In this document: in pieces, positions 1 to 64,000 of the stretch
Layout of the letters: every line of letters begins with the position of its first letter
Numbering within the stretch: position 1 is the stretch's first letter
NCBI GenBank assembly: GCA_005239465.1
Contig: SPAW01000002.1
Location: 40,868 to 104,867 of the forward strand
Length of the DNA: 64,000 nt
Origin: Nitrospira sp.
Lineage (GTDB): Bacteria; Nitrospirota; Nitrospiria; Nitrospirales; Nitrospiraceae
Direction: 5' to 3'
Made by a program: the position numbers and the translations under genes
The notes under the pieces: model-generated
What the model was told of the DNA's origin: nothing
Seen by the model: only the letters and a program-made list of their open reading frames with translations
The model's database searches: none

Positions 1-660
1 TGAGTCACCCCCGACGTGGGGCTCCGTTCGTACTAGCCCTCGTTTCGACTCTTTGGGAGCAGAACCAGATTTAGAGGGAGAAGACAGATCCGCAGGCTTC
101 CCACGTTGTCGTGGTATGCGATATCGCTCGTAGTAGCTCAGCACCTTCCGGACATACGACCGAGTTTCACGAATCCGAGGAATCTTGCCCCTCTTCACAC
201 GATGGACCCCGGCGTTGTAGGCAGCGAGCGCCAACGGCACATCGCCCTCGTACAGGTTCAACAGATGACGAAGTTGCCTGGCTCCCCCTCTGATGTTCTG
301 CAGGGGGTCATAGATATCGGCCACTCGCAACGTCGCCGCCGTATCCGGGGTCAACTGCATCAACCCGATGGCCTCCTTCCGCGAAACGGCATCCTGACGA
401 AAATCCGACTCGACTTTGATCACGGCTCGCAGTAAAGCCGGATGGAGACGATAGCGCTTCGCGTAAAACGTGACACTCCGACTGATTTCTTGTTTGGAAT
501 AGCGGGCACGTCCCTCAAAATCGGACTTCGTAGGGATAGGGGTCGCCACGACCATCACGCCTGTAAGAAGCATGGTGATGATGTTGCGCAGGGGAAGAGA
601 GGCAGGGCAGTTCGGCCATGTCAAGCTTAATAGGGCCATGTCGTGACCTGATCGTTCCAT
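1..660 (-). CDS. Lytic transglycosylase (SLT domain); 3' end runs off the left edge
   Basis: Absent from the ORF track because no stop lies in the window. My own translation from ATG at 660-658 gives MERSGHDMALLSLTWPNCPAS..., then AVIKVESDFRQDAVSRKEAIGLMQLTPDTAATL ... LALAAYNAGVHRV, which is the SLT signature (E-S, GLMQ, AYNAG). Confidence 0.8.
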   Translation of the reverse strand, partial: MERSGHDMALLSLTWPNCPASLPLRNIITMLLTGVMVVATPIPTKSDFEGRARYSKQEISRSVTFYAKRYRLHPALLRAVIKVESDFRQDAVSRKEAIGLMQLTPDTAATLRVADIYDPLQNIRGGARQLRHLLNLYEGDVPLALAAYNAGVHRVKRGKIPRIRETRSYVRKVLSYYERYRIPRQRGKPADLSSPSKSGSAPKESKRGLVRTEPHVGGDS

Positions 661-814
661 TTTTTCTTGGAAGGACCCGGGTCACTAGTCTCTTACCTCA
701 AGAGCCATGCCGCCCTCGCAAGTCTTAACCCACTGAGGAATTGAACGAACTTGAGTCTTCTAATGTTCAGGGGGTGCTCTGGGAGGACATTCCGGCCATT
801 TATTGTCAGTTCGG

Positions 815-1165
815 CTACAGGCGACTTGTTAAGTGACCTGTCGCCCGGTGGCTCCAGAGCATCAAGGCCTGCAGCGTCGCAAGCAGCACTGTGACCATGC
901 GGAGGACAAGACAGCCTACGGCGAGTATCCCTGCTGTCGTGGAGTGATAGGCATGAAATATGGCGGATACGGGCTGGTCCGTGAACGGACTGGAATGCGA
1001 GAGCCACCCAAGCGCCAGGCCACCGGCCCCAATCATTGCCCAGAATCGAGGACCGACCACGTCCCGACGTGAGAGGGTAAGTCCAACCCCGATGACCATA
1101 TAGATTGTGACAATGTCCGCAAGAAACCCCATCGACTGACCTTCCAGCGGCCAGTGGAGCCCCAC
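815..1165 (-). CDS. Hypothetical small membrane protein
   Basis: 116-aa ORF with three hydrophobic stretches (FLADIVTIYMVIGVGL, AMIGAGGLALGWL, AGILAVGCLVLRMVTVLLATL). No family recognised, and competing overlapping ORFs exist. Confidence 0.3.
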   Translation of the reverse strand: MGLHWPLEGQSMGFLADIVTIYMVIGVGLTLSRRDVVGPRFWAMIGAGGLALGWLSHSSPFTDQPVSAIFHAYHSTTAGILAVGCLVLRMVTVLLATLQALMLWSHRATGHLTSRL

Positions 1166-1441
1166 GGCTTTACAGCCGTGGTCTCTCTCGTATCTTCGGC
1201 AAAACCCGTCGAAGCATGTCCTCCTTCGCCAAGGCTACGGAGGACACCCGCGGTGCATTCCTCCATGGCTTCATCCACCCTCCGTAGCGGGCTACCGCGG
1301 AGGACGGGCAGCCGTGGCTCCCTGCGTAGGTGGGTGGAAGTCACCACGCAGGATGTGATCGATTGCATGCAGGCCGTTAAGGCCGCGATTGTGCGGATCA
1401 GCACGAGCAGCGGATCGGGTATGGCACGCAACAAGTTGTGT

Positions 1442-2062
1442 CTACGACTTTCCCCACAGCGCCTCCAAGCGCTGCGCACGACCACAGTTGAACTTGTAGT
1501 ACTTATATCTGATGGGATTCTTCTTGTAGAAATCCTGGTGATAATCCTCAGCAGTATAGAACATCGAGGCTTTAACGAGCTGCGTCACAATCGGTTCGGA
1601 AAACCGTTTGGATCGCTCAATCGCGCTCTTGGATTCTTCCGAAAGCCGCTTTTCCTCATCCGTTCCGTAGTAGACCGCTGACCGATATTGACTCCCATGG
1701 TCGCAGAACTGAGCATTCGGTGTCACCGGATCGACGTTGCGCCAAAAGGCTTCGAGCAATTTTTGATAGCTGACCTTCGCCGGATCATAACTCACTTCGA
1801 CAGATTCGGCGTGGCCGGTCTGTCCGGCAGAAACTTGCTCGTAAGTCGGATTGGCCACCGTCCCGCCCATATAGCCGGAGACCACCGCGATGACGCCATC
1901 CACTTTCTCGAAGGCATCTTCCATGCACCAGAAGCAGCCTCCTGCAAAATAGGCCTTGGCCGGCGGCGCCGCTTCAATCGCCACAATGGGGGACCAGACA
2001 GCGATTCCTCCAAGCGCACAAAGACCGACCGCGAGACCCACAAAACGTCGAATTGCAATCAT
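1442..2062 (-). CDS. msrA: Peptide-methionine (S)-S-oxide reductase MsrA, probably exported
   Basis: GGCFWCMEDAFEKVDGV...SGYMGG...NPTYEQV...GHAESVEV is the canonical MsrA GCFWC active-site block. ATG at 2062 gives a signal-like N-terminus MIAIRRFVGLAVGLCALGG. The track ORF extends to 2125. Confidence 0.9.
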   Translation of the reverse strand: MIAIRRFVGLAVGLCALGGIAVWSPIVAIEAAPPAKAYFAGGCFWCMEDAFEKVDGVIAVVSGYMGGTVANPTYEQVSAGQTGHAESVEVSYDPAKVSYQKLLEAFWRNVDPVTPNAQFCDHGSQYRSAVYYGTDEEKRLSEESKSAIERSKRFSEPIVTQLVKASMFYTAEDYHQDFYKKNPIRYKYYKFNCGRAQRLEALWGKS

Positions 2063-2160
2063 GGCTGCGTCCTCCCCATGCAACGTCGCCCGAACGAGAG
2101 ATCTCTTACATCCTACTACGACCATCGCAATCGTTCAGATGCTGTGTAAGAACATGAGTA

Positions 2161-2611
2161 TTGAGTCCGCTCGCGCTTCTTCAAATTCTGATTTTGCTGA
2201 TCTTAACAGGATGCGATCCTTGGACTAGGGGATAATTCCCTCCAGAGGTTGTCATCACCAATGTCACCCCTCTAGATGGTACAGTATTCGAGTAGCGTCT
2301 CAAGGTCGACCTCAGAGTTCGAAACCCCAACGACACCAACCTTATCGTAACAGGGCTCGATTTCCATCTAGACATTAATGGCAAACTCTTGGCGCGGGGG
2401 CTGGATAACAAGGAACTCAGGGTACCCCGTCTCGGAGACTCTCTGACGTCAATTGAAACCAGCACCTCAACCTTTGATGTGGTCCGATCCGTCCTGACCT
2501 TCAGCAAACAAGGAAATCTTTCCTATAGAATTAGGCGGTATGTTTCGCTTAAGAGATGGAGTCAGGAAGGGTATGATTCCGTTCGACAACACCGGAATCC
2601 TCGTCGAGTAG
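2161..2611 (+). pseudogene. Decayed LEA_2 (LEA14/WHy-type) lipoprotein gene: two in-frame stops and one frameshift
   Basis: Own reading. TTG 2161 gives the lipobox signal SPLALLQILILLILTGC. This is followed by PPEVVITNVTPLDGTVFE*RLKVDLRVRNPNDTNLIVTGLDFHLDINGKLLARGLDNKELRVPRLGDSLTSIETSTSTFDVV..QGNLSY. After a 1-nt shift near 2527 it continues ELGGMFRLRDGVRKGMIPFDNTGILVE*. In-frame TAA at 2233-2235 and TAG at 2293-2295. The NPN...GLDF.L.INGK...IPF pattern matches the LEA_2 fold. Confidence 0.5.
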
Positions 2612-2647
2612 GGTAAGCTCTCCGGCCTTCTGAGTCCCTAACTCATC

Positions 2648-3190
2648 TCACATCGAGAGTTCGTCATACTCACTCTTCTCCACAGGCTGCGCACGGCGGC
2701 GGCGTCCTTCCATTTGTTTCATGATGAGCTCAATCGCCTCTTCCGGTGAGGAAGCGGCAGAGACCAGCCGCTTTCCGAGCTTGCGAAAGAACGACAGGTC
2801 CGCAGGGGATGCCTCCACCAGAATGACCGGCTTCCCTGCCTTCACGGCCAGCGCCACTTCGGACACCGTACCCGACCCGCTCAACCCGCAGGCCACGACC
2901 ACGTGACTGGTCAGCACATTGATGTTATTGCGGCCGCTGCCCATTTCCGTAATGATCGGCACATCGACGTGACGCGACACCTTGTCCTTTGCGGTGGGTA
3001 AGACACCGATGGTCAGACTTCCCCCGACCCGCTTGGCGCCTTCGCACGCCGCATCCATGACCCCGACATCACGGCCGCCCGTCAGCACGACCCAGCCGCG
3101 CCGCGCAATGAATTCTCCCAGGATCCGCGCGTTATCGAGATCCTTCTTCTTTGCTTTCGCCGGCCCCATCACTCCCACTACAAATCGCAT
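2648..3190 (-). CDS. TIGR00725-type / LOG-like Rossmann-fold protein
   Basis: VVLTGGRDVGVMDAACEGAKRVGGSLTIGVLP ... ACGLSGSGTVSEVALAVKAGKPVILV. ATG at 3190 is preceded by GGGAGGA. Confidence 0.7.
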   Translation of the reverse strand: MRFVVGVMGPAKAKKKDLDNARILGEFIARRGWVVLTGGRDVGVMDAACEGAKRVGGSLTIGVLPTAKDKVSRHVDVPIITEMGSGRNNINVLTSHVVVACGLSGSGTVSEVALAVKAGKPVILVEASPADLSFFRKLGKRLVSAASSPEEAIELIMKQMEGRRRRAQPVEKSEYDELSM

Positions 3191-3218
3191 CGATCCTCCC
3201 AAAAAGTCGCGCAGTGTT

Positions 3219-4892
3219 TCAGAAACGAGAGGCCGTTAAGGTCACATCCGCATAAGTCCAAGCGGTTATGAATTGCTGCTCCACGGTCTCCGCCTCGCCG
3301 CCTTTCTGCTGAGCGCGGAGGCTCTGCGTCAATCCGAAGAACGCCCAGCCGTTATTGGGATTCTTGGCAAGATCAGCCCGGTACATGGCCTCCGCATCGA
3401 CGGGCTGACCGGCCATCAACAGCGTGGCGCCGAGATAATGACGAACCGGAATCGGCCAGAAGGGAGGTTCGGTGTACGGCAGGGCATCTTCCAACTTGAC
3501 AGCGTCCTTGAACAGCTTGATCGCGTCATCGTATTTCTGTCGACGGGCGGCGATCTCTCCCGCCAACAGACGTTCCGCGATCTTGAGCAACGCCCGTTCC
3601 GTTTTTTCCTCCGACGTCCGATCGCGCCCCAAACGTTTCGCCAGGCTTGCCAGGACGACGTGTTCGCCCTCGGCTCCCGGCAGGCGGCCGGTGGCCGCTA
3701 ACGCCAATCCTCGACCCAGCCGCCACATGCCTTGTTGCAGGCGCAGGGTCTTGAGAGGAGCCGGCTCTCGAAGCAGCTCATCCCATTGTCCAAACCGAAT
3801 CATCGACCAGAGAGGTGTCGGAAGATACAGCTCTTTCCACTTTTCTTTCCGCACCTCCTCTTCGGTGATCGTTCCCGTTAGCTCGCGCGCAACTTTCAAC
3901 GCCTCGGCTCGCCGTCCTTCCATCGCTAATGAGGCCCATAGGAAGTGGAGATTGTGCGTGTAGGAGCCGTCGGCATAGACGCCGTTCAAGTTCCGCCCGG
4001 CCAGATATTCCTGATCGACGTGAGCCGCACGCGCATTGCGTTCGGCCGCCTCATGGTACTGGCCCAGTCGGAAATAGATGTGGGCCGGCATGTGCACCAA
4101 GTGACCGGCGCCCGGCATAAGGGCGGGCAATCGCTCCGCGCAGGGGAGCGCCTGTTCCGGCGCTGGGGAGGCTTCAATTGTATGGATGTAGTAGTGACAG
4201 GCCCCAGGGTGGTCGGGATACCGCGCAAGGATCGATTCCAAGGTGGATACGATCTCCTCAGTACCAGGTTTTGGCCGGCCATCCGCTGTCCACAAGTCCC
4301 AGGGCCGCAAGTCCATCAAGGCCTCGGCGAACAACACACCGGCATCCGGATCATCGGGAAACTGCCGCCACAGCGATCTCATGGCATCCGCATAGGCCTT
4401 GTCGAGTGCTGCGCGCGCGCGACTCTTGGGACTGTACCGCTTGCTCAAGGTCTCGATGTACCCTTGCTCGGCTGCGCTCACATGGGCGCTGTGTGCGCGC
4501 GCTTTTTTCACCGCATCCCAGGCCCGACGCTCACTCTGCTTATCCATCGCCGCATTGATGTTGGGGCCTAGCGCGAGGGCAATGCCCCAATAGGCCATCG
4601 CCGCCGTGGGATCGAGACGGGAGGCTTCTTCAAACGCATGAATGGCCTCTTCATGGTTGAAGGCATAGACCAGTCGCAAGCCCTGATCAAAAAACTGTTG
4701 GGCCTCTTCGGAGGTCGTCGTGATGGCGTTATGCAGCGTGCCGAGATTCTCATAGAGAGGTATCCGACGCGAGTCTGGTTGAGACTCCGCACCGACCTGG
4801 ATCGGTGACAGCACCGTCAGCCATACCACGCTGCACAGGAGAAATTCACGGAGGATACGGTAAGTGGTTGTCGACCGGCGTCCTGCGGACAA
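3219..4892 (-). CDS. Exported TPR-repeat protein (start uncertain, 4892-4982)
   Basis: Long ORF with repeated TPR-like helices (EEAQQFFDQGLRLVYAFNHEEAIHAFEEASRLDP; MAYWGIALALGPN; YHEAAERNARAAHVD; YDDAIKLFKDAVKLED; AEAMYRADLAKNPNNGWAFFGL). TTG at 4892 gives a signal-like SAGRRSTTTYRILREFLLCSVVWLTVLSPIQVGA. Confidence 0.7.
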   Translation of the reverse strand: MSAGRRSTTTYRILREFLLCSVVWLTVLSPIQVGAESQPDSRRIPLYENLGTLHNAITTTSEEAQQFFDQGLRLVYAFNHEEAIHAFEEASRLDPTAAMAYWGIALALGPNINAAMDKQSERRAWDAVKKARAHSAHVSAAEQGYIETLSKRYSPKSRARAALDKAYADAMRSLWRQFPDDPDAGVLFAEALMDLRPWDLWTADGRPKPGTEEIVSTLESILARYPDHPGACHYYIHTIEASPAPEQALPCAERLPALMPGAGHLVHMPAHIYFRLGQYHEAAERNARAAHVDQEYLAGRNLNGVYADGSYTHNLHFLWASLAMEGRRAEALKVARELTGTITEEEVRKEKWKELYLPTPLWSMIRFGQWDELLREPAPLKTLRLQQGMWRLGRGLALAATGRLPGAEGEHVVLASLAKRLGRDRTSEEKTERALLKIAERLLAGEIAARRQKYDDAIKLFKDAVKLEDALPYTEPPFWPIPVRHYLGATLLMAGQPVDAEAMYRADLAKNPNNGWAFFGLTQSLRAQQKGGEAETVEQQFITAWTYADVTLTASRF

Positions 4893-4905
4893 GGACAGGC
4901 GGATA

Positions 4906-5070
4906 CTAGAATGTGTGGTCAATATCGTGATCAATGTTGCGAATAAGCACCGCACGTCCTTCCTTATCCAGGAAGGCTTCAATTCTGTCGCCTATAGAAG
5001 CGGGGAGATCAATCCGCATATTCTCGCCTAACGGAATCTTATACTCAGCGCCGTCGAGGGAACGCAGCAC
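4906..5070 (-). CDS. Small AbrB/MazE/SpoVT-like ORF (54 aa), below track length cut-off
   Basis: Own translation from GTG 5070: VLRSLDGAEYKIPLGENMRIDLPASIGDRIEAFLDKEGRAVLIRNIDHDIDHTF*. The IP..x..L.L..GD.v....dg..vl.r pattern resembles a looped-hinge-helix antitoxin fold. No partner toxin is seen. Confidence 0.3.
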   Translation of the reverse strand: MLRSLDGAEYKIPLGENMRIDLPASIGDRIEAFLDKEGRAVLIRNIDHDIDHTF

Positions 5071-5222
5071 CTAGGCCCCCTCCAGCGCGACGACATACCT
5101 TCTCAAAGACTCGGCGACTCTCGGATGGGCTATTCGTGTTTCACCTTCTGGATATGCTCCAACTGTGCCCGGACGACGCCGAGCCCGAGGGCTTCTTCTG
5201 TTGCGGCTGCGGACAGGCAGTC

Positions 5223-5960
5223 CTACTCAACAAGAAACAACGAGGCTAGACCCAACAGCAGGTTGAGTGACGGATTCTGGACTCCCTTGCGCGGAATTCC
5301 CTTTTCCTTCACGATCGGCTTCTCGTGGACGACGCGATTCTGTTCTGCAGGGGCTGCCACCACAGCGGTCATGGTGGGATCCTGGGTCTGGGTCGATTCC
5401 AGTTCCTTTCCAAAATAGACTAGGACTTGCTGTTGAAACACGATTAAGGATTTGAGTTCCTGGAGTTGCGCCGACAAGTGGGAAATGTCTTTCTGCTGAC
5501 TCAGGATATAGTTTTTCAGTTCGACCAATTCTTCATGCTGAATGGACGGGCCTATAGCTGCAGCCACCGGCGGCGCATCAGCCGGTATCTCAGACAGCGG
5601 GAAAGAGACCGGACGAACCGGTTGCACAGTCACATCCAGATTGGCAATCCATTCGGCCAGTCGGTCATACGAACGGAAACATCTCGAGGCGAGGATTCGA
5701 ATACTGCCGCCGACCCGTTCTGTCATTCGCCCCAGTAAGGAATCTTTCGACGCGGCTCCCCTACTGACGGCCGTATGCGTGATTCGTCCTATTCGCCTCA
5801 GCTGAGCAACACCCTCGGCGACCGCGCGCACGCATGCCGCTCCGGTTTCGACGAGCGTCTGGCTGAACGATTGTTTCGATGGTCGGGCCGCGGATATTTG
5901 TTCCGGCGAGGGAATGCGATGGATCAGATTGATCGGTTCATCGCTAAATCGGCGGGGCAT
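5223..5960 (-). CDS. Hypothetical protein with central coiled-coil-like region and hydrophobic C-terminal tail
   Basis: 245-aa ORF. EELVELKNYILSQQKDISHLSAQLQELKSLIVFQQQ looks like a heptad segment, and the C-terminus is NPSLNLLLGLASLFLVE. No family recognised. Confidence 0.45.
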   Translation of the reverse strand: MPRRFSDEPINLIHRIPSPEQISAARPSKQSFSQTLVETGAACVRAVAEGVAQLRRIGRITHTAVSRGAASKDSLLGRMTERVGGSIRILASRCFRSYDRLAEWIANLDVTVQPVRPVSFPLSEIPADAPPVAAAIGPSIQHEELVELKNYILSQQKDISHLSAQLQELKSLIVFQQQVLVYFGKELESTQTQDPTMTAVVAAPAEQNRVVHEKPIVKEKGIPRKGVQNPSLNLLLGLASLFLVE

Positions 5961-6211
5961 AGCAGACCTCCTCGCGCGGATTATTCATGAATAGTCTACG
6001 CTGAACAGGATGGCGCACCAACCAACTGGCCCGAACGCATGTGGAGCAGTGTCAACGATCCCTGTTGGTGGGATCGACTCGCGCACGTTGCGTTGGAATC
6101 CAGAATGCTCTTTAAAACAAGGTGTTGTCAACTCCTGGCGGAGGGAAGAGTCAACGTTTTTCATCTGAGTCGAGGATCGCGGTAAGGGATCCGGTGCAAC
6201 TTGTGGGATTC

Positions 6212-7555
6212 CTAGAATCGGGTCACGCTCGAAAAATTGAATTGGGGGAGGACCATCGCCGGCACCAGCATCTTGCCGGTCTCCGACGTCACGGCTTCCA
6301 TCGGCGCCGTCCATGCATCGATGTGTCGAAATGCCTGGAGCGGGCTCTCATGGAATCGGAAATTCTTGACCGCCGAGACGATCTCTCCCTTTTCCACAAG
6401 AAACGTCCCATCGCGGGTCATGCCGGTCAGGGTGAGGTCACTGGCGTTGACGGATCGGATGTACCAAAAGTTCGTGACAAGAATGGCGCGTTCTGTGCGC
6501 TTGATGAGATCCTGGACAGTATTAGCGGCGGTACCGTCGGCGGACAAGACAGGAGCCTCCAACGTCGGAATTTCCTTCACCCCGTGGACCTTCGCCATGA
6601 ATCGGTCGTACGCGAGTTGTTTCAAGACCCCGTGGTCGATCCACGACGATGACTCACTCGGTAATCCCTCGTGGGTAAACCCCACCCCGAGTAGATCGGC
6701 ATGACCGGGCACGTTCTGCAACGTCAGCCGTTCGTCCACGATCCGCTGCTCCAGCTTGTTGGCGAAGGGGCTGGTGCCCTTCTCGTAGGATTTGGAGTCG
6801 AGCGACCCCAACAGCCAGGTCCAGAGGCCTGCAACGGCAGCGGGCTCTAGAATGACGGGGTAGCGCCCTGGAGGGAGTTCGCTGAGATCACAGCCGTGCT
6901 TCGCCTTGTTGATGGCCGCCAAGGTCCGCTCTTGAATTTTCAAATGATCGACTGAGCGGTGAGCCGACGCACTCCACCCCGTGGCGTCGCCCGCCTGAAC
7001 CGTGAGACTGAACCGTGCGTCTGCCCGGGCTTCGTAGCCGAAGAGCCCGTTGCAGGCCGCAATCCCCACCGACGACACCGAGGACGAGATGATCCCGGCC
7101 GCCATAAGATTCTCCATGCGGCATTGCCCGATCGCTTCGTTCGCATATTCGAGGCGTCGCATCGGTCCGGCAGCCACCGTCTCCGGCCTTGCGGTTTGAC
7201 GAACGGCAAACGCATGCGGCTCAGGAGGTGGAAGGTATTCCGGATCTTCCGGCGAGACACTGGCGAGACGCTCGGCGCGCGCGAGCGTCTCCTGAATCGA
7301 CCCGGCTGTAAGATCCGTGGTGGTGGCTGTGCCGTGCCGTCCGGCGAACGCGACCGTCACCGCCAGCGTGCCGCGCCGCGCATCGACATTCTGGATCACC
7401 TGATTGTTGGCAAATCTGGTGGTCCCGGAGTGGTGATCGTGGAGGGTCACAATCGTGTCATCGCCGGACGAGCGGGTGAGGATCAGATCGGCGAGGAAGC
7501 GAAACTCTTCACGGCTGGTCATCTTCGGCCAGGGCTTGGCGCTCGCGACGCTCAT
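6212..7555 (-). CDS. pmbA: TldD/PmbA-family metallopeptidase component (PmbA-like)
   Basis: MSVASAKPWPKMTSREEFRFLADLILTRSSGDDTIVTLHDHHSGTTRFANNQVIQN... is a typical PmbA N-terminus. ATG 7555 overlaps the upstream stop as ATGA. The track ORF N-extension overlaps tldD. Confidence 0.85.
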   Translation of the reverse strand: MSVASAKPWPKMTSREEFRFLADLILTRSSGDDTIVTLHDHHSGTTRFANNQVIQNVDARRGTLAVTVAFAGRHGTATTTDLTAGSIQETLARAERLASVSPEDPEYLPPPEPHAFAVRQTARPETVAAGPMRRLEYANEAIGQCRMENLMAAGIISSSVSSVGIAACNGLFGYEARADARFSLTVQAGDATGWSASAHRSVDHLKIQERTLAAINKAKHGCDLSELPPGRYPVILEPAAVAGLWTWLLGSLDSKSYEKGTSPFANKLEQRIVDERLTLQNVPGHADLLGVGFTHEGLPSESSSWIDHGVLKQLAYDRFMAKVHGVKEIPTLEAPVLSADGTAANTVQDLIKRTERAILVTNFWYIRSVNASDLTLTGMTRDGTFLVEKGEIVSAVKNFRFHESPLQAFRHIDAWTAPMEAVTSETGKMLVPAMVLPQFNFSSVTRF

Positions 7556-9012
7556 GATTGGCCCTCCCCTCTGATGACCTGGACACTCCGGAACCGCGCG
7601 GGTGACGCCGCATGGGTCATCCAGCCCGATTGACCAGGCTGCCCCTTGCCACACGTAATAAACCCATACCGGCGGCGGGAGGACCGGTCGGCGACGCCAT
7701 CGCAGCTGTTCCAGAACTCGGGCGTGATCCCGTGGTAGATCACGTTGCGCAGCATGTGGGTGCGCTTGCCGTTCTCGATCAACCAGAACGCATCGCCGCC
7801 GAACTGGAAGTTGTAGCGCCGCTGATCGATGCTGTAAGACCCGTGGCCTTCGATATAGATCCCGCGCTTCACGTCGGCGATGAGCTGTTCGCGCGTCGCC
7901 GAGCCTGGCTCCAGCCCGATGTTGGCGATGCGCACGATCGGAACGCTTGCCCAACTGTCAGCCCGATTGGAGCCACGCGAGCGTGACTCCCCGATTTTCA
8001 ACGCGACTTCGCGGTTCGTGCAGTACCCGACGAAGATGCCGTCACGTACGACATCCCATTTCTGACAGGCCACCCCGTCGTCGTCATAGCCGGTCGCGGC
8101 CAGCGTTTCCGGTTCGGTGTTATCCGCCACGAGAGTCACGTGTGGAGAACCATAGCGAAACGTACCCTGCTTTTCCGGGGTGAGGAAGCTGGTGCCGGCA
8201 TAATTGGCCTCGTACCCGAGCGCGCGGTCCAGTTCGCTCGGATGGCCGCATGACTCGTGCATTGTCAGCGAGAGATGTTCTGGATCGAGGACCAAGTCGT
8301 ACCTCCCGGGATCAACGACGGGCGCGTTCACTTTCTCAACCGCTTCAGTCGCGACCCGCGGAGCCTCCCGCAGCATGTCGGTTTCCTCGATCAGTTCATA
8401 GCCCTTCCGAAGATGCGGCGTGTTGAACGACCGGGTGGCGAATCGCCCGTCGTGCACGGCTGTCGCGCTGAAATCTCCGCTCGAGGCCAGCAGATCGAAC
8501 TCGATGGCTGATCCTTCCGTCGAGACAAAGCGCTTGCGGTCCCGGTGCACCCAAAGGCTGGCGCTGCTCCGTACAATGCCCCGCTGACGATGCAGAGCCT
8601 CCATGGTCTCTAGCAACAGATCGGCCTTTTTTTCTAGCGGCACCGTGAAGGGATTGAGGTGAACGGAGGTCAGGACCCGGTCGTGATGCACCGGCTCCTC
8701 AGCCAATCGGACTTTTTCAACCGCCAGCGAGGCCGACCCTTTCGCAATCTCGACAGCGAGATCGGCCACATGCGGGACTTCTTCGAGCGAAAGAACGGAA
8801 CTGGCCGCGAATCCCCAGGCTCCGTGATAGAGCACGCGCACACCGAACCCCGTGTCCTCGACATCTCGAATCGACGCGATGCGGCAGTCTTCGCCGGTGA
8901 TCGTCTGACTGGAACTGTGAAGGATGCGGATGTCGCCATAGTCCGCACCCGCGCTGCGGATGTGCGCCAACGCAAGTTCGGCAAGTTCAGCCCAGTCTGG
9001 TGTGCTCATCAT
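7552..9012 (-). CDS. tldD: TldD-family metallopeptidase
   Basis: Starts MMSTPDWAELAELALAHIRSAGADYGDIRI..., with GFGVRVLYHGAWGFAAS and the metal motif MHESCGHPSELDR (HExxxH). Start picked at ATGATG 9012. Confidence 0.9.
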   Translation of the reverse strand: MMSTPDWAELAELALAHIRSAGADYGDIRILHSSSQTITGEDCRIASIRDVEDTGFGVRVLYHGAWGFAASSVLSLEEVPHVADLAVEIAKGSASLAVEKVRLAEEPVHHDRVLTSVHLNPFTVPLEKKADLLLETMEALHRQRGIVRSSASLWVHRDRKRFVSTEGSAIEFDLLASSGDFSATAVHDGRFATRSFNTPHLRKGYELIEETDMLREAPRVATEAVEKVNAPVVDPGRYDLVLDPEHLSLTMHESCGHPSELDRALGYEANYAGTSFLTPEKQGTFRYGSPHVTLVADNTEPETLAATGYDDDGVACQKWDVVRDGIFVGYCTNREVALKIGESRSRGSNRADSWASVPIVRIANIGLEPGSATREQLIADVKRGIYIEGHGSYSIDQRRYNFQFGGDAFWLIENGKRTHMLRNVIYHGITPEFWNSCDGVADRSSRRRYGFITCGKGQPGQSGWMTHAASPARFRSVQVIRGEGQS

Positions 9013-9089
9013 CGCAAGACAGATTCGACCGGTGCGGCAGCAACAGTATACCAGGGTGCCGGCGGCTAAGGGCCCAGGCAGAGGAGCAG

Positions 9090-10634
9090 CTAGAGGCTGC
9101 TCCCCATGCGGGTGGTTTCGATGAATTGCTCGGTCGAGTCGTCGAGGACACGTCCTCGTCGTCCTTTTGGCGGGAGGATATAGAGGAGCTTCGAGTCCAG
9201 GTTTTCCCGCACGGGCGGCGGGGGCGCCATTTGGTACGACAACGGGCGCTGATGGTCGGCCATCTGGAGCTTCGGGTTGTACACACTGTTGAACTTCCAC
9301 AGCATCTTCACGAAGTTGGTTTGCCCGCGTATGAGATGCCCGGCCGCGAGTGTTGCGGTGGACTTCAGGGCGGCCCAACCGAGATGTTTCTTGTTGAGAA
9401 TCTGTTGAGTCCTGACCAGCTCCTCGTAGAACTCAGGAAGCGGAAGCTTTGTCGGCAGCACGGCGTGTTGAATATCGAAAAGGCGGTAATCCCTTGTCTG
9501 GAACTTGCGCGATTCCGTGTGCCAGCTCTCGGTTCCGGGGTACGGAGTGTTGATGCTGATGTTCACGATCTCCGGGATTTCCAAGCACCACTGCCGAATC
9601 ACCTCGAACCGTTTTCGGTCCCAGTCAGGATCGGCGATCAAATTAATGGCCACGGTGATGCCAAGGGAGCGGGCAAATTCCAGCGCTTCAAAGTTTCTTC
9701 CCAGCGAGATGCGCTTTCGATGCATCCGGAGCCCTTCCTCATCAATCGCCTCCACACCCAAAAACATGTACTGGAGTCCAAGCGTCTTCCAGAACTTGAA
9801 CACCTCCTTGTTGCGCAACAAAACATCGCCGCGTGTCTCCATGTAGTACTGTTTCTTGATCCCTCGCCGCGCAACGGCCTCACCGATCTCAAGTCCCTGC
9901 TTCGCCTGGATGAATGCGACGTCGTCGACCAGGAAGATCCCCGGTTCCCGAACCTGTTCCAGCTCCTCCACAGCCTTCTCCGGACTGACCATCCGATAGC
10001 TGCGACCATAGAACGTCCAGGCGCTGCAGAAGGAGCAATCCCAGGGACAGCCTCGCGCAAACTCGATCGAGGCGCAGGGATCCAGGACTCCGATGAAATA
10101 CTTGCGCCGGTGCCGGAGCAGATCGCGCGCAGGGCGCACATCGTCGAGGCTCTCGATGAATTGTGGCGGAGGTCCATCACCGTCGAGGGTCACCACTCCC
10201 GGGACTTTCGTGATCGACTTGCGGTCATGCTCCACGGCCAGCAGCAGCTTGGGAACAGAAATCTCCCCTTCGCCCTTAAGAACGCAATCAATTGCGCCTT
10301 CCCCATGCTCCAGAAACTCTCGTGCCACAAAAGATGCGCTATGCCCCCCGACGAAGACAAAGGCGTTCGGTAATTCCTTTTTGGTCAACTTCGCGAGATC
10401 CACGATCTCCGGCACATTCGCCAGGTAGTTGCAAGAGAACGCGACGACGTCGGGTTTCCAGGTCTTGACGAGCGCCAGATAGTCTTTCCAGGTTTCGACC
10501 TGCAGGTCGATCAGGCGAACGTCATGCCCCGCTTGGCGGGCGGCCTGGCCCACCATCTCGAGCCCGAGTGGTTCCAGGCGTAGATAGATCTTGGTGTACA
10601 TGAGCGGACCGGGATGTACCGTGAGGAATTTCAT
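9090..10634 (-). CDS. B12-binding-domain radical SAM protein
   Basis: The N-terminal B12-binding-like domain is PLGLEMVGQAARQAGHDVRLIDL...VVAFSCNY...FVGGHSAS. The radical SAM cluster motif is ARGCPWDCSFCSAW (CxxxCxxC). ATG 10634 is preceded by GAGGAGG. Confidence 0.85.
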   Translation of the reverse strand: MKFLTVHPGPLMYTKIYLRLEPLGLEMVGQAARQAGHDVRLIDLQVETWKDYLALVKTWKPDVVAFSCNYLANVPEIVDLAKLTKKELPNAFVFVGGHSASFVAREFLEHGEGAIDCVLKGEGEISVPKLLLAVEHDRKSITKVPGVVTLDGDGPPPQFIESLDDVRPARDLLRHRRKYFIGVLDPCASIEFARGCPWDCSFCSAWTFYGRSYRMVSPEKAVEELEQVREPGIFLVDDVAFIQAKQGLEIGEAVARRGIKKQYYMETRGDVLLRNKEVFKFWKTLGLQYMFLGVEAIDEEGLRMHRKRISLGRNFEALEFARSLGITVAINLIADPDWDRKRFEVIRQWCLEIPEIVNISINTPYPGTESWHTESRKFQTRDYRLFDIQHAVLPTKLPLPEFYEELVRTQQILNKKHLGWAALKSTATLAAGHLIRGQTNFVKMLWKFNSVYNPKLQMADHQRPLSYQMAPPPPVRENLDSKLLYILPPKGRRGRVLDDSTEQFIETTRMGSSL

Positions 10635-10866
10635 TTCCTCAGACCTCCTCTTTATAAAACGCTTGGCCTGATTCGTATCTGGCGCCGGTGACCCATCAGT
10701 AGTGCTGGTCCGGACAACATGGCTGGTCCTGACCGGCCAACCAGCGAGGGCACGAATTCTGACAGATTGGTAGGTTAGGTTCAACCACTACGCAGTCAAA
10801 ATAACCTACAGAGGGCCATGGTCCTTTGACCTGGCTTTTCCTAGTCTCCTCGCCTACCATGACACC

Positions 10867-11211
10867 ATGCTGCCTCCGGAGCGCACCCCGCGCCAGCGCA
10901 TCATGGAGCTGTTGACCGGCACGCGTCTGGCGACACACCAACTGGCCCAGATGCTCGGGATTCCCGAGCGGCAGGTCGAAGATCATCTCATGCACGCGGT
11001 GAAATCCATCGTACGGGACAAAACTCGGCGATTCATTCTGGAGCCCTCCCGCTGTCAGGATTGCGATTTTGTCTTCCGCGATCGCCGACGGCTCACCCGG
11101 CCCAGCCGTTGCCCGCACTGTCGGAGCGAAGGCATCACCGCCCCGCGTTACGGCATCGATTCGGTCAGCTCACGATCTGGTCGGGTGGACAGCAAGGGGT
11201 CAAGCCAGTAG
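10867..11211 (+). CDS. HTH + C-terminal zinc-ribbon transcriptional regulator
   Basis: The HTH-like segment is RQRIMELLTGTRLATHQLAQMLGIPERQVEDHL. The CxxC...CxxC ribbon is CQDCDFVF...CPHCRS. It is divergent from the radical SAM gene. Confidence 0.7.
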   Translation: MLPPERTPRQRIMELLTGTRLATHQLAQMLGIPERQVEDHLMHAVKSIVRDKTRRFILEPSRCQDCDFVFRDRRRLTRPSRCPHCRSEGITAPRYGIDSVSSRSGRVDSKGSSQ

Positions 11212-11235
11212 GATGCTCAGGAAAGGGTAGCCAGG

Positions 11236-11457
11236 ATGACCACACGACTCGTGCTCTGCACCCTCTACTGCATGCTGCTACTGAGCTGTTCCGGCGACAA
11301 GGCCAAGGAACTGCTCGAGACCGCCGAGTTCGAAGAGCGCCAGATGAACCTGCCGCACGCAAAACAGTTGTACGAAGATGTGATCCGTCTCTATCCGACC
11401 AGCCACGAAGCCGATACGGCCCGAGCGCGGCTGGCCCAACTGAAAACCGGCCAGTAG
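11236..11457 (+). CDS. Small lipoprotein with a single TPR-like hairpin
   Basis: Signal plus lipobox is MTTRLVLCTLYCMLLLSCSG. This is followed by HAKQLYEDVIRLYPTSHEADTARARLAQL. Confidence 0.6.
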   Translation: MTTRLVLCTLYCMLLLSCSGDKAKELLETAEFEERQMNLPHAKQLYEDVIRLYPTSHEADTARARLAQLKTGQ

Positions 11458-11684
11458 CCCAGCCGTCGTGCCGATTTCCCCTCCTGACCTCCAGCAGATC
11501 ACTCAGATCTTCTCCTGAGGAGCCTTGCAAGCGAGGATCAGCCCATCTCTGACGGCGCGTGAAACCCTACCTTTGCGGTCCTAGTCTCCCCACTTATGAG
11601 GCATAGCGGAACTTCTCCATACCTCTAAAGTGAATAAGATGGCGATTGCGGTGACATATAAGTAAGAAGCAGGTATCCGGCTAG

Positions 11685-12062
11685 ATGGGCCAAATGACGA
11701 AAACCTACGCAGTCCGCAAGGGGCCTCGATTTCCCGTTCATTGTCCGTTCTGCTATTTCTGCGACGGGACGCTCGACAAGGGGACGATCTGGGACCTCTC
11801 GGCAACGGGCTGGCGCGCAACCGGAGAGCAACCCGTAAAGGCAGGCTCTGAAACGACGGTGTACTTCACCCTCCCCGATGGCGACGAATCAAGAACCGTT
11901 CTCGTCGATGCCGCCGTCGTGCGGTGGTCTGAGGGTCGGGATGCGGGATGGGAAATCACCCGCATCGATGAAGAAGCGCGGGCTCGACTGGATCAATTCC
12001 TCGAGAATCTCAACGCTACTGATGTGATCTCGGAAACCAAGGAACGAACGCGTTCGTGGTGA
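11685..12062 (+). CDS. PilZ-domain (c-di-GMP-binding) protein
   Basis: The RxxxR motif (VRKGPRF) and the D-x-S-x-x-G motif (DLSATGWR) are present at PilZ-typical spacing. Confidence 0.7.
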   Translation: MGQMTKTYAVRKGPRFPVHCPFCYFCDGTLDKGTIWDLSATGWRATGEQPVKAGSETTVYFTLPDGDESRTVLVDAAVVRWSEGRDAGWEITRIDEEARARLDQFLENLNATDVISETKERTRSW

Positions 12063-12810
12063 GCTGATATTTCCTATAGTCTTCCCCGCGAGTTCGCAAC
12101 GCCTCGGCCTCCGCCAACGGAATTCCAGTCACCTTGAGCAGCGCCCATCCCATCGCAACCGGCCCGATCCAGGTGAGAGGCCAGCCGGGCGCTCCCATTG
12201 CCATCACGACATAGGCCCACCAGAGGAGCCATTCGAAAAAATAATTCGGATGGCGCGAATAGCGCCAGAGTCCGTCGTGACAGACACGATCATGATTCCG
12301 CGGATCGGCGCGAAACTGCGCGAGTTGTCGGTCGGCCTTGGCCTCCCCAGTGACAGCGACAGTCCAGAGCAATAACCCGACCACCTCAATCAGCGCAAAT
12401 GGAGGTTGTGGATGTTGGATGAGCACCAGAAACGGGAGGGAGAACGTCGCCACGGCCAGTGCTTGCAGTTGAAAGTACCCGAACATCCTGAGCCGTTCGG
12501 ATGCACCCCATTGCTCCCGCAAGTGGCGATAGCGAGCATCCTCCGCTTTACCGATCACACGATTGAGGAGAATGTAGAATCCCAATCGACCCGCATAGAG
12601 CACGACGAGAATCGCCACGAGGATTTTGCGCTCGACTTCTCCGGTGGCCTGCGTGGCGTACCACAACACGACTGCGATGAGCCCTATGCACCAGCCCACG
12701 TCTGCAATCGAGGCATTGCGCACCCGAAGTTGCAGGACCCAGAGCCCCGCCATGATGACAGTCATGACGAGATAGGCTGTGACAACAAGGACAAGCGGGT
12801 CAGAAGTCAT
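12016..12810 (-). CDS. DUF1295 / steroid-5-alpha-reductase-like membrane protein
   Basis: Multi-TM protein with the C-terminal signature GLWRYSRHPNYFFEWLLWWAYVVMA. ATG 12810 overlaps the upstream stop (ATGA). Confidence 0.75.
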   Translation of the reverse strand: MTSDPLVLVVTAYLVMTVIMAGLWVLQLRVRNASIADVGWCIGLIAVVLWYATQATGEVERKILVAILVVLYAGRLGFYILLNRVIGKAEDARYRHLREQWGASERLRMFGYFQLQALAVATFSLPFLVLIQHPQPPFALIEVVGLLLWTVAVTGEAKADRQLAQFRADPRNHDRVCHDGLWRYSRHPNYFFEWLLWWAYVVMAMGAPGWPLTWIGPVAMGWALLKVTGIPLAEAEALRTRGEDYRKYQLTTNAFVPWFPRSHQ

Positions 12811-13682
12811 GGCGAAACATAGTCCCACAGGTCCCGACCAGATTGCGACCGCCCGGCCAGCCAATCGCGAAATCCCGGAATGCGAAACGACAGCAGACCT
12901 TGGAGCTTGTCACACCTGAGCGAGAGGTCAGCCGGCCGCGGCGCTCCGGTTTGGTTCTGCGCAGAACCCTTCACCAAACGGCCTTTCAGTTCGGGATACC
13001 AGGGCAGCAACGCCTGTCCGATCTCCCAGCGCGAGAGCCGCTCGCTCCCGCCCAGGTGATAGAGCCCCGGCTGCTTGCGACCGGCTAATTCCCAGATGGC
13101 TCGGGCGATGACACCGGCGGGAAGCGGACAACGGAACTCATCAGCATAGAGCGTTACGTTCTTGCCGGCCTTGGCTGTCCGACACATATCTTCGACAAAA
13201 CTCCGGTCTCCGTGCTGCGACGTTCCAGCCGTCAGCACGATACGCACGACCGTGTGCCGGGCGTTCTGTAACACCGCTTGCTCGGCTTCGAGCTTCGTCT
13301 GACCGTAGACGTTGATCGGGTTCGGTGTATCCACCTCGCTGTACCATCCTTTTCTCCCATCAAACACTTCTCCGCTTGAAAGAGAGATGAACGGGATCTG
13401 CTCCGACAGTCTCGCCAGATGAGCGGTCGCATCCACATTGACCCGGCGCGCTTTCTCCGGATCCTGCTCACAGTCCTTCGTTCGACTCACAGCCGCACAG
13501 TGAATGATCGCGCTGGGCTTGATGGACTGCCACGTGCGCCCGACAGTGACAGAATCGGTGAGGTCAAGGTCGGCATGGGTAAGCCCTCGCACGTCCCAAT
13601 CCGGCGCCCATCGAGGAGCCGTTTTGAGGAGGTACCGCCCGATCAATCCCGCGGCCCCGGTGATGATCGCACGAGGTGCCAT
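12807..13682 (-). CDS. SDR-family NAD(P)-dependent sugar reductase, dTDP-4-dehydrorhamnose reductase-like
   Basis: The Rossmann motif is ITGAAGLIGRYL. The catalytic YxxxK is in NVYGQTKLEAEQAV. Length and layout are RfbD-like. Confidence 0.7.
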   Translation of the reverse strand: MAPRAIITGAAGLIGRYLLKTAPRWAPDWDVRGLTHADLDLTDSVTVGRTWQSIKPSAIIHCAAVSRTKDCEQDPEKARRVNVDATAHLARLSEQIPFISLSSGEVFDGRKGWYSEVDTPNPINVYGQTKLEAEQAVLQNARHTVVRIVLTAGTSQHGDRSFVEDMCRTAKAGKNVTLYADEFRCPLPAGVIARAIWELAGRKQPGLYHLGGSERLSRWEIGQALLPWYPELKGRLVKGSAQNQTGAPRPADLSLRCDKLQGLLSFRIPGFRDWLAGRSQSGRDLWDYVSP

Positions 13683-13692
13683 GGCGGGCGGC

Positions 13693-15375
13693 TTACTGGC
13701 GCGTCAGCTTCCGATACCTGATCCGATGCGGCTGGTCGGCTTCTTTTCCCAGGCGCTTCTTCCGGTCCGCTTCGTATTCGCTGTAGTTCCCTTCGAACCA
13801 CACGACCTTGCTGTCGCCTTCGAAGGCCAGCATGTGAGTTGCGATGCGGTCGAGGAACCACCGGTCGTGGCTGCTGATCACGGCACAGCCGGCGAAATTC
13901 TCCAGACCCTCCTCCAGTGCCCGGAGCGTGTTCACATCCAGGTCGTTCGTCGGCTCGTCGAGAATGATGAGATTCGCCCCTTCTTTCAGCATACGCGCGA
14001 GATGCACGCGATTGCGTTCGCCGCCGGAGAGGTCTTGCACCTTCTTCTGTTGATCCGTGCCGGCAAAGTTGAAGCGGGCACAATAGCCGCGGGCGTTGAC
14101 TTCGACCTTGCCCAGCTTGACCGTTTCCTGTCCGTCAGAAATCACTTCGTAGACGGTTTTGTTGCCGTCCAATATGCGATCCTGATCGACATAGCCGAGC
14201 TTGACAGTTTCACCGATCTTGATTGTGCCGGCATCCGGCTTTTCTTTGCCGATAATCATTTTGAACATGGTGGTTTTGCCGGCGCCGTTCGGTCCGATCA
14301 CGCCGACAATCCCTCCCTTCGGCAGGCTGAAATTCACGTTTTCATAGAGCACATTGTCGCCAAAGGCCTTGCTGATCCCTCTGGCTTCGACGACCACATC
14401 ACCTAACCGTGGTCCAGGCGGAATAAAAATTTCCAGATCCTCGGCCACTTTGTCCTGCTTTTGGTTGACCAGTTCTTCGTATCGATTTAAGCGTGCTTTC
14501 CCCTTCGACTGCCGGGCCTTCGGCGACATCCTGATCCACTCCAATTCATGCTCGAGCGTCTTTTTCCGTTTCGATTCCGCTTTCTCTTCCTTCTCCAATC
14601 GGTCCTTCTTCTGCTCCAACCAGGAGCTGTAATTGCCCTGAAACGGAATGCCGTGGCCGCGATCCAGTTCCAAAATCCACCCCGCCACATTGTCGAGGAA
14701 ATAGCGGTCGTGCGTGACGGCAATGACCGTGCCCTTGTACTGTTTGAGATGTTGTTCGAGCCATTGGACGGACTCTGCATCGAGATGGTTCGTCGGCTCG
14801 TCGAGGAGCAGAATGTCCGGCTCCTGGATCATGAGGCGACAGAGCGCAACTCGACGCTTTTCACCACCGGACAGCGTGGCAATCTTCTGATCGGCTGGTG
14901 GACAACGCAAGGCATCCATGGCAAGGTCGAGCTCGTTTTCCAATTCCCAGCCGTTGGCGGTTTCGATTTTCTCTTGAAGTTGGGCTTGCTTGTCGATGAG
15001 CTTTTCCATTTCGTCGGGACCGACTTCGCCGATCTTATTGCTCACCGCTTCGTACTCGTGCAGCAGCGCCACTAATTCGGCCTTCCCCTCTTCGACCACT
15101 TCCTTGACCGTCTTGTTTGGATCGAGCTGCGGCTCCTGTTCGAGCAGACCAACGCTAAAGCCTTTCGACCGTGTGATCTCGCCTGTGTAATTTGGATCCA
15201 CGCCCGCGATGATCTTGAGCAGCGAACTCTTGCCCGAGCCGTTCAAGCCCAACACGCCGATCTTCGCGCCATAGTAGAAGCCGAGATAGATCTCCCGCAG
15301 CACCTGCCGCTTCGGTGGATACACTTTCCCGATATTGACGAGTGAGAAAATAACCTGTTTATCGTTTGTTGCCAT
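13693..15375 (-). CDS. ettA: ABC-F translational throttle protein EttA
   Basis: Two Walker A blocks ([18 protein letters not shown]) and two ABC signatures ([16 protein letters not shown]). The N-terminus [26 protein letters not shown] is EttA-typical. Confidence 0.9.
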
Positions 15376-15590
15376 GGATCCTACCACCCTCCTTAGTCCT
15401 GCGGTTTGCACTGCGTGAAGGGCGCACCATACCAGACAACCCTTTCGACCACAACCAATCCACGATGCGGCTGCCGCCCATCGTGCCGTGAGACAAAAAC
15501 ATTACCGATTGGCCGGTCACTTGCATAAAACGATGCTGGAGGTCAGAATTTGATAGAGCTAACTATACGTTCACCTTGCGAGGACATACC

Positions 15591-16334
15591 ATGATGACGA
15601 CTCGACTGATCAAACCCCTTACCTTCTCGCTTGCGCTGTTACTCGTACTGATCGTGGAACACCCGATTGCTTTTGCCTCCGAGGAGGCCAAGCTGAAAGA
15701 CCTGGTCGAAAGGTCGAGGACGACGCTGGATAACTTCATGGCCGACTCGAACATGGGATGGTTTCGAGACCACATCGATGAAGCGAAGGGGATCTTCATC
15801 GTGCCGCGAATGTGGAAGGGCGGGTTCATCATCGCGGGGGAAGGCGGGAAAGGAGTCTTTCTCGTGAAAGACGAGAAGACGGGTGAATGGAGTCAGCCGG
15901 CTTTCTACACGATGGGGACGGCCAGCGGCGGGCTGCAGGCCGGCCTGCAGGTTTCGGAGATTGTGCTGCTGGCAATGTCGCAGCGGGGGGTGGAGTCGTT
16001 GCTTACCAGCACCTTCAAGCTCGGAGTCGATGTCTCGGTGGCAGTCGGTCCGGTGGGCGCCGGGATTGAGGGCTCCACCGCGGTTCTGAGCGCGGATATG
16101 CTGACGTTCGCCAGAGCGAAGGGCCTCTTCGGCGGGATCTCGCTAGAAGCCGCGGTGATCGACACGTGGGACGAGGCCAATCGAAGGTACTACGCCAAAG
16201 AGGTGCGGCCGACCGATATTCTTGTGAAACGCACTGTGGCAAATCCTCACTCGGCAGGCCTGCGAGCAGCCTTGGCTCGTGCAGTGGGAGGTAAGTCTTC
16301 AACCAGTCAGACAACCAAGCCGGCTCCTAATTAG
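15591..16334 (+). CDS. Secreted SYLF (DUF500, Ysc84-like) lipid-binding domain protein
   Basis: Signal peptide MMTTRLIKPLTFSLALLLVLIV..AFA. This is followed by AKGIFIVPRMWKGGFIIAGEGGKGVFLVKD...GLQAGLQVSEIVLL...LGVDVSVAVGPVG. Confidence 0.7.
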   Translation: MMTTRLIKPLTFSLALLLVLIVEHPIAFASEEAKLKDLVERSRTTLDNFMADSNMGWFRDHIDEAKGIFIVPRMWKGGFIIAGEGGKGVFLVKDEKTGEWSQPAFYTMGTASGGLQAGLQVSEIVLLAMSQRGVESLLTSTFKLGVDVSVAVGPVGAGIEGSTAVLSADMLTFARAKGLFGGISLEAAVIDTWDEANRRYYAKEVRPTDILVKRTVANPHSAGLRAALARAVGGKSSTSQTTKPAPN

Positions 16335-16431
16335 CGATCGGATGTTCCCCTTTCCAATCTTGTTTGCAAGCCTCGCCAATGTTGTTCACGGCTTGACTAA
16401 CTTGGATTGTGTGACTGGGCGGTAATATCGA

Positions 16432-16602
16432 TTAGATTCCCATCTCTTCGGAGAGCCTGATTTCCGATTCCTCGAGGATCTCTTCCAGGCAGGTGAAGCA
16501 GGGAAAAGGAAAGCGGTCGATGGGAAGGGTGCAGACTTCGCCGACGGAGGTGTTGGTCTCCAGTGCCGGACCTCCGCACTCTTTATGGATGAGCGTCAGC
16601 AT
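16432..16602 (-). CDS. Cys-containing micro-ORF (56 aa), below track cut-off
   Basis: Own translation gives MLTLIHKECGGPALETNTSVGEVCTLPIDRFPFPCFTCLEEILEESEIRLSEEMGI*. It lies 70 nt downstream of the esterase gene on the same strand. Confidence 0.25.
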   Translation of the reverse strand: MLTLIHKECGGPALETNTSVGEVCTLPIDRFPFPCFTCLEEILEESEIRLSEEMGI

Positions 16603-16672
16603 ACTGTCGCCTTACGATTGGTCCACCACGATTCGTCGGAATGTGTCAACCTACTCCGGACTGCCGCGATGC

Positions 16673-17392
16673 TCATGATTTCGCCAGAACTGTTCTCAGA
16701 AAAACGCTCAGGGCTCTCAGCACAGACTCGGGAATCTCGTGCCCACCGCGGAAGCTGTGCCATTCGACGGCGAGGCCGGATTTATTCAGCGACTCGCGGA
16801 GACGTTCCGCTCCGACATAGGACAGGATGTCATCCTGCGTTCCGTGGCTTTGAAAGACCGGCAGGCCTTTGCGCTTCGGCATGAGCGGACCCCATTCGGG
16901 CTGAGCTAACAAATTGCCGGAGAGTTGCACAAGGCCAGCAATGGGGTAGTCGGTGTGCAACGCCGCGTCGCACGTGAGTATCGCGCCCTGCGAAAATCCT
17001 CCGATGACGGTTTTCTTATAGTCGATCGGCAGATGGCACGGAAGTTCTTTGAAAAACGCCAGCAGGCGCTCGCGCGCCAAGGCCAGTCCCATCGGAATCT
17101 CCATCGACAAGTCACGGATGCGGCCAGCGGCGCGATCCGCCTGAATGCGGGACATGTCGATGATCCACCAGGCGCGCGAATCGCCGAAGCCCATGTTGAG
17201 CGACAGGTGCGCCTCCGGAAACATCCACCGTGTTCCTGCCGGCACATCCAGCACATCGGCCAACGGGACGAGATCGTCTCCCGGCGCACCGAAGCCATGG
17301 ACGAGTATGACGATCGGGCCGTTTCCGCCGCCTTGACCGTCCGTGCCGCCTACAATCCTTACATCCAGGCCACCGAATCGATCCCTGCGCAT
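16673..17392 (-). CDS. Phospholipase/carboxylesterase-family alpha/beta hydrolase
   Basis: IVILVHGFGAPGDD, the nucleophile elbow GGFSQGA (GxSxG), and QSHGTQDDILS with a later GGHEI (Asp/His). Confidence 0.8.
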   Translation of the reverse strand: MRRDRFGGLDVRIVGGTDGQGGGNGPIVILVHGFGAPGDDLVPLADVLDVPAGTRWMFPEAHLSLNMGFGDSRAWWIIDMSRIQADRAAGRIRDLSMEIPMGLALARERLLAFFKELPCHLPIDYKKTVIGGFSQGAILTCDAALHTDYPIAGLVQLSGNLLAQPEWGPLMPKRKGLPVFQSHGTQDDILSYVGAERLRESLNKSGLAVEWHSFRGGHEIPESVLRALSVFLRTVLAKS

Positions 17393-17396
17393 GGAA

Positions 17397-18908
17397 TTAT
17401 GACGAGCAACTGACTGCTAATTGCTTGCCCCAGTTGGGAGGCGGGGCTGCGTAGTCGTTCATGCCTGGCTGCTCACTGTAGGGATTTTGCAGCAGGGCGA
17501 GGAGGCGATCGATCTTGCTGAATTCCTTTTCCTGGGCCTTCTCGATAGCGATCTGGGCGAGGTAATTCCGCAAGACATACTTGGGATTAATCCGGTTCAT
17601 GCGTTCCCGACGGTCCGCGTCCGAACTCCTATGTTTCCGCAGGCGATTGCTATATCTTGCCGCCCATTTCTCGAACGTGCCTCGGTCCACGAAGAAATCC
17701 CGTATTCCTTCGTTTTGTGCGCCCTGAAGAGATTGGAAATCGCCTAGCGCTCTGAAGACATTCGTGTAGTCCGCCTGGCTCTGGCACATGAGTGCGAGCA
17801 GGTCGTTGACCAGGGATTCGTCCTCGGGCTGCGCATCTTCCAGGCCCAGTTTGAGACGCATGAGTTCCGAATACCGCGTTTGGTGGAGCGGCGTGTAGCA
17901 GTCCAGCGCTGCCTTCAGCTCTTCCTTCGTGACGAGCGGTAAGAGTGCCTGAGCGAGGCAGCTCAAATTCCATAGGCCGATATAGGGCTGTTGATTGAAC
18001 GCGTAGCGGCCGTTGTGGTCCGAATGGTTGCAGATGAAACCAGGATCGTAGTCGTCCATAAAGCCGAACGGACCGTAGTCGAGCGTAATCCCAAGGATCG
18101 ACATGTTGTCGGTATTCATCACGCCGTGCGCCCAGCCGACAGCTTGCCACTGGGCAATCAACTTTGCAGTGCGTTCGACCAGCTCGTCAAAGAAGCGTGC
18201 GTATTTATCGACTGCGTCGATCAGATGAGGATAGTGATGCGCAATCACATAGTCGGCCAGGACTTTGAGCTGCTCATGCTGCTTCCGATAGTAGAAGACC
18301 TCAAACGTACCGAACCTGATGTGCGAAGGCGCCATGCGGAGCACAATCGCCCCGGTCTCCACCTGTTCGCGATAGACCTGATGGTCGCTGCCGACGATGC
18401 AGAGCGTGCGCGAGGTGGGGATGCCGAGCCCGTGCATCGCTTCGCTGCAGAGATATTCGCGGATGGTCGAACGCAAGACCGCGCGCCCATCCCCATCGCG
18501 CGAGAAAGGCGTGAGGCCCGCGCCCTTCAGCTGCAGATCCCATCGCTCTCCTCGCTCGTTCCGCACTTCACCTAACAGGATGGCGCGCCCATCCCCAAGC
18601 TGCGGGACATAGACGCCGAATTGATGACCCGAATAGAGCATCGCCAACGGTTCCATCCCGGGCACCAATAGACTTCCGCCGAAGACCCCGGCGAACTCAG
18701 GACGCTTGGCCTCTTCAGGGTCGAGATCAATCAGGGCAGCTGCCGCGGAATTGAAGCTGACAAGGTACGGAGGGTCAGAGAAGGGAGTCGGCGAGAGCTT
18801 GGCATAGAAGGCGTCCGGCAAGCGCGCGTAGCTGTTGTCGAATGGAAGTTCTTCGAGTGTGTGTAGGCGCATGCTCTTGTGTATCACGACCTCCTCGATT
18901 TCCGCCAT
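17397..18908 (-). CDS. selO: Protein adenylyltransferase SelO (YdiU)
   Basis: FDNSYARLPDAFY...AMLYSGHQFGVYVPQLGDGRAILLGEV...WAHGVMNTDNMSILGITLDYGPFGFMD. The true start may be ATG 18872 (MRLHTLEEL), which aligns with the fragment at 25787. Confidence 0.9.
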   Translation of the reverse strand: MAEIEEVVIHKSMRLHTLEELPFDNSYARLPDAFYAKLSPTPFSDPPYLVSFNSAAAALIDLDPEEAKRPEFAGVFGGSLLVPGMEPLAMLYSGHQFGVYVPQLGDGRAILLGEVRNERGERWDLQLKGAGLTPFSRDGDGRAVLRSTIREYLCSEAMHGLGIPTSRTLCIVGSDHQVYREQVETGAIVLRMAPSHIRFGTFEVFYYRKQHEQLKVLADYVIAHHYPHLIDAVDKYARFFDELVERTAKLIAQWQAVGWAHGVMNTDNMSILGITLDYGPFGFMDDYDPGFICNHSDHNGRYAFNQQPYIGLWNLSCLAQALLPLVTKEELKAALDCYTPLHQTRYSELMRLKLGLEDAQPEDESLVNDLLALMCQSQADYTNVFRALGDFQSLQGAQNEGIRDFFVDRGTFEKWAARYSNRLRKHRSSDADRRERMNRINPKYVLRNYLAQIAIEKAQEKEFSKIDRLLALLQNPYSEQPGMNDYAAPPPNWGKQLAVSCSS

Positions 18909-19242
18909 CTTCCGCCCATTCCAACTATCACGATACCTACTCTTTTGGCCCAGTGCCTAGGTTGAAACGCTCTGACTCTAGGAGCCTGTCAGATATTGCC
19001 GTTCGTCACGAGGCGGAGGAGGGACAGGCTGATGCGCGACCGCAGGCCCTGAAGAACAGGAGGCGTATTCGCTGAAACACGGTGAGGATTGTTCGGGGCC
19101 GAGAACAAAGCAGATTCCTGTGCATCGTTCGCCACAGTAAAAAGGTCGGGGTCGGACAGGCTCCTAGTCCCTATGATCTCTGAGGTGGTCCTCACTCACG
19201 CTTGGTGTCGCCCTCGCGCCTGGTGGTGTCCTGCAATGCTGT

Positions 19243-19563
19243 ATGTTCCGGAATGAAGAAACCACCCTGGCGGGACAGTGTCCCATCGACACCTACGCGA
19301 CACCTGAAATCTCGATGATAGAGAGGCGAGTTGAACTGACGGAGCAGGCAATTCTGTGTAAGATCTGGCTGGCGCGCTATCGAGAGATTACCCACAGTCA
19401 GTTTCTGGGGAACAACAGCGGCCTTTTTGAGATGCTCTTCAACCGTTCGACAGATTCCTCGCCAACAGGTACCGAGGCGTTCGCTGAAGTGCCCAAACTC
19501 TTGCAGGTCGCCAGGTCTGAACTCGCAATCAGGTATGTGAAGCCTATTAGCCCCCCATACTAA
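19243..19563 (+). CDS. Hypothetical small protein upstream of the sigma-54 activator
   Basis: ORF with G/C-rich third codon positions by eye. No family recognised, and a competing antisense ORF lies at 19192-19578. Confidence 0.2.
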   Translation: MFRNEETTLAGQCPIDTYATPEISMIERRVELTEQAILCKIWLARYREITHSQFLGNNSGLFEMLFNRSTDSSPTGTEAFAEVPKLLQVARSELAIRYVKPISPPY

Positions 19564-19657
19564 AAAAGGCGGCCTCAACTGAGTATACTGCTTGACGAAT
19601 CAATGAGGCAGGGGATTAGAATGATCCTCGTCCACAAATCTTGCAAAGGACGGAAGC

Positions 19658-21043
19658 ATGACACAGATCGTTCAGAAGACACGCTGCGAAGAAGCGGTGC
19701 TGCTCGACTGCATCGGAGACGGGGTGGTCACGATCGGCTTGGACATGCGGATCCGCTACATGAACCGGGCGATGCGGGAGTTGTTGGGCTATGAGCAGGA
19801 AGAGTTGCTGGGACAGCCGCTGAGCTGCCACTTCTTGGTGCAAGGCAGCATCTGCTCCACGCAGGATTGCATTCTGGAACGGGCCATTCGCAATCGAGAA
19901 AAAGTCAGGAATTATGAAACCGTAATCCAGAACAAAGAGGGCCGAAAGATTCCGGTGAGCTTGAATACCGACCTGCTCTGGGATGAAACAGGCAATCTGA
20001 TCGGCATTGTTGAGACCTATCGCGATCTGAGTCAGATCAACGAACTCAAGGCCAAGCTCGAACACCAAGGCAACACCAAAACTCGAGGTCCGCTTGTGGC
20101 TCGGAGTAAGGCGTTGCAGAGCATTCTGGATTTACTGCCCCAGGTTGCCAATTCTAAAACCACCGTGTTGATCGAAGGTGAGAGCGGCACCGGGAAAGAA
20201 TTGATTGCCAGAGAGATCCATCGTTTGAGCCCAAGGCGAGACCAACCATTCGTCGCCATCAATTGTGCGGCATTGGCCGAAGGAGTGCTGGAAAGTGAGT
20301 TGTTCGGTCACGTCAAGGGAGCCTTCACCGGGGCCATCGCCGACCGTCCAGGGAGATTCGAGCTGGCGCACAGGGGGACCATCTTCTTGGATGAAATTGC
20401 AGACATCACTCCGATGGCTCAGGCCAAGTTACTGAGAGTGCTTCAGGAAGGGGAGTTTGAGCGGGTCGGCGGGAACAAGACCGTGAAAGTGGATGTGCGG
20501 GTCGTCGCTGCCACGAACAAAATCTTAACGACGGTAGTTGAAGAAGGGGGGTTTCGGGATGATCTCTATTATCGGTTACAGGTGTTCCCAATCACAGTCC
20601 CCCCGCTTCGCGACCGGAAAGAGGACTTATTGCCCCTTATCGAGCATTCAATAGTACGGCTCAGTCGGGCCATGGGCAAGAACGTGAGAGATATCGACGG
20701 ACCCGCACTCAGACTGTTGGAAGCCCATCGGTATCCAGGGAATGTGCGGGAGCTAGAGAATATTCTGGAACATGCCTTCATTCGATGCCCAGACCACACC
20801 ATCCGTCCAGAACATCTACCTGAGTATCTGCTACCAGATCGACCACATCCGCTAAAATCACCCCGTGCACAAGAGACAAAGGGAATTACCCTCGCTCTCA
20901 TGGAACAAGAAGCCATTGTCCAAGCACTTGAGCAAACTGATTGGAATTACCGGCAGGCTTGCCGAATTTTAGGAGTTAGCCGCTCCACATTACTCCGTCG
21001 CATTAAGACCTACAACTTGAATCGCAAGTCTAAGTCAATATGA
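19658..21043 (+). CDS. PAS-domain sigma-54-dependent transcriptional activator (Fis-type HTH)
   Basis: The PAS domain is LLDCIGDGVVTIGLDMRIRYMNRAMRELLGY..., with a Cys cluster SCHFLVQGSICSTQDC. AAA+ Walker A is GESGTGKE and the sigma-54 contact loop is GAFTGA. The C-terminal HTH is RQACRILGVSRSTLLRRIK. Confidence 0.9.
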   Translation: MTQIVQKTRCEEAVLLDCIGDGVVTIGLDMRIRYMNRAMRELLGYEQEELLGQPLSCHFLVQGSICSTQDCILERAIRNREKVRNYETVIQNKEGRKIPVSLNTDLLWDETGNLIGIVETYRDLSQINELKAKLEHQGNTKTRGPLVARSKALQSILDLLPQVANSKTTVLIEGESGTGKELIAREIHRLSPRRDQPFVAINCAALAEGVLESELFGHVKGAFTGAIADRPGRFELAHRGTIFLDEIADITPMAQAKLLRVLQEGEFERVGGNKTVKVDVRVVAATNKILTTVVEEGGFRDDLYYRLQVFPITVPPLRDRKEDLLPLIEHSIVRLSRAMGKNVRDIDGPALRLLEAHRYPGNVRELENILEHAFIRCPDHTIRPEHLPEYLLPDRPHPLKSPRAQETKGITLALMEQEAIVQALEQTDWNYRQACRILGVSRSTLLRRIKTYNLNRKSKSI

Positions 21044-21202
21044 ACTGTTAGGATTCAAATTGACACTTATAAGATATCGATAATAATGTATATTTATATT
21101 ATAGTTTCAAAGTGATGCTATTTGACGCGACCATCCCATTCGCTCGTTCATCATACCCCATACAAATCAGCTAGTTCTGCGTTCAATCTTTTTCTCTAAA
21201 TC

Positions 21203-21219
21203 TGGCATTTGAGCTGCAT
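21203..21219 (+). promoter_or_regulatory. Sigma-54 (-24/-12) promoter
   Basis: TGGCATTTGAGCTGCAT has GG at 21204-21205 and GC at 21216-21217, the exact consensus spacing of TGGCAC-N5-TTGCA. It sits in an AT-rich 230-bp gap directly after the activator gene and upstream of the iscU-nuoI set. Confidence 0.7.
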
Positions 21220-21273
21220 TGCCTAGAAACAGGGATTGGTGTCTTCGCTGCCAGCCTTTCCGGGGATGAGACG

Positions 21274-21462
21274 ATGGCTGAAGAAGATTTGCTCACCATG
21301 ATCACTGTCGATCATCACGAGGGAGAGACCTATGAAAAAGATTGTGAGGCCATGAGCCTTGACCGACTTGTTCGACTCACCGATGAGGACGGACTTATTC
21401 GTCTTGGACTAGGATTCATGGAGGCCTTTGCCCGGGCCGAAGGACGCATTCTGTGGCACTAG
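21274..21462 (+). CDS. Small acidic hypothetical protein (62 aa)
   Basis: First ORF after the sigma-54 promoter: MAEEDLLTMITVDHHEGETYEKDCEAM.... No family recognised. Confidence 0.3.
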   Translation: MAEEDLLTMITVDHHEGETYEKDCEAMSLDRLVRLTDEDGLIRLGLGFMEAFARAEGRILWH

Positions 21463-21510
21463 CAGAGTCGGACTTTCCCACCGTCCGGCTCACGAAGGGA
21501 GGATCGGAAT

Positions 21511-21912
21511 ATGGCCTACAGTGAGAAAGTGGTCGATCATTTCAACCACCCACGAAATATGGGGAGCTTTCCAAAAGACGATCCAGACATCGGCACCGGT
21601 ATGGTCGGGGCTCCGGAATGCGGCGACGTGATGAAACTCCAGATCAAGGTGCACAACGACACCATTGTCGACGCCAAATTCAAGACCTTTGGCTGCGGCT
21701 CCGCGATTGCCAGTTCCAGCCTGGCTACGGAATGGCTCAAGGGGAAAACGGTCGAAGAAGCGGCCACAATCAAGAACACCGACATCGTCCAGGAACTGAA
21801 CCTCCCTCCAGTCAAGATCCATTGTTCGGTCCTGGCGGAAGATGCGATCAAAGCGGCATTGGCAGACTATCAGCGAAAGAGCACAGCCGGCACTGCGCTG
21901 ACGGTCGGATAA
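21511..21912 (+). CDS. iscU: Fe-S cluster assembly scaffold IscU
   Basis: VVDHFNHPRNMG, GAPECGDVMKLQIKV, FGCGSAIASSS and LPPVKIHCSVLAEDA give the three conserved Cys plus the LPPVK motif. Confidence 0.9.
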   Translation: MAYSEKVVDHFNHPRNMGSFPKDDPDIGTGMVGAPECGDVMKLQIKVHNDTIVDAKFKTFGCGSAIASSSLATEWLKGKTVEEAATIKNTDIVQELNLPPVKIHCSVLAEDAIKAALADYQRKSTAGTALTVG

Positions 21913-21999
21913 CCAATGTGGCTGGCTCCCCTCACGCGATGTCACGTAACCTTGGCCGGGAGGATCACGAGTGATGGATGGAGCTTGAAGGGAGAGGAG

Positions 22000-22350
22000 A
22001 TGGATTGTCCTCGGTGCAGAGGGTTGATGGTACCGGATGATCTTCTCGACTTGCAGGACGAGGCTGGCCAGCGCTGGTTTGTCGCCCGGCGATGCTTGAT
22101 CTGTGGAGAAGTCCTTGACCCTGTGATTCTGAAGAATCGAAGCGCGCGGCCCAAACCGATGGTTGATCGCGGACGTCATCGGCCCAAGGTGCAATGCGTA
22201 TCAACAGGAGAACACAGGGCGAGAAGGTCTGATCCCTATAGGGAGCTTGGGGATGATCCAGGTGGGGTTGCCCCCTCCGCTGGGGTGCCGGAGCTTAGTA
22301 ACCTTGCAGATCTTAGCCTCGTGGAGCTGGGAGATGTAAGCGTGCGGTGA
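22000..22350 (+). CDS. Zinc-ribbon hypothetical protein
   Basis: ATG 22000 is preceded by GGAGAGGAG. The sequence is MDCPRCRGLMV...RRCLICGEV (CxxC...CxxC), with a low-complexity tail. Confidence 0.4.
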   Translation: MDCPRCRGLMVPDDLLDLQDEAGQRWFVARRCLICGEVLDPVILKNRSARPKPMVDRGRHRPKVQCVSTGEHRARRSDPYRELGDDPGGVAPSAGVPELSNLADLSLVELGDVSVR

Positions 22351-22416
22351 ACGAATCATTCCGAATGTTTTCGAGATTCCGAGAGAATAAGAGGGAGATT
22401 GTAAGGAGAACAACGC

Positions 22417-22764
22417 ATGGCTCTATTGATCACCGATGAATGTATCTCCTGTGGTGCCTGTCTTCCGGAGTGTCCGAACGAAGCGATCTTTGAGACACGC
22501 GGTGACGCAGAAGCGAAGGGAAATCATGTCGGTGATGGCCAGGGCGTAGGGGACAGCATCTACGTCATCACCCATGACCGCTGTACCGAGTGTGTCGGCC
22601 ATTTTGATGAGCCGCAGTGCGCCGCAGTCTGTCCGGTCGACAATTGTTGCATTTCTGATCCGGCCTACCCCGAGTCGAAGGAGGTTTTATTGGAGCGAGC
22701 ACAACGCCTCAATCCGGAGAAGGAGATCCATCCCGACAAAGTGTGGAGTGGCGTCCGCGGGTGA
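22417..22764 (+). CDS. YfhL-type 2x[4Fe-4S] ferredoxin
   Basis: CISCGACLPECP and CTECVGHFDEPQCAAVCP cluster motifs. Confidence 0.85.
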   Translation: MALLITDECISCGACLPECPNEAIFETRGDAEAKGNHVGDGQGVGDSIYVITHDRCTECVGHFDEPQCAAVCPVDNCCISDPAYPESKEVLLERAQRLNPEKEIHPDKVWSGVRG

Positions 22765-22800
22765 ACTCGTCCTAACGCGTCAGCCAATGGGGAGGCGACG

Positions 22801-23106
22801 ATGGCAGACTACATCAGGGTGATAGAGGTCGGAGACATCCCTCCTGGCAGCGGCCATGTTACGGAAGTCAATGGGCATTGTATTGCAATCTTTAATGTGG
22901 ACGGTGCCTTTTTCGCACTCGATAATACCTGCGCCCACCGAGGCGGTCCACTCGGCGAAGGAGAACTCGACGGGGAAGTCGTGACCTGTCCTTGGCACAG
23001 CTGGGAATACAACGTCCGGACCGGCATCTCATTGACCACTCCGTCCGCCTCCGTCAAGACGTATGAGGTAAAGGTCGATGACGATGACGTGAAAATTCTC
23101 TTATAG
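22801..23106 (+). CDS. Small soluble Rieske [2Fe-2S] protein (NirD/ferredoxin-subunit type)
   Basis: CAHRGGPL ... CPWHSWEY (CxH...CxxH). Confidence 0.85.
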   Translation: MADYIRVIEVGDIPPGSGHVTEVNGHCIAIFNVDGAFFALDNTCAHRGGPLGEGELDGEVVTCPWHSWEYNVRTGISLTTPSASVKTYEVKVDDDDVKILL

Positions 23107-23129
23107 CGTGAGGATCACCGGAGTATGCA

Positions 23130-23675
23130 ATGGGATTGATTCAGATCGGGCGGCACTCGAAAGACGGGTCGGGTGACATCATTATCACAACGATCGAAAA
23201 AGCGGTGAACTGGGCGAGAAAAGGTTCCCTCTGGCCCATGACCTTTGGGCTCGCCTGCTGCGCGATTGAGATGATCGCTGCCGTCTCCTCGCGGTACGAT
23301 ATGGATCGGTATGGAGCCGGAGTGTTTCGGGCTTCGCCGCGGCAGTCCGATTTGATGATCGTCGCCGGAACGGTGTGTCGACGGATGGCGCCCGTCATCC
23401 GGAAAATCTACGACCAGATGCCGGAACCGAAGTACGTCATCGCGATGGGGTCCTGCGCCACGTCCGGGAACATCTACGACAGCTACAGCGTGGTGCAGGG
23501 GGTTGATCGGTTCGTTCCAGTCGACATGTATGTGCCCGGCTGTCCGCCGACGCCGGAAGCCCTATTCGACGGCATCTTGAAGCTGCAAGAGCGCATCATG
23601 CAGAAGCGGGTGTTCGTCACACAACCGAAAGAAGTCAGGCAGTGGCTCAAAGATCATAATCGAAGCCATACCTGA
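23130..23675 (+). CDS. nuoB: NuoB-family (20-kDa / N2-cluster) subunit, orphan
   Basis: [16 protein letters not shown]...MIVAGT...[13 protein letters not shown]...[11 protein letters not shown]. No nuoA, C, D or H lies adjacent. Confidence 0.9.
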
Positions 23676-23714
23676 GAGGGTCCGCACGGTTCAACCGAAC
23701 AAATGGAGCTACTA

Positions 23715-24035
23715 ATGATTACGATCACACCGGAAGCAGAACAAAAGATTCGTGAACTGATGCAGCAAGACAACGAAGCCGTTGGATTGCGGATCTACGT
23801 TCGCGGTGGAGGCTGTCACGGATACCAATATGGCATGGCGTTTGAGTCCAAGATCGCCGAAGACGACACTGTGATCGAGAAAGGGGATGTGAAGGTCATC
23901 ATGGACTCACAGAGTGCCCCACTGCTTCAAGGGACTGAGGTAGAGTACCTTGACAGTGTGCAAGGATCAGGCTTCTCGCTCAAGAACCCTCAGGCCAAGA
24001 CGACCTGCGGGTGCGGAAGTTCCTTCAGTGCCTGA
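23715..24035 (+). CDS. HesB/IscA/ErpA-family Fe-S carrier
   Basis: LRIYVRGGGCHGYQYGM ... TCGCGSSF (Cys-x(n)-CGCG). Confidence 0.85.
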   Translation: MITITPEAEQKIRELMQQDNEAVGLRIYVRGGGCHGYQYGMAFESKIAEDDTVIEKGDVKVIMDSQSAPLLQGTEVEYLDSVQGSGFSLKNPQAKTTCGCGSSFSA

Positions 24036-24079
24036 GGAAACCCTAACCGACACACCCTGAGAAGGCAAGGAGGATCTGA

Positions 24080-24403
24080 ATGATACCCACCATTACGCCG
24101 CGCGAACTGAAAGACAAATTGAAGAGTGGAGAGAAGCTGTTTCTCCTTGACGTGCGAGAACCGTGGGAATATGCACTGGCGAAACTCGAAGGGTCTCAAC
24201 TCCTCCCGTTGGGAACGCTTACGCAATCCTTAGGGAAGCTGGATCGGAACGCGGAGATCGTGGCCTATTGTCATCATGGGATGCGGAGTGCTGATGCCGT
24301 CGGATTTCTCCTGCAGCAGGGGATTACACAGGTGAAGAATCTCGCCGGCGGGATCGACGCCTGGTCTGTACAGGTTGATCCGACGGTGCTTCGGTATCGT
24401 TGA
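24080..24403 (+). CDS. Single-domain rhodanese sulfurtransferase
   Basis: LLDVREPWEY ... active-site loop YCHHGMRSA ... NLAGGIDAW. Confidence 0.85.
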   Translation: MIPTITPRELKDKLKSGEKLFLLDVREPWEYALAKLEGSQLLPLGTLTQSLGKLDRNAEIVAYCHHGMRSADAVGFLLQQGITQVKNLAGGIDAWSVQVDPTVLRYR

Positions 24404-24467
24404 ACTCCCCTTGGGCCTGTCAGGAATCCGGGGCGGAGAGTCTCTGCCTGAATGAGTACGGTGCAGC

Positions 24468-24800
24468 ATGGCGGCCACGGTAGCGGGAAATAAACTGGGG
24501 ATCCTCCTCTCGACGCCCGACTCCCATCCCAGCGTAGACACGGTTGTGGGTCTCTGCAACGCCGCTCTTCAACAAGGGAGCGATGTCTATCTGTATCTCA
24601 TCGACGAGGGTGTCAAGAATATCCGTGATCCCAGGCTTGTGACATTAGCTGAAAAAGGCATGAAGCTCTTCGCCTGCGCCTACGGATGCCAGCAACATGG
24701 GGTGTCAACCGCCGATCTGGATCCACATGTCAGCTTGTGTGGGTTGGTCGTGCTGTCAAACATGATTGAGGCGTGTGATCGCTTTCTCGCCTTTACGTAA
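24468..24800 (+). CDS. DsrE/DsrF/TusD-like sulfur-relay family protein
   Basis: KLGILLSTPD...VYLYLIDEGVKNI...GMKLFACAYGCQQHGV...ACDRFLAFT fits the DsrE-fold pattern. Confidence 0.6.
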   Translation: MAATVAGNKLGILLSTPDSHPSVDTVVGLCNAALQQGSDVYLYLIDEGVKNIRDPRLVTLAEKGMKLFACAYGCQQHGVSTADLDPHVSLCGLVVLSNMIEACDRFLAFT

Positions 24801-24886
24801 GGAGGGCTTCTTCTATGCGCCGTAAGGACTCAGCACGAGAGAGGCAGCTGTCGTCATCGCCGCCTCGCCAGAGAGAGACCTGATCC

Positions 24887-25483
24887 ATGCCTGACTCACC
24901 GTCCCTTCCCACACAACACACGGGTCATTGGCTCAGCCGGACCGACCGATTGATCGAGTGGCTGAAGACCATCACATTCTATGAGATTGCGGTCGGGATG
25001 AAGGCGACGCTCATGCATCTGATCCACTACCGGCCGATTACACTCCAGTACCCCCACGAAAAGCGGGTCTTGCCGGATAATTACCGCGGCATGCTCGCCT
25101 TACTGCGATATGACGATGGAACGGAGAAATGCGTGGGCTGCGATTTATGCGAAGCGGCTTGCCCGTCTCGAGTGATCGCCGTTGTGAGTGCCGAAGTGCC
25201 TGAGGAACCCATCAAACGATATGCCAAAGAATATTATATGGACATGACCCGCTGCCTCTTTTGCGGAATGTGCGTGCAAGCTTGTCCAGTCGATGCCCTA
25301 GCCATGACTCGCGAGTACGAATGGTCGGTCTATGACAAACGAGATCTCTTCCTGAACAAGCAACAGCTCCTCGCCATCGGCGATCGCAATTTCCCGGTTC
25401 GAGAGAAGCGGCTAGACTTCCAGCACCCCAACGTGGCCCTCTTCAACGTCGGCTTTCACAACCATCCCCTCAAGCAATTCTGA
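24887..25483 (+). CDS. nuoI: NuoI-family 2x[4Fe-4S] subunit, orphan
   Basis: TLQYPHEKRVLPDNYRG, CVGCDLCEAACP and CLFCGMCVQACP. Confidence 0.9.
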   Translation: MPDSPSLPTQHTGHWLSRTDRLIEWLKTITFYEIAVGMKATLMHLIHYRPITLQYPHEKRVLPDNYRGMLALLRYDDGTEKCVGCDLCEAACPSRVIAVVSAEVPEEPIKRYAKEYYMDMTRCLFCGMCVQACPVDALAMTREYEWSVYDKRDLFLNKQQLLAIGDRNFPVREKRLDFQHPNVALFNVGFHNHPLKQF

Positions 25484-25787
25484 CCTCGTAAAATCGCACG
25501 GCACCCCCAAGCTGCGGGACATAGACGCCGAATTGATGACCCGAATAGAGCATCGCCAACGGGGCCATCCCGGGCGCCAGCAGACTTCCGCCGGAGACGC
25601 CGGCAAACTCAGGACGTGTCGCTTCGTCGGGATCGAGGTCGATCAGTTCCGCGGCGGCGGGATTGAAGCTGACAAGGTCCGGAGGGTCAGAGAAGGGGGT
25701 CGGCGAGAGCTTGTCATAGAAGGTTTCCGGCAAGCGCGCGTAGCTGTTCTCGAAGGAAAGCTCTTCTAGTTTCCGCAGAATGGCCAT
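25470..25787 (-). pseudogene. Truncated selO 5' fragment (about 94 codons)
   Basis: MAILRKLEELSFENSYARLPETFYDKLSPTPFSDPP...AMLYSGHQFGVYVPQLG aligns residue-for-residue with the selO N-terminus (18872 downwards). Similarity stops after QLG, and the DNA homology left limit (~25505) is about 20 bp from the nuoI stop. Confidence 0.8.
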
Positions 25788-26041
25788 CTCTTTATCTTTA
25801 TCATGGCCTCAGAACCAATCGCCGTCCCTCCTCTGGGCGCAGAACCTAATCGGCCAGGTTCAGCTCAGGCCGCCGAACAATGAAGGCCTTGAGTCGTACG
25901 GCCCCCGCCCCATGAATTTCTGTTCGAATTTGATGATTGCCTACGAATTGCCACATCGATTTTGCCTTTGGTCCGTCGGTTGTGAAGACGCCTCCTCACT
26001 CGGCCGACAGCGCGCATATCCAAAGATTAATAAAATATAAT

Positions 26042-26069
26042 TTGCGCGCGCCATTGGGAGCGCTACAAT
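26042..26069 (+). promoter_or_regulatory. Candidate sigma-70 promoter for the dabA operon
   Basis: TTGCGC, 16 nt, then TACAAT, following an AT-rich tract. It would give a ~350-nt leader. Confidence 0.25.
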
Positions 26070-26316
26070 ACAGCAGCACCAGTGTTTGACCCGTCAGAGA
26101 GTTGCTCCAAGGTCTAAAGTCCTAGCCCAGGGTCACCGATCAGTGTTACCAATGTGAATGATATCTTGACTCCGAAATGATGAATAGGCGATAGAGTAAA
26201 CATATCCTTGTTCGTTCGATTGTGCTCCTTGTCTCTCAGTGGACAGGGGGAACGATCAATTTCGATAGAATATAGGCAGTAGGGTGACTGGTTCCTTGGA
26301 GGACCAGTCACAGTGC

Positions 26317-26370
26317 AAGCCAGCCAGTCGTGTTCCTCGCGGCAGGAAGTCGACGGCTGGCTTTTTGCTT
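26317..26370 (+). terminator. Intrinsic-terminator-like hairpin plus T tract inside the dabA leader (possible attenuator)
   Basis: AAGCCAGCC(A)GTCG..TTCCT-CGCGGC-AGGAA..CGACGGCTGGCTT followed by TTTTGCTT. It is preceded by a perfect 9-bp hairpin GTGACTGGT/ACCAGTCAC at 26284-26311 and lies 52 nt before the dabA ATG. Confidence 0.5.
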
Positions 26371-26421
26371 ATTGTGAGGAGTCCGCAGGCGGTATTTTCC
26401 AGCATGAGGAGAGGAACTGTG

Positions 26422-29394
26422 ATGCTCACTCAGACTGACGAGCCAGTCATCACCGATGAAGCCCTTCGGCAGCTTCACAAGGAAGTGTCCCTTGCCGCCG
26501 AAGTGATCGCACTGAACTGGCCCATACGCACTTTTATTTCACGCAGTCCCTTGGCTGGATTTGAACATCTGCCGTTCGGGGAAGCAGTCATGCGGGCGCG
26601 GCACCTGTTGGGCGGTGAGGGCTATCTGTCACTGACGGAGTATCGTGCCTGTTGGGCGCGGGGACGGATCGTCCGAGAGGATCTTGAGCAGGCCCTGAGA
26701 GAGATGGGGCCGGAAGCCATCGTAGGTGCTTCCATTCAAGCCGGCAGCAAGCGAATTCAGGCGGAGGAGGTGCTTCTCCTGCACCTGATCCACGGATTTG
26801 ATCCGATTGACGCTGCAACGTGTTCTTGGAGGGCTCTGAATGAGCATGCTCTCGGACGGTTTCAAGAAGCTCGACCGGCAGCGACGCAGGCACGTCTCTT
26901 GGCCGATTCGGACGGGGACCCGTCGGATTCCCATCTTCTCACCGCTCTCTGGGAAGCGATCAATGCGAAGCTGCCGTTGCCCTTAGGCGACGCACCTCGC
27001 AGTTCCACCTCCTTCCGGGAAGCTGATCGACTACCCCTTCAGACCGTCGTGGAGTTGGTTGACCACTTGACCGGCTCGACACTCCTGAAGACCCTCAACG
27101 ACGAAATGATCAAATGGCTGGTCGCCTTTACCGACGAAGGTCTCGGCGACTGGGCCATGCCCAGTCGCCACTCTGGGTTTTACGGCGCATGGCGCACTCT
27201 CGCTCGACATGACACCTCCGGTTGGTTTCTCGGGATAGAGAATTTCTCGAAGAAGCTGCAGGTCTTGCCCGATCGGGCAGAGGTTGCATTGATTCAATTG
27301 CTCCAGCGCCTTGACGTTCCAGGACAGCAGCGCATTGACTACTGCTCCAGACACCTGGCCCATCTCCACGGATGGAGTGGATACATTCGCTGGAAAGGTC
27401 AGCAGCCCGACCAGCACTACTCCATCGACCTGGTTCAATACCTTGCGGTGCGGCTCTTTTACGAAGTGGAGCTGGCCTCTTCGACCTGTTTGGCTTCGCT
27501 TGATGGGCAAGCCACGTTCCCCCAACTGCACGCCTCGCTGCTCAGACGCTCTGGTGACTCAGGTGGGCCCCACACGACGCGCGAGACCGATTCCGATTGT
27601 ACGTTAGGAGATGCATGGCGGCTCTTTCTATTGGCGCAGCAGCTTGGGCTCACCCCACGGGACATCCGTACGCTTCGCGGCGGCGACGCTCGAACTCTCC
27701 TAGGATGGCTCGACTCGATGCCAACCGAAACTCATCACCCCGTATGGCAGGAGGCCTACGAGCGTCGGTACCGCCGGGACCTGCTTAGCCGATTACATCA
27801 TCCTCTCTCCGATGAGACTTCTGTTCCCTTACAGAGCCATCCCCTGGCCCAGGCCGTCTTTTGCATCGATGTTCGTTCCGAACCATTCCGGCGGCATCTC
27901 GAAGCACAGGGCACATACGACACGATCGGCTTCGCCGGGTTCTTCGGGGTCCCGCTCTGTTATCGAGGCCTCCATCACGAAGAAGATCTGTCCCTCTGTC
28001 CGGTCTTGATCAAGCCCAAAGTCTCCGTCCGCGAGACACCGCGATCCGATCGACCCGTTGCATCCGAAGCCCACCTCCGTGGGAGCTACTGGCACGAAAT
28101 CGGCGAACACTTATTCCATCGGCTGAAGGCGAACCCGCTCAGCTCCTACATGCTGATCGATGTGACGGGCGCGCTGTTTGTTTTCGCCCTGGCCGGAAAG
28201 ACCGTCCTGCTATCCTTTTATAACCGTATGATGTCTCGGCTACGGCGGTGGTTCATCCCGACAGTGCCTACGATCATTCTTACCGAGAAGCAACGCCCGG
28301 CTTCCTCCGAGCTTCAGACTCAGCACAAAGAGGCGGGATTGCCCCACGGGTTCGCAGCGGACGAACAGGCTATGGTAGTTGAAAACTCGCTCCGATTGAT
28401 GGGGCTGACAAGAAACTTTGCCCGACTGGTTCTGCTATGCGGACACGGCAGTGCAACTGCGAACAATCCCTATGCTTCCGCCTATGACTGTGGAGCCTGC
28501 GGCGGAAACCACGGCGGTCCCAATGCCCGTGTCCTGGCCCGCCTGGCGAACGGTTCGGGGACTCGTGCCGCGCTGCGGGCTCACGGAATCGCTATCCCGG
28601 ATGACACCAGGTTCTTAGCAGCCGAACACAACACGACCACCGACCGGGTGACTTTCTTTGACCTGGAAGATCTGCCTTCGTCGTATCGCGAAGAATGGCA
28701 GCAGCTCGCGCGGGATCTCGAACGGGCTGGGACTGCAACTGCGGCGGAGCGGTGTGGACGGATTCCAGGTGCTTCCCGCTTTGCGACAACCGACCTCGCC
28801 ACCGGTCATGTCGGGGTTCGCAGCCTCGATTGGGCGCAGACCAGACCGGAATGGGGTCTCTCCGGCAATGCGGCCTTTATCATCGGGCGGCGGGCTTTGA
28901 CCCGGGACGTGACCCTGGACGGGCGAGTCTTCCTTCACAGTTACGATTCGGCGGCGGACGAGTCAGGCAAAGTCTTGGAGACGATCATGACCGCGCCACT
29001 GGTCGTGGCCGTGTGGATTAATCTTCAATATTATTTCTCGGCGGTCGATAGCTGGACCTATGGGAGCGGAAGCAAGGTTCTGCACAATGTCGTAGGCGGC
29101 ATCGGTGTGATGCTGGGCCGTCACAGCGATCTGCAGACCGGCCTCCCCCTGCAAAGCGTCAAGGACGGGGCTCGACTCTATCACGAGCCCATGCGGCTGC
29201 TCGCGATCATCGAGGCGACAACCGAGCGGCTGTCCCAGATCATCAGCGGTCATCAAATCTTGCAACAGTTTTTTGATCATCGATGGGTCCACCTGGTAGC
29301 CATGAATCCTGGGACCTGGGACCTGCAGGAATATCGACCGGGCGGCCAGTGGTGCACGGTGACGGTGCGGGCTTCTCGTGAGGAAGCGCAGTGA
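26422..29394 (+). CDS. dabA: DUF2309 / DabA-family protein (carbonic-anhydrase-like subunit of DAB/Mps inorganic-carbon pumps)
   Basis: ~990 aa. Family blocks include WPIRTFISRSPLAGFEHLPF, FCIDVRSEPFRRHLE, CGHGSATANNPYASAYDCGACGGNHG and LTRPEWGL-like RPEWGLSGNAAFIIG. ATG 26422 is preceded by AGGAGAGGA. The track N-extension covers the leader hairpins. Confidence 0.85.
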   Translation: MLTQTDEPVITDEALRQLHKEVSLAAEVIALNWPIRTFISRSPLAGFEHLPFGEAVMRARHLLGGEGYLSLTEYRACWARGRIVREDLEQALREMGPEAIVGASIQAGSKRIQAEEVLLLHLIHGFDPIDAATCSWRALNEHALGRFQEARPAATQARLLADSDGDPSDSHLLTALWEAINAKLPLPLGDAPRSSTSFREADRLPLQTVVELVDHLTGSTLLKTLNDEMIKWLVAFTDEGLGDWAMPSRHSGFYGAWRTLARHDTSGWFLGIENFSKKLQVLPDRAEVALIQLLQRLDVPGQQRIDYCSRHLAHLHGWSGYIRWKGQQPDQHYSIDLVQYLAVRLFYEVELASSTCLASLDGQATFPQLHASLLRRSGDSGGPHTTRETDSDCTLGDAWRLFLLAQQLGLTPRDIRTLRGGDARTLLGWLDSMPTETHHPVWQEAYERRYRRDLLSRLHHPLSDETSVPLQSHPLAQAVFCIDVRSEPFRRHLEAQGTYDTIGFAGFFGVPLCYRGLHHEEDLSLCPVLIKPKVSVRETPRSDRPVASEAHLRGSYWHEIGEHLFHRLKANPLSSYMLIDVTGALFVFALAGKTVLLSFYNRMMSRLRRWFIPTVPTIILTEKQRPASSELQTQHKEAGLPHGFAADEQAMVVENSLRLMGLTRNFARLVLLCGHGSATANNPYASAYDCGACGGNHGGPNARVLARLANGSGTRAALRAHGIAIPDDTRFLAAEHNTTTDRVTFFDLEDLPSSYREEWQQLARDLERAGTATAAERCGRIPGASRFATTDLATGHVGVRSLDWAQTRPEWGLSGNAAFIIGRRALTRDVTLDGRVFLHSYDSAADESGKVLETIMTAPLVVAVWINLQYYFSAVDSWTYGSGSKVLHNVVGGIGVMLGRHSDLQTGLPLQSVKDGARLYHEPMRLLAIIEATTERLSQIISGHQILQQFFDHRWVHLVAMNPGTWDLQEYRPGGQWCTVTVRASREEAQ

Positions 29395-29882
29395 CGAAGA
29401 TTCCTCGACTGCTCAAGAAGACAGTCGCCTATTGGATCATCTGGTTGTTCGTGGTGGGACAAATGACCCTGTACGTCGTCCTGCTTGGCATGCTCTGCTC
29501 GTTCATTGTTGCGTGGATTGATCTCCACCGCTCCCCCCCACCTGCTCGATCCTTTCCCTGGGTCAGGCTCTTTCTGTATGTGCCCTGGCTTGTCGTGCAG
29601 GTGGTGAAAAGTGGGCTACACATGACGCGTCTGATTCTCCACCCCAAATTGCCGATCGACCCACAGATCATTCCCTACAAACCCCGGCTTCGGGATCCTG
29701 CCGGTCTTGTGCTGTTGGGGAATTCGATTACCTTAACGCCTGGCACGATCACGGTGGAGATTGCCCCCGATGAACTGCTGGTCCATGCCATCGATTCCCG
29801 TTCAGGAGAGGATATCGTGAACGGAACGATGGAATGCCGGGTTGCGCAGATCTTCGAACGCGACCTTCACGGAGGGCGATGA
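29391..29882 (+). CDS. mrpE: Mrp/Mnh antiporter subunit E-like (MbhA-like)
   Basis: NSITLTPGTITVEIAPDELLVHAID is the MnhE C-terminal signature. The GTG start overlaps the dabA stop (GTGA). Confidence 0.8.
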   Translation: MTKIPRLLKKTVAYWIIWLFVVGQMTLYVVLLGMLCSFIVAWIDLHRSPPPARSFPWVRLFLYVPWLVVQVVKSGLHMTRLILHPKLPIDPQIIPYKPRLRDPAGLVLLGNSITLTPGTITVEIAPDELLVHAIDSRSGEDIVNGTMECRVAQIFERDLHGGR

Positions 29883-30145
29883 GCGAGTTTTTATACAGCA
29901 CGATGACTGTTCTCGCGATACTCATCCTCGTGTATCTATACCGGGTGATTGCGGGCCCGACGGTCTTCGACCGGTTGCTCGGCCTTAACGGTATCTCCAC
30001 GAAGGCGATCCTCTTAGTGGTGGTTATCGGTACGATCTATGGGCGCGTCGACATGTTCGTGGACATCTCGACGGGCTATGCGTTGCTGAACTTGGTGAGC
30101 GCCCTGGCCGTCACGAAATACTTTGAACATCGAAGGTCTGTCTAG
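29879..30145 (+). CDS. mrpF: Mrp subunit F-like (MbhB-like)
   Basis: YRVIAGPTVFDRLLGLNGISTK motif. ATGA overlap with mrpE. Confidence 0.8.
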   Translation: MSEFLYSTMTVLAILILVYLYRVIAGPTVFDRLLGLNGISTKAILLVVVIGTIYGRVDMFVDISTGYALLNLVSALAVTKYFEHRRSV

Positions 30146-30442
30146 ATGACTATCCTGGTCTGGGCTTGTGTTGCCGTGGGGCTGTTCTTCTTGGCCGTCG
30201 CAGCCGTAGGAATGCTCCGACTGCCCGATGTGTATACTCGCTCGCACGCGCTCGGCGTGACCGATACCTTGGGTGCGTCGCTGGTCCTGATCGGCCTTGC
30301 GTTTCACCAAGGGTTCACGCTCACGGCAGGAAGAATTCTGGTCATCCTGTTGTTGCTCTTGTTCCTCAACCCGGTCATTTCCCATGCGACGGTCCGAGCC
30401 GCGCTTCGCGTCGGTCTTAAGCCATGGACGAAGGAGCCTTGA
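30146..30442 (+). CDS. mrpG: Mrp subunit G-like (MbhC-like)
   Basis: GMLRLPDVYTRSHALGVTDTLG motif. The start abuts the mrpF stop. Confidence 0.8.
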   Translation: MTILVWACVAVGLFFLAVAAVGMLRLPDVYTRSHALGVTDTLGASLVLIGLAFHQGFTLTAGRILVILLLLLFLNPVISHATVRAALRVGLKPWTKEP

Positions 30443-30972
30443 TGCAGATCTGGGGCGATCTGCCGCTACTCATCCTGCTCTTGGTCACTGCCCTTGGTGC
30501 CGTTATAGTGAGGGACCTGATCGGCGCGGTGCTTATTCTTGGGTCCTACAGCTTCTTTCTCGCCCTGTGCTGGGCCTGGATGGGATCTCCCGATGTGGCC
30601 TTTACCGAAGCAGTGGTGGGATCCGGCATGTCGACCGTGCTGTTCTTGTTTGCCCTGTTTCAAACGGTCCCCCAGGAGGATCCGTCGAGCCATCGAGATA
30701 CGCCCTGGTTTGTCGCGCTCGGGCTCGGGGTCTTAGGCCTGCTCTTGCTGTATGGCGCAATCGACCTGCCACGCTTCGGCGATATCGCAGCACCAGCCAA
30801 CGCGTATCTCTCTCCAACCTATATACAACAGAGCCTTGAGCAGATGAACACGCCGAATATCGTGACCGCAATCCTGATGGACTACCGAAGCCTCGATACG
30901 CTGATCGAGACCGCGGTGGTCTTCACGGCCGGCGTGGCCTGCGCGCTTCTCTTGCGGAGGCACGATTCATGA
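30442..30972 (+). CDS. DUF4040 + MnhB-N domain protein (MrpA C-terminal / MbhD-E equivalent)
   Basis: GSPDVAFTEAVVGSGMSTVLFL matches DUF4040 and NIVTAILMDYRSLDTLIETAVVFTAG matches MnhB. AAGGAG lies 6 nt before ATG 30442, which shares one nt with the mrpG stop. Confidence 0.75.
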   Translation: MQIWGDLPLLILLLVTALGAVIVRDLIGAVLILGSYSFFLALCWAWMGSPDVAFTEAVVGSGMSTVLFLFALFQTVPQEDPSSHRDTPWFVALGLGVLGLLLLYGAIDLPRFGDIAAPANAYLSPTYIQQSLEQMNTPNIVTAILMDYRSLDTLIETAVVFTAGVACALLLRRHDS

Positions 30973-31415
30973 TCGCGGCCCACGACAGTCTGATTGTACA
31001 CATGATCACCCGAGTGCTTCTGCCCGTCATCCAGCTTTACGGGATCTATGTCCTGTTCTTCGGTCAATACGGCCCGGGAGGGGGATTCGTGGGCGGAGTC
31101 ATCTTTGGAGCAAGCTTAATCCTCACACTGCTCGTCTTCGGGGCCAGGTCGAACGAGAACTATCTCGCTAAGCGGGCACTCCGTGCCGACGGACTTGGCC
31201 TCATCATCTATGCCGGCATTGGTGGGCTTTGCATGATCTTCGCGGGACAGTTCCTCAATTATTCCGCCGTCCCGCTACCAGGGTTCGACCCGCCAGCAAC
31301 GCGATCGCTAGGGATTCTTGGCACCATGATCGGGGTGGCGGTCGACATCGCTGTGACGTCAATCTCGATCGTTGACAGTCTCTCTTTTGCCGACGAGGAG
31401 GGGCGCCTTGTTTGA
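30969..31415 (+). CDS. mrpB: Mrp subunit B-like (MbhF-like)
   Basis: QYGPGGGFVGGVIFGASLIL motif and 4 TM segments. ATGA overlap upstream. Confidence 0.75.
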   Translation: MIAAHDSLIVHMITRVLLPVIQLYGIYVLFFGQYGPGGGFVGGVIFGASLILTLLVFGARSNENYLAKRALRADGLGLIIYAGIGGLCMIFAGQFLNYSAVPLPGFDPPATRSLGILGTMIGVAVDIAVTSISIVDSLSFADEEGRLV

Positions 31416-31773
31416 GAACCTTCTCTCTCCCAACTTCACGACCTTCATCACCCTGTTTATTTTTGGTCTGACGATCATGGTGACCCACCACAATCTCATC
31501 AAGAAGTTGATCGGCATGTACCTTGTCCAGACCAGCATCATTTTTTTCCTCGTGACCATCGGCGCCAAATCCGGCAGCACCGTGCCCATTCTCCTCTCGG
31601 CAGCAGGCCCGATCGAGCCCCATGTCTATGCGAATCCCCTTCCCCACGCCTTGGTGGTGACGGCGATTGTCGTTGGGGTCTCAACGTTGGGCGTCTCGCT
31701 CGGGCTCACCATCGCTATTTTTCGACGCTACGGCTCACTCGAAGAGGATGAAATCCTCAAGAGGTTGGAATGA
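31408..31773 (+). CDS. mrpC: Mrp subunit C-like (NuoK-fold, MbhG-like)
   Basis: FITLFIFGLTIMVTHHNLIKKLIGMYLVQTSIIFFLV...PHALVVTAIVVGVS. TTG 31408 is 5 nt after GAGGAGGGG. The track start at 31372 is also a TTG. Confidence 0.7.
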   Translation: MFENLLSPNFTTFITLFIFGLTIMVTHHNLIKKLIGMYLVQTSIIFFLVTIGAKSGSTVPILLSAAGPIEPHVYANPLPHALVVTAIVVGVSTLGVSLGLTIAIFRRYGSLEEDEILKRLE

Positions 31774-33248
31774 CTAGCCAGGCGGTGTGCTTGATATTCC
31801 TCCTGCCCTTTTCAGCCGCCGTCGCGATGCCGATGCTGGGAGCCTGGCGTCGCAGTTGGTGCCGGCCCTTAGCGCTCTCGGCTGTGGGGCTCATGGCGCT
31901 GTTTGCTTTTTCCGCCTGCTACGACGTTCTTACACAGGGTCCGGTTCGATACGCGCTGGGCGGGTGGGATCCGCCGGTCGGCATCGTCTTGGTCCTCGAT
32001 GGATTGAGCGGCCTCCTCGCGGTGGCCTTGAGTCTCGTGAGCCTAGCCTGCTTGTTCTTCGGTGGTCCTGCGCTGCCCAAGGATCTCGGCTCGAAGGTGG
32101 TACCGTACCACACGCTGGTTCTGCTGATGATTTCTGCCCTTGCCGGAGTCACGCTGAGCGGTGACCTATTCAACCTCTTCGTCTTTCTCGAAGTCAGTGC
32201 GCTTTGCGCCTATGCGCTGGTCGGGCTGAGCGGAGGCCGAGCCCTTATTGCCGCATTCCGGTACCTCATCCTGGGGACGATCGGCGCGTCGTTCTATCTC
32301 CTCGGAGTTGGATACTTCTACGCTGCCACCGGCACGCTCAATATGGAGGATTTTCTCAACCGGTTGCCCGACGCGCTTCATTCTAAGGCCGTGCTGACCG
32401 GCCTGACTTTTATCCTTCTCGGATTGGCCATCAAGGCTGCGATGGTGCCTTTTCATGGATGGTTACCGGATGCCTACGCTCATGCGCCGGACGCGGTGGT
32501 GCCATTACTGGCCTCGTTGGTTACCAAGGTGTCACTGTACGCCATGACCAGGATTACATTTTGGGTGCTGGGTGCCAGCACCCTCACCTATGAGTTCCCC
32601 CTCCTGTTTTTACTCAGTATGGGCGGTACAGTTGGGGCGGTTGTCGGGGCCTTTTTAGCTCTCACTCAGCAGGATCTCCGCCGCATGTTCGCGTACGGCG
32701 GGATTTCCCACGTCGGCTTGATCGTGATCGGCATCACGGCCGGCAACCAAACTGGCTTTTCTGGCGGCGTGTTTTATTTGGCGAATGATGCAGTCATGCA
32801 AGCGACGCTCTTCTTCATCGCTGGGATCATCATGTATCGGTGTGGGGCAAGGGACCTGAATCAGTTGGGCCATCTGGGGTCGCAGATGCCCTGGACCTCG
32901 GCTGCGCTGATCGTGACGGCGCTCTCGATGATCGGCATCCCGCCGACCGGGGGTTTCTTTGGAAAGTGGTACATGGTCTTGGGTGCATTGGAGGCGAAGA
33001 ATTATCTGGCGGTCGCCGCAATCCTGTCGTCCACGCTCCTCACGCTGGCCTACTTTGTCCGCATTATCGAGCGAATGTTCGGCGAGAAGCCGTCTAATGC
33101 ATCGGCCGCCCAGCTCGCATCTGAGGAACCGGTGGAAATGCGTGTCAGCATGGGAGCGCTGGCGGCCAGTATTATTCTTCTCGGTCTATTCAGCGATCGG
33201 ATCGTGGGATTGATTCTCCGGTCGGCGGTACCGCCGGGGCTTGGATAG
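31770..33248 (+). CDS. mrpD: Mrp subunit D-like antiporter-type subunit (NuoN/M fold, MbhH-like)
   Basis: 492-aa polytopic protein with the proton-antiporter core (FLEVSALCAYALVG...AIKAAMVPFHGWLPDAYAHAP...AYGGISHVG). ATGA overlap with mrpC. Confidence 0.8.
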   Translation: MTSQAVCLIFLLPFSAAVAMPMLGAWRRSWCRPLALSAVGLMALFAFSACYDVLTQGPVRYALGGWDPPVGIVLVLDGLSGLLAVALSLVSLACLFFGGPALPKDLGSKVVPYHTLVLLMISALAGVTLSGDLFNLFVFLEVSALCAYALVGLSGGRALIAAFRYLILGTIGASFYLLGVGYFYAATGTLNMEDFLNRLPDALHSKAVLTGLTFILLGLAIKAAMVPFHGWLPDAYAHAPDAVVPLLASLVTKVSLYAMTRITFWVLGASTLTYEFPLLFLLSMGGTVGAVVGAFLALTQQDLRRMFAYGGISHVGLIVIGITAGNQTGFSGGVFYLANDAVMQATLFFIAGIIMYRCGARDLNQLGHLGSQMPWTSAALIVTALSMIGIPPTGGFFGKWYMVLGALEAKNYLAVAAILSSTLLTLAYFVRIIERMFGEKPSNASAAQLASEEPVEMRVSMGALAASIILLGLFSDRIVGLILRSAVPPGLG

Positions 33249-33295
33249 AAAAGAGGTTTGCTATGAGTCTGGCCTGCCTGCAAGGAGCTTGACGC

Positions 33296-35467
33296 ATGTG
33301 GATCGCGCTCATACCGGCAAGTCCAGTCATCGCCTTCCTGGTAATTGCACTAGGAGGCCGTTGGCTTGGTGAGCGAAGCCACCTTATCGGCATCGTCGCC
33401 GTGACGACCTCCTTCGCCCTCAGCATCCTCGCCACCATTCTCGTCGTCACAAGCGGCCCGATCGCTTTGCCCTTGTACAAGTTGATCCAGTCCGGCCCAT
33501 TGACTGTCGAAATCGGCCTCTACGCAGACGGGTTTGCCATGGCCTTGCTCCTGCTCGTGAGCGGTGTCAGCGCCATTGTCCATGTCTTCTCGTCACGGTA
33601 CATGCAAGGCGATCCTCGATATGTTCGTTTCTTCGCCGTCATCGCGCTGTTCACCTCCGCCATGCTTCTGCTGGTCCTGAGCGCCAACCTGATGATGCTG
33701 TACATGTGTTGGGAAGTAATGGGCCTCTGTTCTTACCTACTGATCTCCCACTGGGCCGAGCGTCGTTCAGCCTGTCAGGCGGCGACCAAGGCCTATCTCG
33801 TCAACGCGGTAGCCGACCTCGGGCTCGGGCTCGGGGTGATCCTAACCTGGTCGACCTTTGACACGCTCGACATTCAAACGATTCTGTCCCGCGCGCCGGA
33901 GGTCGTGCCCAAGACAGTCAATGTCCTCTCGCTCGTTGGCCTGGAATGGTCCGTTCCGGTGCTGTTCCTGATTTCGTCCCTCCTGTTCGCCGGAGCCGTT
34001 GGCAAGTCGGCACAGTTTCCGCTCCACGTGTGGTTACCCTTCGCGATGGAGGCCCCCACTCCCGTTTCTGCTTTGATCCATGCAGCGACGATGGTCAACG
34101 CTGGCGTCTATCTGTTGGTTCGTCTCGCGCCGCTGTATGTCCTTTCCCCCGGGGCAATGGTGCTGGTCGCACTGACCGGAGGACTCACCGCGCTGTTCGC
34201 CGGGATCGTCGGCCTGACGCAATGCGACATCAAACGGATCCTCGCCTACTCGACGATCAGCCAGCTTGGCTTCATGATCATGGCCTGCGGCGTCGGCGCC
34301 TTCCGCGCTGCGACGTTCCATCTCATTTCCCATGGAGCACTCAAAGCCTATCTCTTCCTTTCGACGGGAAGTGCAGTCGCGGCAGTCATGCGGACCAAGT
34401 CCCATCACCCTGCCGTACCTAGGTCGGGCCCATGCAGCGACGCATGGCCTCTCTATTGCGGGAGCTTTCTGCTCGCCCTGCTGCCGTCGGTTTTCCTGTT
34501 CTCGGCGCCGTTCTCCGCGCTTTGGACCTCAACAGGCCAGGCACCGGCCGCTGGCCTATATTTAATGCTCGCCTCTGCTGCCTCGTTCTTTGCAGCCTAT
34601 TATCTCTCTCGGCTGGTACTCGAAACATTCCAGAAACCCATCCCGCTCGTGTGGAAGCAGGCGTTGCCCGCCTCGTTGGCTCGCCCTCGGTTTTTTACAG
34701 CCTCTCTGATCCTTGGGTTCATTCCTCTTGTAGTGGGACTCGCGGTTCTTTTGGCCTTCCTCTGGACGGCCTTTACTCACATCCTCGTCCCGGGTGGTGT
34801 GCAAAGGCTTCCGGCATTGGATAACCTGATTCGAAGTGCCTTCGACCTCGAGCACTTGATCATGCCTTTGCTCGTCGCAACAGCAGGCTGGGGTTTGGCT
34901 CTTACTGTGCATGGACGACCCTGGCCGAGGCCATCCTGGGTCACCGCTGCCCTTGACCGTCTGTACGTGTATTTCATGAACCGTGGCTATATTGACGAAT
35001 TCTACGAGGTCTTCGTCGTGCGGCCCACGCTGCGCGCCGCCCGATGGGTATGGATCTCCGGCGATGTTATGGTGATCGACGGAATGTACCGGGCTGTGGC
35101 CACCTTTTCACTGGCCTTGTCTCGGTGGCTGTGGCAGGTAGTCGATGTACGCGGGATCGATCGTGGGGTAGTTGGCTTCGGGACCTCGTCCTTGACCCTT
35201 GCCCGCTGGTTGTGGCGGGTGATCGACGTGCGGGGTATCGACCGGGCCGTGACCGACCTCGGGGCTTCGTCATTCACGACTGCCCGATGGCTGTGGAAGG
35301 TCGACGTGCGGGGAATCGAGAGGGTTGCAGAAGAAGTCGGCCGCCAAAGCGACGCCACTGGACAAAGGCTGGCGAGACTCGAGCCCAGGACGCTTCAACA
35401 CCATATTCTTGTCGTGATCACCTGGTTGGTGCTCGGACTGACGCTCTTCTATTGGTTCGCTCCGTGA
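33296..35467 (+). CDS. NuoL/MrpA/DabB-like antiporter-type subunit with extended, internally repeated C-terminal region
   Basis: FSSRYMQGDPRYVRFFAVIALFTSAMLLLV...MLYMCWEVMGLCSYLLISHW...GKSAQFPLHVWLPFAMEAPTPVSALIHAATMVNAGVYL is the NuoL core. The C-terminus has YIDEFYEVFVVRP followed by the repeated RWLW..DVRGIDR units and a final TM. Confidence 0.85.
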   Translation: MWIALIPASPVIAFLVIALGGRWLGERSHLIGIVAVTTSFALSILATILVVTSGPIALPLYKLIQSGPLTVEIGLYADGFAMALLLLVSGVSAIVHVFSSRYMQGDPRYVRFFAVIALFTSAMLLLVLSANLMMLYMCWEVMGLCSYLLISHWAERRSACQAATKAYLVNAVADLGLGLGVILTWSTFDTLDIQTILSRAPEVVPKTVNVLSLVGLEWSVPVLFLISSLLFAGAVGKSAQFPLHVWLPFAMEAPTPVSALIHAATMVNAGVYLLVRLAPLYVLSPGAMVLVALTGGLTALFAGIVGLTQCDIKRILAYSTISQLGFMIMACGVGAFRAATFHLISHGALKAYLFLSTGSAVAAVMRTKSHHPAVPRSGPCSDAWPLYCGSFLLALLPSVFLFSAPFSALWTSTGQAPAAGLYLMLASAASFFAAYYLSRLVLETFQKPIPLVWKQALPASLARPRFFTASLILGFIPLVVGLAVLLAFLWTAFTHILVPGGVQRLPALDNLIRSAFDLEHLIMPLLVATAGWGLALTVHGRPWPRPSWVTAALDRLYVYFMNRGYIDEFYEVFVVRPTLRAARWVWISGDVMVIDGMYRAVATFSLALSRWLWQVVDVRGIDRGVVGFGTSSLTLARWLWRVIDVRGIDRAVTDLGASSFTTARWLWKVDVRGIERVAEEVGRQSDATGQRLARLEPRTLQHHILVVITWLVLGLTLFYWFAP
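35042..35340 (+). repeat. In-frame 81-bp (27-codon) tandem repeat, about 3.5 units, inside the NuoL-like gene
   Basis: Units start at 35042, 35123, 35204 and 35285. They read RWVWISGDVMVIDGMYRAVATFSLALS / RWLWQVVDVRGIDRGVVGFGTSSLTLA / RWLWRVIDVRGIDRAVTDLGASSFTTA / RWLWKV-DVRGIERVAEEV.... Confidence 0.9.
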
Positions 35468-35486
35468 TCTCCATCAGGAGCCACGT

Positions 35487-36989
35487 ATGGTGACGTTCCT
35501 GACCGACCACCTCTTGAGTTGGATCATTGCTGCACCCTTGGCGGGGCTAGCTCTTGTCGCGTGGCTCCGTGACGAAGAGTTGATCAAACGGGTCAGCCTC
35601 GCCTCGACGCTCGTCTCGTTCCTCCTGTCCTTGGTAGTGTGGGCTCGGTTCGACCATGGGAGGGAAGGCATGCAGTTTGTTGAACGAGCCGAGTGGATGC
35701 CGACGTTCAATATTCAATACGCTGTGGGCGTCGACGGCATCAGCCTGCCCTTGTTGCTGTTGACCACGCTCCTCCCGCCGCTGTGCGTGCTCACCTCCTG
35801 GAACGCCATCGAGACGAAGGTCAAGGCCTTCATGATGCTGATCCTTCTGGTGGAATCCGCCATGATCGTGGTGTTCACCGCGCTCGACTTGTTCCTTTTC
35901 TTTATGCTCTGGGAAGTCACCATGATTCCCATGTACTTCATGATCGTGCTGTGGGGCGGTCCGCAACGGGTTCCCGCGGCGGTCAAGTTCGTGCTCTTCA
36001 GTTTGACCGGAAGTTTGCTGCTCCTGGTCGCAATTCTCGGACTGTACTTGGAAGGTGGCAAGACCTTCGACATGATCGCACTGTCGCAGGTGAGTTATTC
36101 CGTCGATACGCAATTCTGGATCTTCCTCGCCCTTTTCCTGGCCTTCGCCATAAAGATGCCGATGCTTCCGTTCCACACATGGCTTCCGGAGGCCCACTCC
36201 GAGGCCCCCACGGCGGGGAGCGTCATCCTTGCCGGTATTTTGCTGAAAATGGGCGGGTACGGCTTCCTGCGTCTCTGCCTGCCTCTCTTCCCCCAGGCGT
36301 CCGCGGACTTTGCTACTTTCATCCTCTGGCTCTCGGTGGCAGCAATTCTGTACGGCGGGTACAACGCGCTCGCTCAGGAAGACATCAAGAAAATGGTGGC
36401 CTATTCGTCCATTTCGCACATGGGCTTCGTGACACTCGGCATCTTCGTCTTCAACACTCAGGGGATCCATGGAGCCATCTTGCAGATGTTCAATCACGGG
36501 ATCACCACCGGAGCGCTCTTCCTCATCGTCGGCCAACTTTACGATCGGACCCATAGCCGCGAGATCAACGACTATGGCGGGCTACACAAGCTGATGCCAC
36601 GATTCACGACGTTTCTCTGCATCTTCTCTGTGGCCTCCTTCGGCCTGCCGGGCACCTGTAGTTTCATCGGTGAGTTTTTGGTGCTGGTAGGAACCTCTTC
36701 GCGCAGCTATGTGATGGTGCTGTTGGCGATGGGCGGCATAGTCCTGGCTGCGTCCTACATGCTGTGGATGTTGCAGCGCGTGGCGCTTGGACCGGTCACT
36801 ACCCGCTTCGCCTCCAGCCTGCCTGATTTGACGATGCGGGAAATCGTGGTGCTCGTTCCGCTCGCGATTCTGGTCTTTGCGATCGGGCTCTACCCTGGTC
36901 CGCTGATCCACGCCATGGATGCAACCGTGACAGGCCTCATCCAGGGTTTCGATGCCGGTCCGCCGCTGAAGACCACGGCTCACTTCTAA
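35487..36989 (+). CDS. NuoM-like antiporter-type subunit
   Basis: The N-terminus ...WMPTFNIQYAVGVDGISLPLLLLTTLL..., then FFMLWEVTMIPMYFMI and AIKMPMLPFHTWLPEAHSEAPTAGSVILAGILLKMGGYG, are classic NuoM blocks. AGGAG precedes the ATG. Confidence 0.85.
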   Translation: MVTFLTDHLLSWIIAAPLAGLALVAWLRDEELIKRVSLASTLVSFLLSLVVWARFDHGREGMQFVERAEWMPTFNIQYAVGVDGISLPLLLLTTLLPPLCVLTSWNAIETKVKAFMMLILLVESAMIVVFTALDLFLFFMLWEVTMIPMYFMIVLWGGPQRVPAAVKFVLFSLTGSLLLLVAILGLYLEGGKTFDMIALSQVSYSVDTQFWIFLALFLAFAIKMPMLPFHTWLPEAHSEAPTAGSVILAGILLKMGGYGFLRLCLPLFPQASADFATFILWLSVAAILYGGYNALAQEDIKKMVAYSSISHMGFVTLGIFVFNTQGIHGAILQMFNHGITTGALFLIVGQLYDRTHSREINDYGGLHKLMPRFTTFLCIFSVASFGLPGTCSFIGEFLVLVGTSSRSYVMVLLAMGGIVLAASYMLWMLQRVALGPVTTRFASSLPDLTMREIVVLVPLAILVFAIGLYPGPLIHAMDATVTGLIQGFDAGPPLKTTAHF

Positions 36990-37018
36990 CGACAGCATAC
37001 CTCGCCAGGACTCCACCC

Positions 37019-38365
37019 ATGGGCGACGCGTCACCTCACATCATCTTCGGCTGGTCGCCGCTCATCCTCTCGAGCTTCATCATGGTCGTGTCCTACGCGG
37101 TGATCGTCTCCGAGCGATTCAACCGCGCGATCGTCGCGCTTCTAGGCGCGACGCTGGCCGTGGGGCTTGGTGTGCTCACTCAGGAGCAAGCGATCCGTGG
37201 CGTAGATTTCAACACCATCGGGCTCCTGACCGGCATGATGGTGTTGGTCGGTGTCACGAAGGAAAGCGGAATCTTCCAGTTCCTGGCGATCAAATCGGCG
37301 AAAATGGCCAAGGGCAGCCCATGGGGCATCCTGGTTATGCTTTCAATCATTACTGCAGTCCTGTCGGCCTTCCTCGACAATGTCACGACCGTCCTCCTGG
37401 TGGCCCCCGTCACGCTGCTGATCGCCGACGAGCTGCAGATCAATCCCTATCCGCTACTGTTTGCCGAGATCAATGCGTCGAATTCCGGAGGCACGGCAAC
37501 CCTGATCGGGGATCCCCCGAACATCATGATCGGGTCGGCCACGCATCTGACGTTCAATGATTTCATCCTGCACCTTAGCCCACTGAGCCTTGTCGTGTTT
37601 ACGGTGACCCTGGTCCCGCTCTGGTTCATCTATGGCCGGCACTTGAGCGTCTCGCCGGAGGCCAGGGAGCGGGTGATGGCTTTCAATGAGTATGCGGCGA
37701 TCCGGGATGTCAGACTCCTGAAGCAATCGCTGACGGTGTTCGGCCTCGTGATCGCGGGATTCGTGCTCGCACACCCTCTGCACCTTGAACCAGCGACGAT
37801 CGCCATGGGCGGAGCCGCGCTGCTCCTCTTGCTCGTCACGCTGGGTGCTGGTCAGGAAGAGGCCAGTCATAAATTGCACGAGTTCTTCACGCGAGTCGAG
37901 TGGGTGACCATCTTCTTCTTCATAGGATTGTTCATTATTGTCGCTGGCGTCGAGCACGCGGGTCTGCTAAAGCTGATGGCCGAATGGACCTTGAGCTTCA
38001 CCGGCGGTGATTTCGCCGTAACCACCATGGTCGTGCTCTGGACCTCGGCCATTCTCTCAGCGATCGTAGATAACATCCCGTTCGTGGCCACGATGATCCC
38101 GCTGATCAAAGACATGCTGCCAGTGTTCGAAGCCGCTGGCGTTCCACCGTACCAACTTGAAGGGCTCTGGTGGGCCCTGGCGGCGGGAGCCTGTTTTGGT
38201 GGAAATGGCTCGCTGATCGGCGCGTCCGCGAATCTGATCGTGGCCGGCATCGCAGAACGGAACGGTGTCCCGTTTCGCTTCCTCCCGTTCCTCAAGGTCG
38301 CTTTTCCGCTGATGCTGCTCCAAGTCGGCATCAGCGCCGTCTATGTCTGGTGGCGGTACCTATGA
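37019..38365 (+). CDS. ArsB/NhaD-superfamily (CitMHS-like) ion permease
   Basis: Polytopic protein. SAFLDNVTTVLLVAPVT...GGTATLIGDPPNIMIG...SAIVDNIPFVATMIPL...GGNGSLIGASANL is the duplicated permease motif. Confidence 0.75.
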   Translation: MGDASPHIIFGWSPLILSSFIMVVSYAVIVSERFNRAIVALLGATLAVGLGVLTQEQAIRGVDFNTIGLLTGMMVLVGVTKESGIFQFLAIKSAKMAKGSPWGILVMLSIITAVLSAFLDNVTTVLLVAPVTLLIADELQINPYPLLFAEINASNSGGTATLIGDPPNIMIGSATHLTFNDFILHLSPLSLVVFTVTLVPLWFIYGRHLSVSPEARERVMAFNEYAAIRDVRLLKQSLTVFGLVIAGFVLAHPLHLEPATIAMGGAALLLLLVTLGAGQEEASHKLHEFFTRVEWVTIFFFIGLFIIVAGVEHAGLLKLMAEWTLSFTGGDFAVTTMVVLWTSAILSAIVDNIPFVATMIPLIKDMLPVFEAAGVPPYQLEGLWWALAAGACFGGNGSLIGASANLIVAGIAERNGVPFRFLPFLKVAFPLMLLQVGISAVYVWWRYL

Positions 38366-38808
38366 AAGCGCGCGACATCATGACGACGGACGTGATCACG
38401 CTCCCGCCGGATTGTTTGATCGGCGACCTAGTCCGCAAATTAGCCGAGATGAAGCTGCAGGCGTTTCCTGTGGTGGACGCGAATGGGAACCTGCTCGGCA
38501 TCGTTAATATCTGGCGGCTGCTCCGCCACGTACTGCCGCCCTACATAGTGTCGGGCGACTTGGTTGATGTCCGGTTCGCGCCGGATCTCAACCAGCTTCA
38601 TGAGCGGCTGGCTTCCATGCGGAACCAGCCGGTGAGTGCTATCATGAATCGGAAACCGCCGACCGTGCGGCCTGACCATTCAGTCCTGGAGTGCGCTGCG
38701 CTCATGCTCAATACGCCGAAGACGGTTTATCTCCTGCCCGTTGTGGATGAGTCAGGGCGCTTCCTAGGGATCATCGCTCCCTTGGACCTGATCAAGGAGA
38801 TAGCCTAA
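38362..38808 (+). CDS. CBS-domain pair protein
   Basis: MKARDIMTTDVITLPPD...AFPVVDANGNLLGIV and SAIMNRKPPTVRPD...LLPVVDESGRFLGII form two CBS motifs. ATGA overlap with the permease gene. Confidence 0.8.
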   Translation: MKARDIMTTDVITLPPDCLIGDLVRKLAEMKLQAFPVVDANGNLLGIVNIWRLLRHVLPPYIVSGDLVDVRFAPDLNQLHERLASMRNQPVSAIMNRKPPTVRPDHSVLECAALMLNTPKTVYLLPVVDESGRFLGIIAPLDLIKEIA

Positions 38809-38810
38809 TC

Positions 38811-39170
38811 ATGCAGCTCTTCTACTGCCTCCACTTCAAGAACCTCCAGGGGGATATCTATGGAGGGCTGGTCGACGCAGTGGTCGCCCTGCCCCTGGCA
38901 TTAGCCTTCGGTGTCGCCTCAGGAGCCGGGGCTATCGTGGAGCTGTACGGCGCGATTTTCGTGGGATTTTTCGCCCCGCTGTTCGGTGGGACGCTGACTC
39001 AGGTCTTCGGCTAGACAGGACCCATGAAGGTCGTCATGGCCGGGATTATCGCCCAGTTCGGCCAGGAACCGGCCTTAGCCTTCACTGCCGTGATCTTGGG
39101 CGGAGGATTACAAATCTTGCTGGGGGTGTCGGTGGCTTCGGGCGGTACATCACGTAGTTGGCGATGTTGA
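38811..39170 (+). pseudogene. SulP-family transporter remnant (N-terminal ~110 codons, in-frame TAG, rest deleted)
   Basis: DIYGGLVDAVVALPLALAFGVASGAGAIVELYGAIFVGFFAPLFGGTLTQVFG*TGPMKVVMAGIIAQFGQEPALAFTAVILGGGLQILLGV. The SulP N-terminal blocks continue in frame across TAG 39012-39014, and similarity then ends. Confidence 0.7.
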
Positions 39171-39390
39171 TTTCTTTTCAGACTCACCCCGATTCCTTCC
39201 CTCTACACTGGGCCTTGCCAATCAGCAATCATGTCTATTGTTCGTCCACCTCTGCCTTATCTTTTATTCAGTCGTGGGAGGGCTCTAATTCGGAGTTTCA
39301 GTGTCTCTGATGTGGCGATCGCGACAGCTCCGATCTGGAAAGCCGTTCCCTACGAGAGTCCGTGCTGGGAAGCCTGTCGTGGTTGAAGAA

Positions 39391-39744
39391 TTACTGGCCG
39401 GATGGTTGAACTGCGCCAAGGTCTTGATCGAGGGTAAACACCATAATCCGCTCTCCGATTTCCGTGTCAATGTCCGTGAACAGTCCCGTTACCTTCACAC
39501 CTGTAATTCTGGCGATCTCGTTGCATAAACTGTCCCGGCCTTGCGCAATCAAGTTCTGGCGCATGCGTTTGACCATCTCAATACCGTCCGCGTTCTTGGC
39601 CAATTGACGTTCGGCATGGGTGAGGACCCCTTTCAGCCGGACGACCACCATGTCGCGGATGATTAAGGCTCGCACATCCGTCGGTCCGCGCCCCATAAAG
39701 TCCTGCTCAAACCTGATGATCGCCTGTCTGATTGCGTTGTACAT
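39391..39744 (-). CDS. DUF2294-like small protein
   Basis: IIRFEQDFMGRGPTDVRALIIRDMVVVRLKGVLTHAERQLA...LIAQGRDSLCNEIARITGVKV.. is a pattern I associate with DUF2294, from memory. Confidence 0.5.
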   Translation of the reverse strand: MYNAIRQAIIRFEQDFMGRGPTDVRALIIRDMVVVRLKGVLTHAERQLAKNADGIEMVKRMRQNLIAQGRDSLCNEIARITGVKVTGLFTDIDTEIGERIMVFTLDQDLGAVQPSGQ

Positions 39745-40411
39745 GTCTCCCTACCTCACCGGGTGATGACCGCCAGACTGTGCCCTTCCACTTGGTCATG
39801 GTCAGACAAGGTAGATTATAGTAACCACGAGAGAGACAAGGCAATGATAAGAATGAGGCTTCGCGCATTATCGGCGGGGATTAGGGGTTTTTAACGCACT
39901 CCTAATCCTCTTCTTATCTCCAATTGTTACGATCTCGTATCTCCGCTCTGAGAACACTTGACAACCGGCATGATCCACAAGAAGGGTGGAACTATCAGAC
40001 AGTTGGTTCGAAAAACTGCAGGCCCTGTTGTCACCATCGAGGCGGTGGGATCTCTCTTGGTCTGGGCAGGGCAATCGTTGACAGCATCCCCTACATCCAG
40101 CCTGACTCAGGCGAGCGTGAACCCGGTCGTCCTTTCGTTGACACCAGCTTCAAGCGGTTTCGCAGAGATCGCCACGCCGTGAGGCCAGCGGTCGTCAACT
40201 CATTGAAATGTTCTTCTGTCTCTAGACCGAAATTCTTTGCGTTTGACTCTGGAATCCTGCTACATCTTGAATTGGAAGACAACGCCGCCAGGCTCCATTG
40301 GTAAAACGGTCGGGCGGAACCGGTCGCTGGGAACTCCGGCGGGTGTAAACCCAACTCCACCATAGGGCGCGTAAGGTTGTCGGCTTCCTGTTCAGCGGCC
40401 GACAATAATAC

Positions 40412-40460
40412 AAGCCAGTGTGGCGCATACCTCGACGAGGTGCGCCCGCTGGCTTTTTTT
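40412..40460 (+). terminator. Intrinsic-terminator-like hairpin plus T7 tract 18 nt upstream of the sulP start (possible attenuator/expression platform)
   Basis: AAGCCAG-TGT-GGCGCA (13-nt loop) TGCGCC-CG-CTGGCTT followed by TTTTTTT. It is preceded by an 8-bp hairpin TTGTCGGC/GCCGACAA at 40376-40405. Confidence 0.5.
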
Positions 40461-40477
40461 ATGGAGAAAAACGTCTG

Positions 40478-42151
40478 ATGAACAGATCCACATCGTTGGG
40501 CGTCCCAGCAGGCAAGAACATACCCGCGGGAACATTTGACGGGTTGAAGCGGTACTCGCGCTACGATTTGGTCTCCGGCTTCTTGGTGTTTTTGATTGCG
40601 CTTCCGCTCTGCCTTGGCATCTCACTGGCCTGTGGCTACCCCGCGATTGCCGGTATTTTTACGGCGATTATCGGGGGACTCGTCGGTGCGACGTTGAGCA
40701 ATTCAGAGCTCACCATTAAGGGACCGGCGGCCGGTCTTATCGTGATCGCGATCGGGTGCGTTGTTGAGTTCGGATTTACGGGTGGGACAGATCCCGCGGC
40801 CGATTACCAAGCCTATCGACTGGCCCTGGGAGTCGGCGTAGCTGCGGGCATCATCCAGATCCTCTTTGGCCTTCTGCGAGCAGGTATCCTAGCTGAGTCT
40901 GCCCCGAGCTCGGTCATTCACGGCATGCTCGCAGCCATCGGTATCATCATTATTGCCAAGCAATTTCCGGTCATGCTGGGACTCAGTGCCTCAGGCGAAC
41001 CTTTGGAGCTACTGAAGAACATTCCGTCCTTCATCATTGACATGAACCCGGAAATCGGCGCGATCGGGTTGCTTAGTTTCGCCATTATGGTCGCTTATCC
41101 CTTTATTAAAAGTAACGTGCTCAAGAAGATCCCAGCGCCTCTCGTCGCCCTCTTGATCGCCGTGCCATTGGGGTTGTATTTCGGTCTCGACCATCCTCAT
41201 GGCTATTCGTTCAATAATCACGAGTATCAAGTCGGGCCGAACTTTCTTGTCAATGTACCGCTGAACATGTTCGACGCTATAGCCTTTCCCGATTTCTCTG
41301 GGCTGCTCACACTGACCGGCATCAAGTATGTCATCCTGTTTGCTCTGATTGGCAGCCTGGAATCGCTGCTGAGCGCCAAGGCTGTTGATACCATTGATCC
41401 CTGGAAGCGCAAAACCAATTTTGATCACGATCTGACGGCGATCGGGATCGGCAATACGGTGGCAGCCTGCGTCGGCGGTCTACCGATGATTTCTGAAATT
41501 GTCCGCAGTAAGGCCAATATCGACAACGGCGCCCATACCCGCTTTTCCAACCTCTACCATGGACTCTTCTTGCTCGTGTCCGTGGCGCTCGTGCCTGGAC
41601 TGATCAACAAAATTCCCTTGACCGCGCTCGCCGCCATGTTGGTCTACACAGGATTTCGCCTGGCGTCTCCCGCTGTGTTTCTGCATGTCTACCACGTGGG
41701 AAAAGAGCAATTGTTGATCTTCCTCTCGACCATCATCGCGATACTCGCCACTGATCTGTTGATCGGGATCGTAATCGGGATAGTGGTAGAAATACTGTCG
41801 CACCTCGTGAACGGGGCGCCTCTCCGTTCTCTCGTCCGCCTTCACTATAGGCCGTGCCACGTGAGCGATCGGACAACGCTTCTTTCCGTAAAAGAAGCGG
41901 CTGTGTTTACGACCTGGATCCCGCTACGCAGGCGGATCCAGGATCTGGCACTGCAGCATGATGTGGAGCTCGATCTTGCAGATACTCGTTTTGTCGATCA
42001 TACCGTGATGGCGCGACTTCATGAATTGCAAGCAGACCTGGCCTCGCAGAATCGCACACTGACGATCTCAGGACTTGATCAGCATCGCCCCTTCTCAGAG
42101 GATGTGGCTGCCGCTCGTAAAAAGAAACTGGCATCGACCACTCCGGCCTGA
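40478..42151 (+). CDS. SulP-family inorganic anion transporter with C-terminal STAS-like domain
   Basis: YSRYDLVSGFLVFLIALPLCLGISLACGYPAIAGIFTAIIGGLVGA..., SLESLLSAKAVD and PMISEIVRSKANIDNGA. The C-terminal ~110 aa are STAS-like. Confidence 0.85.
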   Translation: MNRSTSLGVPAGKNIPAGTFDGLKRYSRYDLVSGFLVFLIALPLCLGISLACGYPAIAGIFTAIIGGLVGATLSNSELTIKGPAAGLIVIAIGCVVEFGFTGGTDPAADYQAYRLALGVGVAAGIIQILFGLLRAGILAESAPSSVIHGMLAAIGIIIIAKQFPVMLGLSASGEPLELLKNIPSFIIDMNPEIGAIGLLSFAIMVAYPFIKSNVLKKIPAPLVALLIAVPLGLYFGLDHPHGYSFNNHEYQVGPNFLVNVPLNMFDAIAFPDFSGLLTLTGIKYVILFALIGSLESLLSAKAVDTIDPWKRKTNFDHDLTAIGIGNTVAACVGGLPMISEIVRSKANIDNGAHTRFSNLYHGLFLLVSVALVPGLINKIPLTALAAMLVYTGFRLASPAVFLHVYHVGKEQLLIFLSTIIAILATDLLIGIVIGIVVEILSHLVNGAPLRSLVRLHYRPCHVSDRTTLLSVKEAAVFTTWIPLRRRIQDLALQHDVELDLADTRFVDHTVMARLHELQADLASQNRTLTISGLDQHRPFSEDVAAARKKKLASTTPA

Positions 42152-42169
42152 TGAAAAAAGATAGGCAAT

Positions 42170-42193
42170 AGGCGCGCCAAGACGCGCCTTTTC
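42170..42193 (+). terminator. Rho-independent terminator after sulP
   Basis: AGGCGCG-CCAAGA-CGCGCCT followed by TTTT, 19 nt after the stop codon. Confidence 0.6.
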
Positions 42194-42449
42194 CTATGCG
42201 GCGTACTCCAGTTGCCAAGGCGTGTGAACCACTAAATTGCTGGCGCGCCACAATTGTGCTTCCGCAGACTGCGAGCAGCCGACCATCTGTAAACCATTGT
42301 AATGGTACTGCAATTATGCGTGAGCCAATGTGACCGGCGTGGGAATACCTCGCTGTAGAGGCAGGTCTCCCCCTTCCTTTGGGGCATTGCCGTGCGGCCG
42401 GCAATTCGGCGATAAGTAACCCTCGCGACGAGTTTGCGTCCGGAACACG

Positions 42450-42674
42450 ATGGCTCAGATCTTAAACTTCAGCCAGCACGCCAACGACGAAGAGGTCCAT
42501 TACCTCACTACCTTGCTGCTCTACCACCTAGTCGAACGGTGCGGGGGACAGCTGCAGTTCAGCGTCCAAGAGGTACAGCAGATCCGCGAGAACCTCTCCA
42601 GTAAGATGGTCCAGATCCAGCTCGGTGAAGTCGTAAAACTCCGTATCATCGACCGCCTGCCGGAACTGCAGTAG
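42450..42674 (+). CDS. Hypothetical small protein (74 aa)
   Basis: Clean ORF MAQILNFSQHANDEEVHYLTTLLLYHLVERCGG.... No family recognised. It lies at the left edge of the low-GC islet. Confidence 0.35.
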   Translation: MAQILNFSQHANDEEVHYLTTLLLYHLVERCGGQLQFSVQEVQQIRENLSSKMVQIQLGEVVKLRIIDRLPELQ

Positions 42675-42800
42675 CCTCACCTTCTTAGCTTTGCTGGGCC
42701 AAGAAAATCCGCCATGCTAAGCGGGTTGTAATGTGCATGAGATTGCAGAACCGCAAGTTTCTCAAAGGCGAGCGCATGGTGACGTGTCGGGAACGGTAAG

Positions 42801-43085
42801 TTAGGCAGCAGCACCGGCTTCTCGACCAAGAGCCCGTGCAATGTCTCGCGGCTTTGCGCCAAGTATCACCAGCCCCCGCACCAGCAAATCGATCGAGACC
42901 GTCTGATCAGCCGCCTCCATCTTCGCCACACTGGACTGACTCGATTGCAGTCGCTTGGCAAGGGCCAACTGGGAGAGCCCACGAGCCTCGCGACGCGCTC
43001 GCAGCGCCTGACTCAAGTTCACCTTCATTTCAAACAGTGCGGCCTCTTCCAGGCTGAGTCCTAAGAAGGTGCTGGCTGTTCCCAA
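42801..43085 (-). CDS. XRE-family HTH protein (antitoxin-like)
   Basis: ALRARREARGLSQLALAKRLQSSQSSVAKMEAADQTVSIDLLVRGLVILG is a canonical HTH_3 plus the dimer helix of antidote-type XRE proteins. The start may be the internal ATG at 43028. Confidence 0.75.
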   Translation of the reverse strand: MGTASTFLGLSLEEAALFEMKVNLSQALRARREARGLSQLALAKRLQSSQSSVAKMEAADQTVSIDLLVRGLVILGAKPRDIARALGREAGAAA

Positions 43086-43147
43086 ACGCCAACCCCGCGC
43101 TTTAAGCTGTTTCTGTTTTGTCTGTCCATCATCATTGCTCCTTACAA

Positions 43148-43416
43148 TCAGTTCCCAGGGTATGTCAGAAATGACGTGTGCGCAAGATGTGCAAAGTCTG
43201 GTGGGGCCCTGTTTCTCTGCAAAGTTCGCCGTCTAGCCTCCCTAGCGTTTTCCAAGAAGTAATGGGCAAGGTGGTCCACATCTGTTTGACGGAGTATAAG
43301 AAGGTCGTTACACTCCTTCCCGACCAGATGTACTTTCCCGCGGCGGTTAGATCATCTGTTAGAAACTGGGGGATATGAAGGAACCGTCTCAACCACTTGC
43401 AGAGGTGTTTGGTCAT
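43148..43416 (-). pseudogene. Degraded RelE/ParE-superfamily toxin gene (frameshift plus internal deletion)
   Basis: Own three-frame reading. MTKHLCKWLRR..LTDDLTAAGK..SGRSVTTFLYSVKQ in one frame continues as DVDHLAHYFLENAREARRRTLQRN in another. This resembles ..KHFxRWARKExLTDxxL..GKSGGxRT...FxFGFxKNERxN. of toxins that sit upstream of XRE antidotes. Confidence 0.3.
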
Positions 43417-44217
43417 CTTTTGACCGATCAATCAAGTAAGGCAGAACGATATCGCTCTCGTTGTCTTTGCCCTTTTAATAACAAAGTGCCGAATTGCACA
43501 AAAGACAAAGCGATTAATCCTCTGGGAGTCTGCAGCGTTTACGCGGAGACAGGGATAGCGATCACCTGTCCTACTCGCTTTAGGCAGGACTGGATTATTG
43601 TAGACGATGCGGCTGAATTTCTCTTCCCACCAAAAACCAAGTGGACAACACTCACCGAGGTGTGTCTTAACGACAAAAACGGCAAATCCGTTGGAAATAT
43701 TGGTATCGTTCTAGCAGCCTACAATGAAGCAGGCGAAATCGTTGACTTCGGTGCGCTGGAGGTTCAGGCGGTTCATTTATCCGGGGACATTCGTAATCCA
43801 TTCGAGCGCTACATGCAAAATCCAGAGAAGCACGCGGGCATGGATTGGAGAAACGAGGAGAACTACCCTCGTCCTGACTATCTTTCCCCATCACGGAAGC
43901 AGCTTGCGAATCAGCTTCTATTCAAGAGTGGAATCCTCAACGCTTGGAGAAAGAGGTTGGCCGTAGCGCTTAACGAAGGTTCTTTCCAAGCGCTCCAGCG
44001 GTTTCCAGAGGTTTCAAAGGAACAAGCCGATATAGCATGGCTTATCTATGACTTGAAACGGCCCATAGGTCAGACGGATAAGGGGAAGCTTTTTCTTTCC
44101 AGAGCGGTTTATACGAAACGCCTTGAAGCGCCATATGAACCGAGCTTGTCAACTGCTGAGCCTCTAAAACGCTTCATGGCGCGACTCGAATCTGAGATGG
44201 AGAGAGTAGTTGTCTGA
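43375..44217 (+). CDS. NotI-family restriction endonuclease-like protein
   Basis: The N-terminus LAEVFGHLL..., then RCLCPFNNKVPNCTKDKAINPLGVCSVY...ITCPTRFRQDWIIVDDAAEFLF, is a Cys-rich metal-binding module plus the CP.RFRQDW block that I recognise from NotI-family proteins. The gene is low in GC. Confidence 0.6.
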   Translation: MKEPSQPLAEVFGHLLTDQSSKAERYRSRCLCPFNNKVPNCTKDKAINPLGVCSVYAETGIAITCPTRFRQDWIIVDDAAEFLFPPKTKWTTLTEVCLNDKNGKSVGNIGIVLAAYNEAGEIVDFGALEVQAVHLSGDIRNPFERYMQNPEKHAGMDWRNEENYPRPDYLSPSRKQLANQLLFKSGILNAWRKRLAVALNEGSFQALQRFPEVSKEQADIAWLIYDLKRPIGQTDKGKLFLSRAVYTKRLEAPYEPSLSTAEPLKRFMARLESEMERVVV

Positions 44218-44231
44218 AGTGACTTCCGACT

Positions 44232-45131
44232 ATGCGCACGGAAGAATTCTGCAAGTCCAATATCGAGAGGATGCTGAAGAACTCGCAGACGAAGGTTATT
44301 TTTCCCGTCATCACTTTAGCATTATTGAGAGAATTCTCGACTTCAGGAACCCGTATATTTTCGGACGCGACAATCAAACACGTCTACGAGAAGACTGTTC
44401 ATAACCTTAAAGAATTCCTCGGACACGATGTCCACATCGGAGGCAAATACTACGATGCATATCCTTCCAGAAACCTCCCACGATACTCAGTCGTAAAGTC
44501 CGTTGGCCATCTCAAATATGAGCTCCTTCCTCCGTACACCGACCACGCCAAGGAACTCTCCGGGTGGATTCCCGAGCGGATTCGAGAGCATATCAATAGC
44601 CGGCTCGGGATTGTTCCTTTCCTCAATGATGCGAAAGCGCGGACGGAGATTGCAGAGTCAAAGGGAAAGTTTTTAGACCTTGTTACTGAGCACATTAACA
44701 AAACTCCATCCAACTTCGAAATCTTTAGTTTTGCAGTATTAAGGGTTCATTTGGAAAGATTCTCCTGCAAGATTTACCGAGACACTCGAACTGCATCACA
44801 TGACGGTGGCGTAGACCTTTCCACAAACTTTGGAGTGGTTTACCAAATCAAGAAGCTCAAGATTCTGACAGAGGCTGCTGCCAGAACGATCTATTCTGAA
44901 CTCAGGACGAATTTCGACCGTGAGCGTCTGCAAGATGGAAATGTCATACTGGTGATTGATGATATTTCTCGAGAGGTAAAACAATATCTTTTCAGCATGA
45001 AGGTTCAGTCGTTGAGTAAGCAAGATGTGCTTAAATTAGCTGGGCAGTTTGACGAGACCGAGGACAGAGCTAAAGTCCTTCGCATTGTTTATGAGGAGTT
45101 TCGTAGAGAGTATTCGAGCCGGATTCTGTAA
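44232..45131 (+). CDS. Restriction-endonuclease-fold (Mrr/PD-(D/E)xK-like) protein with unknown N-terminal domain
   Basis: FEIFSFAVLRVHLE ... HDGGVDLSTNFGVVYQIKKLK resembles the Mrr_cat E...D-x(n)-Q/E-x-K core. It starts 14 nt after the NotI-like gene. Sampled 60-nt lines are 33-43% GC. Confidence 0.4.
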   Translation: MRTEEFCKSNIERMLKNSQTKVIFPVITLALLREFSTSGTRIFSDATIKHVYEKTVHNLKEFLGHDVHIGGKYYDAYPSRNLPRYSVVKSVGHLKYELLPPYTDHAKELSGWIPERIREHINSRLGIVPFLNDAKARTEIAESKGKFLDLVTEHINKTPSNFEIFSFAVLRVHLERFSCKIYRDTRTASHDGGVDLSTNFGVVYQIKKLKILTEAAARTIYSELRTNFDRERLQDGNVILVIDDISREVKQYLFSMKVQSLSKQDVLKLAGQFDETEDRAKVLRIVYEEFRREYSSRIL

Positions 45132-45222
45132 GCTCACTTTCTAGACCCTGCAAGAAACTGAAGCAGTATAAAAGGTCAGTCCCTTTAATTGGACGCCGCT
45201 CTCACGAACAACCGTAATCTCG

Positions 45223-45633
45223 ATGCTGCGCATCTCACAACACGTCACGATCCCCGATTCTGAAATCTCCATCCATGCGATGCGGTCGCAGGGGGCTGGG
45301 GGACAGAACGTCAACAAAGTTTCGACTGCCGTGCATTTGCGCTTTGATATCGGCGCTTCGTCGCTGCCGCCGTTCTACAAGGCAGAGCTGATGAAGCTAA
45401 AAGACCATCGGATTTCCGATGACGGTGTGATTACCATCAAGGCGCAACAGCACAGGACGCAGGAACGAAATCGAGAGGATGCGCTCAATCGGTTATGCAT
45501 GCTCATCCAGAGCGTGGCCATCCCGCGCAAGAAGCGAAAAGCCACGAAGCCGACCAAGAGTTCACAAAACAGACGGATTGAGAGAAAGAAGCGGCAGGGA
45601 CGATTGAAGGCGTTGCGAGGAACGATCGAGTAA
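45223..45633 (+). CDS. arfB: Alternative ribosome-rescue factor ArfB (peptidyl-tRNA hydrolase)
   Basis: The GGQ block is RSQGAGGQNVNKVSTAVHLRF, and the basic C-terminal tail is RKKRKATKPTKSSQNRRIERKKRQGRLK. Confidence 0.9.
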   Translation: MLRISQHVTIPDSEISIHAMRSQGAGGQNVNKVSTAVHLRFDIGASSLPPFYKAELMKLKDHRISDDGVITIKAQQHRTQERNREDALNRLCMLIQSVAIPRKKRKATKPTKSSQNRRIERKKRQGRLKALRGTIE

Positions 45634-45642
45634 CCGTCGCTT

Positions 45643-45707
45643 GTGAAGCGTCTCTCGTGAAGCGTGAAGCGCAGGCTTTGTCTTGCGAGAAACGAGAGAC
45701 GCTTCAC
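45643..45707. repeat. GTGAAGCG-type palindromic element (15-bp perfect arms) between convergent arfB and fabI; probable bidirectional terminator
   Basis: GTGAAGCGTCTCTCG (45643-45657) and CGAGAGACGCTTCAC (45693-45707). The loop contains further TGAAGCG copies. Confidence 0.7.
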
Positions 45708-45708
45708 G

Positions 45709-46488
45709 TTATTCGGAGGAAGCCAGTGAACCTAGGATATGATAACCTCCATCCACGTAAATCACCTCGCCGGTAATTCCCCGTCCCAATGTGCTCACTA
45801 AGAACAACGCGGTATCCCCGACTTCGCTTTGTTCGGTCGCCCGGCGGAGCGGGGCGACTTCTTTATGATGATCGACCATCTTGGTGATGCCCGAGACGCC
45901 GCGGGCGGCGAGCGTCTTGATCGGTCCGGCGGAGATGGCATTCACGCGGATGTTCTTGGGGCCGAGGTCGTAGGCCAGATAGCGGACGGTGCATTCCAGC
46001 GCAGCCTTGGCGACACCCATGACGTTGTAGTGCGGCACGACCCGCTCGGCTCCGAGGTAGGTGAGCGTGACGACGGAGCCGCCGTTGGTCATCAGCGGCA
46101 ACGCAGCTCTGGTCACGGCCACGAGCGAATAGGCGCTGACATCGAGGGCCGTGGCGAATCCCTGTCGCGTAGTATTCACGAATTGGCCGGTAAGTTCTTC
46201 ACGCAGGGCAAAGGCGACGGAGTGGACCAGAAAATCGAGCCGCCCGAATTCCTTCTGCACGTGCTGCATAAGCGAGACAATTTCGGCATCGTTTCCCACA
46301 TCGCAGGGAAAGGCCTTGGCGCTTGGCATCGTGCCGACGAGTTCCTCGACGTTCTCTCGCAGCCGTTCATTCTGATAATTGAACAGGAGCTGGGCTCCCT
46401 GAATCGCCGTCGATTGCGCGATGGCCCAGGCGATGCTGTGCTTGTTGGCCACGCCGATGATCAGGCCCTTCTTTCCTTCCAGTAACAT
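45709..46488 (-). CDS. fabI: Enoyl-ACP reductase FabI
   Basis: MLLEGKKGLIIGVANKHSIAWAIA...SVAFA...YNVMGVAKAALE...RVNAISAGPIKTLAA (Y-x6-K). Confidence 0.9.
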   Translation of the reverse strand: MLLEGKKGLIIGVANKHSIAWAIAQSTAIQGAQLLFNYQNERLRENVEELVGTMPSAKAFPCDVGNDAEIVSLMQHVQKEFGRLDFLVHSVAFALREELTGQFVNTTRQGFATALDVSAYSLVAVTRAALPLMTNGGSVVTLTYLGAERVVPHYNVMGVAKAALECTVRYLAYDLGPKNIRVNAISAGPIKTLAARGVSGITKMVDHHKEVAPLRRATEQSEVGDTALFLVSTLGRGITGEVIYVDGGYHILGSLASSE

Positions 46489-46535
46489 TGACACTTTTTC
46501 TCCTTCTTTAAAGATCAAGGTGCACTTGGTTAGAG

Positions 46536-46621
46536 GCGTGAAGCGTCGTTCGTCTCTCGTATCTCGCAGGAAAGCGGATTTTCGACATGCACGAGATACG
46601 CTTCACGAGCGACGAGGGACG
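46536..46621. repeat. GTGAAGCG-type modular palindromic element between mug and fabI
   Basis: CGTGAAGCG-TCGTTCG-TCTCTCG-TATCTCG ... CGAGATACGCTTCACG (46592-46607) ... The latter is the exact reverse complement of the 16-mer at 60996-61011. Confidence 0.7.
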
Positions 46622-46657
46622 CCGTGCCGCGGACACGGAAGATAGCACGATTCGTGG

Positions 46658-47191
46658 TTACTGTGAACCGGCTTCTTTTCGAAGCCTGCGAAATGCCGCG
46701 AGCATGGCCTGGTAGGAATAATGGGCATTCCGTCCGCTGGGGTTGGGCAGCACATACACGCGTGTCCCCGCAAAGCGGTCACACTGCAATCCGAGACGAA
46801 CCCGACGGATGCGCGCTTCGGGAAACAGCATTCGATACATGGTCACGCCGAGCAGCGCCATTATTCTGGGGTGGTAGCATCTCGCCGTGGCCAGCAACCG
46901 CTTCCGCCCGGCCGCATATTCGTGCGGCCTCAGAACATCGATCCCCGCGCTGGGGCGTCGGATAATGTTCGTTAACCCCAATTTCCACTCAGGCAGGCGC
47001 GAATCCTCTTCGTAGGTCAGCGGCTCGGACACAAGCTTCGATTCGTAGAGGAGCTTCCAAAACCGGTTGGAGAATCCGGCGAAGTGGTGCCCGGTCTGCG
47101 CCGAGCGCAACCCCGGGTTGATCCCAACAAAGAGCACGCGCACACCGGGCTGAATGTGGTCAGTGAGACCCCGCCCCCTGGCCATTGGCAT
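46658..47191 (-). CDS. mug: G/U mismatch-specific uracil-DNA glycosylase (Mug/TDG family)
   Basis: VLFVGINPGLRSA...HHFAGFSNRFW...LTNII...VLPNPSGRN. Confidence 0.85.
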   Translation of the reverse strand: MPMARGRGLTDHIQPGVRVLFVGINPGLRSAQTGHHFAGFSNRFWKLLYESKLVSEPLTYEEDSRLPEWKLGLTNIIRRPSAGIDVLRPHEYAAGRKRLLATARCYHPRIMALLGVTMYRMLFPEARIRRVRLGLQCDRFAGTRVYVLPNPSGRNAHYSYQAMLAAFRRLRKEAGSQ

Positions 47192-47271
47192 CCCCCTGTT
47201 CTCTGAGGCAGTTTAGTAGGGACTCAGCCATTCTGCCACAGGAAATAGCAGGGAAAAGCCTTCGTACCATT

Positions 47272-47460
47272 ATGAAGCGCATCTTAATGGCAATCATGGC
47301 AGTGGCAGTAGCAGTGACGTTCAGCGCGCCTTCCTTCGCCGGTGAGGAGAAGAAGGAAGGGACCAAGCTCGTTCAAATTCTTAATGCTGACGAGAAGAAA
47401 AAGGACGAGAAAAAGGACGAGAAGAAGGACGAGAAGAAGAAGGACGAGAAAAAGAAGTAA
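47272..47460 (+). CDS. Small secreted protein with Lys/Asp/Glu repeat tail
   Basis: The signal peptide is MKRILMAIMAVAVAVTFSAPSFA. It is followed by GEEKKEGTKLVQILNADEKKKDEKKDEKKDEKKKDEKKK. Confidence 0.5.
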   Translation: MKRILMAIMAVAVAVTFSAPSFAGEEKKEGTKLVQILNADEKKKDEKKDEKKDEKKKDEKKK

Positions 47461-47535
47461 TCAGGGTCATCTTGGCAAGGCTAGCTGGTTTGAGAGGTCC
47501 TCCGCTTCACGCGGGGGTCCTCTCGGGCGGTTTCC

Positions 47536-48051
47536 CTACCGAGCCTGTTTTCTGATATAGACTGCCTGCAATCCCACAATCGTCTTCGCATCACGAATCG
47601 TCCCATCCTCAATTTTCGCCATCGCGTCTGAGAGCGGCATTTCGATCACGTCCAGCACTTCGTCGCGATCGAGCTGCTGGCGTCCCTTGGTGAGGCCTGT
47701 GGCCTTGTAGACGTGGATGACTTCGTCCGCAAAGCCCGGGGCGGTGAAGATACTGGAGAGCAGTTCGAACGACGATGCCCGATAGCCGATCTCTTCCTCG
47801 AGTTCACGCGAAGCGCAATGCAAGGGATCTTCGTTGGGATGGAGCTTGCCGGCGGGAATCTCATAGATGAAGCCTCCCGCAGCATGACGGAATTGGCGAA
47901 TGAGGACCACCGTTCCATCGTCCTTGATCGGCACGACGGCGGCCGCTCCAGGATGCCGGACGATCTCTAAATCGAAGGTCAGGCCGTTGGGAAGTGTCAC
48001 CGTGTCGATGTTTAGGGTGACGACTTTCCCTTTGTAGATGTTCTTGGTCAT
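47536..48051 (-). CDS. NUDIX hydrolase (ADP-ribose pyrophosphatase-like)
   Basis: The Nudix box is GKLHPNEDPLHCASRELEEEIGY. Confidence 0.85.
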   Translation of the reverse strand: MTKNIYKGKVVTLNIDTVTLPNGLTFDLEIVRHPGAAAVVPIKDDGTVVLIRQFRHAAGGFIYEIPAGKLHPNEDPLHCASRELEEEIGYRASSFELLSSIFTAPGFADEVIHVYKATGLTKGRQQLDRDEVLDVIEMPLSDAMAKIEDGTIRDAKTIVGLQAVYIRKQAR

Positions 48052-48140
48052 GGGAGCAGATAGCTGATAGCGTATGGCTTATGGTACGAACTGAAAAAGT
48101 CACGGTCGCCGGTCCTGTTTCTGCTATACGCCATATGCCA

Positions 48141-49259
48141 TTAGCTCTTGGGCCTCTTGTAGAACGGTGGCTTGACGACCGTAGCAGTGAGCGCTTTCCC
48201 ACGGATATCGATGGCAATGGGCGTGCCGGGTTCCACGTAGCGCAGGGGCACGTAGCCCAGACCAATGCCTTTTTGAAGGAGCGGCGAGAGATTGCCGCTC
48301 GTCACTTCACCGATGACCTGAGACGATGAGGGATCGAGAATTTTGAATCCATGGCGCGGCACGCCTTTCTCCAGCAGCTCAAACGCCACAAATCGCCTCG
48401 CTGCGCCAGCCTGTTTCTGCGCCAGGATCGCTTTGCTCCCGACGAACTCGCCTTTTTGGAAATCGACTGTCCACTCGGCGCCGGCTTCGAGCGGCGTCGT
48501 GTCTTCGCTGATATCATTGCCGTAAAGCAGATACCCCATCTCCAATCGAAGCAGGTCCCTCGCCCCTAGCCCAGCTGGTTTGAGTCCTCTAGCCTGACCC
48601 GTTTCCGAAATCCGACTCCACACCTGCGCGGCATTTTCCGCAGGCACAATCAACTCGTATCCGAGTTCTCCGGTGTACCCTGCTCGCGCCACGAAGCAGG
48701 GGATGCCCGACAAGACGCTCTCGCAGGCGCGATGGAGTTTGAGCGCGCCAATATGATCCGCGCCCAGATCGAGGAGGATGTCTCGCGAAGCTGGTCCCTG
48801 GATCGCAATCTGCGCGAGGGATGCAGAGCGGTCCTCAATCCGGCACGTATCGACGGTCCGATGGTGCGCTCGAATCCAGTCGAGAATCTTGGCTCGGTTC
48901 GAGGCGTTCACACAGAGGAGAAATTCCGCCTCGGCGATCCGATACACAAAGATGTCGTCCTTGATCCCTCCCCGCTCGTTACAGACCATCGAATAATGCG
49001 CCTGCCCCACCGCCAGTGTGTGCACATTGTTGGTGGTCAGTCGTTGGAGAAACTCCGCAGCGCCTGCGCCAGTTACTACGAGTCGCCCCATATGGCTGAC
49101 GTCGAACAGTCCGGCCTTGCTGCGGACGGTGTAATATTCGTCTACCACACCCGTGTATTGGATGGGCATTTCCCAGCCGGCGAAGTCGATAAGTTTGGCG
49201 CCGGCGGATCGGTGTCGGTCAATCAGCGGAGTTCGCAACATGGGTCGCCGTTCTACCAC
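48141..49259 (-). CDS. gcvT: Glycine cleavage system aminomethyltransferase GcvT
   Basis: [28 protein letters not shown]...[12 protein letters not shown]...[13 protein letters not shown]. The start is either 49259 or ATG 49241. Confidence 0.9.
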
Positions 49260-49696
49260 ACCCCGAGCAACTCAACATCGAAAATGAGTGTGGCGTTCGG
49301 TGGAATCGCCCCGCCGGCGCCGCGCGCGCCATAGCCGAGACTGGCAGGGATCGTCAGCTTGCGCTTGCCGCCTACTTTCATGCCTTGGACACCTTCGTCC
49401 CATCCTTTGATGACTCGCCCGGCGCCAAGCGGAAAGGAGAAGGGTTGACCGCGATCGATGGAACTGTCGAACTTCTTCCCGTTCTCCAACCGGCCGGTGT
49501 AATGCACGGTCGTCGTCTTCCCGGCCACGGCCAGATCGCCGGCGCCGATCACCTGGTCGACGTACTTGAGTCCAGATGGCGTGGTGATTTCGTCGGCGTT
49601 CGGGCCCTTCTCGCTCGCGGTCATGGCGGCTCCCCATCCGTATGCCGGTGTCAGAACCAGCGTCATAATGATGACTACAGTGCGCAGACGTGTCAT
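49253..49696 (-). CDS. Exported FKBP-type peptidyl-prolyl isomerase
   Basis: [58 protein letters not shown]...[16 protein letters not shown] 49696 is preceded by AAGGAGAG and gives a signal peptide. Confidence 0.9.
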
Positions 49697-49744
49697 AGGC
49701 TCTCCTTGTGTCACGCGAGTCGCGCTTGTGCTGATCGCCTTGTA

Positions 49745-50929
49745 TCAGTTGTGGGTTGTTCCAGTGTCCCGCTCGGCAAAGAGGGCCATGCTGGCAGTAT
49801 AGCCATGGAGGAAGTTCCGGCCACCAACCGGACCGATCTCGCCTTGCGCAAAAAACCCGGCCACAGGAATCGCGCCCAGCCGCTCCGTCACCGCCGCCGC
49901 ATCGTGGTTGGGCCGCCCAAACAGGCCCTGACCCCGGCCGCAGCAACTGAACATGAGCGCCCCGAGCGGGGGACGGCGCTGGGTGGCCCGGTCGGCCGCC
50001 AGCAGCAAGTTCAAATCTTCGCTGGCCGATTGCGCATCCCGCAGATGAAATTGCACGGTTTGCCCTTCTTGCACGACATCTCCGATCGCCACCGCTCCGG
50101 TCGTTTGGTCGGCGCCGACGAGATTGCGGACCAGAAAATCTCCCCGTTCAAAGTGAGCGCGATGCTCATCGAAGACAATGCCAATGTGCAAGGCTCGGTG
50201 GGCTCGGAGACGATCCTCCCCTCCTAAGGATTCGAAGACAGTTTGGAGCCGTTGTAACGCCGGTGCGCCCCCTAGTTCGTGAATGAGGTTATGTTCCGCC
50301 TTCGTGACCACAAACCGGTCGCCGATCGGGCGGCAGCCTTGTGAGATGACCGGGCGAATATCCACAGGGCCAGACAGACGAACACCCACCAACCCTCCCG
50401 CAAGGACTTCGTCATGGAAAATCAATCGATTCTCGCCCGCATCCTTCCCGCCACCGGCTAATCCCCCGATGGCCTTGGTTCCCGGATACCGTTCCTCTAG
50501 GAGACTGAGGACTTCTTGCATGGGGGTGGTGAAGGGATCGGCCAACAAGAGAAAGGAGGAATCCGCCACACCCGGTTCGGGCCAGCCTGACAGCCGGAAC
50601 TGGTCCTGCGTAGGCGAGAACGACAAGCGAACCGGGTCCATGGCCACATCCGGTAGTGAGGCAGCCCAAAGCGTCACCGCCGGAGCCGTTTCCAGCTCTT
50701 CTGCCCCGGCAATCACTCCCTCCCCACTGCACCCGATCATGAGCCGCGGGCGGAGCGACTGTGCGAGCATGGTCGCCAAGACTTCTGCCCTCAATGCATG
50801 GTGGGATGAAAAGAAAAGACAGGCGAGGTCCACCGACGAAGTGCCGAGCCTGGCCCGAACCTCATCAGCGAGGTCCCGAGCGGCCGCTTCCGTATCCGAC
50901 CTTCTGGACAGCGCCGCGGCAAATTGCAT
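49745..50929 (-). CDS. FIST N/C-domain sensory protein
   Basis: DLACLFFSSHH...MIGCSGEGVIAGAEELE..PAVTLWAA...GGLAGG...CGRGQGLFG fits the FIST-domain pattern. Confidence 0.65.
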   Translation of the reverse strand: MQFAAALSRRSDTEAAARDLADEVRARLGTSSVDLACLFFSSHHALRAEVLATMLAQSLRPRLMIGCSGEGVIAGAEELETAPAVTLWAASLPDVAMDPVRLSFSPTQDQFRLSGWPEPGVADSSFLLLADPFTTPMQEVLSLLEERYPGTKAIGGLAGGGKDAGENRLIFHDEVLAGGLVGVRLSGPVDIRPVISQGCRPIGDRFVVTKAEHNLIHELGGAPALQRLQTVFESLGGEDRLRAHRALHIGIVFDEHRAHFERGDFLVRNLVGADQTTGAVAIGDVVQEGQTVQFHLRDAQSASEDLNLLLAADRATQRRPPLGALMFSCCGRGQGLFGRPNHDAAAVTERLGAIPVAGFFAQGEIGPVGGRNFLHGYTASMALFAERDTGTTHN

Positions 50930-50998
50930 CGCGCTGGTCCGGTGTGACGATGAGGACGATAAGCTGGGCATGCGTGTGCGTAGGACAACCCTCGGATC

Positions 50999-51226
50999 TC
51001 AGACCCCTGGGTCCATGCGTTGGGCACGAGTCTGTGCCAATTTCTTATAGTACCGCCACAGATAGGAATGATAGTCGTCGATCTGTGCCAGGAGATAATG
51101 CAGTTCCGTGGGATCTTCCGTCTCGAGAGCTGGAACCATGCGAGTCTTGAGGAATTCGACGAAGGCATGGGTCTTCTCAACTGCTGTTAGAAGCCGCAAG
51201 CCGCCGCCTATCTGATATTCATTCAT
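50999..51226 (-). CDS. Hypothetical small protein (75 aa)
   Basis: ATG 51226 with a GGAGA RBS. Helical sequence, no family recognised. Confidence 0.4.
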   Translation of the reverse strand: MNEYQIGGGLRLLTAVEKTHAFVEFLKTRMVPALETEDPTELHYLLAQIDDYHSYLWRYYKKLAQTRAQRMDPGV

Positions 51227-51333
51227 GATGCTTCTCCGTTACGCCTCACATGCAGCTGAAGAATAACGAGGCATGAGAGGAAAATGCAAGTCGGGTTCTG
51301 CGCGGGACGGGGCTGCGTCTCGCCCAAGACGGA

Positions 51334-52563
51334 TCACGGACGAGCGGGAAAGAAGAGCGTCTTGAGGCGCGCAAGGGAAATGGCTTCGACGCGATGCCCG
51401 TCCCGTCCTACGACCGTCGTCGCCATCGTGAGGGCGTTCAGAATCGCTTCTTCCGTCGCCTCGACCGTCGCGGTGATCAGTGGATTGAGGTGTGTGTCAG
51501 CCAAGTGTGTGAGCCTGTAGGTCGGCTCTTTGGGATAGTGCGGAATCACGTTCGCGGTCGAAAACGCCAGTATAAAATCGCCGCTCCCGTGTCTAACGGT
51601 CGATCCGGTCCTGGCCAATCCGAGCGCGGCACGCTTGGCCAGCCGCGTGAGCTGCCGTCCATCAAGCGGGGCATCGATGCCGATGACGACAATAATCGAG
51701 CCTTCGCTGAGACCAGGCCGGTCTGCCTGGGCTGCCGAGGGGGGTGCATCATAAAGTTGACCTACAGGAACACCAGCCACGATTAGCTCGGGCCGCCGTC
51801 CATGATTAGCATTGACCAAGACCCCGACCGTGTAGCCGCCCTCCTGATCCGACAGGCGCCGCGAGGCCGTTCCGATCCCGCCCTTGAACCCATATGACAC
51901 CATACCGGTCCCGGCCCCGACGGTCCCTTCTTGGACCGGTCCACTAGTCGCCCCATCCAACGCAGCCATCACATCCTGTTCGGACACATGTCGTCCTTGA
52001 ATGTCATTGAGCCGGCCATCGTCGCATTCTGCGACCACCGGCGTTAGGGTATCGTCCGAGATGCCGATTTCCGGGTAGCGCGCAATCATCCAACTCATGA
52101 CTCCATTCGCTACGCGCGGTACGTTGAGTGTATTCGTGAGCGCGATCGGATACTCCAAGAATCCCGACTCCGCGATCCAGGATAGGCCGGTCATCTCGCC
52201 GGTCCCGTTAAGCACAAAGGCTCCGGCGGCAACTTTCTTGTTCCACACATCCTCGCGAGGGATGACGACGGTGACGCCGGTCCTTACGGGACCTTCACCA
52301 GGTTGCAGGGGCCCCTCCCCTCGTATTAGCGTGGTGTGGCCAACTCTCACCCCTTCGACGTCGGTAATGGCGTTGAGCGGACCTGGCTGGTACTGGCCGA
52401 CGAGGATTCCCAAATCACGGAGGCGCTGGCGGTCTTGCCTGAGTTCAGCCGCACCGGCGGAGAGATAACCCGTAATCAGGAAAGAGACGCATGAGAGGAT
52501 CAGCACCAACAGGGTACCTTTTCGTCCTTCAGCCGGCGTGGGGTGCATGGCTTTAAATTTCAT
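51334..52563 (-). CDS. Exported DmpA/P1 (S58) family aminopeptidase
   Basis: NAITDVEGVRVGHTTL...TGVTVVIP...NGTGE...GTVGAGTG...GIGTASR fits the pattern. A signal-anchor follows ATG 52563, with an alternative ATG at 52548. Confidence 0.7.
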   Translation of the reverse strand: MKFKAMHPTPAEGRKGTLLVLILSCVSFLITGYLSAGAAELRQDRQRLRDLGILVGQYQPGPLNAITDVEGVRVGHTTLIRGEGPLQPGEGPVRTGVTVVIPREDVWNKKVAAGAFVLNGTGEMTGLSWIAESGFLEYPIALTNTLNVPRVANGVMSWMIARYPEIGISDDTLTPVVAECDDGRLNDIQGRHVSEQDVMAALDGATSGPVQEGTVGAGTGMVSYGFKGGIGTASRRLSDQEGGYTVGVLVNANHGRRPELIVAGVPVGQLYDAPPSAAQADRPGLSEGSIIVVIGIDAPLDGRQLTRLAKRAALGLARTGSTVRHGSGDFILAFSTANVIPHYPKEPTYRLTHLADTHLNPLITATVEATEEAILNALTMATTVVGRDGHRVEAISLARLKTLFFPARP

Positions 52564-53950
52564 GGATACTGCCTTGATGGGGTATCTGAACATCGACCTT
52601 CGGATGTTCGGTTTGGATCGCGGCTCCAAGCGAGAGGGCCTGTTTCTCTTCTCCATGGACGATGAAAACCTTGCTGGGCAATGGAGCGATAGCGCGGACA
52701 TAAGCCAGCAGATCATTGCGATCCGCATGGGCCGAGAGGCCGTTGAATTTCACGATCTGAGCGCGTCGAGGCGTCGGCACGCCGAAGATCGGAACCACGT
52801 CCCAGCCTTCAACGAGCTTCCGCCCCAGCGTGTGCTCTGCTTGGAAACCGACAAACACGATGACGTTCGCCTCATCTTGGATGGCGTGTTTGAGATGGTG
52901 AAGGATGCGACCGCCTTCGCACATGCCGGAGGAGGAGATGATGACACAAGGCCCCCGCATCGTATTGAGCCGCTTGCTGTCTTCAGGCGATGACACAAAG
53001 TGGATGTAGCGTGACGCGAAGGGATCGCCATCCGCCGAGAAGGTCTTGAAGGTCTCTTCATCGTAGCATTCCGGATGGCGGCGAAAGACCTCGGTGGCCT
53101 TCCCGGCCAGTGGCGAATCGATATAGATGGGAATCGGATCGACGCGACCCTCACCGACCAGTTCCTTGATCCGCATGACCAGTTCCTGTGTGCGACCCAC
53201 GGCAAAGGCCGGGACGATGATCTTGCTCTTGTGGGTTCTCGCCTGGTTGATCAGATCCTGCGCCTTCTTTTTCATCTCCTCGCCGGCCTGTTCGTGCAGC
53301 CGGTCGCCATAGGTGGATTCAAGGATGAGGACGTCGCAGGGAGGAGGCGGTTCGGGATCGCGCAGAATCGGCATGTTGGAGCGGCCCAGATCGCCGCTGA
53401 AGAGGACGGTGGTGGTATTGCCGCGCGCGGTATACTTCACTCGGATCGCGGCGGACCCCAAGATGTGGCCGGCGTCGTGAAACGAGGCCGTCACACGCGG
53501 CGCGATCTTGAGTTGGTCCCCATACCGCTCACCTTCGAAACGCCTTATAATCTTACGGACATCATCGCCGTCATAGAATGGACGAACACAGGTTCTCCCG
53601 CGCCGCTGCTCTTTTTTATTGACGTAACGGCAGTCGCTTTCTTGGACGTGAGCCGAGTCTTCGAGCATGATCCCGGCCAAATCGGCGGTCGCGCGGGTGA
53701 CATAGACTTTTCCGGAGAAGCCATGTCGAGGCAAGACCGGCAAGGCTCCCGAGTGATCGATATGCGCATGGGAGAGTAAGATGACTCCCAACGACCTGGG
53801 GTCGAAGCCCAAGTCGCGGTTTTGCCGAAGGGCTTCTTCTCGGCGTCCTTGAAACAGTCCACAATCGAGTAACAGCCGGAAGCCTGGAACCTCCAGCATG
53901 TGGCGGCTTCCTGTCACCGAGCGCGCTGCCCCGTGGAACGAGAGTTTCAT
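52553..53950 (-). CDS. MBL-fold beta-CASP hydrolase (RNA-specificity domain type)
   Basis: MKLSFHGAARSVTGSRHML...LLDCGLFQG...LLSHAHIDHSGALP plus beta-CASP-like C-terminal blocks (SAHAD). ATGA overlap with the LOG gene. Confidence 0.85.
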   Translation of the reverse strand: MKLSFHGAARSVTGSRHMLEVPGFRLLLDCGLFQGRREEALRQNRDLGFDPRSLGVILLSHAHIDHSGALPVLPRHGFSGKVYVTRATADLAGIMLEDSAHVQESDCRYVNKKEQRRGRTCVRPFYDGDDVRKIIRRFEGERYGDQLKIAPRVTASFHDAGHILGSAAIRVKYTARGNTTTVLFSGDLGRSNMPILRDPEPPPPCDVLILESTYGDRLHEQAGEEMKKKAQDLINQARTHKSKIIVPAFAVGRTQELVMRIKELVGEGRVDPIPIYIDSPLAGKATEVFRRHPECYDEETFKTFSADGDPFASRYIHFVSSPEDSKRLNTMRGPCVIISSSGMCEGGRILHHLKHAIQDEANVIVFVGFQAEHTLGRKLVEGWDVVPIFGVPTPRRAQIVKFNGLSAHADRNDLLAYVRAIAPLPSKVFIVHGEEKQALSLGAAIQTEHPKVDVQIPHQGSIHEI

Positions 53951-54801
53951 GATGGCGGCACCCCATTGTAGCGTCCGATCAGATCCCAGGCTTCCTGGGC
54001 CGTCTCGGCATAGTGAAACAAACCAAGATCGTCGTGGGAGATGAGGCCATTGTCGATGAGCCATTGCCAGTTGATCAGGCGCTCCCAAAACGTCCGTCCG
54101 ACCAGTACGACCATCACGTTTTCGGTTTTGCCGGTCTGGAGCAGCGTCAGCGTTTCGAACAATTCATCGAGGGTGCCGAATCCTCCGGGAAAGGCGACGA
54201 GCGCCTTGGCTCGGATTAAGAAGTGCATTTTCCTGATGGCAAAATAGCGAAACTGAAAACTAAGTTTCGGCGTGATGTAGGGGTTTGGGTGCTGTTCGTG
54301 AGGTAAGGTGATGTTGAGGCCGATCGATTTTGCTTTCACGTCCGCCGCCCCGCGGTTGGCCGCTTCCATGATGCCTGGCCCTCCGCCGGTAACGATGACG
54401 TAGTCGCAGCGGCCATCGACTTGGCAGGTCGAGGAAACCAGCCGTCCGAACTCACGCGCCATGTCATAGTACTTCGAGAGCGCGAGCTGTCGTCGCGCAA
54501 TCGCCACCTTTTGCCGGTTTGTGGGATCATTCAGGGCTCGAGCAGCTTCCTTCTCCGCCATGTAGAGCGCATGCTTCGCGGCGACCGGTTCCTGGAGTCT
54601 CGCACTGCCGAAGACGACGATGGTCGACTGAATCCCTTCTTCACGCTGGATCAACTCGGGTTTCAAGAGTTCGAGCCCGATGCGGACGGAGCGAAGCTCC
54701 TCCCGTTGGAGAAACTCTGTGTCCTTATCGGCCGGGATATAGGAGGAGGACGTGAGGTCAGTGCGAAGGTGCGAAGTGCGATCGGAGGAATCCGGCTCCA
54801 T
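53947..54801 (-). CDS. LOG-family (TIGR00730-type) nucleotide phosphoribohydrolase
   Basis: VVFGSARL...VTGGGPGIMEAANRGA...PGGFGTLDELFETLTLLQTGK. Confidence 0.8.
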   Translation of the reverse strand: MEPDSSDRTSHLRTDLTSSSYIPADKDTEFLQREELRSVRIGLELLKPELIQREEGIQSTIVVFGSARLQEPVAAKHALYMAEKEAARALNDPTNRQKVAIARRQLALSKYYDMAREFGRLVSSTCQVDGRCDYVIVTGGGPGIMEAANRGAADVKAKSIGLNITLPHEQHPNPYITPKLSFQFRYFAIRKMHFLIRAKALVAFPGGFGTLDELFETLTLLQTGKTENVMVVLVGRTFWERLINWQWLIDNGLISHDDLGLFHYAETAQEAWDLIGRYNGVPPS

Positions 54802-54867
54802 GGCTTGCCATTATAGCGGGACCAGTGGAAGGCAGCAATTCGCCGGGAGGCGGCAAAGGACCGAGTG

Positions 54868-55293
54868 TCAAAAAGGATACGGATTGAATCGAGGACCGGA
54901 AAGATGGCGGAGAAAGCTCTGGTGCGTGACGACCCAGTTGGAGTCACAGAGTAATTCAAACGCATCGACGCCAAGGCCAGTGCGTGAAATGATCAGATCC
55001 GGGTCGAAGGGTGACCAGGGTTTCAGCAGCCAGCCGAAATTGACACGCGCGTATTTCATGTCGAGAAAGCGATACGTTGCGACAACTCCCTGATACGAGT
55101 CGGTTATGGAATCGGGTGTACCGAGCTTGGTGATCACATCAGCCAACGTGGTTTGCCCCGGAATGATGAAGGCCACGTCATCCTGCGTGAGCGTGGTATT
55201 CAGGGTGATGCGAACGACGTTGCAGCCGAGGGAAGTCACGCACATCACCGTGAAGAAGAGCATGGGGTAAATCCTGGACATAGGGAGCTTCAT
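54868..55293 (-). CDS. Lipoprotein, BamE/SmpA-like turn motif
   Basis: The lipobox is MLFFTVMCVTSLGC. GQTTLADVITKLGTPD resembles the BamE-type motif. Confidence 0.5.
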   Translation of the reverse strand: MKLPMSRIYPMLFFTVMCVTSLGCNVVRITLNTTLTQDDVAFIIPGQTTLADVITKLGTPDSITDSYQGVVATYRFLDMKYARVNFGWLLKPWSPFDPDLIISRTGLGVDAFELLCDSNWVVTHQSFLRHLSGPRFNPYPF

Positions 55294-55294
55294 C

Positions 55295-55681
55295 TCATTC
55301 TCCGAAAGGCCAGAAACGAAACTCTAGCCCATCTGTGCGCTTCGATAAAATGATGTCTTCGACGATCCCTTCACGGTTCAGAATAACGAACAGGTCGTCG
55401 CTCTTGATGGAAAAGCGTGAAAAATTGATGATGATGAGAAGCAAGCTGCCCACTTTGGCGTCATATCGATAGTACTGAAATACGTCGCGACCGTTTACTT
55501 GAAGAAGGCGATCCGGTGCCCCGAGTAGAGCGAGCATTTCGGCCTTCGTGGTCGTGCCCTTCTTGATCGCGGCGACGGCCTCGGATCCGATGTCGTCGCC
55601 CAGGGTGCCTCGGCTGAACGCACAACCCTGAACCAGCAGGCCAACTGCCATTAGGAGCAGAAGGGATCGAAGGACTATCAT
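55295..55681 (-). CDS. Lipoprotein, paralogue-like neighbour of 54868-55293
   Basis: ATG 55681 follows GGAGG. The lipobox is LLLLMAVGLLVQGC. GTTTKAEMLALLGAPD is the same motif type as in the downstream gene. Confidence 0.55.
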   Translation of the reverse strand: MIVLRSLLLLMAVGLLVQGCAFSRGTLGDDIGSEAVAAIKKGTTTKAEMLALLGAPDRLLQVNGRDVFQYYRYDAKVGSLLLIIINFSRFSIKSDDLFVILNREGIVEDIILSKRTDGLEFRFWPFGE

Positions 55682-55695
55682 GAAACCTCCTCTTT

Positions 55696-56208
55696 CTACT
55701 TGTTCTGCGAAGGAGATAAATGGCGCACAAGCACGAAATCCTGCTCGTATACTGCGTAGACCGAAGGGGCAAGCCCGACACACTGGTAGACGGTTTGGGC
55801 CGTGAGATTGTCCCGTTCCACGTACAGTCTGATCCCGCAGACCTGCGGGTCGGCCTTGGCTTTGGCGACGATATGGTCATGCATGGTCCGATAGACACCT
55901 TGGCGGCGCCAGGCCGGAGCGACGTAGACGCTCTGCACCCACCAGAAGACTGCGTTGCGCCAATCACTCCATTCAAAGGTGATCATCAACTGGCCGACGA
56001 GCCGATGGCGGCCCGCTTCAGGGAGTTCGGCAACCATAAAAAATCCGCGTTCAGGAGCAGCCAGTATTGAGAGGGTTCCTTCGCGGAGTCTGGCCCGATC
56101 GAGCCGGCGACCTTCGGTTTCCAGTGCCATGGCGGCACTGAAGGCGACAATCGAGTCCATATCTTCCCGGCGGGCTGGTCTGATGAGAATTTGATCCGGC
56201 AAGGGCAT
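55696..56208 (-). CDS. GNAT-family N-acetyltransferase
   Basis: ILIRPARREDMDSI...VYVAPAWRRQGVYRTMHDHI is the acetyl-CoA Q/RxxGxG/A-like block. The track start 56244 would overlap the DUF502 gene. Confidence 0.75.
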   Translation of the reverse strand: MPLPDQILIRPARREDMDSIVAFSAAMALETEGRRLDRARLREGTLSILAAPERGFFMVAELPEAGRHRLVGQLMITFEWSDWRNAVFWWVQSVYVAPAWRRQGVYRTMHDHIVAKAKADPQVCGIRLYVERDNLTAQTVYQCVGLAPSVYAVYEQDFVLVRHLSPSQNK

Positions 56209-56213
56209 ATGCG

Positions 56214-56819
56214 TTAGGGGATCGCTTTGGGTGCGTTGAGCCACCCTGCTCTAGGCTTGTAGAACCCGGCTGAGAACTCCATCTTCATGGCGTCTTCCGG
56301 GGGGAGATTAATCGGACGCAGCTGATGTTCCGGGACGAAGGCCAGAAAGCCTGTAAAGGGATGGATGGCAGTCGGCACGAAGACCATGAATAAATTGGCG
56401 GAAGGCTCGACTTGAATTGCTGCTGGGGCGGCCCCCATCACGAATCCGAGTGCCCAGAATCCGTCGCGAGGAAACGGAAATGCGACGACCGTGCTGCGGC
56501 CAAACCGGGATCGAAAATTTAATACATCGGTCATCCCTTTTAACGTGAGATAGATGCTCTGCACGAGCGGAATCTTCTCGAGGCGGTGTTCGAGTCGCGT
56601 CATCAGGCGTCGACCAATAACATGGTTGGCAACGACGCCGACGAGGAGGAGGAGGAGTGTCAAGAGCAGCAGGCCGAGTCCGGGGATTGGATCGGACATG
56701 TGCCTGCCCACGAGGTTGTCCAGTGCCTTGAAGAGGGTCGAGAGAATCAAGAACGTGGCCCATGCGGGGACCAGGACAAAGAGCCCAGCGATAAACAATC
56801 TCCAGAATGTCTTGATCAT
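56214..56819 (-). CDS. DUF502-family membrane protein
   Basis: Two N-terminal TM segments, then IPLVQSIYLTLKGMTDVL...FPFPRDGFWALGFV...VFVPTAIHPFTGFL. Confidence 0.7.
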   Translation of the reverse strand: MIKTFWRLFIAGLFVLVPAWATFLILSTLFKALDNLVGRHMSDPIPGLGLLLLTLLLLLVGVVANHVIGRRLMTRLEHRLEKIPLVQSIYLTLKGMTDVLNFRSRFGRSTVVAFPFPRDGFWALGFVMGAAPAAIQVEPSANLFMVFVPTAIHPFTGFLAFVPEHQLRPINLPPEDAMKMEFSAGFYKPRAGWLNAPKAIP

Positions 56820-56991
56820 TGGGATGCGACCAAGTAGCGACGGAAATATACATCAGTGTAGCAGAATTACTGCGGCGAATGGGAGGAGAACTCGAGATCT
56901 GCTTGCTCTCCATATGCACATGCATTATCCTACGAACCAGAGTCGTGTAACCCCTTTGGAGTGAGTATGAGTAAGTGGAGGGCCGGACGCC

Positions 56992-57252
56992 ATGAGCATT
57001 GATAAAGAGCTTCTTGCAATTCTCTGTTGCCCAGAGACAAAGCAACCGGTCAGTTTGGCAGATCCGTCGCTGGTCAAGAAACTCAATGAGGCTGTGGCAC
57101 GTGGTGGACTGAAGAACAAGGGAAAGAAGTCCGTGTCGGAACAGCTTGATGGAGGCCTTATTCGTGCGGACCAGAAAATTCTTTACCCCATCCGAGAAAA
57201 TATTCCGGTCATGCTGATCGAGGAAGGAATTCCTCTCGAACAGGTACGCTGA
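56992..57252 (+). CDS. Trm112/UPF0434-family small protein
   Basis: LLAILCCPETKQPV ... YPIRENIPVMLIEE. Confidence 0.8.
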   Translation: MSIDKELLAILCCPETKQPVSLADPSLVKKLNEAVARGGLKNKGKKSVSEQLDGGLIRADQKILYPIRENIPVMLIEEGIPLEQVR

Positions 57253-57377
57253 AGCGCCGTTCCCTCTCGCTTGTCCTACTCCTTCTTCCCATTCGTGAAG
57301 ATTCTGTAATTGAGCCCAATCAGCTGTTCGCTTCGATGAGTCTTCGCGCGGCACGTATGGTTGCAGCGGAAAGAAGG

Positions 57378-57665
57378 CTATGGGCCGAAGATCTGAACCT
57401 TCCCCTCCGGGCTGTCGGTCTTTGACCCAGTCGAGGTGCCACAGTGCATGCAGAGATATTCGTACAGATTGCCGGTTGGGAGGACGAGTAACAATCGTTC
57501 TCTTGTAGGGGTAGCGACCCGGCAGCGGGGACAATATAGGAGCGTAGCATTGAGCGATCTGAATTGATCTTGTGAGTCCCGTGAGGTTGCCTGGGGCCGA
57601 CTTCCCGGAGCGCGTTGGGCTTCAGGTAGCCAAGGTGATGCGGGTCTCCGAGGAGGCTGTGGCAT
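57378..57665 (-). CDS. Possible zinc-ribbon micro-protein (start unclear)
   Basis: CPRC...CMHC pair in the C-terminal half, with a low-complexity N-terminal half. Confidence 0.2.
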   Translation of the reverse strand: MPQPPRRPASPWLPEAQRAPGSRPQATSRDSQDQFRSLNATLLYCPRCRVATPTRERLLLVLPTGNLYEYLCMHCGTSTGSKTDSPEGKVQIFGP

Positions 57666-58090
57666 GTGCGATTTTATTGATGAGAGTATCGGTCGGTCAA
57701 GAGTTTTGTGAGAGAGGAAAACGTGGGTTGAGGGTCAAATCGCAATAACCCAAGCCCAGCACTAGCAGGGTGCTGAAAAAGTCCGCCAGCGTTATCGAAA
57801 GGCTAAGGCTCAGGTTAAGGCTGAGATGAAGCGAGTCGAATCTTCGCTCAAGCTTGACCTCGACCTCAGCCTACCTCTGGTGCTGCGGCCTTGCTTGAGG
57901 AGAAGCGCGTCTTGGACTTCGGCGAGCTCGCTTCGGCTGAGCTCAGCGTCGAAGCCAGTCGAGCCGCGCGCCAGGGTCGGGCGGGTGAGAATAATGGCCC
58001 TTTTGAGCATCCTGCGCGGCGTTACCTTGTTGTCGTAGACGTGCTGATCTGTGAAATTCCGGCGTGCTCACAGAGTTTTTCCGTAGCCTG

Positions 58091-58318
58091 CTAGACATCC
58101 GCAGACGATGATTCAGAGACGTGCCTCTTTCTCGCAGCTCTCCAAATTAATCGGCTGACTTGAACCAAAACATACACGGCGAGTCCACTGAGTAGGCCGT
58201 AGAGCCCGGCTCGACTCCATGGCCACAACTCTGGAGCATGAAGGACGAAACCTAAGGCAATATGTCCACCGACTCCGAGGCAGAGGGCGAAAATAATCCA
58301 CTCTCGGATCAACGCCAT
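58091..58318 (-). CDS. Small two-TM membrane protein
   Basis: MALIREWIIFALCLGVGGHIALGFVL...GLYGLLSGLAVYVLVQV. Confidence 0.4.
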   Translation of the reverse strand: MALIREWIIFALCLGVGGHIALGFVLHAPELWPWSRAGLYGLLSGLAVYVLVQVSRLIWRAARKRHVSESSSADV

Positions 58319-58380
58319 CAGTCTTACCCTGCATCTGGTCGTCAAGGAGAAGCGCGTCTCGGCCTGAAAATGGATTGAGG

Positions 58381-58749
58381 CTAGACGGCTGTCTTGGCGG
58401 ATTCGATCTCTGTCGCCGTAATCAGGCTGGAGAGATAATCTGCAACAAAATTCAAGGCTTCTTCACGACCATCGGCCCGGCGCCCTTTTTCTCGTCGTTG
58501 CACCGAGAGTTCATGTTCGAGGTCTGATTTGACCTCGCCCAAGACGCGTTGCAGAGAAGACGGAGTGAGGTTGGCGTCCATGTCCTCGAGTTCTTGACAT
58601 CGATCGAGGACCCAATTGAGCCCCTCGATACGTCCGGCATAGTGCTCCTGCTCGGCTGTATCGATGCGTGCCATGGCGGTCGCAAAGGTTTGGGCTTCGT
58701 AAATCAAGTTGTAGAAGCTAGTGACGGCTCGCTGCAAGGATGGATTCAT
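58381..58749 (-). CDS. Hypothetical helical protein (122 aa)
   Basis: Clean ORF, no family recognised. Same strand as nxrAB and downstream of it. Confidence 0.45.
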   Translation of the reverse strand: MNPSLQRAVTSFYNLIYEAQTFATAMARIDTAEQEHYAGRIEGLNWVLDRCQELEDMDANLTPSSLQRVLGEVKSDLEHELSVQRREKGRRADGREEALNFVADYLSSLITATEIESAKTAV

Positions 58750-58824
58750 GATGCTCCTTCTCTCGTATGTGAACGTCTCAAGTATACATGAGATTGCCGG
58801 GGCGACAAGGAATATTTTCTGGTG

Positions 58825-59154
58825 CTAGGTGAAGAGTAGAGAATGGAATTCGTTCATGAATCCGTAGTAGAGCGGGGCGAAGTCTTTCAGGCACTCCGGG
58901 CTTGTTTCTTTCAAGCGCTTGAAGAAGAAGATCTGGGAGCGTGGGTCGATCTGCTCCAGAAGGTGGCCGAGCTGAGCCATTGTATAGCTGCCTGCTGGGA
59001 CGCTCAGCACATAGTGAACAAGACGCTCGACGAACTGTTGGGCCACATATTCGCTGCTCAGGTACCCATCGGGGAGTTTTCCAGAGGCCAAAAACTCATC
59101 AAAGGGTATGGCTTGCGCAGCAAATGGAAGTAATTGCTGCTGGCGAGAAGTCAC
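58825..59154 (-). CDS. Hypothetical protein (109 aa)
   Basis: Clean ORF, no family recognised. It is the first ORF downstream of the nxrB terminator. Confidence 0.45.
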   Translation of the reverse strand: MTSRQQQLLPFAAQAIPFDEFLASGKLPDGYLSSEYVAQQFVERLVHYVLSVPAGSYTMAQLGHLLEQIDPRSQIFFFKRLKETSPECLKDFAPLYYGFMNEFHSLLFT

Positions 59155-59370
59155 CCTGAGGGTACTCCATGGCTGGAAGTGAACACAATACGTGAGGCAA
59201 CTCTACTGGACCCCCTATGGCCCGTCAAGTGTGCAGAAGGAGCAGCCAGGTCTGAGCCGAAAGACTGATACGACAGGAAGGGCTGTCAAAGTGAGCTCGC
59301 TCGACCGCAAACCAGCATGTTTACCTTGGCAGGCGATACCCCGCCTTGAGCATCCTTCTCTAGGAGGCCA

Positions 59371-59410
59371 CAAAACAAAAAGGGCAGGGCCCCTTTCGGA
59401 ACCCTGCCCT
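59371..59410 (-). terminator. Rho-independent terminator of nxrAB
   Basis: On the minus strand: AGGGCAGGG-TTCCGAAAGGGG-CCCTGCCCT followed by TTTTGTTTTG. Confidence 0.7.
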
Positions 59411-59633
59411 CCTATGTACTCGCAGTACTGAGGTCTGCGCGCTGAGGACTGAGATCGGGTATCTCTCTGCCCTCAGTCCTCGCGACCCAGTCCGGCTTAT
59501 TACAGCCAGGTCACGCGTCCGGCCAATCCAAGCTTGCTCGACCCGGAGCGCTGATAATCTGCGCGACGGGAGAAGCCCCGCCAGTGATCGTTGGGAGAGG
59601 CACCGCCTCTCCCAACTTTCGACCGACGTGGTC

Positions 59634-60923
59634 TTAGAGCCAAGTGACCCGTTCCGCGGGTCTGATGTAAATCGGCTCTTCGACCTGAATACGCGCCACT
59701 TCTTTGCCCGACTTGTTGAAGCCCAGCACGGTATCGTTGTACATCTCGAACCGCTTCCCGTGGATCTGGGTTTCGAACACTTTTGGCCCTGGAATGACGT
59801 CGTACCGGAAGATGATCTGCTGGCTGGCTCTCCAGAGCTGGAGCACCGCCAATAGTTCACGGCTCGGCACGAGATACTTCTCGATGGCGTTGTCCACGCC
59901 CGGGCCGAACATCTGCCGGGCATAGCCTCTCGGGCTGTGCCGTGGCGGAATGTAAAAGCCGTTGGGCTCGGTGCCCCACTGCGGATACAGCGGGAGCGCC
60001 ACCTGCTCGACCCGCACCGTGTAGTAGAGCGGGTGCCATCGGTCTTCCGCCCAGAGCCCGTCTTCGCCGATGCGATTTAGGCTCTGCATGCGGATCTTCC
60101 CCACGCAGGCGGCCATACAGCGCGTTTCCATCGGCTCGCCCCCGGTCAAGGGGTCTTTGCCTTCAATCCGCGGATAGCACGCGATGCATTTCTCGCTCAC
60201 GCGCGTGGTGCCGCGGTACATCGGCTTCTTGTACGGGCACTGCTCCACGCACTTCTTGTACCCGCGGCAGCGGTTCTGGTCGATCAACACGATGCCGTCT
60301 TCCGGCCGCTTGTAGATTGCCTTCCGCGGGCAGGCTGCCAGGCAGCCTGGGTACGTGCAGTGGTTGCAGATCCGCTGGAGATAGAAGAAGAAGGTCTCAT
60401 GCTCCGGCAGACTGCTGCCCGTCATCTTCCACGGTTCGTCCCGTGAGAACCCGGTCTTGTCGATGCCTTCCACGAGGGCGCGCATCGAGGTCGCCGTGTC
60501 TTCATAGATGTTCACGAACCGCCACTCTTGGTCCGTCGGAATATACCCGATCGCCGCCTGGCCGACTTTGGCCCCGGCGTCGAAAATGGTCATCCCTTCG
60601 AACACCCCGTAGGGCGCATGGTGCTTGCGTCCGACGCGCACGTTCCACACCTGCCCACCCGGGTTCACCTGCTCGATGAGCTGGGTGATCTTCACGTCGT
60701 AGAACTGGGGATATCCGCCGTAGGGCTTGGTTTCCACGTTGTTCCACCACATGTATTCCTGGCCCTTCGAGAAGAGCCAGGTTGACTTGTCGGCCATCGA
60801 ACAGGTCTGACAAGCCAAGCACCGATTGATGTTGAACACAAACGTGAATTGCCACTTCGGATGCCGCTCTTCGTAGGGATACAGCATCTTCCGGCCCAGT
60901 TGCCAGTTATAGACCTCAGGCAT
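59634..60923 (-). CDS. nxrB: Nitrite oxidoreductase beta subunit (periplasmic Nitrospira type)
   Basis: MPEVYNWQLGRKMLYPYEERHPKWQFTFVFNINRCLACQTCSMADK... plus further Fe-S Cys clusters (CNHCTYPGCLAACP, CRGYKKCVEQCP, CIACYPR). GGAGG precedes ATG 60923. Confidence 0.95.
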   Translation of the reverse strand: MPEVYNWQLGRKMLYPYEERHPKWQFTFVFNINRCLACQTCSMADKSTWLFSKGQEYMWWNNVETKPYGGYPQFYDVKITQLIEQVNPGGQVWNVRVGRKHHAPYGVFEGMTIFDAGAKVGQAAIGYIPTDQEWRFVNIYEDTATSMRALVEGIDKTGFSRDEPWKMTGSSLPEHETFFFYLQRICNHCTYPGCLAACPRKAIYKRPEDGIVLIDQNRCRGYKKCVEQCPYKKPMYRGTTRVSEKCIACYPRIEGKDPLTGGEPMETRCMAACVGKIRMQSLNRIGEDGLWAEDRWHPLYYTVRVEQVALPLYPQWGTEPNGFYIPPRHSPRGYARQMFGPGVDNAIEKYLVPSRELLAVLQLWRASQQIIFRYDVIPGPKVFETQIHGKRFEMYNDTVLGFNKSGKEVARIQVEEPIYIRPAERVTWL

Positions 60924-60988
60924 TGGAATTCCTCCTTCTCATCATCAAGTGGTTGTTCGTAGTGCCATTCATCAAGAGTTCCGTTTCT

Positions 60989-61041
60989 CGTCGTTCGTGA
61001 AGCGTATCTCGCGAACGACGCTTCACGCTTCACGAGATACG
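60989..61041. repeat. GTGAAGCG-type modular palindromic element in the nxrA-nxrB spacer
   Basis: CGTCGTTCG (60989-60997) and CGAACGACG (61012-61020) are perfect 9-bp arms. CGTGAAGCGTATCTCG is at 60996-61011, followed by GCTTCACG-CTTCACGAGATACG at 61020-61041. Confidence 0.75.
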
Positions 61042-61044
61042 CCG

Positions 61045-64000
61045 TTAGACTTTGATCTTAATGTGTTCCCCCTTGAGCCACTTGATCATGAACTCGTTCT
61101 CCTGACCCGGCGTGAAGCCGGTCCGGACCGGTTCCCATGGACCCCGCGCGCCGATGCCGCCGTCTTCCGCCTTGGTGATGCGGATCAAGCATTCTTTCGG
61201 CACCGTGTTGATCGCGTGGTGGTCGACCTGGTAGCCCCACTTGAACTTCCAGGCAATCGCATGCTTGCCCGGGAGTGAGTCGGTTTGGTGCATCGGCATC
61301 AACCAGTTTCGCGTGAACGACTGCTGGGCTCCATACCGGAAATTCGACTGATAGCCGGTATCGATAGCAATCGCGCGGCCGTCCGGTCGGGTCTCGTGCC
61401 CCTTCACCGATTTCGGTGTGGCCACATACGGGGCGTGCTTCGCCATCGTCACGTGGTACGGATAGGAGGGGTTGTACTTCGCCCGGATCATCAACCGCGC
61501 GACTTTATAATAGGGATCGCTCGGCTTCCAGCCGCGATACGGCCGGTCCACCGGGTTCCCGTCCACATAAACATAGTCGCCGTCGTTGATGCCGCGGTCT
61601 TTCGCTGCCTGCGGGTTGATGTGCAACTGGTGTTCGCCGACCCCCGGCGTCCGCTTGTCCATGCGGTACGGATCGCCGAAGTTTGACTCGTAAATCTGCA
61701 CCCAGTCGTTCACCGACCACTGGCTGTGCACCCGGTGACGGGTCTTCGGGGTGACGCAGTAGAACTGGTACCCCTTTTCCCACAACGGATTGCTGTGGCG
61801 CTTGATCTCGTGCCACGACAGCTTGATGTTCCGGACCGTCTTGTCATCGTGGTGTTGCGCCGTGATCGGAATCCCGTAGTCATCCGGACGACAATAGGGA
61901 TTCGTCGTAAAGATGGCGTTCGGCAGGTACGGTGTCGCTTCCGGTCCCTCACGGTGAGAGATGAAGTTTTCGCCGTACTCGATGGCTTCCGGCTCGATGC
62001 GATAGTTCTCGTACCGGCCGCTGCGGGTCCACATGGGCTTGGACTCGTTGGTCTCTTCCCAAAAGGGATGCCGCGGATAGGTGCGGACCATCACCATCCA
62101 GCCCTTTTCCGACTTCAGCATGACGTCGGCTGAATAGCCGTAGAAGGTACTGGAAGCATCGAGCATCCGCTGCGCATAGACGTCAACACGATTGGCATAG
62201 ACCATCGCGAAGTAGTCCTTCATGCGCTTGTCGCCGGTCATGTCCGACAACTTCGCCGCCACGCCTGCGAACGTGTCGAGATCGTTGCGAGTGTCGTACA
62301 AGGGGCGGATACCGCCCTTCCAAATCTGCACCCAGGGATTGGACACTGTCACTGTCATTTCCGGATAGGTGAACTCCATCCATGAGTTACAGGCAAAGGC
62401 GATATCGCTGTGATTGATGTCCGACGTCATCTCGATGTCCTGCGTGATTATGGTCTCGATGTTCGGATCCACGTTACGCACCATGTCGTAATGGTGCTTG
62501 GCGTTGTTGAGCACGTTCACGTTGGTCACCCAACGGAACTTGCTCGGGGTCGGCATGTGGGTCTTGCCGGTGAATACTTTGCGTCCATATTTGGGCGTAT
62601 TGACGATCAAGGCCGTATCACCGTGGTTCCAGTAGCCGACTTCCTCGCCGTAGTAGTACGACTTGGTCTTGATTTCCTTGCCGTGCGCATTCGGATCCAA
62701 GGTGATATTGAAGGGATCCTCACCCGTATGCACGGCCAGACCAGCGCCGGACCAGGGCGTCGCAGTCCACGTTCCGGCTTTGTAGTTACCGGCCCAAGTA
62801 TGCTGCCCCGTGCCGAACTTTCCGACGTTGCCGGTGATGATGAGCACCATCGCAGCGCCGCGGGCGTTAATTGTTTGATGGAAATAGTGACAGGTGCCTT
62901 CACCGTTATGGATCGCGGCCGGCTTGATCGTGCCAGAGTCGCGTGCCCAGCGAACGATGAGGTCCTTCGGCGTGCGGCAAATCTGATGGACGGTGTCCAG
63001 GTCGTAGTCCTGGAAGTGCACCATGTACATCTGCCACACCGGCATCGCGTCGATCTCACGACCGTTGAGCAGCTTCACCCGGTAGGTGCCGTTGAGGGCT
63101 GCATCGATGCCGCTATTGGTATAGTGCCATCCCACCTGCTCACGATGCAGAGGAACAGCCTGTTTCTTGTTGAGGTCCCAGACCATCATCCCACCGAGCC
63201 GCTCAATCTGCTCCGGCTTCAAGGACTGAATCCGACCCGAGTAGCTCTTCGAGAAATCCGGAAACTTATAGTCTGCCACCACGTCGCGCGGATCGAGGTA
63301 TTGCAACGTATCCGTGCGGACGAGGATTGGGGCATCCGTGAACGACTTCAAGAAGTCAATGTCGTGCATGTTTTCATCGACAATGATCTTCATGGCGCCC
63401 AAGAACAGCGAGCCGTCTGACTCCGGACGCAACGGCATCCAGTAGTCGGCCCGATAGGCGGTCGGATTGTATTCGGGCGTGATGACGACCACGCGCGCGC
63501 CGCGCTCGATACATTCCAACTTCCAGTGGGCTTCCGGCATCTTGTTTTCGACGAAGTTCTTGCCCCAGCTTGTGTTCAGCTTGGAGAAGCGCATGTCGGA
63601 GAGGTCGATGTCCGACCCCTGGGCACCTGACCACCAGGGGTGGGCGGGGTTCTGGTCGCCGTGCCAGGTATAGTTTGACCAATAGCGGCCGCCCTGCGCC
63701 TGATCCGGGCCGACTTTCCGAATCCAAGTATCCAGCAGCGCATTGATGCCGCCGTTCATCCGGGTGTTCCCCATCTTGCCGATGATGCCGAGGACCGGCA
63801 TCCCTGCGCGGTGCTTGAAGGTGCGGGTTCCCGCGCCTTTCATCATCTCGATCATTTCCGGCGCGTAGCCCTGCTCACGGAGACGGCGCGCACCTGCTTC
63901 ACCGCTGTACCGAGTCGCGATGATGACCATCGATTTGGCGGCATAGGTGAAGGCCGTGTCCCAGGACACGCGGAGCATGTCGTCCAGGAAGCGGCTGTCA
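61045..64000 (-). CDS. nxrA: Nitrite oxidoreductase alpha subunit (Mo-bisPGD, DMSO reductase family type II); N-terminus beyond right edge
   Basis: A >980-aa open frame reaches the window edge. It contains molybdopterin oxidoreductase blocks (..FKHRAGMPVLGIIGKMGN.., ..ITGNVGKFGTGQHTWAGNYK.., ..VYVDGNPVDRPYRGW..) and lies immediately upstream of nxrB. Confidence 0.9.
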   Translation of the reverse strand, partial: DSRFLDDMLRVSWDTAFTYAAKSMVIIATRYSGEAGARRLREQGYAPEMIEMMKGAGTRTFKHRAGMPVLGIIGKMGNTRMNGGINALLDTWIRKVGPDQAQGGRYWSNYTWHGDQNPAHPWWSGAQGSDIDLSDMRFSKLNTSWGKNFVENKMPEAHWKLECIERGARVVVITPEYNPTAYRADYWMPLRPESDGSLFLGAMKIIVDENMHDIDFLKSFTDAPILVRTDTLQYLDPRDVVADYKFPDFSKSYSGRIQSLKPEQIERLGGMMVWDLNKKQAVPLHREQVGWHYTNSGIDAALNGTYRVKLLNGREIDAMPVWQMYMVHFQDYDLDTVHQICRTPKDLIVRWARDSGTIKPAAIHNGEGTCHYFHQTINARGAAMVLIITGNVGKFGTGQHTWAGNYKAGTWTATPWSGAGLAVHTGEDPFNITLDPNAHGKEIKTKSYYYGEEVGYWNHGDTALIVNTPKYGRKVFTGKTHMPTPSKFRWVTNVNVLNNAKHHYDMVRNVDPNIETIITQDIEMTSDINHSDIAFACNSWMEFTYPEMTVTVSNPWVQIWKGGIRPLYDTRNDLDTFAGVAAKLSDMTGDKRMKDYFAMVYANRVDVYAQRMLDASSTFYGYSADVMLKSEKGWMVMVRTYPRHPFWEETNESKPMWTRSGRYENYRIEPEAIEYGENFISHREGPEATPYLPNAIFTTNPYCRPDDYGIPITAQHHDDKTVRNIKLSWHEIKRHSNPLWEKGYQFYCVTPKTRHRVHSQWSVNDWVQIYESNFGDPYRMDKRTPGVGEHQLHINPQAAKDRGINDGDYVYVDGNPVDRPYRGWKPSDPYYKVARLMIRAKYNPSYPYHVTMAKHAPYVATPKSVKGHETRPDGRAIAIDTGYQSNFRYGAQQSFTRNWLMPMHQTDSLPGKHAIAWKFKWGYQVDHHAINTVPKECLIRITKAEDGGIGARGPWEPVRTGFTPGQENEFMIKWLKGEHIKIKV

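Follow-up and report, generated by a model that had tools for sequence, protein, structure and literature searches.

A sigma-54-type operon of Nitrospira combines Fe-S assembly genes with paralogues of the complex I subunits NuoB and NuoI

Why do copies of the genes for NuoB and NuoI, which are the two Fe-S subunits of the complex I Q module, stand among Fe-S assembly and sulfur-relay genes of Nitrospira, next to a cluster of DabA and Mrp genes? We examined this question in a 64-kb stretch of DNA, referred to as the window in its entirety. A sequence-only reading of the window had proposed that NuoB, NuoI, a ferredoxin, and a Rieske protein form an electron module for the Mrp genes, and it had named a dedicated maturation or repair regulon as the alternative. 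We found that the alternative is better supported than the electron module. Specifically, we infer, with a probability of about 50%, that the block is a conditional Fe-S/ferredoxin maturation operon that carries alternative complex I Fe-S subunits.

The block consists of ten co-directional, closely packed genes located 3′ of a −24/−12 promoter, with an activator gene 5′ of that promoter (Table 1). Because the intergenic gaps within the block are only 24 to 87 bp, the arrangement is consistent with a single operon. All named genes lie where the sequence-only reading had placed them, and the identities it had assigned agree with Pfam and NCBIfam families, apart from the 62-aa and Zn-ribbon proteins, which match none. 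A −24/−12 promoter (21203-21218) does follow the PAS/AAA+/Fis activator. Its count of eleven open reading frames after the promoter needs correction: the co-directional run is there, but it comprises ten genes, or eleven with the activator. Cofactor ligands are complete in all block proteins that have such ligands. Near the block, only the promoter matches TGGCA-N7-TGCW exactly, and its GG and GC elements (GGCA and TGC) do not vary across 8 orthologous intergenic regions. Each block locus has one such promoter and one set of the upstream repeats, at the equivalent position.

Table 1. Features of the operon and its immediate neighbors, in order along the window.
Feature	Position	Strand	Evidence or remarks
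Intact selO, 503 aa	17397..18908	-	Left neighbor of block; PF02696 on orthologues in L006, L172, L177
Sigma-54 enhancer-binding activator	19658..21043	+	PAS, Sigma54_activat, AAA lid, HTH_8 (Pfam/NCBIfam)
Upstream repeat 1	21055..21066	+	TCAAATTGACAC; putative activator-binding site; kept in 8 orthologous intergenic regions
Upstream repeat 2	21107..21118	+	TCAAAGTGATGC; putative activator-binding site; kept in 8 orthologous intergenic regions
Sigma-54 −24/−12 promoter	21203..21218	+	TGGCAT-N5-CTGCA
62-aa acidic protein, unknown family	21274..21462	+	Conserved 47-74% in most block loci
IscU Fe-S scaffold	21511..21912	+	TIGR01999, 209 bits vs cut-off 192
Zn-ribbon protein (CxxC...CxxC)	22000..22350	+	Nitrospira-specific; near-constant cassette core
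YfhL/Alvin-type 2x[4Fe-4S] ferredoxin	22417..22764	+	NF033683, 106.7 vs 86
Small soluble Rieske [2Fe-2S] protein, NirD/HcaC-like	22801..23106	+	PF00355, 68.5 bits
NuoB paralogue, 181 aa	23130..23675	+	NF005012, 254 bits vs 116
ErpA/IscA A-type Fe-S carrier	23703..24035	+	NF010147, 127 vs 117
Single-domain rhodanese	24080..24403	+	PF00581; active-site C64 intact
DsrE/TusD-like protein	24468..24800	+	PF02635; facultative
NuoI paralogue, 198 aa	24887..25483	+	NF004538, 140.1 vs 135
selO 5′ pseudogene remnant	25470..25787	-	Between nuoI and dabA

The activator has an N-terminal PAS domain, an AAA+ domain with the GAFTGA motif, and a Fis-type HTH. The cluster of cysteines that had been pointed out in the PAS domain is a conserved feature, as C57, C66, and C71 do not vary, even among homologues from other phyla that share 41% identity. 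These three cysteines are situated in the cofactor pocket. We suggest that the activator senses redox state, Fe-S status, or a flavin, and that it would bind the two upstream TCA-N4-TGA repeats and turn on the −24/−12 promoter. In the best PDB sequence matches, C57 aligns with the photoactive Cys of LOV domains, at 26 bits only. Control by sigma-54 and an enhancer-binding protein is shared with the NifA-regulated nif genes. However, the block activator has a Cys-rich PAS domain in place of GAF, and NifA, the top-scoring NCBIfam model, falls short of its cut-off (385 versus 528.85). The organism is not known to fix N2. Downstream of a distant activator homologue in Desulfobulbus are genes for MinD/NUBPL-Fer4 ATPases and a NifU_N protein.

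Among the proteins encoded downstream of the promoter, the cysteines of IscU are C37, C62, and C105, the Rieske protein scores under the NirD cut-off, and the YfhL ferredoxin has an insertion of ~30 aa. No match to the 62-aa acidic protein was found in Pfam, NCBIfam, or PDB. The Zn-ribbon protein has 28 homologues, all of them unnamed, among which its Cys pairs are invariant; it matches no Pfam or NCBIfam family, and its AlphaFold2 model (N-terminal ribbon pLDDT of ~85) retrieves only generic Zn-ribbon matches from PDB (E > 0.3). Its gene also occurs 3′ of stand-alone nuoI genes. Similar to the isc and nif maturation sets, the block unites an IscU-type scaffold, an A-type carrier, and a ferredoxin in one operon. 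Yet it is not a complete Fe-S assembly system, because it has neither cysteine desulfurase nor HscBA. It also differs from those sets in having no IscR and in encoding paralogues of its likely clients, NuoB and NuoI.

Approximately 17 related Nitrospira loci, from a few uncultured lineages, carry the block with its invariant promoter and two upstream repeats; we did not find the block itself described in the literature searched. The Zn-ribbon and YfhL genes are present in every block locus except L099, and the ferredoxin is the most conserved of the cargo genes (89 to 97% identity across loci). NuoB is encoded in about half of the loci (the window, L006/L093, L096, L011, L172, L174/L175, and L177) and NuoI in about three quarters (the window, L006/L093, L096, L012, L013, L092, L094, L095, L097, and L177). 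Because they are optional cargo, NuoB and NuoI are not the operon's raison d'être. In two loci (L011 and L172), a gene for a NUBPL/ApbC ATPase (PF10609) lies between those for YfhL and Rieske-NuoB. These observations suggest a self-contained, modular sigma-54 operon, in which the low-potential Alvin/YfhL-type ferredoxin and its Zn-ribbon partner are the near-constant core and the IscU scaffold, the ErpA-type carrier, the rhodanese/DsrE sulfur relay, and, in some genomes, the ATPase would build and deliver clusters.

The operon also encodes a rhodanese whose active-site Cys is intact and a DsrE-family protein. These could point to another purpose, in which sulfane sulfur is passed to an electron-transfer chain of Rieske, ferredoxin, and NuoB/NuoI-like proteins for the oxidation or detoxification of thiosulfate or persulfide. 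We regard such a sulfur-linked redox system as very improbable. DsrE is encoded in three loci only (the window, L096, and L177), the rhodanese gene is absent from L011, L013, and L094, and Hdr-like, Sox, Dsr, TusA, and SQR genes are all missing. Moreover, the setting of IscU, ErpA, and NUBPL points to sulfur destined for cluster building. In line with a maturation role, the PF10609 ATPase gene next to Rieske-NuoB in L011 and L172 recalls the eukaryotic complex I Fe-S assembly factor NUBPL/Ind1 and the bacterial ApbC/Mrp carriers, but this ATPase gene is not in the window and the link is one of gene neighborhood alone. To our knowledge, no complex I-specific role has been established for bacterial ApbC. 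Ind1, the eukaryotic relative of this ATPase, has been linked to the assembly of Fe-S clusters in subunits of complex I (PMC7980591), and the ErpA and IscA carriers of Escherichia coli participate in cluster delivery to the NuoB-related small subunits of hydrogenases (PMC3283652).

Both complex I paralogues retain their cluster ligands: C43, C44, C109, and C138, the four N2 ligands, are all intact in NuoB, and NuoI has both [4Fe-4S] motifs (2 x CxxCxxCxxxCP). Block NuoB shares 93% identity and an essentially identical core with the NuoB encoded in the 2M-type nuoABCDG-IJKLMM operon, while third codon positions at identical residues have diverged by 0.48. Such identity despite 48% third-position differences points to strong purifying selection that preserves the same contacts. 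Judged from these comparisons and a tree, block NuoB arose by duplication of the 2M-type NuoB and is under strong constraint; its gene could also be a relocated one instead of an extra copy. Block NuoI, ~84% identical to the NuoI of the canonical nuoA-N operon and 58% to that of the 2M operon, belongs by sequence with the former. Both proteins are of complex I type, and neither is Mbh- or Ech-like.

We suggest that the NuoB and NuoI copies do not make up a separate enzyme. Expressed conditionally and matured by the Fe-S proteins of the same operon, they would be built into the resident complex I enzymes as replacements or alternatives for the usual subunits. The claim that NuoB and NuoI normally occur only inside nuo or Mbh-type operons is too strong for Nitrospira, since 39 of the 87 loci in the clade of this NuoI are stand-alone. 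Non-operonal nuoF, nuoL, and nuoM genes have already been reported in Nitrospira moscoviensis, in which nuoF, a ferredoxin, and an Fe-S insertion protein form a highly expressed non-operonal cluster (PMC6606698). The block resembles that cluster in having complex I paralogues outside nuo operons and near such genes, but it differs in the subunits involved (NuoB and NuoI, not NuoF), in its dedicated sigma-54 activator, and in a much larger Fe-S and sulfur-relay set.

The nuoB and nuoI copies might instead be duplicates that have hitch-hiked within a recombination hot spot, without a specific function. Variable cargo, variable flanks (L024, L011, L012, and L174), selO scars, and a degenerate copy that adjoins a transposase in L176 would fit such debris, which we nevertheless consider highly unlikely. 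Neither reading frame is disrupted, every ligand is kept, and nuoB shows very little non-synonymous change although its synonymous change is near saturation. In addition, the distinctive C-terminal tail of block NuoB (LKDHNRSHT) is kept across diverged loci, and the block NuoI copies are 89% identical among themselves.

As the sequence-only reading had noted, an Mbh-order Mrp module lies downstream on the block strand: DabA and Mrp genes start at 26284, ~0.8 kb from the block, in the order E-F-G-B-B-C-D-A-D. The proximity of NuoB/NuoI-family genes to Mrp genes in this order resembles the Mbh, Mbx, and Ech systems, the nuoI-dabA interval has no strong predicted terminator, and NDH-1MS, the cyanobacterial CO2-uptake variant of complex I, offers an analogy, as its CO2-hydrating module is mounted on a complex I. 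NuoB, NuoI, the ferredoxin, and the Rieske protein could accordingly be pictured as docked on a DabA-Mrp arm in an Mbh-like complex, either redox-driven or ion-driven and ferredoxin-reducing. We find this exceedingly improbable. The reported separation from NuoC/D/H (MbhK/L/M) is real, as no homologues of NuoA, NuoC, NuoD, or NuoH were found in the 64-kb window, Mrp cluster included, and NuoB without NuoD cannot make an N2/quinone-type site. The block subunits are duplicates of complex I type, and relatives of the block occur without NuoB, without NuoI, and without dab or mrp neighbors. Among the block loci, Mrp genes lie 3′ of the block only in the window. DAB complexes are reported to function without redox partners (bioRxiv 10.1101/476713; DAB1 structure study).

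The gap between nuoI and dabA also holds a scar. A direct repeat has its copy A at the 5′ end of the intact selO (18590-18858), and the selO remnant contains copy B (25502-25770), which is 87% identical to it; in L093, a comparable remnant lies directly 3′ of nuoI (3063-3311). The remnant in the window marks a breakpoint of a rearrangement, and this point falls exactly between nuoI and dabA. Neither a sigma-54 site nor an upstream repeat precedes the dab genes in the window or in the block loci. The DabA-Mrp operon is probably a separate transcription unit in a carbon-uptake island with content turnover, and the electron module proposed for it finds no footing here.

The island, which forms the right flank of the window (DabA-Mrp, MpsC, and SulP/STAS), raises the further possibility that the block is a module for ferredoxin coupling or carbon fixation. 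The operon would remodel complex I with the alternative NuoB and NuoI isoforms and the dedicated Alvin-type ferredoxin, and it would be deployed alongside CO2-uptake systems in response to shifts in carbon supply or in the redox balance of ferredoxin. The role of the Fe-S assembly genes would then be to support a burst of Fe-S protein synthesis. We judge this reading rather unlikely, but it accounts for several observations. The ferredoxin is the best conserved gene, 4 of the 10 loci with enough flank (the window, L092, L177, and L097) have DAB-type clusters of three DabA subtypes (32 to 44% pairwise identity) downstream of the block, and the 2M complex I has been proposed to be a quinol:ferredoxin reductase (PMC6606698). 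In L162, a stand-alone nuoI-iscA pair is located 5′ of genes for the POR/OGOR alpha and beta subunits. Of the proposed link between the block and dabA-mrp, the Mrp part is lost and a weaker link to DAB neighborhoods stands.

Because the window, L092, and L177 share an esterase-selO pair on the left, three of these four cases represent one inherited neighborhood, and only L097 provides an independent context. The other six loci have no nearby dab genes. An opposite-strand mpsC in L177 and the selO remnant in the window stand between the block and the dab genes, the latter have no sigma-54 site or repeat of their own, and NuoB and NuoI are dispensable. Cyanobacterial NDH-1MS (CupA/NdhD3/NdhF3) likewise ties alternative complex I subunits genetically to vectorial CO2 hydration, but its alternative subunits are membrane antiporter-like and its full NDH-1 core is present, and DAB systems reportedly work independently of redox reactions (bioRxiv 10.1101/476713). 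We retain the conditional maturation operon as the preferred reading. Against it, the recurrent DAB neighborhood (4 of 10 loci) and the nuoI-POR/OGOR arrangement of L162 are explained by a role in carbon fixation or ferredoxin metabolism at least as well as by repair.

Judged from its predicted proteins, the block best fits a conditional sigma-54 operon that would deliver a specialised ferredoxin together with Fe-S assembly and carrier proteins and, in some lineages, also alternative copies of both Fe-S subunits of the complex I Q module. The gene list proposed in the sequence-only reading was borne out by ORF listing and family scans in all but its length: ten cargo genes, rather than the eleven ORFs claimed, follow the promoter, and the gaps between them are 24 to 87 bp. 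All best matches to NuoB, NuoI and the activator of the window come from Nitrospira or Nitrospiria (sequence searches). Family scores exceed the respective cut-offs for IscU (TIGR01999, 209.3 versus 192.4), the A-type carrier (NF010147, 127 versus 117), NuoB (NF005012, 254.2 bits versus 116; TIGR01957, 240.8 versus 142.7) and NuoI (NF004538, 140.1 bits versus 135; TIGR01971, 133.3 versus 113.05). Metal-ligand cysteines are complete in IscU, IscA and the Rieske protein, and the rhodanese cysteine is also present. The four N2 ligands of NuoB, whose integrity had been in question, are all present (C43, C44, C109 and C138, in a tandem CC, GSC and GCPP), and NuoI has two CxxCxxCxxxCP motifs (C82/85/88/92 and C123/126/129/133). 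No IscS/NifS cysteine desulfurase, HscBA or IscR was found among the cargo genes in any block locus examined. The Zn-ribbon protein has no Pfam or NCBIfam match and only unnamed homologues; its AF2 model is confident at residues 1-50 only, and Foldseek returned only generic Zn ribbons (E > 0.3). Similarly, the 62-aa protein has neither a family match (Pfam, NCBIfam) nor a meaningful match in the PDB. An NDUFS6-like role for the Zn-ribbon protein beside NuoI and an IscX-like role for the 62-aa protein were considered and found to lack support.

Features of the window and of compared loci (names beginning with L denote other loci, mostly from Nitrospira)
Feature	Locus	Coordinates	Strand
selO, intact, left neighbour of block	window	17397-18908	-
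selO 5'-end repeat, copy in intact selO	window	18590-18858	
Activator: PAS, sigma-54 AAA+ (GAFTGA), Fis-HTH	window	19658-21043	
PAS region matched to LOV domains	window	19658-20080	
Promoter, TGGCAT-N5-CTGCA	window	21203-21218	
Cargo 1, 62-aa acidic protein	window		
Cargo 2, IscU	window		
Cargo 3, CxxC...CxxC Zn-ribbon protein	window		
Cargo 4, YfhL/Alvin-type 2x[4Fe-4S] ferredoxin	window		
Cargo 5, small Rieske protein	window		
Cargo 6, NuoB	window		
Cargo 7, ErpA-type A-type carrier	window		
Cargo 8, rhodanese	window		
Cargo 9, DsrE-family protein	window		
Cargo 10, NuoI	window	ends at 25483	
selO 5'-end repeat, copy in 105-codon remnant	window	25502-25770	
Right flank, DabA to SulP/STAS transporter	window	26284-42151	
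mpsC	window	39391-39744	-
SulP/STAS transporter	window	40418-42151	
Low-G+C stretch	window	42000-46000	
NotI-family restriction endonuclease	window	43375-44217	
Second TGGCA-N7-TGCW match	window	55635-55650	-
Tail-bearing orphan NuoB	L007	1041-1586	
Activator, ATPases and NifU_N protein	L037	383-6237	
selO remnant after nuoI	L093	3063-3311	
dabA and Ech-like pair	L097	280-1434, 11236-14562, 18471-20532	-, +, -
nuoI paralogue with POR/OGOR genes	L162	9914-14449	
Degenerate block	L176	7706-13618	

Comparison among loci strongly supports a predicted sigma-54 operon with its own activator, since the promoter and its upstream repeats occur once in each block locus with matches, invariably in the gap that separates the activator from the first cargo gene. 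The promoter is the sole exact match to TGGCA-N7-TGCW near the block. When eight orthologous intergenic regions are aligned, its -24 GGCA and -12 TGC show no variation, and a regular expression matched it in 10 of 12 block loci, with a variant, GG-N10-GC, in L092. Two conserved TCA-N4-TGA(C)AC repeats, which are candidate activator sites, lie 85-150 bp upstream in the same alignment; because the motif by itself is not enriched across the window (6 matches versus 5.3 expected), their value lies in positional conservation alone. The only other exact match to this pattern in the window reads TGGCAGTTGGCCTGCT.

The activator matches PF00158 (232.5 bits) and PF02954 (45.9 bits), and its GAFTGA motif is visible in the translation. 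It falls short of NifA, with a score of 385.4 against a TIGR01817 cut-off of 528.85 and a PAS rather than a GAF N-terminus. Three PAS cysteines (C57, C66 and C71) are invariant in the Nitrospira orthologues, as they are in homologues of 38-41% identity found in Myxococcota and Desulfobulbus. Among PAS domains of solved structure, flavin-binding LOV domains come nearest in sequence, in a weak match of 26 bits that aligns C57 with the LOV photoactive cysteine (SCHFL versus NCRFL); several flavin-contact positions look retained by eye and are not kept in distant homologues. The PAS domain may carry an Fe-S cluster or a flavin, or may act through reactive thiols. Through its activator, the block defines a PAS(Cys3)-sigma-54 family whose target promoter is clear and conserved. 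Among five loci with distant members of this family (40-45% identity), Fe-S genes are nearby in one, from a Desulfobulbus MAG (L037); there, two MinD/NUBPL-type ATPases with Fer4 (4Fe-4S) inserts and a NifU_N protein are encoded behind a 43%-identical activator. The other four loci were uninformative. With L037 as an instance, a tie of the family to Fe-S biogenesis may extend past Nitrospira.

Orthologous activators (at least 79% identity) were confined to six Nitrospira species representatives when GTDB species were scanned through one genome each, with the next matches at 49% identity or below; together with metagenome and assembly look-ups, about 17 block loci were recovered. The full cargo set is present in the window, L096 and L177, and DsrE is missing from L006/L093. 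An extra NUBPL/ApbC ATPase (PF10609) lies between YfhL and Rieske-NuoB in L011 and L172, the former lacking rhodanese and NuoI. L174/L175 end with rhodanese and lack NuoI, four loci (L012, L092, L094 and L095) lack both Rieske and NuoB, L097 has Rieske without NuoB, and L013 consists of activator-Zn ribbon-YfhL-Rieske-NuoI. Given this variation, NuoB and NuoI are facultative. The near-constant core comprises the activator, the Zn-ribbon protein and the YfhL ferredoxin, the last being the most conserved cargo product (89-97% identity); a minimal YfhL-NuoI pair with neither activator nor Zn-ribbon protein is found in L099. The degenerate block of L176 ends at a DDE transposase: tblastn detects a full-length activator homologue (70% identity), of which the gene call covers just a C-terminal fragment of 124 aa; IscU is incomplete, and NuoB, IscA and NuoI are absent. 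This locus shows decay and turnover of the cassette.

NuoB lies outside a nuo-operon setting, with the Rieske protein and ErpA as neighbours and no homologue of NuoA, NuoC or NuoD, nor of NuoE, NuoF, NuoG, NuoH or NuoJ, in the 64-kb window (tblastn). Its closest relatives are of two kinds. One comprises a few 181-aa proteins with the C-terminal tail LKDHxRSHx, found in block loci and in L007. The other is the 93%-identical NuoB, its core essentially unchanged, of the Nitrospira nuoA-B-C-D-G-I-J-K-L-M-M operon, which is the 2M-type complex I. Complex I of this type is without nuoE, nuoF and nuoH (PMC6606698). In an NJ tree of this short conserved protein, the orphan NuoBs nest within the radiation of Nitrospira 2M complex I NuoB, and the tail-bearing orphans split into two groups near different canonical NuoBs, so that their history may involve either one old duplication with gene conversion or two duplications. 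Over the residues that are identical, a canonical nuoB copy differs at 48% of third codon positions; the similarity of the proteins therefore reflects strong purifying selection and not very recent copying. From its identity to an operon-encoded NuoB under such selection, we infer that the block NuoB would be assembled into complex I. A further kind of tail-bearing orphan NuoB, found in L007, is 89.5% identical and lies in unrelated surroundings: a DUF1284 gene comes directly after it, a Cys_rich_CWC gene is within a few kb, and no Fe-S assembly genes are nearby.

NuoI is flanked by DsrE and the selO remnant instead of nuoH and nuoJ. It is only 58% identical to the NuoI of the 2M operon, and its clade includes the NuoI of the canonical nuoA-(B)CD-E-F-G-H-I-J... 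operon (L091). The 87 loci of this clade divide into 36 operonic, 12 block and 39 stand-alone copies, with the operonic copies monophyletic in 73% of bootstraps (NJ tree of a short conserved protein). Block copies are 89% identical among themselves, 84% identical to operonic (nuoH-nuoI-nuoJ) copies and 81% identical to stand-alone ones. The alternative NuoB and NuoI would be expected to stand in for the canonical subunits. Nitrospira commonly carries stand-alone nuoI genes from the nuoA-N-operon clade (39 metagenome loci among L098-L167; L008 and L009), and many of these genes have, within 0.1-0.7 kb downstream, iscA and/or a gene for a Zn-ribbon protein ~40% identical to that of the block, which suggests that a conserved nuoI-Zn-ribbon pair exists outside the block. 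L162 carries, in order, a nuoI paralogue, a small ORF, iscA, genes for the alpha (POR_N/PFOR_II) and beta (TPP_enzyme_C) subunits of a 2-oxoacid:ferredoxin oxidoreductase (POR/OGOR) and a Zn-ribbon homologue; this order is a link between orphan NuoI and the carboxylating enzymes of the rTCA cycle.

The sequence-only reading had suggested that NuoB, NuoI, the ferredoxin and the Rieske protein could form an electron module for the downstream Mrp arm. Our results do not support this model: NuoC-, NuoD- and NuoH-like (MbhK/L/M) subunits are absent from the Mrp cluster (Pfam matches of all its ORFs), and NuoB and NuoI are of complex I type. Their best matches are complex I models, and hydrogenase small-subunit models reach at most 35 bits; neither protein fits the group-4 hydrogenase-related clades of Mbh/Mbx/Ech-type modules. 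Nor is the link of the block to Mrp conserved, as Mrp E/F/G occur in the window only, one of the 10 loci with at least 3 kb of sequence beyond the block. A redox head on DabA-Mrp is an attractive but unsupported idea; the neighbourhood link of the cassette to DAB CO2-uptake clusters remains real.

The right flank of the block in the window is a carbon-uptake island, in which DabA shares an operon with nine genes of Mrp type (E, F, G, MbhD/E-like B, B, C, D, A, D); next come a CitMHS transporter, a CBS protein, mpsC and the SulP/STAS transporter. DAB clusters lie downstream of the block in four of the ten loci (window, L092, L177 and L097), and none was found in the at least 3 kb surveyed in L011, L012, L096, L099, L174 and L176. 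At the corresponding position, L177 and L092 have dabB-dabB-dabB'-dabA, preceded by mpsC and by a DUF3422 gene, respectively. Because esterase-selO on the left is common to the window, L092 and L177, and mpsC to two of them, these three represent one inherited neighbourhood; L097 is an independent context in which DabA sequences flank the block to the left and to the right. The DabA proteins differ (32-35% identity between the window and the others, 44% between L092 and L097), so the association is with DAB-type carbon uptake generally. This neighbourhood association is real but modest. A role in carbon fixation or ferredoxin coupling is a serious rival to the Fe-S operon reading, with which it is partly compatible. 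The block itself contains no component of the DAB pump (DabA, PF10070, with its PF00361 partner). A regular-expression scan of the loci never placed the sigma-54 promoter or repeats upstream of dab genes or stand-alone nuoI genes, and the promoter evidence does not support co-regulation of block and dab. DAB has been described as a redox-independent, cation-gradient-coupled carbonic anhydrase, with no redox partners reported (bioRxiv 10.1101/476713 and work on the DAB1 structure). In L097, a group-4-hydrogenase/Ech-like pair lies on the opposite strand about 4 kb past dabA and encodes a 175-aa NuoB-like protein along with a NuoC-NuoD/NiFeSe-like fusion.

On the usual view, bacterial complex I obtains its Fe-S clusters from general carriers, and its subunits are encoded in one operon; nitrite oxidisers must run the complex in reverse. 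An operon in which Fe-S scaffold and carrier proteins are co-regulated with additional copies of precisely the two Fe-S subunits of the Q module would suggest two possibilities for these organisms: a maturation of complex I specific to this client, and a conditional exchange of its subunits. The NUBPL/ApbC gene beside NuoB in some loci recalls Ind1-dependent complex I maturation. Consistent with the Fe-S operon reading are the part played by Ind1 in that maturation (PMC7980591), the ErpA/IscA carriers of E. coli, whose clients include hydrogenase small subunits related to NuoB (PMC3283652), and a highly expressed non-operonal nuoF-ferredoxin-Fe-S insertion cluster in N. moscoviensis (PMC6606698). 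No description of the block was found in the literature searched. We also put forward, as an improbable extension, that Nitrospira complex I undergoes regulated subunit swapping: a Cys-rich PAS/sigma-54 sensor would induce alternative isoforms of NuoB and NuoI, together with a dedicated ferredoxin of low potential and a private line of Fe-S delivery that includes the NUBPL-like ATPase. The ferredoxin-reducing 2M complex I would thereby be retuned or rebuilt, coordinated in genome and physiology with energy-coupled CO2 pumps. If true, such swapping would parallel, in bacteria, both the maturation of complex I that depends on Ind1 and the carbon-uptake specialisation of cyanobacterial NDH-1.

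The block is bracketed by a direct repeat of the selO 5' end, which resembles a Campbell-type integration or duplication scar. The 318-bp selO 5' remnant between nuoI and dabA, which runs on the opposite strand and shares 87% identity with the intact left-hand selO, is a rearrangement breakpoint, and L093 has a comparable remnant after nuoI. In the closest relative, L024 (94% nucleotide identity), homology extends only rightwards from position 19448 of the window, so the block there has a different left context. A nif-related origin of the block was rejected, as nif genes are absent, and so was a phage or plasmid origin, as the block contains no phage or plasmid genes. Farther right, the low-G+C stretch of the window (0.50-0.53 versus ~0.58 elsewhere) carries a NotI-family restriction endonuclease gene and a 299-aa ORF and is probably a foreign restriction-modification islet.

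Follow-up and report, generated by a model that had tools for sequence, protein, structure and literature searches.

Ever since the first structures of complex-I-type enzymes became available, it has been debated whether their lateral helix (HL) works like a piston, forms a rigid clamp or serves as a loose strap. In the canonical L-type subunits NuoL, Nqo12, ND5 and NdhF1 (6hum_F, 7z7s_L, 3rko_L), the HL connects TM15 to TM16 and crosses two partner antiporter-like subunits. Passages of the Mrp structure paper (PMC7419157) present the HL, lying between TMH15 and TMH16, as a brace on the cytoplasmic side of both Mrp and complex I; those passages describe no repeat array.

An extended HL has been reported for the 2M-type NuoL of Nitrospira and for MrpD2/NuoL of 'Ca. 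Manganitrophaceae' (Chadwick et al. 2018 as cited by Yu et al. 2022, PMC9040806). The excerpt of the latter paper supports the ~26-aa insertion in 2M-type NuoL that an earlier, sequence-only reading of the present DNA had mentioned, and reads it as a longer clamp. The 2M-type enzyme stems from the same phylum as the array presented here, yet its nuo operon with a second nuoM is described as encoding one insertion, whereas our array adds three units (80 aa), and the arrays of relatives one to five. Furthermore, the array is encoded in a DabA-Mrp cluster that lacks nuo genes, holds one NuoM-like and one MrpD-like gene, and is constant in gene content. With the Mrp antiporters (6z16, 7qru, 7d3u), this cluster shares homologues of MnhB/C/D/E/F/G, but MrpA is split into the NuoL-like protein and a separate MbhD/E-like protein, and genes for a NuoM-like protein and DabA are additional. 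As in the DAB/DAC systems (DabAB, DabABC; 9rd0), a DabA with Zn-ligand motifs is encoded together with a NuoL-like PF00361 subunit. However, DAB/DAC comprise two or three genes and a DabB of ~550 aa, compared with ten genes and a 723-aa protein here, where other genes lie between dabA and its PF00361 partner. The cluster, DAB/DAC and cyanobacterial NDH-1MS (CupA on NdhF3) have in common the concept of an antiporter-like subunit that carries a vectorial carbonic anhydrase.

The gene cluster

The window, i.e., the whole stretch of 64,000 nucleotides of Nitrospira sp. DNA that was analyzed, contains a string of ten genes:

26284-29394, + strand: DabA (PF10070, E 2e-260), first gene of the string
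29391-31773, + strand: six small Mrp-type genes, MnhE, MrpF, MnhG, MbhD/E-like (NuoJ/MrpA-C-like), MnhB and NuoK/MnhC-like (profile search)
31770-33248, + strand: MrpD-like antiporter-like subunit, 492 aa (profile search)
33296-35467, + strand: NuoL/MrpA-N/NdhF-type subunit with the array, 723 aa (PF00662 + PF00361, phmmer, Foldseek)
35487-36989, + strand: NuoM-like antiporter-like subunit, 500 aa (profile search)

In DabA, the Zn-ligand motifs FCIDVRSE and GHGS..DCGAC, with ligands of the beta-CA type, are conserved relative to 9rd0_A (E 4e-112). NuoA/H/J/N, C/D and E/F/G genes are missing from the cluster, while MpsC and CBS genes, and in locus L001 P-II genes as well, lie nearby. The string DabA-MnhE-MrpF-MnhG-MbhD/E-MnhB-NuoK-MrpD-NuoL-NuoM was invariant in all 60 loci from several phyla that had enough flank, with three PF00361 genes always on the same strand downstream of dabA, separated from it by the six small genes. 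The ten genes probably encode an ion-gradient-coupled, CO2-hydrating membrane complex. MrpA-G homologues are present in one operon; Na+(K+)/H+ antiport and energy-coupled CO2 hydration or inorganic-carbon uptake are putative activities.

The NuoL-type subunit and its repeat array

The 723-aa protein is an L-type (NuoL/NdhF/MrpA-like) antiporter-like subunit, in agreement with its original assignment as NuoL-like. PF00662 (Proton_antipo_N, E 5e-14) is followed by PF00361 (Proton_antipo_M, E 3e-56), and the top phmmer match is NdhF1 6hum_F with E 1e-84, compared with E 2e-35 for DabB2 9rd0_B. Foldseek searches with the AF2 model (core pLDDT 70-93) returned NuoL/ND5/NdhF chains at E ~1e-26 and TM 0.55-0.65. 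The channel residues WE(140) (TM5 Glu) and GK(237)S (TM7 Lys) and the TM11 His/His/Lys motif FH(342)LxxH(346)GxxK(350) are invariant in our family alignment (A1). The TM12 Lys of the SK(D/E) motif is absent: FWSKDE of NdhF1 corresponds to FSGPYExLW, with a Glu, in the family and to the uncharged FSAPFSALW in the window protein. With an anchor block, a helical array and a final TM helix, the C-terminus follows the TM15-HL-TM16 layout, so that topology as well as fold are common to this protein and the canonical subunits. The translation of 33296-35467 (+) holds four in-frame 27-residue units, flanked by YIDEFYEVFVVRP upstream and ILVVITWLVLGLTLFYW downstream:

34988-35026, + strand, aa 565-577: anchor (TM15) block YIDEFYEVFVVRP (translation, NdhF1 alignment)
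35042-35122, + strand, aa 583-609: unit 1, RWVWISGDVMVIDGMYRAVATFSLALS, a diverged copy (unit HMM 6.9 bits)
35123-35203, + strand, aa 610-636: unit 2, RWLWQVVDVRGIDRGVVGFGTSSLTLA (unit HMM 47.8 bits)
35204-35284, + strand, aa 637-663: unit 3, RWLWRVIDVRGIDRAVTDLGASSFTTA (unit HMM 44.4 bits)
35285-35362, + strand, aa 664-689: unit 4, RWLWKV-DVRGIERVAEEVGRQSDATG, 26 codons (unit HMM 31.1 bits)
35363-35404, + strand, aa 690-703: conserved linker QRLARLEPRTLQHH into the last TM helix (alignment A1)
35405-35464, + strand: final TM helix ILVVITWLVLGLTLFYWFAP, equivalent to TM16 (translation; AF2 helix 699-721)

The sequence-only reading had placed the unit starts exactly, at 35042, 35123, 35204 and 35285, and had rightly located the array between the TM15 block and the final TM helix, where the HL sits; its end at 35340 fell short, as the fourth unit runs 22 nt further, to 35362. 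Its descriptions of the first unit as more diverged (6.9 versus 31-48 bits) and of the fourth as one codon short also hold, the codon missing after RWLWKV in a unit whose C-terminal half is degenerate. In the linker QRLARLEPRTLQHH, R698 is invariant and E696, P697, Q701, H702 and H703 are kept in at least 90% of the family; the canonical closing motif LQ(T/S)G is replaced by EPRTLQHH.

The phmmer alignment pairs the anchor block with the NdhF1 block YFDELYEAVFIK directly ahead of the HL unit and extends into unit 1, which aligns with the single W..D..V(I/V)DG unit with which the HL of NdhF1 6hum_F begins (ARWVWISGDVMVIDGMYR / ARQV-LEVDYNVVDGVVN). Because unit 1 thus corresponds to the lone NdhF1 unit, the HL region has been lengthened by tandem duplication of a 27-residue unit that is present once in canonical NuoL/NdhF, as had been proposed from the sequence.

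At the nucleotide level, the repeat consists of 16-24-nt blocks spaced at 81/81/78 nt with 75-88% identity. Tandem Repeats Finder called no array at the site, the copies being too diverged, and the repeat was instead demonstrated by seed-extension repeats, autocorrelation and a protein unit HMM. Identity at lag 81 was 0.50 against 0.28 +/- 0.035 at other in-frame lags (z = 6.4), a signal restricted to the final ~550 nt of the gene. Units 2 and 3 share 68% of their nucleotides and 18/27 residues, the remaining pairs 42-58% of their nucleotides, and third codon positions are near saturation between units. With at most 68% nucleotide identity between them, the copies in the window are old. Five contigs, in addition, carry the identical 723-aa protein, and an artefact of assembly was for these reasons rejected as unlikely for the window array. 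We also rejected the idea of the units as extra TM helices, each containing 3-5 Arg/Asp at a mean hydrophobicity of ~0-0.3.

Helical character of the units

Each unit is an amphipathic alpha-helical segment. Measured from unit position 9 to position 7 of the next unit, the family-average hydrophobicity peaks at exactly 100 degrees with an amplitude of 0.54, while the 100-degree term drops to 0.04 when three units are concatenated. In the window protein, the direction of the moment alternates (~190/320/190/10 degrees), and the moment falls to 0.07-0.13 at each junction. As 27 residues correspond to 7.5 turns, a helix that ran on without interruption would turn each unit by 180 degrees against the one before. 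The net charge is +1 per unit. Two independent AF2 models (window protein and the relative P0026) show a secondary structure that is almost wholly helical in the array, at a pLDDT of 31-50 next to confident TM cores; most breaks start just after WLWxV, at V-D-(V-R-G), in both of these low-confidence models, pointing to possible helix breaks at the V-D-V-R-G junctions.

These features bear on the proposal that the units bind a soluble or peripheral partner on the cytoplasmic face, with copy number tuning valency rather than reach. Candidate partners would be the ~110-kDa DabA, MpsC, P-II/CBS regulators or, in a dimer, the second complex. In line with this notion, the units are strongly conserved in sequence, beyond length alone, the HL and DabA would share the cytoplasmic side, and MpsC, CBS and, in L001, P-II genes are at hand. 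Moreover, in the solved DAB1/DAB2 complexes, DabA sits against the NuoL-like subunit on its cytosolic face, wedged in near TM12-15 beside the HL exit. Yet these complexes work without such an array, canonical-type NuoL without DabA carries 2-3 units too, and an amphipathic, Trp-rich segment of charge +1 suits a membrane-interface helix better than a protein-protein module, so that we consider multivalent binding of this kind unlikely.

A sequence of amphipathic helices is reminiscent of exchangeable apolipoproteins, in which tandem amphipathic helices of fixed length, with short breaks between them, occupy a lipid interface. This is an analogy only, with no homology implied, and our array differs in that a TM helix of a membrane enzyme subunit anchors it at either end.

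Unit number among relatives

Tail length, measured from the Y.DE.Y anchor to the C-terminus, comes in steps of 27 residues and follows 52 + 27n. The ~200 family members carry two (3 proteins), three (66), four (92), five (35) or six (3) units, with tails of 105-215 aa, whereas canonical enzymes such as NdhF1 have one unit and a tail of ~73 aa (n = 1). A single-unit member of the cluster family was not seen among the proteins collected by repeat motif or TM16 motif, a way of searching that may miss such members. The profile search of 1.84 billion representatives also returned P0164, P0210, P0211, P0234, P0240 and P0242, which on inspection were rejected as unrelated 'AKWLW...IDI' ankyrin-like repeat proteins with many stretches. 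P0151 and P0225 are two-unit NuoLs of canonical type, both on short contigs.

Unit number has changed ~50 times on a tree of 181 tips (Fitch parsimony). The P0004 cluster includes proteins of 776, 750 and 724 aa that are identical outside the array and carry four, five or six units, a polymorphism that rests on 95%-identical 78-nt units and could partly be caused by short-read assembly error. Units 4 and 5 of L001 are 95% identical in nucleotides, and the extra unit of P0002 resembles a hybrid of its adjoining units.

Such fast gain and loss, strain-level variation and recent duplications would be expected of a nearly neutral, recombination-prone linker whose extra copies are functionless, the connection of TM15 to TM16 being the sole need. 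P0213 and P0169, with a tail three units long but degenerate unit sequence, fit this idea, as does the low AF2 confidence. On the other hand, W2 and W4 are conserved in 100% and D8 in 99% of 324 units (G11, I12, D13, V16, G20 and S23 in 74-84%), and no cluster-family member with fewer than two units was found. As W2/W4/D8 have been retained although third codon positions are saturated, every copy, internal ones included, is by this sequence criterion under purifying selection; a functionless spacer is accordingly hard to reconcile with the data, and we give it little credence. The strong WxW/D conservation in each unit could also mean that each has a specific partner; a slack strap offers no explanation for that.

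The idea that the array is a molecular ruler, as proposed in the sequence-only reading, also has to be weighed against these counts. Each unit would span one antiporter-type module of ~40 Å (27 x 1.5 Å, an arithmetic that is correct), and unit number would equal the modules crossed, including extra NuoM-like/MrpD-like copies or small Mrp subunits. Several points make this attractive: canonical NdhF1/NuoL cross two modules with ~54 HL residues, ~27 each; the excerpted literature connects a second NuoM with an HL insertion of 26 aa (PMC9040806); every unit retains a small-residue face (G18/G20/S23/A27) besides the invariant WxW/D, as for repeated equivalent contacts; and one-unit homologues with the same cluster, which would have spoken against the ruler, did not turn up among the proteins collected. 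Nonetheless, unit number did not correlate with the count of antiporter-like genes, since n was 2, 3, 4, 5 or 6 among the 60 loci with the identical ten-gene string and three PF00361 genes each. Near-identical proteins differ in unit number, the changes on the tree are frequent, and a NuoL with three units is encoded in a NuoK-L-M-N operon. The canonical single unit already spans two modules, which equals the number of partner antiporter-like genes in our cluster. The phase flip between neighboring units on a continuous helix also speaks against the ruler, and HL insertions also occur in NuoL of complexes without extra pumps, as noted in the excerpt of Yu et al. (PMC9040806). We therefore regard a strict ruler as very improbable: the repeat lengthens the strap and does not count subunits.

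Possible function of the array

The reading that we favor, with modest confidence, is that the array is a variant of the HL extension, namely a cytoplasmic strap that is segmented, tolerates changes in length and has a minimum reach. It would probably run on the cytoplasmic membrane surface from TM15 to TM16 and may tie the distal L-type subunit to the remainder of the membrane arm. Rather than one rigid rod, each unit would form its own amphipathic helix of ~24-26 residues that starts at G-I-D-R and ends, with the two invariant Trp, at the next R-W-L-W-x-V, and a short conserved V-D-V-R-G break would join the units and reset the helical phase. Because such a strap is segmented, it could take a straight or a zigzag course. 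As a straight rod, (18 + 27n + 14) x 1.5 Å gives ~130, 170, 210, 250 and 290 Å for two to six units, respectively; by our own rough estimate, ~140 Å would accommodate two antiporter modules together with the ~20 TM helices of the small subunits, so that straight rods with n of at least 4 would overshoot. Copy number would drift between 2 and 6 by unequal recombination between units while the partner subunits remain unchanged. What seems to be selected, according to the sequences, is the sequence of the unit together with a minimum reach of two or more units (mostly three or four, versus one in canonical enzymes), but not the exact length; one extra unit or more may be the minimum extension. 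In E. coli, most engineered HL insertions were tolerated, and a 6-7-residue insertion between NuoL and NuoM impaired pumping (PMC3274701), the latter indicating that HL geometry is not irrelevant everywhere.

A more elaborate version, which we deem quite improbable, would see the array as a strap, modular and adjustable in length, that belongs to a CO2-hydrating DabA-Mrp machine of ~10 subunits not recognised before, in which unit number reflects differences in architecture hidden from gene content, such as extra M-/D-like copies or reach to the second protomer in a dimer.

Implications

The variable-copy 27-residue units in the DabA-Mrp cluster amount to a natural experiment, in which the same ten genes are combined with straps that have between two and six units (a range of ~160 Å if helical), in some cases in proteins that are otherwise identical. 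If all variants are functional, the exact HL length would not be mechanistically critical in the DabA-Mrp complex; if unit number mirrors a hidden architecture, HL unit counts could be an architectural code across complex-I-related enzymes. The genes noted in Nitrospira genomes as 'extra nuoL/nuoM next to Mrp' are in every case preceded by dabA, which suggests that nitrite oxidisers and several other phyla have a large complex, based on Mrp, for the uptake of inorganic carbon, and the DabA-Mrp cluster may explain the 'orphan' DabA reported for Nitrospira.

Repeat array and identity of its carrier

The open reading frame at 33296-35467 (+) encodes a protein of 723 aa with Proton_antipo_N and Proton_antipo_M domains (Pfam), and its translation places four 27-residue units exactly at the nucleotide starts proposed by the sequence-only reading (35042, 35123, 35204 and 35285); the array end proposed there, 35340, has to be moved to nt 35362.

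Organization of the C-terminal tail (all on the + strand)
aa 565-577: anchor block YIDEFYEVFVVRP, upstream of the array
aa 583, nt 35042: start of unit 1, in frame
aa 610, nt 35123: start of unit 2, in frame
aa 637, nt 35204: start of unit 3, in frame
aa 664, nt 35285, to nt 35362: unit 4, 26 codons
after unit 4 (translation): QRLARLEPRTLQHH, then the last TM helix ILVVITWLVLGLTLFYWFAP

A repeat search of the window DNA recovered blocks of 16-24 nt at 81/81/78-nt spacing, and Tandem Repeats Finder made no call on the array, its copies being old. Units 2 and 3 agree at 68% of their nucleotides and at 18 of 27 residues; all other pairs are 42-58% identical at the nucleotide level, with third codon positions near saturation. 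The low identity between copies, the lag-81 identity of 0.50 (vs 0.28 ± 0.035 for other in-frame lags, z = 6.4), seen at the 3' end of the gene only, and the presence of an identical copy of the protein on five contigs establish the repeat in the window as real and non-random, thus confirming the tandem-repeat observation and making an assembly artefact unlikely here.

Among solved relatives, phmmer ranks cyanobacterial NdhF1 first (6hum_F, E 1e-84), with plant Nad5 and bacterial NuoL next and DabB2 a far more remote match (9rd0_B, E 2e-35); Foldseek likewise matched the AlphaFold2 model (core pLDDT 70-93) to NuoL/ND5/NdhF chains (E ~1e-26). The phmmer alignment with NdhF1 covers the anchor block and stops within unit 1 (ARWVWISGDVMVIDGMYR vs ARQV-LEVDYNVVDGVVN), past which only ~39 residues remain in NdhF1. 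Canonical L-type subunits thus have a single unit where the lateral helix HL begins, as had been stated, and the further proposal that HL was lengthened through duplication is borne out as well, the canonical unit being present once in NdhF1 and four times in the window protein. The TM12 motif FSGPYExLW, found in >90% of the family, carries Glu as in NuoM, vs Lys in NuoL; the window protein reads FSAPFSALW (aa ~399-410, nt ~34490-34525), devoid of a charged residue, and its near relatives P0002-P0013 have Ser, Arg or Ala instead of Glu. It retains TM5 Glu, TM7 Lys and TM11 His/His/Lys.

Unit number across the family

The best 120 homologues (Nitrospira/Nitrospirales and a few other MAGs, 47-83% identity) have lengths stepped at about 697, 724, 751 and 776 aa, and a unit HMM assigned them three (34 proteins), four (59), five (25) or six (1) units. 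The consensus over 324 units is R-W-L-W-R-V-V-D-V-R-G-I-D-R-a-V-v-G-i-G-r-q-S-v-g-L-A, with W2 and W4 conserved in 100% and D8 in 99%. Scanning the C-terminal profile against one genome per species yielded 80 loci, mostly Nitrospirales, the others being Planctomycetota/Pirellulales, Nitrospinota, Bryobacterales/Acidobacteriota, Binatia, Acidimicrobiia and Pseudomonadota (including Pseudohaliea rubra DSM 19751). Over the homologous proteins and these loci, the tail, counted between the Y.DE.Y anchor and the C-terminus, is 52 + 27n residues long, where n, the number of units per protein, is 2 (3 cases), 3 (66), 4 (92), 5 (35) or 6 (3). Two family members, P0213 (683 aa) and P0169 (696 aa), have mostly degenerate unit sequences in a tail still as long as three units would make it (~132 aa), which hints that some lineages have kept the length without the motif.

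Unit number is evolutionarily labile: it shifts ~50 times by Fitch parsimony on a neighbour-joining tree of 181 distinct sequences (450 residues preceding the anchor, a few tips being mis-anchored or truncated). In one 90%-identity cluster (P0004; locus L001 and ~106-kb contigs), proteins of 776, 750 and 724 aa carry 6, 5 and 4 units and are the same outside the array, and the clusters of P0101 and P0022 are two further cases, with 722 vs 695-696 aa in one and 751 vs 724 aa in the other. Units 4 and 5 of L001 are 95% identical in nucleotides; the 6/5/4 difference within the P0004 cluster reflects either strain-level, VNTR-like polymorphism or short-read collapse/expansion of near-identical 78-nt units.

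Gene cluster and unit number

Ten-gene string containing the repeat carrier (all on the + strand)
26284-29394: DabA, gene 1
between DabA and MrpD-like, in order: MnhE, MrpF, MnhG, MbhD/E-like, MnhB, NuoK/MnhC-like
31770-33248: MrpD-like, just before NuoL-like
33296-35467: NuoL-like repeat carrier, ninth
35487-36989: NuoM-like, last of ten

When all ORFs of the fetched loci were compared with the cluster proteins of the window, counting only loci with enough flank, all 60 of them, drawn from six or more phyla, had the same ten genes. Three antiporter-like genes were present in 57 and two in 3 (ascribed to contig ends or frameshifts), and a fourth was found in none of the 60. Since n in these loci was 2 (one locus, plus L089), 3 (27), 4 (26), 5 (5) or 6 (1), unit number varies threefold without change in the encoded modules. 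The idea that unit number measures the number of modules spanned is therefore not sustained, and the correlation with antiporter-like gene count that it predicts did not appear; of the earlier interpretation, the lengthening of HL by duplication of the canonical unit persists. Homologues with an identical cluster and one unit, which had been named as evidence against the ruler, were not seen (searches biased towards the repeat and TM16 motif gave no family member with fewer than two units), but varying n at constant gene content goes against it. In addition, a single canonical unit already crosses two modules and the cluster encodes two partner antiporter-like subunits, so that 'one extra unit per extra module' is unsupported. 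A strict ruler accompanied by hidden changes in subunit stoichiometry would be a rival reading.

HL growth via unit duplication also extends beyond the DabA-Mrp family, since P0171, a canonical-type NuoL of 768 aa (L086 185-2491; also L087) in the context NuoK-NuoL-NuoM-NuoN-like followed by an unrelated ORF, has three period-27 units (FDYTIIDGVVNG.../VDDGIIDFTVNF.../IDLPVVDGMVNG...), and two units each are present in P0225 and in P0151, which lies behind a P-II gene on a short contig. This agrees with Yu et al., who report that NuoL of complexes lacking extra pumps can have HL insertions as well (PMC9040806). P0171 further has a His/Gly-rich insertion ahead of TM15.

MpsC (PF10057), CitMHS/NhaB-like, CBS and SulP/BicA-like genes lie near the string (26284-36989, +), with which 37019-42151 and 39391-39744 (-) are grouped. 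The longest DabA ORF from 26284 has a GTG start and 1036 aa, called homologues have 991-1010 aa, and the Pfam match begins at residue 69; translation probably begins further downstream. Relative to the syntenic locus L003, where DabA follows SelO after 650 bp, ~7.4 kb are extra between SelO (17397-18908, -) and DabA; the genes there (19192-25483) are a small Fe-S/sulfur-transfer set. Past the transporter genes, adjoining ORFs at 43375-45131 (+) give a match to NotI restriction endonuclease (PF12183, E 6e-49) and a weak one to HaeII (PF09554, E 1e-4), and may form a restriction-modification island.

Genes in the extra SelO-DabA segment
19658-21043: sigma-54 activator with PAS domain
22417-22764: ferredoxin
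22801-23106: Rieske protein
23130-23675: stand-alone NuoB-like Oxidored_q6 protein
also: HesB/IscA-like, rhodanese, DsrE-like and 2x[4Fe-4S] proteins

Helical anatomy and a possible role of the array

Each unit of the window protein is amphipathic over 18-residue windows (muH 0.4-0.5) from G-I-D-R through A-R-W-L-W, and muH falls to 0.07-0.13 at every W-L-W-x-V-V-D-V-R-G junction; on an ideal continuous helix the moment would point to about 190, 320, 190 and 10 degrees in turn. With family-average hydrophobicity, the 26-residue stretch running from position 9 of one unit to position 7 of the next peaks at exactly 100 degrees (0.54), and concatenating three units lowers the 100-degree term to just 0.04 because 27 residues make 7.5 turns. 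Hydrophobic positions 9, 12, 16, 19, 23, 26, 3' and 6'/7' keep a 3-4 spacing, broken at D8-G11, and net charge per unit averages +1.0. AlphaFold2 predicted helices 566-615, 619-642, 648-694 and 699-721 for the window protein and 565-614, 617-641, 659-667 and 675-721 for P0026 (642-658 and 668-674 non-helical); in both models, obtained from different query sequences, the array (pLDDT 31-50) is nearly all helical and most breaks start directly after WLWxV. We infer that the array probably consists of short amphipathic helices strung together through conserved junctions and does not form one coherent rod. A straight helix would measure about 130, 170, 210, 250 and 290 Å for n = 2, 3, 4, 5 and 6 (arithmetic), and two antiporter modules together with ~20 helices of the small subunits would take up about 140 Å by our rough estimate, which makes a straight course implausible at n ≥ 4, the majority. 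HL of Mrp and complex I, as described in PMC7419157, lies on the cytoplasmic side, links TMH7 regions and braces the complex, and by homology the array's HL would be cytoplasmic too.

We propose that the array could act as a segmented strap from TM15 to TM16, tying the distal L-type subunit to the remainder of the arm. Selection would maintain the interface-anchoring residues of each unit and a reach of no fewer than two units, copies would be gained or lost through unequal recombination between units, and surplus length would be taken up in the path of the strap over the membrane surface. In E. coli, most HL insertions were tolerated, although one of 6-7 residues placed between NuoL and NuoM reduced pumping (PMC3274701). 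Strong conservation of every unit argues against a nearly neutral spacer and leaves room for a multivalent array docking DabA or regulators.

Relation to known systems

An HL extension is already known: PMC9040806 describes a ~26-aa insertion in Nitrospira 2M-type NuoL and in Manganitrophaceae. In contrast to the 2M type, the window cluster has neither a nuo operon nor a second nuoM, which places its protein outside that class. No description of a tandem multi-copy HL or of copy-number variation was found in the partially accessible literature searched. The Nitrospira locus has been noted before as 'group 3 Mrp plus nuoL/M-like genes' beside nhaB and bicA and read as salt or alkali adaptation (PMC7784846; PMC12342949), a 2026 survey lists one Nitrospira DabA without membrane partner as 'orphan' (PMC13147460), and the DAB1 and DAB2 structure papers, in the passages searched, present two- and three-subunit complexes only. 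The DabA-Mrp linkage looks unrecognised and points to a putative large Mrp-based CO2-hydrating complex; Zn-ligand motifs are retained in the window's DabA. This association merits attention by itself, and the natural variation of n from 2 to 6, in a complex that is otherwise invariant, is of direct relevance to the purpose of the lateral helix.
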